DNA from: an uncultured Thermococci archaeon
GTDB taxonomy: Archaea; Methanobacteriota_B; Thermococci; Thermococcales; Thermococcaceae
DNA: 21,026 nt
Direction of reading: 5' to 3'
Assembly (NCBI GenBank): GCA_964615185.1
Contig: CAZTOS010000039.1
Location: 1 to 21,026 of the forward strand
This document shows, one piece after another, positions 1-21,026 of this stretch (positions are counted from its first letter, which is position 1; each line of letters begins with the position of its first letter). The notes below the pieces were generated by a model. It saw only the letters and a program-made list of their open reading frames with translations. It ran no database searches and was not told where the DNA came from. Made by a program: the position numbers and the translations under genes.

Positions 1-1850
1 AGACTTCAGAAAGCTCACAATCAATTAATGCGGAGGTTTATAAGAGCTGGCTCCACAATTCCACAGAATATTTTGAAATCTACTATCCAGAAGAGGTTTA
101 CAAAAATCCAATATTACAATCAAAGCTCAATATGCTCCTTCTCGGTGCAGACAGCACATATGAAAGCTATTCCAAGCTTTTTGGAGGCAAACCACATAAA
201 GCAAAGATATATCTATATCCATCAAAAGACAGCTTGAAAAGCATCACAGGGAAAAATACGCTCTGGTTCGTAGATTACCAGAGAAGAGAAATTCACATTG
301 CATTGATAGAAGAAAGCGGCATGTACTCCTCGTTTGAAATTGTTTCAGCGCTTTTGGAATTTGCGGCAGGTGAAAAGCTTCCAGATGTACTCGTCATTGG
401 GTTTGGAGTGCTGAACTTCAGAATACCAAGGAACCCTCAAGAAAGCTACGTGAGCATAGAGCAACTGAAGTCCTTAGACCTAAGAAAAGAATACAATGAA
501 ACCTTGTATGCTGAAGCTGGGGACTTGCTAAGGTACATTGCAGATACTTATGGCCCACAAGCTCTCATAAACACATTAAAGAATGGAAACATTCCAACTG
601 TCAATGAAAAGGATTTCCTTGAATTTTTGGAGACTGAAGATCACGAAACAAGCAACATAGAAAAAACGACAATAACTCTGAACATAAGCATGGAGCAGAA
701 AAAGTTTGAGGGAGCTGTAATTTACAGCAACGTTACCTCACAGCCGTACATCTATTTCAGAAGAACACCAAGGATTGACATCAAAGAGATTAAAGTGAAC
801 GGCGAAAATGTTGACTTCATTCAGAGCTTTACAGTGGTCATTCCAGCAAAGAACTTCAAAAAAGGAAGCATAGAAATTAAATACAGTGGGGACTACTCAA
901 AAATTGAGAAAATAGCACCCAAAAGAGGATACATAGAGGGACAAATTAAGGAAGATATTGCATTTTTAAGGGGCACATTTCTGCGTCCCATGCTGAACTC
1001 CGTTGAGCTGTTTAACGTCATCGAAGTTAGAGCCAAAACTGACAAGGGAACAGTTATAGCTCCAGGCGAACTGATTTCTTCCAATGTCTGGAGAATTTCA
1101 TTTCCTCAAGGATTCAGCGGTGTGATTCCAGTTTTTGCTGGAGAATTCAAGAAAATAGAGCTGATGAACGGTTACTTAACGGTGTATTACATGGATATTG
1201 ATGAGGAAACCGCAGAGAGATACGCCAACCTTACCGCAGAGATTCTGGAGTTCGGAGTGAAATATTTTGGAAAGCCGGGATATGGGAAAGTTAAAGTTGT
1301 TTACCCCAAAGGAATAAGTATCTCGAGTCTAATGCTTGATACTCTGGCATATTCTCACAATCCCGTACGATACAAATATGGCTACGCATACGAGATAGCA
1401 CATTGGTGGGTTCCTGGGACAGTTACATTTGACACAAACATGAGCCAGTTCTGGTTCAATCTGGCTTTCCCATGGTACTACTCTTTAAAATACGCCCAGA
1501 ACATTTCACAGGAAAGTTATCGTGAGCTAAGGAACTATGGGATTTCAAAATATCATAAAGCAACAAGGTATGGAGAAAAAGATGTTCCGTTAACGGAAGT
1601 ATGGAAAGTATGGGGAAGGGATATCAACCTTTATTATGCCGTTGGTGCATATAAAGGAGCCTCGGTTCTTGAGAAGCTTGAAGAGTATGCAGGCAAAGAG
1701 GCATTTTTCCAATCTCTCAGAGAGTTCTTTGAAAAATACAGATTTAGGGAAGGAGATTTAAACGATTTTGTGGCAATATTAGAAAAGAACTCTGGAAAAT
1801 CAGTTAAAGAGCTTTTCCAGAATTTAACAACGAGCACAGGATTGCCTTAG
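1..1850 (+). CDS. M1/gluzincin-fold protein, 5'-partial, with two degenerate peptidase domains (probable pseudo-peptidase)
   Basis: The frame is open from nt 3 (TSESSQSINAEVYKSWLHNSTEYFEIYYPE...) into the ATG at 132, so the true start lies left of the window. The C-terminal domain has M1-like motifs YEIAHWW, WFNLAF, YKGASVLEKL and FFQSLREFF. The N-terminal part has a peptidase-MA-like pattern (FEIVSALL...LPDVLVIG...YAEAGDLLRYIADTYG). Confidence 0.8.
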   Translation, partial: TSESSQSINAEVYKSWLHNSTEYFEIYYPEEVYKNPILQSKLNMLLLGADSTYESYSKLFGGKPHKAKIYLYPSKDSLKSITGKNTLWFVDYQRREIHIALIEESGMYSSFEIVSALLEFAAGEKLPDVLVIGFGVLNFRIPRNPQESYVSIEQLKSLDLRKEYNETLYAEAGDLLRYIADTYGPQALINTLKNGNIPTVNEKDFLEFLETEDHETSNIEKTTITLNISMEQKKFEGAVIYSNVTSQPYIYFRRTPRIDIKEIKVNGENVDFIQSFTVVIPAKNFKKGSIEIKYSGDYSKIEKIAPKRGYIEGQIKEDIAFLRGTFLRPMLNSVELFNVIEVRAKTDKGTVIAPGELISSNVWRISFPQGFSGVIPVFAGEFKKIELMNGYLTVYYMDIDEETAERYANLTAEILEFGVKYFGKPGYGKVKVVYPKGISISSLMLDTLAYSHNPVRYKYGYAYEIAHWWVPGTVTFDTNMSQFWFNLAFPWYYSLKYAQNISQESYRELRNYGISKYHKATRYGEKDVPLTEVWKVWGRDINLYYAVGAYKGASVLEKLEEYAGKEAFFQSLREFFEKYRFREGDLNDFVAILEKNSGKSVKELFQNLTTSTGLP

Positions 1851-2912
1851 CTATCTGAGTTTTAACCCCTCTGTTAGTCCTTTTTCAACTTTCTTCCCAA
1901 CTTTTGAGTTAACATAAGAATCTAATGAGCACACATGAGCGAATACGTCTTCGAGGGTTACTGTCTCGTTTTGAATGTCGATGACGTCATAATTTGTTAG
2001 GATTGCGAGGATATCCTTCAGATGATCTTGTTTAATGTAGATTTCCAAGTACGTGAAACCGTTTTGAGTATAAACTTTAATCTTCTCTGTTATCCCGGTA
2101 AAGTCATCAACTTCAACTTTGCCCTTGAGTTTGACCAACAGCTTCCTATCTATTTTTAAGGCTTGGAACTTTTCGACTAATTCTTTCGGCTTGCCTTCAG
2201 CGATTTTCTTCTTGTTAAAAATTAGAACTCTATCACATAACACTTCAGCCTCATTCAAATTATGTGTAGTTAGTATTATTGTTGTTCTAAATTCTTTAGA
2301 GAGTTCTAAAATGGCATTCCAGACTTCTCTTCTTGTAAAAACGTCTAAGTAAACTGTTGGCTCATCTAAAATTAAAGCTTCAGGCTGAATTATTAGCGGC
2401 AGTGCAAGATAAACTTTCTGCCTCATGCCTGCAGAAAGCTTTTGATACCATTCATTCCTCTTGTCCTTGAGATTCAAAAGCTCCAAAGCATAGTTAATCC
2501 TCTTTTCAGCTTCAACTTTAGAAATCCCCCAGAGCTCTGCAATAAATTTCAAGTTCTTCTCCACGCTTACACGCCATTGAAAAAGTCCAAACAAATCCCT
2601 CTCCCCACCAAAAATCGTGAATATTCTGCCCTTGATTTTATCATGCTCCCTCACTGAATCATAACCATTGATGTAAAGATTACCCCGAGTCGGAATTACT
2701 AATGCATTGGCAATCTTGCAGAAGGTTGTCTTTCCAGCACCATTAGGACCCAGAAGACCGAAAATCTCACCCTCTTTAACCTTGAAATTCAAATCAATCA
2801 AGGCTGGAATTTCTTCTCTAGGTTTCCCAAGAAAATCTCTCAAACTTTTCAGGTCAAAGAGCGATTTTATTGGTGAGGGATAAAACTTAGTCAAGTTAAC
2901 TGACTCAATCAT
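1851..2912 (-). CDS. ABC transporter ATP-binding protein (ABC-2/DrrA-like exporter)
   Basis: Walker A GPNGAGKT, signature LSAGMRQ, Walker B LILDEPT, H-loop TTH, and a C-terminal ACT-like extension ending TLEDVF. Confidence 0.95.
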   Translation of the reverse strand: MIESVNLTKFYPSPIKSLFDLKSLRDFLGKPREEIPALIDLNFKVKEGEIFGLLGPNGAGKTTFCKIANALVIPTRGNLYINGYDSVREHDKIKGRIFTIFGGERDLFGLFQWRVSVEKNLKFIAELWGISKVEAEKRINYALELLNLKDKRNEWYQKLSAGMRQKVYLALPLIIQPEALILDEPTVYLDVFTRREVWNAILELSKEFRTTIILTTHNLNEAEVLCDRVLIFNKKKIAEGKPKELVEKFQALKIDRKLLVKLKGKVEVDDFTGITEKIKVYTQNGFTYLEIYIKQDHLKDILAILTNYDVIDIQNETVTLEDVFAHVCSLDSYVNSKVGKKVEKGLTEGLKLR

Positions 2913-3087
2913 ATGTATTCCCTGTCATTAATTGATGAAATTACTTATAAATATTGCTGTTGTTTTTCTTTATTAATGGTTTCACTTTATTTATAAATAA
3001 GTTTCATAGATTTATAAATCAGTTGCAGTAAAACTTATTTATCGTTTCATCGAAAATGTGAATGCAAAAACTTAGGGGGTGTTGTGA
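2913..3087. promoter_or_regulatory. Divergent promoter region (ABC ATPase / precursor operon)
   Basis: Very AT-rich. TATA-like cores ACTTATAAAT (2943-2952) and ATTTATAAAT (2989-2998, 3010-3019). BRE/TATA-like AAACTTATTTAT at 3031-3042 (+) with its inverse at 2993-3004. G-rich RBS AGGGGGT at ~3074-3080. Confidence 0.65.
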
Positions 3088-3276
3088 ATGAAGATTGAGA
3101 TATTGAAAGTGGAAAATGGGAAGATTGTTGAGCCAGAGGACATGGTTGCTTGTGTTATGGGAGGATGTGGTGGAGGGTATGGTGATTGTATAGGGTATGG
3201 AAACTGCCCAACCGTAGGGGATAGGTGTGATAGACCCGAAGGAATACCATGTGCTTTTGGCCTTGTTGATCCATGA
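3088..3276 (+). CDS. Putative RiPP precursor peptide (62 aa, Cys/Gly-rich core)
   Basis: Preceded by an RBS. Charged leader MKIEILKVENGKIVEPEDMVA, then a core with Cys22/27/34/40/47/55 and tandem GYGDC-I-GYGNC. First gene upstream of several RRE-rSAM/SPASM genes. Confidence 0.85.
   Translation: MKIEILKVENGKIVEPEDMVACVMGGCGGGYGDCIGYGNCPTVGDRCDRPEGIPCAFGLVDP
3175..3210 (+). repeat. Degenerate 18-nt tandem unit in precursor core (GYGDCI / GYGNCP)
   Basis: gggtatggtgattgtata | gggtatggaaactgccca. Confidence 0.6.
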
Positions 3277-3288
3277 GTAATGTCTGTA

Positions 3289-3310
3289 AATTTCTTTATT
3301 TCTCTTTTCT
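3289..3310 (+). terminator. Possible oligo-T (partial) terminator after the precursor gene
   Basis: Pyrimidine run tttctttatttctcttttct shortly after the stop, typical of archaeal intrinsic terminators. Confidence 0.45.
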
Positions 3311-3331
3311 ACAAGGGGGGTCGTAACTAAA

Positions 3332-4771
3332 ATGGACAAAACAACTTATCGAGTAAATCCATATTTATTGTTCACGAAATTACAGGATAATATGTACTTA
3401 GTAGTAAATGTTTTAGACAAAACATGTATTAAATGCGATAAAGAGCTTTTTGATGTTTTAAGAAATAGAGATGTGTCTAAAATACCAGAAGACATACAGA
3501 GAGTACTTTACGAAAATAAGATTTTAATTCCAAAAAACATAGGTGATATCGAGTATTTAGAGTCGAAGATTTACAGAAACTCCAACAATAACAATAAAAT
3601 TACTAACAATGTGATCTTAACTAAGTTTGAATTCATCGTGACATGGCAATGTAATTTTTCATGTTCTTACTGTTTTGAAAATAAAGACAAAACTTCTTTG
3701 TGGGGTGGCCTAACTACAAAGCATGTGGATAAAGCTTTTGAATTTATTGACCAATACAGCACTCATAATTTCCCCCTACATATTGGACTAATGGGTGGTG
3801 AGCCATTATTACCCAGTTATAAACAAGTGGTATCCAAAATTTTTAAGAACGTTCAAGAGAGGAATGGAAAAATTACAATTATAACTAACGGATCCACAAT
3901 AGATAAATATCTTGATCTAATTAGCAAATATAATGATTACATAGAGAGGATACAAGTGACATTAGATGGTACAAGAGATGTACACGACAAAAGAAGGCCC
4001 TTTAAAGGGGGAATTGGGAGTTTTGATAAAATAGTTTCAAACATAGACAGTCTCTTAAGAATTGGATTTAAAAAAGTGAGAATTGTAATGAATGTAGATC
4101 ACGAAAATTTAGATGACGTACCCAATTTTATTCAATTCTTAGAGCAGAAAGGATGGCTAGGGAACTTCAATATTCTAATAACAACAGTAGAAAGTTATGG
4201 AAACATTAGAGCTGAAAAATTCAACCATTATAAAACAAGTAGAGAGCGTATAATAAAAAAACTATTTGAATATTTTTATGAGCATCCAGAATTGTTAAGA
4301 TACATTCATGTGGATGATAACCGAGGAAGTATGAGAGTACTTTATTCACTGATAATAGAAGGAAAAATTCCTAATCCAACATTGTATCATTGTGCGGGAA
4401 TAGCTGGGATTGGAGGCAGTTTTTCTCCGGATGGCAAGGTATATCCATGTGCTGCATTTGCAGAGGGACAATTATATCCTATTGGAGAATACTACCCCAA
4501 ACAGAAATTATACGCAAAGCAGTTATCTGCCTTAAGGAAGCGTAATACTCTAAACCTTAGAAAATGTTACAGTTGTAATCTTTTGCCTATTTGTGCAGGG
4601 GGATGCCCCATTATGGGCCTAAGTTATGAAGAATATCAGAGGCTTAAAATAGGGAAGTGCAATCTCCTAGAATGTACCACATGTTTAGGCAAAGAGATCA
4701 TACTGGAGGAAGGAGTTTTATATTATAACTTCAAACAGAAGTTAAAAGAAGAGAGGAGGATACAGGAATGA
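3332..4771 (+). CDS. Radical SAM/SPASM peptide maturase 1 with N-terminal RRE-like domain
   Basis: CNFSCSYC (CX3CX2C), GGEP, TNG, VTLDG...HD. SPASM C-x13-G-x4-C (HCAG...GKVYPC) and CYSC-x5-C-x3-C...C. About 90-aa winged-helix-like N-terminus. Confidence 0.93.
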   Translation: MDKTTYRVNPYLLFTKLQDNMYLVVNVLDKTCIKCDKELFDVLRNRDVSKIPEDIQRVLYENKILIPKNIGDIEYLESKIYRNSNNNNKITNNVILTKFEFIVTWQCNFSCSYCFENKDKTSLWGGLTTKHVDKAFEFIDQYSTHNFPLHIGLMGGEPLLPSYKQVVSKIFKNVQERNGKITIITNGSTIDKYLDLISKYNDYIERIQVTLDGTRDVHDKRRPFKGGIGSFDKIVSNIDSLLRIGFKKVRIVMNVDHENLDDVPNFIQFLEQKGWLGNFNILITTVESYGNIRAEKFNHYKTSRERIIKKLFEYFYEHPELLRYIHVDDNRGSMRVLYSLIIEGKIPNPTLYHCAGIAGIGGSFSPDGKVYPCAAFAEGQLYPIGEYYPKQKLYAKQLSALRKRNTLNLRKCYSCNLLPICAGGCPIMGLSYEEYQRLKIGKCNLLECTTCLGKEIILEEGVLYYNFKQKLKEERRIQE

Positions 4772-6411
4772 GAAATATTTTACTCAGAGTGATGGTTATT
4801 TACTTAGTAATTTTCTCTTTGCCAACAGCCACATCACTTGGGAACACCCAAAACTTCCCAAAAGTGATTGTTAAGATAAACCCCAACCTTGAATTGTTTG
4901 CTGTGGTGTATATTCTGACATTTAATGGCAGTGATGATTTTATAATTGCTCCTCAAAGCTATGTTGATGACGTTTTGACGTACTTTGCCCCCTACAAGGA
5001 TCATGTAGCAGTGAAGTCGATGCAACAAATGTTTCCCAAAGACCTGCCTAATTATATCAAAGATGAAAACTTATGGAAATGGGCAAGCAGTTTAGCAGTT
5101 AGAGAATACCTAGAAGATCAAGAAGACTTATCTGGTTTCTATGCTGAGCTTTCAGATTTTGCCAGGGAGAGTAACTTCATGAAGTTCTATAATGCCCATA
5201 AGGGTGAATATGAAAAAGCACTTATCTCAATTCAGAATGTTTTTAAAGAGTGGGACTTTATTAAAGAGCTTGAGAATCGTTCTGGAAAGAAATACGCTGA
5301 GTATCGAGTCGAGCTTTCATATTCCCTTTTCATTCACCTCCACTCACGCCACATACTAACCAAAGCTTACATGATTGGATCTATACCGAGGAGTTATTTA
5401 GACAATCTGCGTTACACTGGCTTGCCAAACATTCAAGCAATCAAAGACTATATGTTTAGGGCTTTCTTCATCCACGAGTTTGCTCATGCATTTTTGGATT
5501 CTGATAGGCTTGGCATGTCATCAGAGTACCGCTTCATCTATCAAAAAGTTTTAGAAGAGCTTCCTTTTACGGCATATAATCTGGATTTTTCCACAAGTGG
5601 GGCATATCTAAACGAAAACTTGGTTGAGGCTTTTACCCATTATTATCTTGCAGAACACTACAACTCTACCATCGCAGAGTATCTCATTCTGAAAGATGCA
5701 ACTATCGGCTATGTTCTTGTTGAGGATTTGGCTAAAGCATTTCAAGAAAACATTTCATTCAGTCAGATACCGGAAGTTGTGGGAAAGCTGGTAACGAAAG
5801 ACAACCTAAGCAGATACTTTAATTCAAGAATGCCCGTAAATGGGTTTTGGGCAGTAAATAGAATTTACAAAGATAAGAGGGTCATCATAGTTTACGGGAC
5901 GCAGAATCCGGATGAGAGGGGAAATGAATATGATAAGGAGTCTGCACTAATGCTTGCTAATTGGTTGAGAAGTGCGGGGATATCGGTTGAAGTTAAGGGT
6001 GATAACGAACTCACAAATGAAGACCTTCAGAGCAATTTAGTAGTAATTGGAGGGCCTGGAGCAAATGAATTAACTAAGAACCTAACCAAAGAACTTGTGG
6101 TGAAATTTTCTTTTAACGGCGACTGGAAGCTTGTAAGAAACTTCACGGCTGTTGAAAATCCAATTTCGTTCATCTTTTCAAACGAAAGTATTAAGGTGGT
6201 TAAATCAGATGCCGTAGTTCCTCAAGAATATCCATTAGGAGTCGTTCAAACCTTAAGAAACCCATGGAACAACGAGAAGTTCATAATCGTGATTGCCGGC
6301 ATTGATAGGTACTGCACAAGAAAAATGCTCCGCTACTTTAACTACAACAGTAGTTATCTAATCAGAGGGAAAACGTTCTTCGAGGAGGGATTTTATATTC
6401 AAAGAATCTAA
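4768..6411 (+). CDS. Secreted HEXXH metallopeptidase-like protein (DUF4932-like) with C-terminal S-layer-type domain
   Basis: N-terminal hydrophobic signal, NPNLELFAVV, IHEFAH (His codon 5473) with downstream NENLVEA, and C-terminal NLVVIGGPGAN...RNPWN...IAGIDR. Start overlaps the previous stop (ATGA). Confidence 0.75.
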   Translation: MRNILLRVMVIYLVIFSLPTATSLGNTQNFPKVIVKINPNLELFAVVYILTFNGSDDFIIAPQSYVDDVLTYFAPYKDHVAVKSMQQMFPKDLPNYIKDENLWKWASSLAVREYLEDQEDLSGFYAELSDFARESNFMKFYNAHKGEYEKALISIQNVFKEWDFIKELENRSGKKYAEYRVELSYSLFIHLHSRHILTKAYMIGSIPRSYLDNLRYTGLPNIQAIKDYMFRAFFIHEFAHAFLDSDRLGMSSEYRFIYQKVLEELPFTAYNLDFSTSGAYLNENLVEAFTHYYLAEHYNSTIAEYLILKDATIGYVLVEDLAKAFQENISFSQIPEVVGKLVTKDNLSRYFNSRMPVNGFWAVNRIYKDKRVIIVYGTQNPDERGNEYDKESALMLANWLRSAGISVEVKGDNELTNEDLQSNLVVIGGPGANELTKNLTKELVVKFSFNGDWKLVRNFTAVENPISFIFSNESIKVVKSDAVVPQEYPLGVVQTLRNPWNNEKFIIVIAGIDRYCTRKMLRYFNYNSSYLIRGKTFFEEGFYIQRI

Positions 6412-6424
6412 GAGGTGACTCACT

Positions 6425-7726
6425 ATGAGACTCTCTTCTCTTGTGAATATCGTCCAACTAAATGAAACAGACTACCTTATCTTAAAACCTAACTCTCGAT
6501 CTTTAATAGTTGACAGAGAAGTTATTGAAGCAATTAGGAATTTAAATAATACTCCAAAAGAAGTGGTAGAAGTTCTTACAAAAGAGGGATTTATTACAAA
6601 CTTAAAGCCGGAAGAAGAAATTGCATTATTTTACAGTTTTTTAGAGCAAAATGAAGCTCGAATAAAGGGTAAATACAGTATCGCAATAACGTACAACTGC
6701 AACTTTGCTTGTACTTACTGTTATGAAAGAGGTATAAATAAAGAGGACACAATTAGCAGAGAAATGATTGATAAATTTTATGAAATCGCTGTAAATGATA
6801 AAGATAAGATACGGGAAAGCATTGGAATTACGGGTGGAGAACCTTTAATGTATGAAAATGCTGAAATTTTAGAATATCTTCTAAGAGAGGGTAAGAAAAA
6901 AGGATTTGCTTTCGATATCATAACCAATGGTTATGAGCTGATTGAATTCTTAGACATGCTAAAGAAAAACAATGTAAAAATTGTAAAAGTAACGTTGGAT
7001 GGCCCCAAAGAAATTCACGATAAAAGGAGAATTCACAGGAAAGATAGGGAGACATATGATAAAATTTTGGAGGGAATTAAAGAAGCTCAAGATAAAGGAA
7101 TTAAGGTAACAATCTTCGTAAATGTTGATGCTCAAAACCTCAACTATACTCCCAAACTCATTAATGAACTTAAAGAAAATGAAATAGACGCCACAATTTT
7201 ATTAAAAAGGGTTAATGAACGCTCAGGAGCAAAATATCCCTATACTTTAACTTCAAAAGAGTACTTTGAGAGAGTGTTCAAAATAATAAGGGAATACAAA
7301 CTAAAAGAAGTCAAGGTTTATGAATTCGATATATTTTATGCAAACCTTTTCAATGCTCTCTCATCAGGAACTCCAATTCCCGCAAGGTTAAGATACTGCG
7401 GAGGAGTTACCCCTGGTGTTTTGATATTTGATCCAAGAGGCGACATTTATACCTGTGATTACGTTCTGGGAGATAAAAGGTTCAGCGTTGGCACTTATTA
7501 CCCAGAGTTTAAATTGAACATAAACTATTACCTCTGGAAGAATAGAACAGCAAGCAAGATAAAGGAATGCTTTAACTGCAGGCTATCTCTTTTGTGCTCT
7601 GGTGGATGTCCTATGGAAGCATATAGAGCCCATGGAACATTATATAAGCCGTACTGTGAAGAAACTAAGTACTTGTTTGAGTATATAAAACTCTGGCTCT
7701 CTCTAAGGAGGGAGGATAGTGATTAG
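6425..7726 (+). CDS. Radical SAM/SPASM peptide maturase 2 with N-terminal RRE-like domain
   Basis: RBS GAGGTGA, CNFACTYC, GGEP, TNG, VTLDG...HD, and SPASM YCGG...GDIYTC, CFNC-x5-C-x3-C...YC. Confidence 0.93.
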   Translation: MRLSSLVNIVQLNETDYLILKPNSRSLIVDREVIEAIRNLNNTPKEVVEVLTKEGFITNLKPEEEIALFYSFLEQNEARIKGKYSIAITYNCNFACTYCYERGINKEDTISREMIDKFYEIAVNDKDKIRESIGITGGEPLMYENAEILEYLLREGKKKGFAFDIITNGYELIEFLDMLKKNNVKIVKVTLDGPKEIHDKRRIHRKDRETYDKILEGIKEAQDKGIKVTIFVNVDAQNLNYTPKLINELKENEIDATILLKRVNERSGAKYPYTLTSKEYFERVFKIIREYKLKEVKVYEFDIFYANLFNALSSGTPIPARLRYCGGVTPGVLIFDPRGDIYTCDYVLGDKRFSVGTYYPEFKLNINYYLWKNRTASKIKECFNCRLSLLCSGGCPMEAYRAHGTLYKPYCEETKYLFEYIKLWLSLRREDSD

Positions 7727-9055
7727 CCCTTTTGTTGTCAAAATAAAACTCTGCAATAGTCAATATCTGCTGATAAACACCAAAAACGGATCAATGATAA
7801 AAGTTGACAGTGAAGCATTAAATGAACTTGAGAAGGAGAACCCCGAATTGGACAACAACATTTTATCCATTCTAAGGCAGTCTGGTTTCATAATCGATAA
7901 ACCTGATAATAAAGAGGTCAGAAAATATTTTAATTGGCTTTGGGATAATATTTACTCAAACAATTATCACATCATTGTTGTAACATACACTTGCAACCTT
8001 AATTGTTCCTACTGTTACCAAAGAAACATAAAAAGGGAGAAAGACTTAACAAAAGAGCAAGTGGATAAAATCTTTGAGGCTATTTTAAAGTTTGATAATG
8101 GGGAAGTTGACAATAGAAAAAGCAAAATCCGAAATATCCAGCTTTATGGTGGAGAACCTCTTCAAAAAAGACTCTATAAAATAATTGAGTACATTCTTGA
8201 AATTGGCTCATCATATGGATATAAATTCATAATTATGACAAATGCCATTGACTTGGATTATTATGTACCTCTTCTTGAGTCTTATAGGGATTCAATAGCT
8301 TTGCTACAAACCACAATTGACGGTCCGGAGGAAGTTCATGACTCATATCGATATAATGGGGCATTTGAGAAAACGATTTCAAACATTGAAAAAATTATCG
8401 AGGTGGGATTTAGAGTTGATTTGAGAACTAACGTTGGCAAAGAAAATGCTAAGTATCTAGAAGAACTTGCAAGATTTTATATTGAGAAAGGGTGGACAAA
8501 TAAAGAAAATGTTCGGTTTTATTTAGCTCCGGTTAGGGACAAATTTGGCCCTTGCTATTTTAACCCGGATCTATCCTACGATGAAATCCTAAATTTATTT
8601 AGAAGTGAATTAATAACCAAGGTTTTTGGAATATTTAATGGTCTCTTTGTCAAGTTCTATGAAGGAATCTGGATTCCACAGTTCTATAATTGTCCAGCTC
8701 ATTACCGACAGATATTCTACGATCCTTATGGTGATTTATATGCATGCATGAGTGCTTTGAGAATGAAAGAGCTTAGCATTGGAAATACTATCCAGTGCTT
8801 GAACTAAATGAGAACTTTCATTTGTACAGAAAACGGAGCATCTTTAACATAGAAAAATGCAAAAACTGTGAATTTGCTCTGCTCTGTGGAGGAGGATGTA
8901 GCTACAATGCATTTCTAAAAACTGGCAATTTAGCCAATCCAGACTGTTATAGCATGAAAATATTAAAAGAGAGATTTTTCCAACTATTTAAATACCCAGA
9001 AGTTCTTGAATATTATTTTAAGAGGAAACAAAAGGGGGATGAGTATGAACCATGA
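7719..9055 (+). pseudogene. Radical SAM/SPASM peptide maturase 3, split by a 1-nt frameshift at ~8783-8785 (true pseudogene or sequencing error)
   Basis: ORF 7719..8807 has CNLNCSYC, GGEP and the first half of SPASM (NCPAH...GDLYAC). ORF 8795..9055 has CKNC-x5-C-x3-C...DC. Adding one A to GGAAATAC gives SIGKYYPVLELN, matching paralog IGEYYP / VGTYYP. Confidence 0.88.
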
Positions 9056-9446
9056 TAGCTAATCTTAAAAAGTGTACCCATGTTGGGAGATGATTGGAAT
9101 CGAAGATTACCAAATTGGAGAGATACAGAAAGATGGAACAATGAAAATTACCCCATTTTATTATGATGTAAAATCTAGGGATCCTACAGAATATGAAGAG
9201 TGTAAGAATTGCAAACTTTTGCCAGTTTGCATGGGAGGATGTCCAATGGAATCAATTCGAAAAAACGGACATCCTAATGGTCCGGGATGCGACATAAATA
9301 AATATGTTTGGAAAGAAGGGTTAAAATTTTATTTAATGAGAAAGTATTCCAACCTATTTAGCAAGGAGAGTCTAATGAAAAATTTGGGTCGAATCCCAGA
9401 TAAAAACGAACAAGTGTGGAACTTCACACTTTCAACAAGAGAATAA
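9052..9446 (+). pseudogene. SPASM-only remnant of a fourth radical SAM maturase
   Basis: The frame from 9069 reads KVYPCWEM...CKNCKLLPVCMGGCP...GC, i.e. it begins mid-SPASM (cf. GKVYPC in maturase 1). There is no CX3CX2C, and in-frame TAA stops lie at 9060 and 9066. Confidence 0.75.
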
Positions 9447-9493
9447 TAGGCATTAAAAACAACGAAAACAACTGTACACCGAGGTGTTGGATA

Positions 9494-11266
9494 ATGGAGA
9501 GGAAAGTATTTGCTATATTCTTAATCTCTTTTCTTGTGCTTTCTATGGGATATGTTTTATGGGGCAATAAATCAGTTCCATCATCACTAAAACAAGAGAA
9601 ATTGAAACTTTACATTGAATATCCTTCAAGGGTTGAAGAAAAAATTATACATGGAGCTTTTCCTCATTTTCTGACGAATTATTCTGTTATTGCAAACATA
9701 ACTGTTATTACCCTCAATCACCACCTAAAGGTAAGCTGGAATTTTGTAATTAAGGATAGAACTGGAAACAGCACTATACTTTACATAAAGTCTCCAAGTT
9801 TTGGTAAATTAAGCCTGACGCTTGAAGGAAAACAAGTCAACATATCAAAGCTCTCTCGATATTCATTACCTCAGTATTACGCTCAAGTAATACTTTTGAA
9901 TGTAACATATCCAAAGGATATTCCAATACATGGAGCACTGGAGTATGAGACAACAGTGAATTCTTCGTTCACCCAATATATACTCGGTGATTTTGTGAAA
10001 TTTTCCCCAATTTATTATCCCGAAACATATCCTTCCATAATGGTTTTTTCAACTGAGTGGCTTCTTCCGATATCACCTGCAGGAATACTTGTTAACTCAA
10101 ATTCCCTCTATAATCCAATTCCAAAAGTGTATAATCTCACTCTCATTCTTCCTTCAACCTATACCGTACTCTCCGACTATTATCTACCCAAAATAGAACA
10201 CAAAGATAAAAAATTAGTAGTAACATTCAGAAATGTTAAGCTCAATCCCACGAATTACCGGTTCATTTACATTTACAACCATGACCTTTTTCAAAAAACC
10301 GAAATTACTATTAGGAATGCCAAATTAATAGTTTACACTCCAAAGAAAAGTTATTTGGACTTCCAAGAACTCACAAATATCACAGCACAAATAGTCTGGC
10401 ACTATATAAAACGCTTAAGCATGCTTCCTTATCAGGAAATTCATGTATTCTTTAATCCAGATATTATATTTGGAGAAGAATTTGAATACTTTGAGAATGG
10501 AATTGTAGTAGTTGGACTTCGGACACATTATGGATTTTTGGAAAATGAGGGCATTTTACCAACAATTGCTCATGAGCTTGCCCATTTGTGGTTTGGGAGT
10601 TATGCCCATCTTGGTCGACTCGATGAGAGCCTTACCACCTTCATGGAATTTGATGTGGATAAGCTTACTGGTGAAAGCTTGAAAGAAAGAGAAAAACAGG
10701 CAGTAAGGGACTCCAAGCGTTATAAGAGAACGTTGGCTCAAGTTTACCAAGAGGGAATACCTGACCCACAAATAAGACTTGGTGTTGAATATTATAAGGG
10801 TGCTTTTGTCTTCCGCTCTCTTCAGTTTGTTCTTGGCAATGAGACTTTCTTCAAGGGCTTAAGGGAGCTTTTAAGAGAATGCCATAATAAAGAGTGTAAT
10901 TTAACGGATGTTCAAAATGTTTTTGAAGAAGTTAGTGGACAAGATTTAGATTGGTTCTTCAAAGAGTGGTTTTACACTACTAAGGTTCCTGATTACGAGG
11001 TTGGAAACTTGAATTTAGTTCAAAAAAGTGGAAGATATTCCCTGACCTTTGAAATTATTGACAAAAACAACTTCACAATGCCCCTCGAAATTGAGGTAAT
11101 AACATCAAAAGAAAAACTCGTTAAGAAAGTTTGGATTAAAGGGAAAGCAAAGATAAGTTTTGAATTAAATGATAAACCAATAAAGATAACCCTCGATCCA
11201 AACGAATGGATAGTGAACGAAAACAAAAAATATAACATTGAGAGAATAGAGATAATAATTGAGTAA
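9494..11266 (+). CDS. Membrane-anchored/secreted M1-family (gluzincin) aminopeptidase
   Basis: Start moved to ATG 9494 (RBS GAGGTG at 9481). N-terminal TM/signal VFAIFLISFLVLSMGYVLW, HELAH (10571) with third ligand Glu in LDES, catalytic Tyr in YYKGAFVF, C-terminal LDPNEW beta domain. Confidence 0.88.
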   Translation: MERKVFAIFLISFLVLSMGYVLWGNKSVPSSLKQEKLKLYIEYPSRVEEKIIHGAFPHFLTNYSVIANITVITLNHHLKVSWNFVIKDRTGNSTILYIKSPSFGKLSLTLEGKQVNISKLSRYSLPQYYAQVILLNVTYPKDIPIHGALEYETTVNSSFTQYILGDFVKFSPIYYPETYPSIMVFSTEWLLPISPAGILVNSNSLYNPIPKVYNLTLILPSTYTVLSDYYLPKIEHKDKKLVVTFRNVKLNPTNYRFIYIYNHDLFQKTEITIRNAKLIVYTPKKSYLDFQELTNITAQIVWHYIKRLSMLPYQEIHVFFNPDIIFGEEFEYFENGIVVVGLRTHYGFLENEGILPTIAHELAHLWFGSYAHLGRLDESLTTFMEFDVDKLTGESLKEREKQAVRDSKRYKRTLAQVYQEGIPDPQIRLGVEYYKGAFVFRSLQFVLGNETFFKGLRELLRECHNKECNLTDVQNVFEEVSGQDLDWFFKEWFYTTKVPDYEVGNLNLVQKSGRYSLTFEIIDKNNFTMPLEIEVITSKEKLVKKVWIKGKAKISFELNDKPIKITLDPNEWIVNENKKYNIERIEIIIE

Positions 11267-11361
11267 TAAGACTCCGTCCTTTTAACCTTCGCTTTTTATT
11301 AATACTATATCAACAATATTAATAAATTCAAAGAAGATCCTGATAACTTTGTAGTAATGTT

Positions 11362-13866
11362 CTAACCCCCTCTTAACTTTCTCCCCTCCTCAAGCTCTCT
11401 CCTCAAAGTTCTTGCTTCGAACTCCGCTTTCTTTGCCCTAAACACCTTTGCAATTCTCTCAACTGCTTCAAGCTTCCTGATTATGCCGTCAAGCCACGTA
11501 AAGACGTCTCCGGGATAAAGAATTAGGCCATACATCTTTCTAAAATACTCGCTTATCTGAGTTGGATGCCTCCCTTCTCTTCTCAGCTCCATGATGCGGT
11601 CGCTTATTCTGTGCATCGCATACTCAGTGCACTCCTTTTCTTCACACATAAAGAAATCCTGATAAATCGTGAAGAGCCTCTCTTGAGCATTTGGACTAAG
11701 CTCTGGGATAACCCTATCGAGTTCCTCTAAAATCGAAGCAAAGCTTGGGGAAAAAATGTTAGCGCTCAGCCTTCCTCTAACTGCTCCTTCCAGCTCCCTC
11801 TGCAGAGTTCCGCTGAGATAAACATTTTCAAAAGGCGAAAGTTTGATTGCAATCTCCCTCGGACTCTTCTTTGCGAGGTTCTCTCTTATGAACTGAGCCT
11901 CATTTGGCAGTAAGAAGCTCATGCTGACAGCTCTTCCATAAGGTGTAACATTCACGAGCTTGCCCCTGAGTTTAACAAAATCATACTCTTCAAGCTTCTC
12001 CAAAACCCTTTCAGCACTTTGATTCGCTCCCAAACATCTGCTCTGGACTTCTTCTATATCATCCAGATATGAGAACACACATGCATGAGCCAAAACTTGG
12101 TCTTGCTCCAGCTCATCGCTCCACTCAAGGTAAACGGGTTCAATAGGTGCTGTTAACAGCTTAAATGCAACTTCATCTTCACTTTGCTCCATTTGAGCTG
12201 AGTATTTCTTCCCAGGCTCAATTATGAGGTAAACCTTTCCCTTCTCATGATAGAGAGGCCTCCCAGCTCTTCCAAGCATCTGGTGAAACTCTCTAACACT
12301 CAGCCACTTATTGCCCATTGCCAGGCTTTCAAAGATTACTTGTGAAGCTGGAAAATCAACCCCAGCTCCTAAAGCAGCTGTAGTTACAACAACATCAAGC
12401 ATCTGAGCTTGAAACTCCATCTCTGTGAGTTTCCTTTGATGATACGGCAATCCACTGTGATAGGGCTTTGCCTTCAATCCTCTGCTTGTTAAAAACGCAG
12501 CCAGCTCATGGCATCTCTTCCTTGAAAAGGTGAAAACTATAGTCTGACCTTTATAGCCTTGCTTCGATTTTCTCATAACCTCAGCTTTAGCCAGCTGAGC
12601 TATGTAATGCCATTTTTCACTTTCATTTCTTGCTAAAATGACGTGCCTCTCTAAGGCCACTGGTCTTTCATCATAGACAACCAACCTAAGCCCAAGCTCC
12701 TTTGCAAGCTCTTCGGGATTCCCAATTGTAGCACTCAGTCCAATGAACTGAGCTTTTGGATAGAGTCTCCTCAATCTTGCTATTAAACCATCCAATCTTG
12801 CTCCTCTCTCCTCGTCATCAATCATGTGGATCTCATCAATGACAATAGTCCCAACTTTTCCAATTTTTCTACCAGCTCTCAATAGATAATCAACTCCTTC
12901 ATAAGTTCCCACAATTATGTCGGCATCAATTCCCGTATCCACAACGACGAGCTCGTCTTTAGTCTTAATTCTGCTCATACCAACCCTTATGGCGACTCTT
13001 AAGCCAAGCTTAGAATATCTCCTCTTGAAATCCTCATATTTTTGATTTGCCAAAGCCACAAGGGGAACTAAAAAGAGCATCTTCTCTCCTTTTATTGCCT
13101 TAGGAACTCCAGCCAATTCTCCTATGAGGGTTTTCCCACTTGCTGTTGCTGAAACGATGAGAAGATTTTCCCCTTTTAACAAACCATGCTGAATAGCTAA
13201 GCTCTGAACTGGTAAAAGCTCCCTCACGCCCTCACTCCTTAACACATCTTTGAGCTCTTTCGGAATTTCAACCTCGTCAATGCTTAGTTTTTTGACTTTA
13301 ATCTTCTTTGGCTTAAGCTCATCCCATTTTGTAACTTCGGGATTTTTAGTTGGGTCAAATCTTGGGTCAAAAACCATTAGAACTTTATCCAAGTCTCTAA
13401 ATCGCTGTAAAAGCTTCTTTGCTTGGTCAAACATTCCTAAACTCCTAAACCTGTATCGAAGCTCATTTTTAAGCTCTTCCTCCGCACATTTCTCACATAT
13501 GTACTCGCTATGGAATTTTATTCTATTTCCTTCAGTTAAGACCGTTATCTTCCCATTGAGGAGACAAAAACGGCAGAGGTGAGCTTTTTCGACCCTCTTA
13601 TTTTGAAGCCTTACTTTAAAATATTCCTCCCACTCATCTGTATCTACCAAAACAATTCTCGCCTGCCTCAAAACCTTCTCAATCTCTTTGGGATTCCTAT
13701 ACTGGCTACCTTCAAGAACCTTAAACAAACGGTTGTCTCTCATAATTAGCCGGTAAATCCTATCAGCTTTTAGATTCTGCATCTGAGAAAGCTTTTCAGG
13801 TTCTTTTTCAACGTAATAAGCTTCGAGTTCATCCTTTTTTCTGCCTTTTTTGATTATAAAAAGCAT
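11362..13866 (-). CDS. Archaeal Ski2-like SF2 DExH helicase (ASH-Ski2 / DUF5814 type)
   Basis: ATASGKT, DEIH, SAT, QMLGRAGR; N-terminal CRFC...CEKC metal motif and C-terminal Cys pair. Start placed at ATG 13866 behind AGGTGA. Confidence 0.9.
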   Translation of the reverse strand: MLFIIKKGRKKDELEAYYVEKEPEKLSQMQNLKADRIYRLIMRDNRLFKVLEGSQYRNPKEIEKVLRQARIVLVDTDEWEEYFKVRLQNKRVEKAHLCRFCLLNGKITVLTEGNRIKFHSEYICEKCAEEELKNELRYRFRSLGMFDQAKKLLQRFRDLDKVLMVFDPRFDPTKNPEVTKWDELKPKKIKVKKLSIDEVEIPKELKDVLRSEGVRELLPVQSLAIQHGLLKGENLLIVSATASGKTLIGELAGVPKAIKGEKMLFLVPLVALANQKYEDFKRRYSKLGLRVAIRVGMSRIKTKDELVVVDTGIDADIIVGTYEGVDYLLRAGRKIGKVGTIVIDEIHMIDDEERGARLDGLIARLRRLYPKAQFIGLSATIGNPEELAKELGLRLVVYDERPVALERHVILARNESEKWHYIAQLAKAEVMRKSKQGYKGQTIVFTFSRKRCHELAAFLTSRGLKAKPYHSGLPYHQRKLTEMEFQAQMLDVVVTTAALGAGVDFPASQVIFESLAMGNKWLSVREFHQMLGRAGRPLYHEKGKVYLIIEPGKKYSAQMEQSEDEVAFKLLTAPIEPVYLEWSDELEQDQVLAHACVFSYLDDIEEVQSRCLGANQSAERVLEKLEEYDFVKLRGKLVNVTPYGRAVSMSFLLPNEAQFIRENLAKKSPREIAIKLSPFENVYLSGTLQRELEGAVRGRLSANIFSPSFASILEELDRVIPELSPNAQERLFTIYQDFFMCEEKECTEYAMHRISDRIMELRREGRHPTQISEYFRKMYGLILYPGDVFTWLDGIIRKLEAVERIAKVFRAKKAEFEARTLRRELEEGRKLRGG

Positions 13867-13880
13867 CAAAATCACCTTAG

Positions 13881-14378
13881 CTATCTTCTTCGCCTTCTTG
13901 CTTTCCTCTCCTGCATCATTACACCACTTTCCTTGAAGGTATCCATGATAACTGAAACCTTTGCCCTTTTCATATTCTTCCCAAGATATTTTACAGAGAG
14001 ATTTTTCACGAACTCTTTAAGCTGGGAGATATCTTTAAAGTTTGCCCGTATTAAAATCTGAAACTCCCCTGTTTTCCTGTAAACTCCGATAACGTTGTCA
14101 AACTGGCTTATGCTGTACAGCATTTTGTCCACGGTTTCATTATCAACAAGAAGCTCAACCTCAATTATTGCCTGAACAAACTCATTTAGAAAAGTTGGAT
14201 CAACTATTGCCGAATACCCCCGGATAGCCCCCAAGCTTTCCAGCTTTTCAATTCTGTTTTTTATACTTGCTGGTGAAAGACCTATTTTTCTGCCCAACTC
14301 TGTTAAAGTAGCCCTGCCATTCTTTCTGAGCTCTTTGAGAATTTCCTCGTCTTTTTCGTCAATGCCCACCATTTTCAC
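13881..14378 (-). CDS. Lrp/AsnC family transcriptional regulator
   Basis: IDEKDEEILKELRKNGRATLTELGRKIGLS...RIEKLESLGAIRGYSAIVD HTH, then TGEFQILIR RAM domain. Confidence 0.93.
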   Translation of the reverse strand: MKMVGIDEKDEEILKELRKNGRATLTELGRKIGLSPASIKNRIEKLESLGAIRGYSAIVDPTFLNEFVQAIIEVELLVDNETVDKMLYSISQFDNVIGVYRKTGEFQILIRANFKDISQLKEFVKNLSVKYLGKNMKRAKVSVIMDTFKESGVMMQERKARRRRR

Positions 14379-14407
14379 TCAAAGGAAAATAGTAAAGAGA
14401 AAGGTTA

Positions 14408-15085
14408 TTATTTTTTCGCTATTTTAATTGGTGCACCAAAAGCCCTATCTCCAGCATCTCCAAGTCCCGGAAGAATGTAACCGTGATCATTCAGTTCTCT
14501 ATCAATCTTTGCTACAAAGATTTCAACTTCTGGGTATGTTGCCTTAATTTTGCTTATTCCTTCCGGTGCTGCCAAAACTCCAAGAACTATGATCCTCTTT
14601 GGGGTTCCATACTTCCTAACTTCCTCAATGACCTTTAGCAATGTTGAGCCAGTCGCAATCATTGGGTCTGCAATTATTACGGTGTCTTCAGGCTTAATTT
14701 CTGGAATCTTAATGTAGTTCATTTCTATCTCAAACTTTGGCGCTTTGCCTCTTGATGCAGAAACTATACCAACCCTTGCATGCTCAAGAACTTTTATCAA
14801 GCCCTCCATCAATGGAATTGCTGCTCTGAGAACTGTAACAATCACTACGTTCTTCCTGTCTTTAACAACTATGCCCTCTGTCTTCTCTAACGGTGTTTCA
14901 ATTTCAACTTTTTCAACGTCCATTGTTTTTGTTAGCTCATAACCCATATATCTGCCAAGCTTTACTAAGCCCTTTCTGAACTCTATTGCACCCGTATTCT
15001 TATCTCTGAGCCCTGTAAGAATCTCCATCAAAAATGGTGAGTCTTCAAAGGAATAAACACCTTCCCATCTCTCATCAGCTATCAT
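14408..15085 (-). CDS. upp: Uracil phosphoribosyltransferase
   Basis: LRDKNT...FRK, VLRAA, PRPP loop [24 protein letters not shown]. Confidence 0.97.
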
Positions 15086-15146
15086 TAAAAGCCCGCCCTG
15101 AGTTTAGAAAGAGCCATTTAAAAATGTTGCGGAAGGGAAGAAAATG

Positions 15147-15518
15147 TTAATCTCCCCTCTCCTCCGGAGGAACACTCTTCTCAGTTACAGGTATTATACA
15201 AAGGAACTCAAAGGTCTCCGAATCTGGATTCTCATATCCGTGGGGTTCATTTGGAGGTATATATAGAAAGCTGCCCGGAACAGCTTTTACCGTCTTTCTA
15301 CCGTTTGTTATGTAACCTTCGCCTTTGACTACAAATATTTCATGTTCCCATGGATGCTGATGTGTGGGGATTTTCCCTCCTTTCCTAATAACAAAATATC
15401 TCATCGCAAAATTCTTTGCCCCAACTTTTGGGGAAACAAGCCATCTTATTGTTGTTTTCTCAACCCCTTCTATTGTAACTTCCTTTTCTTCAACATCAAG
15501 ATAATGCCCAACAAACAT
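15147..15518 (-). CDS. Cupin domain protein (123 aa)
   Basis: HQHPWEHEIFVVKGEG...IPPNEPHGYEN metal-binding cupin motifs. Start moved to ATG 15518 behind GGGTGA, which removes the overlap with the divergent gene. Confidence 0.9.
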   Translation of the reverse strand: MFVGHYLDVEEKEVTIEGVEKTTIRWLVSPKVGAKNFAMRYFVIRKGGKIPTHQHPWEHEIFVVKGEGYITNGRKTVKAVPGSFLYIPPNEPHGYENPDSETFEFLCIIPVTEKSVPPEERGD

Positions 15519-15576
15519 TTCTGTCACCCAAAGGTCTTTAAGTTTTGAACTACTTAAGGGTTTTTTGGTGAAAAAC

Positions 15577-17241
15577 ATGAGAAAGCTTTTCGTGCTGCTT
15601 TTAATAGGACTGATTATCTTCTCAGCAGGATGCACACAGAAAGGAACAACTTCAACAGAGACTACCCAAATTAAAACTCAAGAAAAGCCAAGTGAGACAC
15701 AAATGACAACTTCCACACCAACACAGACTCAAGCTCAAGGAATTAACTTCAAGGAATACAAGCGTGGCGAGATAATCGGAAATTGGTGGAAGCTTTTTGA
15801 TACAAGTGTAGTTTATGTCAGCAAGGGATATGAGGATTTAGCAAAGCATTACTTCCCAAATGCTCAAATAAAACCTGCAAGTGAGTTTGAGAGTGGAATT
15901 GCAATTTTAAGACCAAAAGATGCCCGAGAGCTTTTGAGAGGAAAGCCAATGCTGATTACAATCAACGACTATTTTGGCTATGTCCTTTACAAAGTTGGCT
16001 ATAAATTCGTTGGGCAGGATATGGGGATGATTGTGGCATACAAAGAAAACAGCAGAGACAGACTAATCTTTACAGGTAATGGAAGAGCCGGAACTGGAGT
16101 TGCATTGAAATATGCCTTAGACATTAAAGAAGGAAAAAGAAAACCAAAGGCAACATATGTTCTTAGAAGGGGGGATTTTGAAGGTATTGTGCTGAAGGAA
16201 ATCGGTGATAACAACTGGAACGGAATTTTAGAAAAAGGAGAATACTGGACAATTAACGAGATTTACTTTAAGGAGCCGTTTATTTACAACTGGCGCATTG
16301 TTAATGGAGAGAACATAACGGTCAGTGGAGGATTCATAAGATATGTGAACGGCTCAAGGGTTTATATCTACGCTTTGAGCTTTAATGTGAGCGTTGAAGT
16401 TAAAAACGGGAACGGAGCTAAGATAACATATATCGTTGAAAACGTGAATCCAAGCATTATGAAGATTCCAGAGAATGCAGAGACTGGGGACACTTGGATT
16501 AAGTTTACAACAACCGAGAAACACTTTGTACTCCAGGCAAAAAGTCTTGAAAACTTCACTTTCTTAGCTTTTGGTGACCACAGACCTGGAAGTGGAAAGA
16601 AAGTTCCAGAGGCATTCTTAAAAGTTAGAGACTCTATGAACAATGACAGTGGAGCCTTCATAATTGATGGAGGAGATTTAGTCTATTCCGGAAAAGTCGA
16701 GGAGTGGGGAGAGCTGTTTAAAGCCTGGAAGTTCAATAAACCCGTTTTCATAGCTGTGGGCAACCACGAGTACCAGGGAGAAGGTGTTAACATATACCAC
16801 AAATACTTTGGTCCAACCGACTATTCATTTGTCCTCGGAAATTACTACTTCATTTTCATGAACAACGTTGAAAATGGATACTCATTAAGTGCTTCACAGT
16901 GGAAATGGCTTAAAAATGAGCTTGAGAAAGCAAAGAAACTCCACAAAAACCCAATAATTGTTATGCATACACCTCCAGTTGATCCAAGACCTGGGGGAGA
17001 CCACTCAATGAAGTCCAGTGAGGGAAAGAAACTACTCAATCTAATGAAAGAATACAATGCCTTTGGAGTATTTAGCCACATCCACATCTACTGGTACGGA
17101 GAAAAGAATGGAGTCAGTTACGTAGTTACTGGTGGGGGAGGGGCTCCGCTATATGCTAAGCCCGATGAGGGAGGATTTTACCATTATGTCAAAATTTCCG
17201 TGGATGGAGGAATCCAGGTTGAACCTATAGAGGTCAGCTAA
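15577..17241 (+). CDS. Lipoprotein with C-terminal calcineurin-like metallophosphoesterase domain
   Basis: RBS GGTGA before ATG 15577, lipobox FSAGC, Thr-rich linker, and motifs GDHR, GDLV, GNHE, MHTP, SHIH. Confidence 0.9.
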   Translation: MRKLFVLLLIGLIIFSAGCTQKGTTSTETTQIKTQEKPSETQMTTSTPTQTQAQGINFKEYKRGEIIGNWWKLFDTSVVYVSKGYEDLAKHYFPNAQIKPASEFESGIAILRPKDARELLRGKPMLITINDYFGYVLYKVGYKFVGQDMGMIVAYKENSRDRLIFTGNGRAGTGVALKYALDIKEGKRKPKATYVLRRGDFEGIVLKEIGDNNWNGILEKGEYWTINEIYFKEPFIYNWRIVNGENITVSGGFIRYVNGSRVYIYALSFNVSVEVKNGNGAKITYIVENVNPSIMKIPENAETGDTWIKFTTTEKHFVLQAKSLENFTFLAFGDHRPGSGKKVPEAFLKVRDSMNNDSGAFIIDGGDLVYSGKVEEWGELFKAWKFNKPVFIAVGNHEYQGEGVNIYHKYFGPTDYSFVLGNYYFIFMNNVENGYSLSASQWKWLKNELEKAKKLHKNPIIVMHTPPVDPRPGGDHSMKSSEGKKLLNLMKEYNAFGVFSHIHIYWYGEKNGVSYVVTGGGGAPLYAKPDEGGFYHYVKISVDGGIQVEPIEVS

Positions 17242-17313
17242 CCCTTCTTCTGTTCTTTTATTAACGAAAAGTTCTTAAAGTTATAAATGGAAGAGAGATA
17301 TGAGGTGATTAAA

Positions 17314-17460
17314 ATGCAACCTCCCAAGAAAAAGAAGATTGAGGAGATAGAAGAGGAAGAGTTCTTTGAGGAGGAAGAGTTTGAGGAATGGGAGGAAGAC
17401 TGGGAAGAAGAGTGGGAGGAAGAGGACTGGGAAGAAGAGTGGGAAGAAGAGGAGTGGTGA
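17314..17460 (+). CDS. Small basic-head/acidic-aromatic-tail protein (48 aa), absent from ORF track
   Basis: TTATAAAT at 17281, RBS GAGGTGA at 17302. Translation MQPPKKKKIEEIEEEEFFEEEEFEEWEEDWEEEWEEEDWEEEWEEEEW. T-rich run directly after the stop. Confidence 0.85.
   Translation: MQPPKKKKIEEIEEEEFFEEEEFEEWEEDWEEEWEEEDWEEEWEEEEW
17398..17451 (+). repeat. 27-nt tandem duplication (DWEEEWEEE x2)
   Basis: gactgggaagaagagtgggaggaagag | gactgggaagaagagtgggaagaagag, one mismatch. Confidence 0.8.
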
Positions 17461-17462
17461 GC

Positions 17463-17474
17463 TTTTTATTTTTT
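17463..17474 (+). terminator. Oligo-T terminator
   Basis: tttttatttttt immediately after the TGA at 17460. Confidence 0.55.
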
Positions 17475-17573
17475 ACGCCTTTCTATATAGTCTATATAGT
17501 TACCTGTGTTTAGCTATATTCTATTTTGGCAAACTATTTATATCCTTCAGATAACGGTTCTCTGGTGATAATA

Positions 17574-18785
17574 ATGTTCACTGATCCGTGGCTACTTGTC
17601 ACAATTGCCGTTGGTCTTTTCATGGCTTGGGCAATAGGAGCAAATGATGCAGCAAACTCCATGAGTACTGCCGTTGGTGCAGGGGCAATAACCCCAAAGC
17701 AAGCAGTCATAATTGCAGGTGTTTTAGAGTTCACAGGAGCTTATTTCTTTGGAAAGAGCGTTACAGAAACCATAAGGAAGGGTATAATCAACCCATCTCA
17801 AATAACAGACCCAACCGTTCTAATCTATGGTTCAATAGCAGCCTTACTTGCTGCGGCATTATGGCTCCTTATAGCAACCAAATTTGGACTGCCAGTATCG
17901 ACGACGCACTCCATCGTTGGAGGGGTAATTGGGTATGGTATTGTATATGCTGGCATGGGCATAGTTAACTGGGGCAAGATAGCGCAGGTAGTCGCAAGTT
18001 GGATTCTTTCACCAATTTTTGGAGCAATAATGGCTTTTGTAGTATTTAAAGCAATCTCAAAGACAATACTTCAGAGTTCCACTCCCGTGAAAAGTGCAAA
18101 AAATTATTCCCCAATATGGATTGGACTGGCGTTCGTTGTAATCGGAGCAATGTTTTACATAAAAGTTATGCATGGGAAATCCTTGCTGATAGCCCTTAGA
18201 TGTGGAGTCTTGGCTGGATTCATAGCATTTCTCATAAGTTTTGTAATTTTGAGAAGAAACTTTAGAACTGCTGATCCATATATAGGAGTTGAGGCCATAT
18301 TTAAGAGAGTTCAGGTTCTGACATCAGCCTACGTTGCTTTATCCCATGGAGCCAACGATGTTGCCAATGCAATCGGCCCGGTGGCTGCAGTGTATGCGGT
18401 CGCAACAACGGGACTTGCTGGAATGAAGGTCCCTGTGCCAAGATGGATTCTGGCAATGGGAGGTTTGGGAATTGCAGTTGGTGTAGCCACATATGGATAT
18501 AAGGTCATGGAAACCGTTGGAAAGAAAATCACAGAGCTGACAAACACAAGAGGCTTTAGCATTGACTTTTCAGCGGCAACCGTCGTTTTAATAGCCTCAT
18601 GGCTTGGGCTTCCAATTTCAACTACACACACAGTGGTTGGAGCGGTAATTGGTGTAGGATTAGCAAGAGGAGTAAAGGCAATAAACAAGAATATTGTTAA
18701 AGATATAATAATTTCATGGTTTGTGACTGTGCCAGTAGCCGCCCTCGTCAGCGGTATAATATTCAAAATTTTAATGGTGATGTAA
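17574..18785 (+). CDS. pit: Inorganic phosphate transporter (PiT/PHO4 family)
   Basis: Two signature motifs GANDAAN and HGANDVAN; PVSTTHS and PISTTHT; multiple TM helices. Start at ATG 17574 behind GGTGA. Confidence 0.95.
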   Translation: MFTDPWLLVTIAVGLFMAWAIGANDAANSMSTAVGAGAITPKQAVIIAGVLEFTGAYFFGKSVTETIRKGIINPSQITDPTVLIYGSIAALLAAALWLLIATKFGLPVSTTHSIVGGVIGYGIVYAGMGIVNWGKIAQVVASWILSPIFGAIMAFVVFKAISKTILQSSTPVKSAKNYSPIWIGLAFVVIGAMFYIKVMHGKSLLIALRCGVLAGFIAFLISFVILRRNFRTADPYIGVEAIFKRVQVLTSAYVALSHGANDVANAIGPVAAVYAVATTGLAGMKVPVPRWILAMGGLGIAVGVATYGYKVMETVGKKITELTNTRGFSIDFSAATVVLIASWLGLPISTTHTVVGAVIGVGLARGVKAINKNIVKDIIISWFVTVPVAALVSGIIFKILMVM

Positions 18786-18786
18786 A

Positions 18787-19461
18787 ATGCAAGTCTGGAC
18801 TAAGCTTTTTGCAAAAAGTCCTTTTAAACCTTTAATAAAACATGCTGAAGTCGTATTAGAAACAGTAGAAACTCTCGAAAGAGCCCTTGAGTTATGGTAC
18901 GATAAAAAATATCAAGAAATGGAAAAAATCGCAGTTGAAGTTGATAACTTAGAGGATATTGCAGACAGAATTAAGGAAGAAATCAGAGACAGCTTAACAA
19001 CAAAGCTCTTCATGCCAGTGAACAGAAATGATATTCTTGAATATCTTCATATGCAGGATAAAATAGCGGATGCAGCTGAAGATACTGCAAAATGGCTGCT
19101 CATAAAGAGACCCAAAGAGATTCCGGAGGATATTAAAGAGATTATTTTAAAGATGGGGAAGGAAAGCATTAAAGCTGCAAAGCTCGTTCACACGGCAATA
19201 GTTCAGATGGACACTGTAATCGAGAGTGGATTTAGTGAAAAGGAGATTGAAAAGGAATATGAGTTTATAAAAGAGATAGAGAGCGTTGAAAATAAGATAG
19301 ACGGACTTGATACGAAGCTCATGAAACTCGTTTTTGAAAACGAAGACAAACTAAGCTGGGGAGATGGATTTTACATCCTGAATATAGCCAGAACTCTCAG
19401 TAACATATCAGACAAAGCTAAAGATGCAGCAGAAAGAATAAGGCTTATGATGAACAAATGA
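18787..19461 (+). CDS. DUF47 / PhoU-like Pit accessory protein
   Basis: SPFKPLIKHA, LEDIAD...LFMPVNR, QDKIADAAED, ISDKAKDAAERI; located directly after pit. Confidence 0.9.
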   Translation: MQVWTKLFAKSPFKPLIKHAEVVLETVETLERALELWYDKKYQEMEKIAVEVDNLEDIADRIKEEIRDSLTTKLFMPVNRNDILEYLHMQDKIADAAEDTAKWLLIKRPKEIPEDIKEIILKMGKESIKAAKLVHTAIVQMDTVIESGFSEKEIEKEYEFIKEIESVENKIDGLDTKLMKLVFENEDKLSWGDGFYILNIARTLSNISDKAKDAAERIRLMMNK

Positions 19462-19473
19462 AGAAAGAAAGCC

Positions 19474-19701
19474 TCAGATTGCAATCATTGTTGATGTCAT
19501 TTGTATTTCGGGCATCTTTCTTATCTTTTCTGTTATGAACTGATCCAGGTCTTTGAGTGTGTCTGTCTCAACTTTAACAATTAAGTCGTACTCCCCGTAA
19601 ACAACATAAGCCTCCTTGACCTCCGGCATTGCCAAAAGCTTTTCCATAACTTCTCTTTCCTTTCCAGCGGCTGTCACCATCAAAATAAATGCTGTCACCA
19701 T
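19474..19701 (-). CDS. Stand-alone Lrp/AsnC ligand-binding (RAM) domain, demi-FFRP (DM1-like)
   Basis: MVTAFILMVTAAGKEREVMEKL...VYGEYDLIVKVE...TSTMIAI with no HTH. Start at ATG 19701 behind GGTGG. Confidence 0.9.
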   Translation of the reverse strand: MVTAFILMVTAAGKEREVMEKLLAMPEVKEAYVVYGEYDLIVKVETDTLKDLDQFITEKIRKMPEIQMTSTMIAI

Positions 19702-19857
19702 GTCTACCACCAAATTATAGTTTGTTTCTGGGATATTTAAGACTATCGGAAGGTGAATACAGATTTATGGATTAGGTTAACAAACTCTTTGAAAACTTAA
19801 TCCTAAGTCTAAAAATATATTTCAAAGCCGAAGTTATTATAATAACTGGGAAGCATC

Positions 19858-20508
19858 ATGATTGAACATCTGATTAGTAGAGAGGAGCTGAAGCATTTTA
19901 GAGAGTTTATGGAAAGAAAAGGTATAGAGGAGCTGACCTTTTATTCAAAAGGAACCACGAGCTTAATTTTTCTTGGAAAGTTTCAAGAGGGGATTGTTGT
20001 TGTGAAGCTTGAGAGGAAAGATTCCCCACGCAAAAACCTCAAAAGAGAGGCGGAAATCCTAAAGCTACTTGAAGGACATGAAATAGCACCAAGACTCATA
20101 GACTACGGGAGTTTTGAGGGAAAGGAGTACTTGGTGAGAGGCTTCGCGGAGGGGAAACCCCTGCTATATGCAGATGTTGAAAAGCACCACTTAATCGAAA
20201 TTGCAAAAAAGACTCATGAACTCGATGTTCTTGGTATAGATCATGGGCAGATTCAAGGGGGAAAGCACATTATAATTGGAAAATCTGTATGGATAATCGA
20301 CTTTGAAAAAGCCAGCACGAGGAGAAAACCCAAGAACCTAACATCTGCTATGGCAATGCTGTTTTTGAATGAGAATGCTATATCAAAGAGGATTCGAGAG
20401 AAATTTGAGATAAATAAAGAATTCTTGGCAGAAATAAGAAGAGCTCTAAGGGAATATAAAGATAGCAAGAATGCCAAAAGGGTTTTGTCACTTATTCGCA
20501 GCCTTTAA
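19858..20508 (+). CDS. Atypical Ser/Thr protein kinase-like protein (RIO/Bud32-related, COG2112-like)
   Basis: SKGTTSLIF loop, VVVK, REAEIL, DHGQI catalytic loop, IIDFEKA. Confidence 0.8.
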   Translation: MIEHLISREELKHFREFMERKGIEELTFYSKGTTSLIFLGKFQEGIVVVKLERKDSPRKNLKREAEILKLLEGHEIAPRLIDYGSFEGKEYLVRGFAEGKPLLYADVEKHHLIEIAKKTHELDVLGIDHGQIQGGKHIIIGKSVWIIDFEKASTRRKPKNLTSAMAMLFLNENAISKRIREKFEINKEFLAEIRRALREYKDSKNAKRVLSLIRSL

Positions 20509-20811
20509 TCTATCCGCCCAGTATATCGCCAAAGGGACTACAATAGCCATTACTATAAGTCCTATTCTCGGGTCCGCAAAATACTCAAAAATCAGTATCA
20601 CAATAACTGTCAAGCCCATCATCAAAAACAAATCTCTGTCGAATAACCTTGATTTCGCCAAAATGTTCTGTTCCCTTGCAGTATATGCCAGATAAAATGG
20701 TATTCCCAGAGCAGCAATAACAATCCCAGCATATGTTCTCAAGATTACCGAAACTATGAGACCAATGAGAAGTATTGCTCCAATTCTGTATTCTATCCCC
20801 ACAATCTCCAC
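20488..20811 (-). CDS. Small integral membrane protein (about 4 TM), unknown function
   Basis: 107-aa ORF with two hydrophobic hairpins; convergent overlap with the kinase gene. Confidence 0.75.
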   Translation of the reverse strand: MEIVGIEYRIGAILLIGLIVSVILRTYAGIVIAALGIPFYLAYTAREQNILAKSRLFDRDLFLMMGLTVIVILIFEYFADPRIGLIVMAIVVPLAIYWADRLKAANK

Positions 20812-20874
20812 CCCGCAGAGGATGATTAAACTTTAAATACTTTTAAAGATTCCCTAAATATAGGTGGTAACGTT

Positions 20875-20975
20875 ATGAGCAAAATCGAATGGAATGAGAA
20901 AACTTTTATCAAGTTCTCTTATTTGAGCGATGTAAGGATTTCTAAAGACGGAAAGCAGATAGCCTATGTTCTGAC
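20875..20975 (+). pseudogene. 5' fragment of an S9 acylaminoacyl-peptidase-like gene, interrupted by an IS end
   Basis: RBS AGGTGG. MSKIEWNEKTFIKFSYLSDVRISKDGKQIAYVLT resembles the beta-propeller N-terminus of Thermococcales S9 peptidases (recalled, not searched). Protein-like sequence stops at Thr34. Confidence 0.72.
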
Positions 20976-21026
20976 TTTTTTCTTTTCCAAGCCTCGCCCT
21001 TTAGGCGGGGTACAGTGTTCAAAAAT
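20976..21026 (+). mobile_element. Left end of an IS200/IS605-family element (runs off window)
   Basis: Target TGAC (20972-20975), guide CAAG (20988-20991), subterminal hairpin CCTCGCC-CTTTA-GGCGGGG (20992-21010). Confidence 0.75.

Follow-up and report, generated by a model that had tools for sequence, protein, structure and literature searches.

A multi-radical-SAM/SPASM RiPP-type locus in a Thermococcaceae archaeon, partly damaged in its own strain

A locus in a Thermococcaceae archaeon, carrying a short Cys-rich ORF upstream of three radical-SAM/SPASM (rSAM) genes, quite probably belongs to a small family of leader-guided RiPP clusters of this archaeal family, in which a Cys-rich peptide would be modified by rSAM enzymes along the pathway proposed below. 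The product is most likely a small Cys-rich peptide, ring-linked by three radical enzymes. Clusters of this kind have not previously been studied in Thermococcales-type archaea, and the copy in the window (the whole stretch of DNA analysed, 21,026 nucleotides) is partly damaged. What the computation established is the gene content, the existence of a precursor family, the fold of the maturase, the exchange of cassettes and purifying selection; the first two, together with the CteB-like maturases, uphold the preliminary description of a multi-rSAM/SPASM RiPP-type locus. Its authors knew of no such characterised system in Thermococcales; likewise, no publication on the cluster family was found in a literature search. 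No RNA run was listed as containing the locus.

Gene content of the locus and the precursor family

Within positions 1 to 11,266 of the window, the ORF list and domain searches recovered the gene set of the preliminary description at the positions it had given: a 62-aa ORF with six Cys, three radical-SAM/SPASM genes, a SPASM-only ORF and two HEXXH proteins, together with a degenerate M1-like protein and a divergent ABC ATPase.

3..1850, + strand: M1-like pseudo-peptidase; YEIAH replaces HEXXH, third zinc ligand absent, 5' end cut by the contig start
1851..2912, - strand: DrrA-type ABC ATPase, divergent from the precursor; Pfam ABC_tran 5.8e-24
2913..3087, no strand: conserved divergent promoter region; contains GTTTCA repeats as well as three TATA-like boxes
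3088..3276, + strand: pre1 precursor, 62 aa; leader MKIEILKVENGKIVEPE, conserved C-x-M-x-G-C-G-G-G stretch, variable tail, 6 Cys in total
3332..4771, + strand: rSAM1; RRE-like N-domain, radical-SAM and SPASM; maturase swapped along with the core; Pfam and NCBIfam matches
4768..6411, + strand: DUF4932 HEXXH protein; HEFAH, predicted secreted, C-terminal S-layer-type anchoring domain
6425..7726, + strand: rSAM2, radical-SAM/SPASM maturase of the conserved module; Pfam and NCBIfam matches
7719..9055, + strand: rSAM3, here broken up into two ORFs, 7719-8807 and 8795-9055
9072..9446, + strand: SPASM-only ORF (mini-SPASM), 124 aa, GTG start; TIGR04085 at 1.4e-14; the 'relic' of the preliminary description
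9494..11266, + strand: M1-like zinc peptidase, predicted membrane-anchored or secreted; HELAH plus downstream Glu (HELAH...LDES); omega 0.15-0.2

Tight coupling of these genes by overlaps had been proposed. The ATGA at 4768 and the 8-nt overlap at 7719, where the GTG start of rSAM3 lies behind GGAGGGAGG, were both observed. An ATGA is also present at 9052, but its ATG opens a frame of just 13 codons, and the SPASM ORF starts in a different frame at GTG 9072.

The six Cys of pre1 are located at residues 22, 27, 34, 40, 47 and 55, and a GGGGGTG ribosome-binding site and TATA-like boxes were detected upstream of the gene. Seven sequences of 48-62 aa, the window and six homologues, make up the pre1 family, in which the leader is invariant (22 invariant columns) and the Cys tail hypervariable; the claim that the short Cys-rich ORF is a precursor was supported by this family. 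As the six homologues share the same leader, and as the leader codons gave a dN/dS of 0.10 against genome G103, the ORF is beyond chance. In pre1 itself the core is rich in Gly, Cys and Asp, and at +4 to +6 from each of the five C-terminal Cys stands a D, N or E. The cores of the other family members are without this pattern.

Comparison of the window with locus L039 revealed 96.1% DNA identity over 4864-11533 and 89.9% over 2936-3176, and essentially no DNA similarity between 3177 and 4863. Among five loci, each of the 10 pairwise comparisons of the rSAM1 proteins gave 35-45% identity, whereas identity across loci was 75-97% for rSAM2 and 87-99% for rSAM3. As judged from these alignments, the core together with rSAM1 is to be regarded as a swapped cassette, flanked by promoter and leader on one side and by the rSAM2-rSAM3 module (75-99%) on the other, all of which are conserved. 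At least 10 sequence types of rSAM1 were distinguished. Co-occurrence of the rSAM homologues with similar short peptides was observed in five of six distinct locus types (window/L038, L039, G103, G020/L041/L037 and L042), where pre1 lies directly upstream of a rSAM1-type gene. The exception is G076, with the order rSAM1-DUF4932-rSAM2-rSAM3, no adjacent precursor, and no pre1 found in its genome. In G007, G020, G021 and G024 it is other Cys-rich peptides that stand ahead of rSAM4-type genes, and in G032 they stand ahead of another rSAM gene. Among 97 Thermococcaceae genomes, pre1 was present in 4 and rSAM2 orthologues in 6, so that the cluster family is rare in Thermococcaceae. Just upstream in L038, a contig near-identical to the window, a truncated second cassette and a DDE transposase fragment were noted.

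Maturases, predicted leader docking and the SPASM-only ORF

All three rSAMs matched Pfam Radical_SAM (7.6e-18 to 5e-23) and carry the CX3CX2C motif, of which C107, C111 and C114 are invariant across the 47 sequences of the rSAM1 alignment. In the SPASM part of the same alignment C354, C373 and C425 are invariant, and C412, C415, C421 and C451 nearly so. The structure of rSAM1 was modelled by AF2 with high confidence (pLDDT 91.3, pTM 0.90), its N-domain being folded as beta-beta-beta-alpha-alpha. By Foldseek, the best match of this model was CteB (5wgg, E = 7e-19, full length over 497 columns), with 16-18% sequence identity in the structural alignment, followed by anSME, TigE, SuiB, ChlB and SkfB. 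CteB was also found for rSAM2 in the search of PDB sequences (2.7e-25). A sequence search for the Pfam PqqD/RRE domain gave no match at E <= 10. The models and alignments together support the view that the maturases are CteB-like with a putative RRE-like N-domain. The best NCBIfam matches of the three rSAMs were families of Cys-peptide maturases: CefB (NF038107; 148.4, 128.7 and 86.9 against a curated cutoff of 600), TIGR04463, the CrpC family (138.6, 136.8 and 108.7 bits against 525), and PapB (NF047865; 122.6, 127.2 and 63.4 against 340). As all these scores stay far under the curated cutoffs, no specific chemistry can be transferred.

Prediction of the complex between leader and rSAM1 gave an ipSAE of 0.75 (0.76, 0.75 and 0.75 in individual runs) against 0.00-0.01 for three controls; 116 of 157 solved complexes and 2 of 215 mismatched pairs score as high. 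The predicted contacts connect leader residues 1-15 with rSAM1 residues 30-62; the runs agreed in at least 31% of contacts, and the pLDDT of the partner, whose own fold is uncertain, was 42 or higher. Since RRE-leader complexes have already been solved, the pass may reflect likeness to known structures. With its controls passed, the modelling supports a putative interface between leader and N-domain.

Three complete or restorable rSAM/SPASM genes had been described, and all three indeed carry CX3CX2C and SPASM Cys, but rSAM3 is frameshifted in the assembly. An A run at about 8779-8782 is short by one A, a 1-nt deletion that lies past the first SPASM cysteines and ahead of the CX2CX5CX3C block and so splits the SPASM domain; the tail is matched by TIGR04085. 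The frameshift is seen in the assembly and again in Logan contigs, those of X1, which may be the source sample, and of X3 (depth 3.1); the X4 contig has the additional A after 8782, which X1 and X3 lack. In L038, L039 and G103 rSAM3 is intact, one of these being a contig 99.97% identical to the window; in G020, rSAM2 and rSAM3 are both broken. Omega ranged from 0.06 to 0.2 for rSAM2 (0.14), rSAM3, mini-SPASM, the M1-like peptidase and the ATPase.

The SPASM-only ORF corresponds to residues 347-466 of the rSAM4 of G020, and its junction is common to L039 and G103. Its ancestral ATG region is disrupted in the window and L039, and a full-length rSAM4 was not found in G000 or G103. The ORF had been taken for the relic of a fourth rSAM, but it is not decaying: with 38 synonymous and 21 non-synonymous differences it gave an omega of 0.07 (Fisher p = 4e-18). 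On this comparison, it is a conserved stand-alone SPASM fragment, the C-terminal part of a rSAM4-type gene, under purifying selection. Because it is without a radical-SAM domain, the maximum number of maturases is three, not four as had been suggested.

Peptidase-like proteins and the ABC system

Two putative HEXXH peptidases and a pseudo-peptidase were present as described, with the motifs HEFAH, HELAH and YEIAH. The first protein exceeded the cutoff of DUF4932 (PF16286; 60.1 bits against 28.7), and S_layer_C matched as well. H236, E237, H240, E283 and E287 are invariant in six sequences. Its C-domain resembles 9fsa (TMt 0.66), the catalytic region was modelled poorly (pLDDT < 50), and the PDB sequence search returned no solved relative. 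For the M1-like peptidase, the ORF opens with GTG at 9416, and the onset of similarity to the homologue places the likely start at ATG 9494. It matched Pfam Peptidase_M1 (9.2e-16) at profile positions 67-218 only, and carries HEXXH with the downstream Glu ligand of gluzincins. GXMEN, the exopeptidase motif of Peptidase M1, was not found upstream of HELAH, where a conserved GEEFE is located instead. Hydrophobic N-termini were observed in both HEXXH proteins, which are thus predicted to be extracytoplasmic. The pseudo-peptidase also matched Peptidase_M1 (4e-14), but in alignment with the HELAH paralogue H is changed to Y and the Glu ligand is lost, leaving it without the gluzincin signature. Its full 666-aa form is encoded at 2389-4389 of L038, where the hydrophobic stretch at the N-terminus closes with FGC, and the orthologues in G007 and G020 retain YEVAH and YEIAH.

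Of the ABC exporter that had been proposed, the ATPase is present but its cognate permease gene is absent from the window and from elsewhere in the assembly. The ATPase matched TIGR01188 (drrA) at 2.4e-65, below the cutoff, and is 91% identical to that of G103 with an omega of 0.08. In G007 and G103 the permease-HTH-ATPase operon is complete; in the window no permease gene adjoins the ATPase, and both the ABC-2 permease and the HTH gene are absent. No orthologue of either was found in the 95.6% complete assembly G000, in which the best permease match showed 24% identity (E = 1.2e-7). As the same junction of ATPase and promoter recurs in G024, it is not a one-off deletion. Product export is not secured for the genome of the window. 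The promoter region itself occurs once in G000, and its mean column identity is 80% over eight cassettes, five of pre1 type and three of pre2 type.

Proposed pathway, rival explanations and known systems

The pathway that we infer covers the chemistry of the cross-links, the way in which the three rSAMs share the work, export, extracellular leader removal and any activity. The 62-aa precursor would be produced in the cytoplasm, and its invariant leader would dock as a strand onto the RRE-like N-domain of the rSAM/SPASM enzymes. These would then form intramolecular cross-links from the core Cys, most likely thioethers of ranthionine or sactionine type, the class in which Cys sulfur is joined to the beta/gamma or alpha carbon of an acceptor residue. 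Since the variable core and rSAM1 are swapped as a unit, rSAM1 would be the core-specific enzyme, and the conserved rSAM2 and rSAM3 would probably work on the conserved C-x-M-x-G-C stretch. The product may be exported via the ABC system known from relatives, after which the surface zinc peptidases (DUF4932 and M1-like) would cut off the leader. With rSAM3 frameshifted and neither permease nor regulator present, this pathway is probably impaired in the strain of the window.

The same damage raises the question of decay. That a once-functional family has left in the window a remnant which yields no mature exported product and is heading for loss is a serious possibility, to which we give somewhat less than an even chance. 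The 1-nt deletion in rSAM3, the lack of permease and HTH gene, the disrupted start region of mini-SPASM, the broken rSAM2 and rSAM3 of G020, the truncated cassette and transposase fragment just upstream in L038 and the patchy distribution (4 of 97 genomes for pre1, 6 of 97 for rSAM2 orthologues) all point in this direction. However, the genes for precursor, rSAM1, DUF4932, rSAM2, M1-like peptidase and ATPase are intact in the window, an intact rSAM3 allele exists in the 99.97% identical contig, the ATPase/promoter junction is repeated in G024, and omega is low throughout.

As to activity, it is rather unlikely that the product is non-antagonistic. In that case it could be a redox peptide, a self-signal or a peptide related to metals or iron-sulfur, and the surface peptidases would serve, for example, nutrition or immunity. 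The exchange of cassettes, with at least 10 rSAM1 types, would fit the diversifying pressure of loci for competition or recognition, and the DrrA-type ABC system and regulator of relatives fit export or self-protection, against which stand the Gly/Cys/Asp-rich core, one M1-like paralogue that is catalytically dead yet conserved, and the fact that CrpC/CrpA (TIGR04463), the one archaeal relative family to have been characterised, was tied by its authors to growth on pyrite and not to killing (PMC13692751). It is far less probable still that the short ORF is not the substrate and that the rSAMs mature, like anSME, neighbouring secreted proteins or some other target. This would agree with anSME as second-best match in structure and sequence, with the enzymes of G076 lacking an adjacent precursor, and with the protein-sized substrate described for CrpC (PMC13692751). 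Against it, the leader is invariant and the core variable, the core is swapped along with rSAM1, and docking of the leader on the N-domain was modelled with controls at 0.00-0.01. Moreover, rSAM enzymes act in the cytoplasm, and the peptidases are predicted to be exported. Leader-guided modification of the short peptide stays the preferred reading.

Among known systems, CteB/SCIFF (PDB 5WGG, 5WHY) comes closest in both sequence (2.7e-25) and fold (7e-19), sharing the RRE-like N-domain, radical-SAM, SPASM with two auxiliary clusters and a Cys-rich precursor, six-Cys-in-45 in the case of SCIFF. SCIFF has one maturase, whereas the locus has three, together with the stand-alone SPASM ORF and two surface peptidases, and its rSAMs score 88-102 on TIGR03974 against a cutoff of 425. 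Cys-rich cores with regular Cys spacing are also shared with the PapB/freyrasin ranthipeptides and with CefB ('Cys-every-fifth'). The D, N or E at +4 to +6 after Cys in pre1 recalls their Cys-to-Asp links, but the spacing is not CX3D. In bacterial multi-rSAM sactipeptide clusters such as thuricin CD, an ABC transporter, a protease and more than one rSAM/SPASM maturase accompany the precursor or precursors; there, the two enzymes TrnC and TrnD are paired with two precursors, whereas the locus has one precursor and three paralogous enzymes, one exchanged along with the core.

CrpC of Methanococcus voltae, which installs ranthionine cross-links and which its authors link with CrpA to growth on pyrite, is likewise described as an archaeal rSAM/SPASM enzyme with an RRE, encoded next to a Cys-rich substrate with a conserved N-terminal region (PMC13692751). 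TIGR04463 was among the top NCBIfam matches for all three locus rSAMs, but with the scores given above they are not members. CrpA is described as a large repeat protein, in contrast to pre1 (48-62 aa), and in the main text of that paper the word 'peptidase' is absent and 'transporter' appears once, in a general introductory remark (PMC13692751). For Thermococcus celer and T. nautili, subtilosin-like sboA/albA/albC loci of sactipeptide type have been predicted, but not characterised, according to a preprint (10.64898/2026.07.27.741052). Both these and the window locus are predicted, uncharacterised loci for rSAM thioether peptides with an ABC component. As far as the preprint's description goes, however, the sboA/albA/albC loci are of bacterial type with a single rSAM, thought by the authors to be horizontally acquired, and the window family is set apart from them by its own leader, three rSAMs and other accessory genes.

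Organization of the cluster and its relatives

The window, a complete contig (C39) of an assembly of 138 contigs with 95.6% completeness, carries a member of a real, uncharacterised family of multi-radical-SAM (rSAM) Cys-peptide clusters, which is best placed with the rSAM/SPASM thioether-peptide kind, the chemistry being predicted. The domains of the cluster genes were confirmed by Pfam and NCBIfam, and the plus-strand genes are packed tightly.

Genes of the cluster and its flank in the window
3-1850: second Peptidase_M1-like (M1-like) gene, convergent with the ATPase gene, cut by the contig end
1851-2912, minus: DrrA-type ABC ATPase, divergent from pre1
3088-3276, plus: pre1, Cys-rich precursor, 62-aa ORF
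3332-4771, plus: rSAM1
4768-6411, plus: DUF4932 protein with HEFAH
6425-7726, plus: rSAM2
7719-8807 and 8795-9055, plus: rSAM3, two ORFs
9072-9446, plus: SPASM-only ORF, 124 aa
ORF opening at 9416, likely start ATG 9494, plus: M1-like protein with HELAH
11362-13875, minus: DUF5814 helicase, flank of the cluster

Of the gene overlaps listed in the preliminary description, two were confirmed, the ATGA at 4768 and the 8-nt one at 7719, each preceded by a GGAGG-type ribosome-binding site; the ATGA at 9052 is present, but the reading from its ATG is in another frame and ends after 13 codons. The protein encoded at 3-1850 has YEIAH and has also lost a Glu ligand, and is thus a pseudo-peptidase, as had been proposed for this flank. 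Beyond the cluster, the helicase flank and the remaining genes are ordinary housekeeping. Between 13881 and 20508 we observed genes for an Lrp/AsnC regulator, uracil phosphoribosyltransferase, a cupin, a metallophosphoesterase, a PHO4 phosphate transporter with a PhoU-like gene, and a small AsnC-type ligand-binding protein.

In the comparison genome G103, the genes for pre1, rSAM1, DUF4932, rSAM2, rSAM3 (431 aa), a 136-aa SPASM ORF and the M1-like protein are all intact and in the same order, and the divergent operon consists of ABC-2 permease, MarR/TrmB-like HTH and ATPase genes. The metagenome contig L039 also has the order of the window, with an intact rSAM3 and a SPASM ORF of 124 aa. In G020, rSAM2 and rSAM3 of the pre1 cassette are broken, and a second cassette adjoins the first, with a 75-aa, 13-Cys peptide, a full 472-aa rSAM4 (the full-length relative of the SPASM-only ORF) and an M1-like gene. 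This second cassette type, consisting of a 62-75-aa peptide with 9-13 Cys, the 472-aa rSAM4 and the M1-like peptidase, stands behind the same conserved promoter and was located in four genomes.

Positions of the second cassette type
G007: L025, 5977-9417
G024: L026, 5030-8537
G020: L024, 11867-15378
G021: L017

G007, which belongs to the genus of the window, carries the second type alone, in the same place beside the helicase gene and with the full ABC operon. In G024 it adjoins an ATPase gene without permease, and the ATPase-promoter junction is that of the window. Since rSAM4 of G024 and G020 is identical at 465 of 472 residues across different genera, the comparison points to a recent transfer.

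The divergent promoter region of about 180 nt is 80% conserved among eight cassettes of both types; no further copies were found in the window's own assembly. Within the window, the region 2913-3087 is conserved above the adjacent coding DNA and contains GTTTCA repeats as well as three TTTATAAA-like boxes, which are possibly sites for the HTH regulator of the cluster.

Two other neighborhoods were noted. In G020 (L024, G020:C1:108000-127500), genes for a YcaO cyclodehydratase (PF02624, 1.2e-53) and a nitroreductase-family protein (4.2e-30) are located at 17523-19411 on the minus strand, directly adjoining the rSAM cassettes, and a broader RiPP island may be present there. In G032 (L027/L013, G032:C116), a genome from another family of the same class, a 54-aa, 8-Cys ORF at 1146-1310 lies upstream of an rSAM/SPASM gene 29% identical to rSAM1.

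Radical-SAM RiPPs are widely predicted in archaea, yet uncharacterised according to a 2025 survey, and a 2026 preprint (10.64898/2026.07.27.741052) predicts subtilosin-like loci for two species, T. celer and T. nautili. The only biochemical archaeal case found in our literature searches was CrpC of a methanogen, from 2026 (PMC13692751), and none came from Thermococcales. The cluster was likewise not found described in the literature searched on archaeal or hyperthermophile RiPPs, in agreement with the earlier statement that no such characterised system is known in Thermococcales; supplements of the closest papers may list such clusters.

Precursor, maturases and peptidases

The precursor pre1 has exactly 6 Cys. 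A search of 5.8 billion proteins yielded six homologues of 48-61 aa, every one of which opens with MKIEILKVENG followed by K/N-I-V/I-E/D-P-E/D. This invariant leader of 17 residues, for which dN/dS of the codons was 0.10 between the window and G103, is followed by a conserved C-x-M-x-G-C-G-G-G stretch and then by a wholly divergent Cys-containing tail. In the core of the window, D, N or E is present at +4 to +6 after each of the last five Cys, a spacing absent from the other family members. In a set of 97 species genomes of Thermococcaceae, four have pre1 at E <= 1.3e-7 (G000, the window's assembly, and G020, G103 and G107); five weaker matches (E 0.027-0.063) were regarded as chance.

All three of rSAM1, rSAM2 and rSAM3 contain CX3CX2C and SPASM cysteines. 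In NCBIfam, the families that score best with them are those of Cys-peptide maturases (CefB, TIGR04463, PapB and Clo7bot), with scores far under the curated cutoffs, so that the enzymes are members of none of these four. By sequence, the closest solved relative of rSAM2 is CteB (2.7e-25), followed by anSME. The predicted structure of rSAM1 (47-row alignment; pLDDT 91.3, pTM 0.90) has a three-stranded sheet and helices ahead of the TIM-barrel part. With this model, Foldseek gave CteB as the top match (7e-19, 497 columns), and then anSME, TigE, SuiB, ChlB and SkfB. By Pfam scan, the N-termini of the three rSAMs gave no relevant RRE or PqqD match at E <= 10.

The predicted complex between rSAM1 and pre1 scored 0.75 (0.76, 0.75 and 0.75 in separate runs), the best of three controls scoring 0.01; contacts agreed between runs at 31% or more, with a partner pLDDT of 42 or above. 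Of 157 solved complexes, 116 attain that mark, as do 2 of 215 mismatches. Confident contacts are predicted between leader residues 1-15 and rSAM1 residues 30-62. As RRE-leader complexes have already been solved, this pass represents likeness to them and is no proof of binding.

The DUF4932 and M1-like proteins have hydrophobic N-termini, unlike pre1, the ATPase and all of the rSAMs. At its C-terminus, the DUF4932 protein matches S_layer_C in Pfam and, among solved structures, the domain that anchors the S-layer protein of M. voltae (9fsa, TMt 0.66). Six DUF4932 sequences share H-E-x-x-H and two Glu without exception, and DUF4932 is called a 'putative metalloprotease' within bacterial clusters in PMC5410138. 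No solved relative was detected by sequence at E <= 1. The AF2 model (6-row alignment) had a pLDDT of 66, falling below 50 across the HEXXH region, and Foldseek is therefore informative for the C-terminal anchoring domain alone; matches to BcsB, with TM near 0.2, are too low to interpret. We infer that the modified precursor would be exported and its leader then removed at the cell surface.

Exchange of the core and rSAM1

Between the window and L039, DNA identity is 89.9% for 2936-3176, covering the promoter and the leader as far as the GCGGG codons. Similarity is absent from 3177-4863, the core and rSAM1, but for one 68% patch, and from DUF4932 onwards (4864-11533) identity is 96.1%. Against G103 and L042, another locus of the family, the conserved part restarts exactly at the rSAM2 start, 6424/6425.

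Identity of cluster proteins between loci
rSAM1: 35-45% (all 10 pairs of five loci)
DUF4932: 36-85%
rSAM2: 75-97%
rSAM3: 87-99%
SPASM ORF: 86-99%

An exhaustive search with rSAM1 gave 281 representatives at E <= 1e-30. Among the matches listed, eleven have E 3.8e-59 or lower with 32-43% identity; ten of those clusters have named members, which are from Thermococcus, a Thermococcales MAG and, in the most distant case, a Theionarchaea MAG. The named members are annotated solely as radical SAM or hypothetical proteins. Counting the window's own and nine other 50%-identity clusters at E <= 5e-68, ten rSAM1 sequence types were recognized, five of which were inspected together with their cores.

From this pattern we infer that rSAM1 would serve specifically the variable tail of the precursor, and that its constant part, possibly Cys22 and Cys27, would be the target of the constant enzymes rSAM2 and rSAM3. 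A natural plug-and-play RiPP system in hyperthermophiles, with cassettes of a core and rSAM1 recombined into a constant part, is a tentative reading that we hold to be rather improbable. The constant part would comprise promoter and leader, the two unvarying rSAM/SPASM enzymes and an iron-sulfur mini-protein consisting of a stand-alone SPASM domain, which lost its radical-SAM domain, was selectively retained and may work in trans. The variable part would be cassettes of a core peptide with its dedicated rSAM1; each enzyme would co-vary with its own substrate, rather than a single promiscuous one handling many cores. If true, this plug-and-play reading would imply strain-specific cross-link topologies for competition or recognition among Thermococcales.

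The co-swapped cassette and the conserved SPASM-only ORF are two features that merit follow-up. Since the family supplies thermostable maturases, an invariant 17-residue leader and several natural core/enzyme pairs, co-evolution of substrate and maturase specificity can be tested directly. Two carriers are, by source names, cultured Thermococcus species, making expression and activity tests feasible; the 14 runs listed with the locus include no RNA run.

Logan contigs from two sequencing runs (X1 and X2) match the window from 4885 on and differ upstream. The 30-nt loose end matched 0 of 47 loci and may belong to a further variant of the cassette in these communities.

The stand-alone SPASM ORF and the state of the window copy

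The SPASM-only ORF corresponds to rSAM4 residues 347-466, its beginning being the second SPASM Cys. Upstream of it, the window, L039 and G103 have a junction in common, and a single ancestral truncation is thus likely. The preliminary description had taken this ORF as the relic of a fourth rSAM; the selection acting on it speaks against a decaying relic. The window and G103 differ here at 59 nucleotides, with 38.0 synonymous changes per 70.3 sites and 21.0 non-synonymous ones per 301.7, giving an omega of 0.07 (Fisher p = 4e-18). When 59 changes were placed randomly in 20,000 trials, the frame stayed open in 3.4%, and identical residues numbered at most 93, against 107 observed. Gene conversion as the cause of this conservation was rejected, as full-length rSAM4, the donor, was found in neither G000 nor G103. 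The selection statistics and the lack of a donor altogether indicate, as judged from sequence comparison, that the fragment is retained by selection as a separate small protein. Only three stand-alone homologues were found in the protein collection, one of them labeled 'SPASM domain-containing protein' by its source. The conserved ORF raises the question whether an auxiliary-cluster domain can act alone. In the window and L039 a stop lies in the ancestral ATG region, leaving GTG 9072 or ATG 9090 as possible starts, and the status of the ORF in the window strain is uncertain.

In the window, rSAM3 lacks one A at about 8779-8782, which splits the gene after the first SPASM cysteines and ahead of the CX2CX5CX3C block. 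Over 8909 bases, the contig L038 agrees with the window at 99.966% with one gap, and its rSAM3 frame is intact. The extra A is present in Logan contigs of run X4 at a depth of 30.2 of 30.2. It is absent from the contigs of X1, which may be the source sample, and of X3, with a depth of only 3.1. Assembly error alone is unsupported as the origin of the frameshift, given the X1 and X3 contigs; with X4 on the other side, both rSAM3 alleles seem to exist. The window has neither the permease nor the HTH gene of its relatives, its assembly yielded no orthologue of them, and a search there for the cognate permease gave distant ABC-2 proteins only. The copy of the window strain is probably impaired.

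Past the start of the window, L038 continues through a complete 666-aa pseudo-peptidase, and at 109-2392 it carries a DDE transposase fragment and then a 633-aa ORF, an rSAM1-like tail fused to a second DUF4932 gene, which is the remnant of another cassette. In G076 (L048, G076:C132:8000-23000), rSAM1, DUF4932, rSAM2 and rSAM3 are in order at 4618-10376 with no adjacent precursor; this locus is without pre1, the SPASM ORF and the M1-like gene, and a different ABC pair precedes it. These remnants, the lost genes, the frameshift and the precursor-less locus altogether indicate that the island is prone to rearrangement and decay. Despite the rearranged island, omega of the cluster genes is 0.06-0.2. 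The DUF5814 helicase gene is divided into three ORFs in G020 (L024, 61-2575) and is whole in the window and G007.

Follow-up and report, generated by a model that had tools for sequence, protein, structure and literature searches.

Introduction

Several peptide systems described so far are close to the locus studied here. The core of SCIFF peptides is highly conserved, freyrasin, a ranthipeptide made by PapB, carries repeated Cys-x3-Asp rings with thioethers from Cys to the Asp beta-carbon, and prochlorosins and cyanobactins join a conserved leader to a hypervariable core, one promiscuous enzyme serving many cores. Concerning archaea, two accounts describe CrpC of Methanococcus voltae, a SPASM radical-SAM (rSAM) enzyme with three [4Fe-4S] clusters and an RRE which makes ranthionine links on the Cys-rich CrpA of the same cluster (PMC13692751), and subtilosin A-like sboA/albA clusters in Thermococcus celer and T. 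nautili, for which a bacterial transfer was proposed (bioRxiv 10.64898/2026.07.27.741052). Archaeal RiPP chemistry is described as barely explored in a third one (PMC12144867). Our literature search found no experimentally characterised rSAM-modified peptide from Thermococcales. In addition, no paper was found on a Thermococcus SPASM peptide cluster of this type, as judged by titles or the beginning of abstracts, nor by searching with the leader string and three locus tags.

The window analysed is a stretch of 21,026 nucleotides from an uncultured Thermococci archaeon, in which a sequence-only reading had proposed the ORF at 3088–3276 as a RiPP precursor for adjoining paralogous rSAM enzymes. 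As in the SCIFF pair CteA-CteB (PDB 5wgg), a short Cys-rich precursor adjoins an rSAM/SPASM enzyme, whose N-terminal domain is here predicted to bind the leader, the modelled leader lies on that domain with a Cys at the SPASM cysteines, and CteB was the nearest solved structure for rSAM1, rSAM2 and rSAM3 (E values of 3e-13, 2.7e-25 and 1.5e-10, respectively). Unlike SCIFF/CteB, the locus is archaeal, has three to four maturases, paralogous to each other, in place of a single one and a precursor with a hypervariable tail, and does not match the SCIFF models TIGR03973/TIGR03974, which gave no match with the peptide and 88–102 bits with the maturases against a cut-off of 425. CrpA is described as a Cys-rich protein, not as a short peptide made of leader and core, and it is served by one enzyme and has no exchangeable module. 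The Thermococcus sboA/albA clusters resemble the locus in that a Cys-containing peptide dependent on an rSAM is accompanied by an ABC transporter gene; nevertheless, they are reported to have a single AlbA-like enzyme and to belong to other species, whereas the leader found here is different and corresponds to no curated model. Finally, a nearly invariant leader followed by a hypervariable core recalls prochlorosins and cyanobactins, although at this locus a diverged rSAM1 of its own accompanies the core, and the other two enzymes remain constant.

The precursor gene and its peptide family

Translation of the ORF at 3088–3276 gave the same 62-aa peptide that had been quoted previously, including its six Cys with spacing 5-7-6-7-8 (positions 22, 27, 34, 40, 47, and 55) and the tandem GYG[D/N]C motif, which is GYGDC at residues 30–34 and GYGNC at residues 36–40. 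A Shine-Dalgarno-like run, GGGGGTG (3075–3081), lies 6 nt ahead of the ATG, and the 5′ region contains an 11-nt inverted repeat (3014–3024/3032–3042). The segment 2936–3087 plus the leader codons showed a DNA identity of 87–90% to the G029, G020, and L021 loci and of 82% to the second cluster of G020. Within leader codons 1–17, the synonymous and nonsynonymous differences were 5 and 0 with respect to G029, 4 and 1 to G020, and 1 and 0 to L021. The Shine-Dalgarno-like run and the mostly synonymous differences indicate that this is a real gene, with a leader under purifying selection. The opposite-strand ORF at 3019–3339 (106 aa) was discarded as a gene because the substitutions fit the frame of the + strand and conservation does not extend past codon 18.

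Twelve further members of the family were found, all of the same architecture and all in Thermococci. They have in common the leader MK[IV]EILKV..G.I..P, then M-x-x-C-x(3-4)-C, then a Gly run in most of them, and finally a hypervariable tail with many Cys and aromatic residues. The invariant columns of the 13 aligned sequences are M1, K2, L6, K7, V8, G11, I13, P16, M19, C22, M24, G26, and C27, and each of the 13 tails contains 2–6 Cys within 13–32 residues as well as 1–5 aromatic residues. Neither the peptide nor the first six homologues matched Pfam or NCBIfam at E values up to 10. The peptide was absent from the other genomes of the same genus (0/7), and for this reason a horizontal transfer between genera was considered; however, the flanking helicase gene adjoins the locus in G020 too (76% DNA identity), so that such a transfer is no more than a possibility.

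These alignments changed several points of the sequence-only reading. The Cys conservation it looked for holds for C22 and C27, the other four Cys being variable. The YG[D/N]C motif does not characterise the family: neither YG[DN] nor Tyr-Gly occurs in any of the 12 homologues, so that both are exclusive to the peptide at 3088–3276 among the 13. The proposed end of the leader near Ala21 became doubtful, since conservation continues through M19-C22-M24-G26-C27 and the Gly run and the border with the variable part falls at about Gly30. As for the 18-nt duplicated unit, an exact 8-nt head is present, but only 12 of the 18 positions are identical overall and the repeat search did not recover it. 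When the 41-residue core was shuffled preserving its composition, a 5-mer recurred at four or more of its five positions in 4.9% of the shuffles, and a tandem match equal to the observed one appeared in 10%. Because that many shuffles do as well, the tandem motif appears to be near the level expected by chance in a Gly/Cys-rich sequence.

Organization of the gene cluster

The precursor gene, 55 nt upstream of rSAM1, heads an operon with three paralogous rSAM/SPASM genes, a DUF4932 zincin gene, what remains of a fourth rSAM gene, and the gene of an M1-like peptidase (Table 1). The relic is also present in G029 and L021, and the second M1-like peptidase is full length (666 aa) in contig L020.

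Table 1. Position of the features identified in and around the precursor gene cluster.
Feature	Position	Strand	Evidence or remarks
Second M1-like peptidase, 5′ end cut by contig end	3–1850	+	Pfam; 81% identical to an M1-like gene at the G020 locus
ABC transporter ATPase, transcribed divergently from precursor gene	1851–2912	−	Pfam/NCBIfam; 91% identical to G029 ATPase
Conserved promoter/5′ region of precursor gene	2936–3087	+	A/T-rich TATA-like boxes, inverted repeat, RBS run
Precursor peptide gene, 62 codons	3088–3276	+	Leader, Cys block and hypervariable tail
Leader recognition part, residues 1–17	3088–3138	+	Precursor gene
Invariant block M19..C22..M24.G26-C27 and Gly run	3142–3177	+	Precursor gene
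Hypervariable tail, Y31–P62	3178–3273	+	Precursor gene
Exchangeable module: precursor variable tail, rSAM1 and DUF4932 signal-peptide codons	3177–4863	+	DNA homology breaks with respect to L021 and G029
rSAM1, 479 aa, variable paralogue	3332–4771	+	Pfam Radical_SAM, Fer4_12; N-terminal leader-binding-like domain
DUF4932 protein, 547 aa	4768–6411	+	Pfam DUF4932, S_layer_C
rSAM2, 433 aa, conserved paralogue	6425–7726	+	Radical SAM/SPASM; 84% identical to G029 copy, 97% to L021 copy
rSAM3, radical SAM/SPASM, split (7719–8807 and 8795–9055)	7719–9055	+	NCBIfam; intact copies elsewhere
Fourth rSAM relic, SPASM C-terminus only, 124 aa	9072–9446	+	86% identical to residues 350–466 of the intact 472-aa G020 rSAM
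M1-like zinc peptidase, 616 aa, N-terminal membrane anchor, HELAH	9416–11266	+	Pfam Peptidase_M1; 71% identical to G029 copy

In the DUF4932 protein, a hydrophobic N-terminus is followed by a zincin-like domain, which carries HEFAH, and an S-layer anchoring domain forms the C-terminal part. HEFxH, with YLNE downstream, is kept in the six full-length homologues (6/6). The AF2 model of this protein reached a pLDDT of 81, and the single-sequence model 36.7. Residues 28–353 gave a middling match with M1 aminopeptidase catalytic domains (Z 7.2–8.8 over 160–181 residues) and residues 357–527 matched the S-layer anchoring domain of M. voltae with Z 12.9; in the Foldseek search against the PDB, the C-terminal domain alone matched. 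On these models, the DUF4932 protein is predicted to be a surface-anchored zincin protease, and it is a candidate gluzincin metallopeptidase, a group marked by HExxH and a Glu ligand further downstream on a catalytic fold like that of thermolysin.

Radical SAM enzymes and chemistry of the peptide

Alignment of ten rSAM sequences showed that C107, C111, and C114 (CX3CX2C), GGEP, D36 and E38, and the SPASM cysteines C354, C373, C412, C415, C421, and C425 are invariant, the seventh SPASM Cys (C448) being kept in 90% of the ten rows. The SAM-cluster motif, the seven SPASM Cys, and an N-terminal domain with the invariant D-x-E are present in each of rSAM1, rSAM2, and rSAM3. Two features of rSAM/SPASM thioether RiPPs (sactipeptides and ranthipeptides) are thus found at the locus. 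A short precursor, with an N-terminal leader and Cys in its core, is encoded next to the maturase, and the latter combines CX3CX2C with a SPASM domain of seven Cys (two auxiliary clusters). Pfam searches identified neither a PqqD domain in the rSAMs nor a B12 or methyltransferase domain.

CefB (NF038107, "Cys-every-fifth") and TIGR04463, whose rSAMs adjoin very short Cys-rich peptides, were the best-scoring curated families for the three enzymes, with 87–148 bits against cut-offs of 525–600 (148 and 139 bits, respectively, for rSAM1), and consequently these rSAMs are not members of them; no published work on either family was found. Like PapB, both are families of maturases acting on Cys-rich peptides. 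The PapB model (NF047865) was among the top three NCBIfam matches of rSAM1 and the top four of rSAM2, its scores being 123, 127, and 63 bits for rSAM1, rSAM2, and rSAM3, below the cut-off of 340. The DynA scores of the rSAMs were 98–114 bits. Of the YhhB/XyeB/GrrM-type families of triceptide maturases, YhhB (45–78 bits, cut-off 445) and GrrM/OscB (66 bits, cut-off 310) did not reach their cut-offs either. Sequence similarity alone does not settle the chemistry of these enzymes: rSAM2 scored 114 bits with DynA, which forms C-C/C-N links, 115 with anSME, and 127 with PapB, and all these values are far below the curated cut-offs. The likeness to PapB (freyrasin) ranthipeptides extends to the peptide, in which four of the six Cys have Asp/Asn at +5/+6, a pattern chosen post hoc that was reached by 1.2% of the shuffles. 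However, the spacing is x4-5 instead of x3, and the pattern has no counterpart in the other tails of the family.

The complex of the peptide with rSAM1 was modelled with an ipSAE of 0.72 (0.73, 0.71, and 0.72 in three runs), compared with 0.00 for the best of three controls; the mark of this model is attained by 116 of 157 solved complexes and by 2 of 215 mismatched pairs. The runs had at least 52% of their contacts in common, with a partner pLDDT of at least 42; the fold of the peptide itself was predicted with low confidence (pLDDT 42–44). Leader residues 1–6, 8, and 11–13 contacted rSAM1 residues 30–39, 42, and 51–62, and Cys40 of the peptide contacted the SPASM cysteines C354, C373, and C425. 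Hence leader residues 1–13 are predicted to lie on the N-terminal domain of rSAM1, although the model may owe its score to the solved CteB-peptide complex having been learned. The operon, the enzyme motifs, and this model support the initial proposal of a precursor for the adjoining enzymes, and 3088–3276 very probably encodes the precursor that the adjacent rSAMs modify, in a RiPP family specific to Thermococci and so far uncharacterised.

Sacti- or ranthipeptide-like thioether cross-linking is the most likely chemistry of this peptide, and we consider it somewhat more probable than not that it carries at least one rSAM-made thioether. A peptide devoid of C-S cross-links, either disulfide-bonded or binding a metal or a cluster, with rSAMs devoted to epimerisation, methylation, or another reaction, would be in agreement with the invariant C-x(3-4)-C beside the Gly run, which could bind metal, and with the fact that the sequence of an rSAM does not reveal its chemistry. 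This is very unlikely, given that both the nearest relatives and the enzyme of the nearest solved structure form thioethers, that the complex model sets a tail Cys at the auxiliary-cluster cysteines, and that neither a B12 nor a methyltransferase domain was found.

Two further chemistries had been suggested by the tandem motif. The aromatic-x-Asp/Asn motif is that of triceptides, and one of the rSAMs could therefore form C-C cyclophanes at Tyr31-Gly-Asp33 and Tyr37-Gly-Asn39, either as the sole links or beside thioethers in a hybrid scaffold. Besides these two motifs, the aromatic residues present in all 13 tails and the weak similarity of the rSAMs to DynA, GrrM/OscB, and YhhB (59–78 bits being the scores counted for the latter) favor it. 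However, just 2 of the 12 homologues have [FWY]-x-[DN] in their tail, the tandem motif is near chance, the families acting on Cys-rich peptides outscore the cyclophane formers, and the residues invariant in the family are Cys and not Tyr; a cyclophane at YGD/YGN is possible, though rather improbable, and would be specific to this strain. In the other proposal, a PlpX-type splicease would cut out a tyramine unit at Tyr-Gly, leaving an alpha-keto-beta-amino acid. Spliceases require a PlpY partner, and apart from peptidases and transporter parts Pfam showed no partner protein of unknown type; moreover, the three enzymes belong to the SPASM type, have seven Cys for auxiliary clusters, and group with maturases that make cross-links. 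Although the peptide has two Tyr-Gly dipeptides, splicing is extremely improbable. The sequence-only reading had counted homologues that conserve neither Cys nor the YG[D/N] motif as a refutation and, as YG[DN] and Tyr-Gly are absent from the homologues, both chemistries have lost their basis as general mechanisms.

Exchange of the tail and rSAM1 between loci

Comparison with metagenome contig L021 revealed flanks of 90% (2936–3176) and 96% (4864–11533) DNA identity surrounding a region, 3177–4863, that is replaced, and rSAM1 is 41% identical at protein level to its L021 copy. With respect to G029, no DNA match was observed from 3142 to 6423. Between loci, rSAM1 shows 35–45% identity and rSAM2 75–97%; the range for the leader, rSAM2, and rSAM3 taken together is also 75–97%. 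In sequencing run X1 one contig spans exactly 3020–4914 and forks at both ends, and runs X1 and X2 have in common an alternative flank at the right-hand border of the module. These data show that the tail and rSAM1 are swapped between loci as a unit, in contrast to the conserved leader, rSAM2, and rSAM3.

The previous idea that the paralogous rSAMs divide the work receives indirect support from this, since rSAM1 co-varies with the tail, and conservation is shared by rSAM2, rSAM3, the leader, and the Cys pair. We tentatively propose that rSAM1 could act on the strain-specific tail and rSAM2 and rSAM3 on the C22/C27 block. This division of labour is weakened by G020, whose peptide keeps C22 and C27 despite broken rSAM2 and rSAM3. 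A wider and more speculative possibility is a modular RiPP of hyperthermophilic archaea in which a constant leader and Cys pair are combined with two constant rSAMs, and the tail-rSAM1 cassette is swapped through recombination at the Gly-run codons on one side and a conserved island of the protease gene on the other. Each strain would then make a different, multiply cross-linked peptide, possibly with mixed linkage types (thioether and cyclophane at YGD/YGN in this one).

Apparent partial erosion of the locus

An ABC permease and an HTH regulator, which in G029 sit between the two DNA matches, are absent from the window, where they have been deleted with respect to G029 and L021. rSAM3 is frameshifted, as one A is missing from the A-run at 8783–8785, and is intact in G029 (431 aa) and L021 (441 aa). 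The 99.97%-identical contig L020 has four A's at this site and an open rSAM3 frame, and for this reason the frameshift may be an assembly error. Concerning the reads at 8783–8786, no indel was reported; X2 and X3 had depth there with none of the listed pieces lying across, and X1 gave no cover.

It could be argued from these losses that the cluster is decaying and gives no mature exported product, the peptide being perhaps unmodified, partly modified, or trapped in the cell. The deletion of the permease and HTH genes, with no close permease in genome G000 (best match, 24% identical), the frameshifted rSAM3 of the assembly, and the fourth rSAM relic point in that direction, as do the broken genes of relatives (rSAM2 and rSAM3 in G020, and a degenerate peptide and rSAM in G117). 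Nevertheless, the precursor, rSAM1, DUF4932, and rSAM2 genes are intact, the frameshift is not found in L020, the genome is only 95.6% complete, and the leader is under purifying selection, so that decay is an unlikely explanation.

Proposed pathway and its significance

Considered as a whole, a Thermococci RiPP precursor modified through an rSAM thioether scheme, with a tail/rSAM1 module, is the best explanation of the locus, and we hold it with moderate confidence. According to this scheme, the leader would bind in the form of a strand to the RRE-like N-terminal domain of each rSAM and a substrate Cys would be offered to the first auxiliary Fe-S cluster. The 5′-deoxyadenosyl radical would then take a hydrogen from the acceptor carbon, giving an S-C thioether of sacti- or ranthionine type. 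The substrates of rSAM1 would be C34, C40, C47, and C55 of the strain-specific tail, with the Asp/Asn at +5/+6 as its likeliest acceptors in a PapB-like manner, and those of rSAM2 and rSAM3 would lie in the invariant C22/C27 block. Once exported, the product could lose its leader by the action of the surface-anchored DUF4932 zincin and the M1-like peptidases. Its likely role would be strain-specific competition or signalling.

As the leader is constant and the tail co-varies with one enzyme, what decides which residues an rSAM cross-links can be tested by swapping modules. The family thus offers a natural experiment in substrate specificity, with the same leader, differing tails, one co-varying enzyme, and two constant ones, and it is a source of thermostable maturases. 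A cultured carrier of the complete cluster is provided by the G029 locus, the peptide of which is listed by NCBI under the name Thermococcus aggregans. If the modular organization is true, it would represent a natural exchange of enzyme-plus-substrate cassettes for peptide diversification and, if the products were antagonistic peptides, hydrothermal vents would have yielded an archaeocin of a new kind.

Precursor ORF and its family

The ORF at 3088-3276 on the forward strand is a genuine precursor of a new variant of radical SAM (rSAM)-modified Cys-rich RiPPs. The window is one complete 21,026-bp contig of a genome (G000) of 2.26 Mb and 95.6% completeness. Translation of the ORF was identical to the peptide quoted in the sequence-only reading, with Cys at positions 22, 27, 34, 40, 47 and 55 (spacing 5-7-6-7-8), and a GGGGGTG run lies 6 nt ahead of its ATG. 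Six relatives were recovered by word matching against 5.8 billion proteins and five further ones by profile searching of 1.84 billion cluster representatives; one more variant was located on the metagenome contig L024, and a related precursor was also present in a 'Thermococci archaeon' MAG contig (L040). The seven peptides found first had no hit among Pfam or NCBIfam models with E values of up to 10.

Alignment of 13 sequences revealed as invariant M1, K2, L6, K7, V8, G11, I13, P16, M19, C22, M24, G26 and C27, with G29 and G32 near-invariant. The tails past the Gly run, of 13-32 residues, were not alignable and carried 2-6 Cys and 1-5 aromatic residues apiece. Because conservation reaches about Gly30, the end of the leader previously placed near Ala21 is disfavoured, and C22 and C27 may be part of either the product or a linker. 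At leader codons 1-17, synonymous/nonsynonymous differences were 5/0 against the related genome G029, 4/1 against the related genome G020 and 1/0 against the metagenome contig L021; these are mainly synonymous, which shows translation of the frame and purifying selection on the leader. A second leader subtype, MKVEILKV.DGIIEPL (P0128-P0132; L040 8001-8174), had the same Met/Cys block with other tails, and its L040 copy adjoins an rSAM gene and a divergent HTH gene.

The tandem GYGDC/GYGNC motif, which had been noted, along with an 18-nt duplicated unit, as compatible with several rSAM chemistries, is indeed present. However, it is weak evidence, since the 18-nt units match at just 12 of 18 bases, and a repeat search of the window did not report them. 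Among composition-preserving shuffles of the core, 4.9% showed 5-mer recurrence at 4/5 or better and 10% a tandem match equal to that observed. Asp or Asn stands at +5/+6 from four of the six Cys, a post hoc observation matched in 1.2% of shuffles. Neither YG[DN] nor plain YG occurred in the other family sequences (0/12), against the view of YG[DN] as a family feature. The tandem motif is a strain-specific detail and not the key to the system.

Gene cluster and maturases

Features of the precursor cluster and DNA comparison of the window with G029 and L021
Feature or comparison	Position	Strand, location or DNA identity
Divergent ABC ATPase and second M1-like peptidase		upstream of precursor
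rSAM1	3332-4771	same strand as precursor, downstream
DUF4932/S_layer_C protein	4768-6411	same strand as precursor, downstream
rSAM2	6425-7726	same strand as precursor, downstream
rSAM3 (split)	7719-8807 plus 8795-9055	same strand as precursor, downstream
124-aa SPASM-only ORF	9072-9446	same strand as precursor, downstream
M1-like peptidase	9416-11266	same strand as precursor, downstream
DEAD/DEAH helicase with C-terminal DUF5814	11362-13875	minus strand, flanks cluster
Window vs G029	2936-3141	87% identical
Window vs G029	3142-6423	no match
Window vs G029	6424-11062	82% identical
Window vs L021	2936-3176	90% identical
Window vs L021 (tail, rSAM1, DUF4932 signal peptide)	3177-4863	replaced; tails unrelated; rSAM1 protein 41% identical
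Window vs L021	4864-11533	96% identical

The three paralogous maturases share 26-29% pairwise identity. In ten aligned rSAMs from four loci, CX3CX2C, GGEP, six SPASM Cys and an N-terminal D-x-E were invariant, and a seventh SPASM Cys was kept in 90% of rows. Their closest curated families (CefB, TIGR04463, PapB, Clo7bot and SCIFF) are maturases of Cys-rich peptides, with all scores far under the family cut-offs, and for rSAM2 the ranking is not decisive (PapB 127 bits vs 115 for anSME and 114 for DynA). CteB (5wgg) was the closest solved structure to each of the three. In G029 the operon is the same, rSAM3 being intact (431 aa), and is accompanied by a divergent operon of permease, HTH and ATPase genes.

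The approximately 150 bp 5' of the precursor (2936-3087) are near-invariant across four loci. An inverted repeat, ATAAATCAGTT/AACTTATTTAT (3014-3042), lies there between TATA-like boxes; it is likely an operator, perhaps served by the MarR/TrmB-like HTH protein of the cluster that is missing from the window.

Complex model and proposed mechanism

rSAM1 was modelled with three [4Fe-4S] clusters, SAM and the peptide using custom alignments. The ipSAE was 0.72 (0.73, 0.71 and 0.72 in three runs), and the highest value among three controls was 0.00; of solved complexes 116 of 157 attain this mark, and of mismatched pairs 2 of 215. The runs had at least 52% of their contacts in common, with a partner pLDDT of at least 42. 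Leader residues 1-6, 8 and 11-13 are modelled in contact with rSAM1 residues 30-39, 42 and 51-62, including the invariant D36 and E38, and peptide Cys40 in contact with the SPASM cysteines C354, C373 and C425. This geometry is the same as that known for CteB, and the score may come from the predictor having memorised the CteB structure; the model supports likeness and not chemistry.

In the mechanism that we propose, the leader would dock on each rSAM paralogue and the enzymes would form thioethers, rSAM1 working on the strain-specific tail and rSAM2 and rSAM3 on the invariant C22/C27 block. Against this last assignment, G020 retains C22 and C27 with both rSAM2 and rSAM3 broken.

Exchange of the tail and rSAM1

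Across five loci, identity was 35-45% for rSAM1 in every pair, 36-85% for DUF4932 and 75-97% for rSAM2, and the rSAM3 and ATPase proteins were 89 and 91% identical to their G029 copies. The exchanged segment is bordered on the left by the Gly-run codons and on the right by an island in the DUF4932 gene, NPNLELF, that is conserved. In the sequencing run that is the likely source (X1), one contig covers exactly 3020-4914, with forks at both ends; an alternative flank common to X1 and a second run (X2) joins at 4885. These contigs weakly suggest that variants of the module coexist.

Apparent erosion of the locus

The precursor locus decays often, and three of its features in the window look eroded. 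Between the precursor and the ABC ATPase, G029 and L021 carry ABC-2 permease and HTH genes that are precisely absent from the window (2913-2935 vs 10236-11367 of L018, the G029 locus); a search of the rest of G000 yielded no close permease. One A missing from the A-run 8783-8785 splits rSAM3 (7719-9055) into ORFs of 362 and 86 aa. Since a metagenome contig 99.97% identical to the window (L020) carries the extra A and has the frame open, this split may stem from faulty assembly or from a mutation of very recent date. The 124-aa ORF corresponds to the C-terminal end of another rSAM, the fourth, which is intact in G020 (472 aa). There, the enzyme has its own, different precursor, very Cys-rich and of 75 aa (14651-14878, minus strand, of the G020 contig L019), behind a copy of the same promoter (locus span 13173-14878); both constitute a sister system with shared regulation.

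In the precursor locus of G020 (L019 4142-6760), rSAM2 is split into ORFs of 166 and 261 aa, rSAM3 is truncated and a segment is inverted. The related genome G117 (L017) encodes a peptide without leader and an rSAM1 with an internal deletion, and in L021 (7164-8793) the M1-like peptidase gene 3' of the cluster is broken into ORFs of 177 and 362 aa. L020 reaches 2.5 kb beyond the left end of the window (1-2539), where the M1-like gene is full (666 aa). Ahead of it lies a 633-aa ORF in which the tail of an rSAM1-type gene is joined to another, second DUF4932 paralogue, and before that a short ORF, perhaps a fragment of a transposase. The region resembles the remains of a second cluster.

Probable leader removal

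HEFxH was found in all six full-length homologues of the DUF4932 protein, with YLNE downstream. In its AF2 model (7 sequences, pLDDT 81), residues 28-353 resemble M1 aminopeptidase catalytic domains (e.g. 8sw0, Z 8.8, rmsd 3.9 Å, 181 residues), a match rated middling, and residues 357-527 the cell-wall anchoring domain of the Methanococcus voltae S-layer protein (Z 12.9, rmsd 2.8 Å, 125 residues). These predicted features, together with two membrane-anchored M1-like peptidases, point to removal of the leader outside the cell. M1 peptidases are known to cleave off leaders in class III lanthipeptides.

Distribution and relation to known systems

The family is rare, with matches in 5 of 97 Thermococcaceae genomes, including G000 and one degenerate copy; the seven other genomes of the genus of G000 gave none, and a first search gave no convincing match in its 24 genomes of other families (best E 0.137). 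Two homologues are named at NCBI: Thermococcus aggregans NF865_05890 is identical to the ORF in G029, and T. litoralis OCC_12861 to that in G020. The helicase gene next to the cluster also flanks the G020 locus (76% DNA identity), which puts the cluster, although patchily distributed, at a common position in the chromosome.

In the accessible parts of the sources, subtilosin-like genes are described in T. celer and T. nautili (bioRxiv 10.64898/2026.07.27.741052), CrpC of M. voltae puts ranthionine links on a Cys-rich protein (PMC13692751), and a 2025 survey presents archaeal rSAM RiPPs as predicted yet uncharacterised (PMC12144867). As far as described there, the subtilosin-like system is a single-enzyme one and differs from the present family. 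Our literature search found no paper on this precursor family, and the supplements of the subtilosin-gene preprint may list further Thermococcus clusters. What is new here is the precursor family itself, the occurrence of three to four maturase paralogues in a hyperthermophilic archaeon, and the exchange of the tail together with rSAM1 while the background stays constant.
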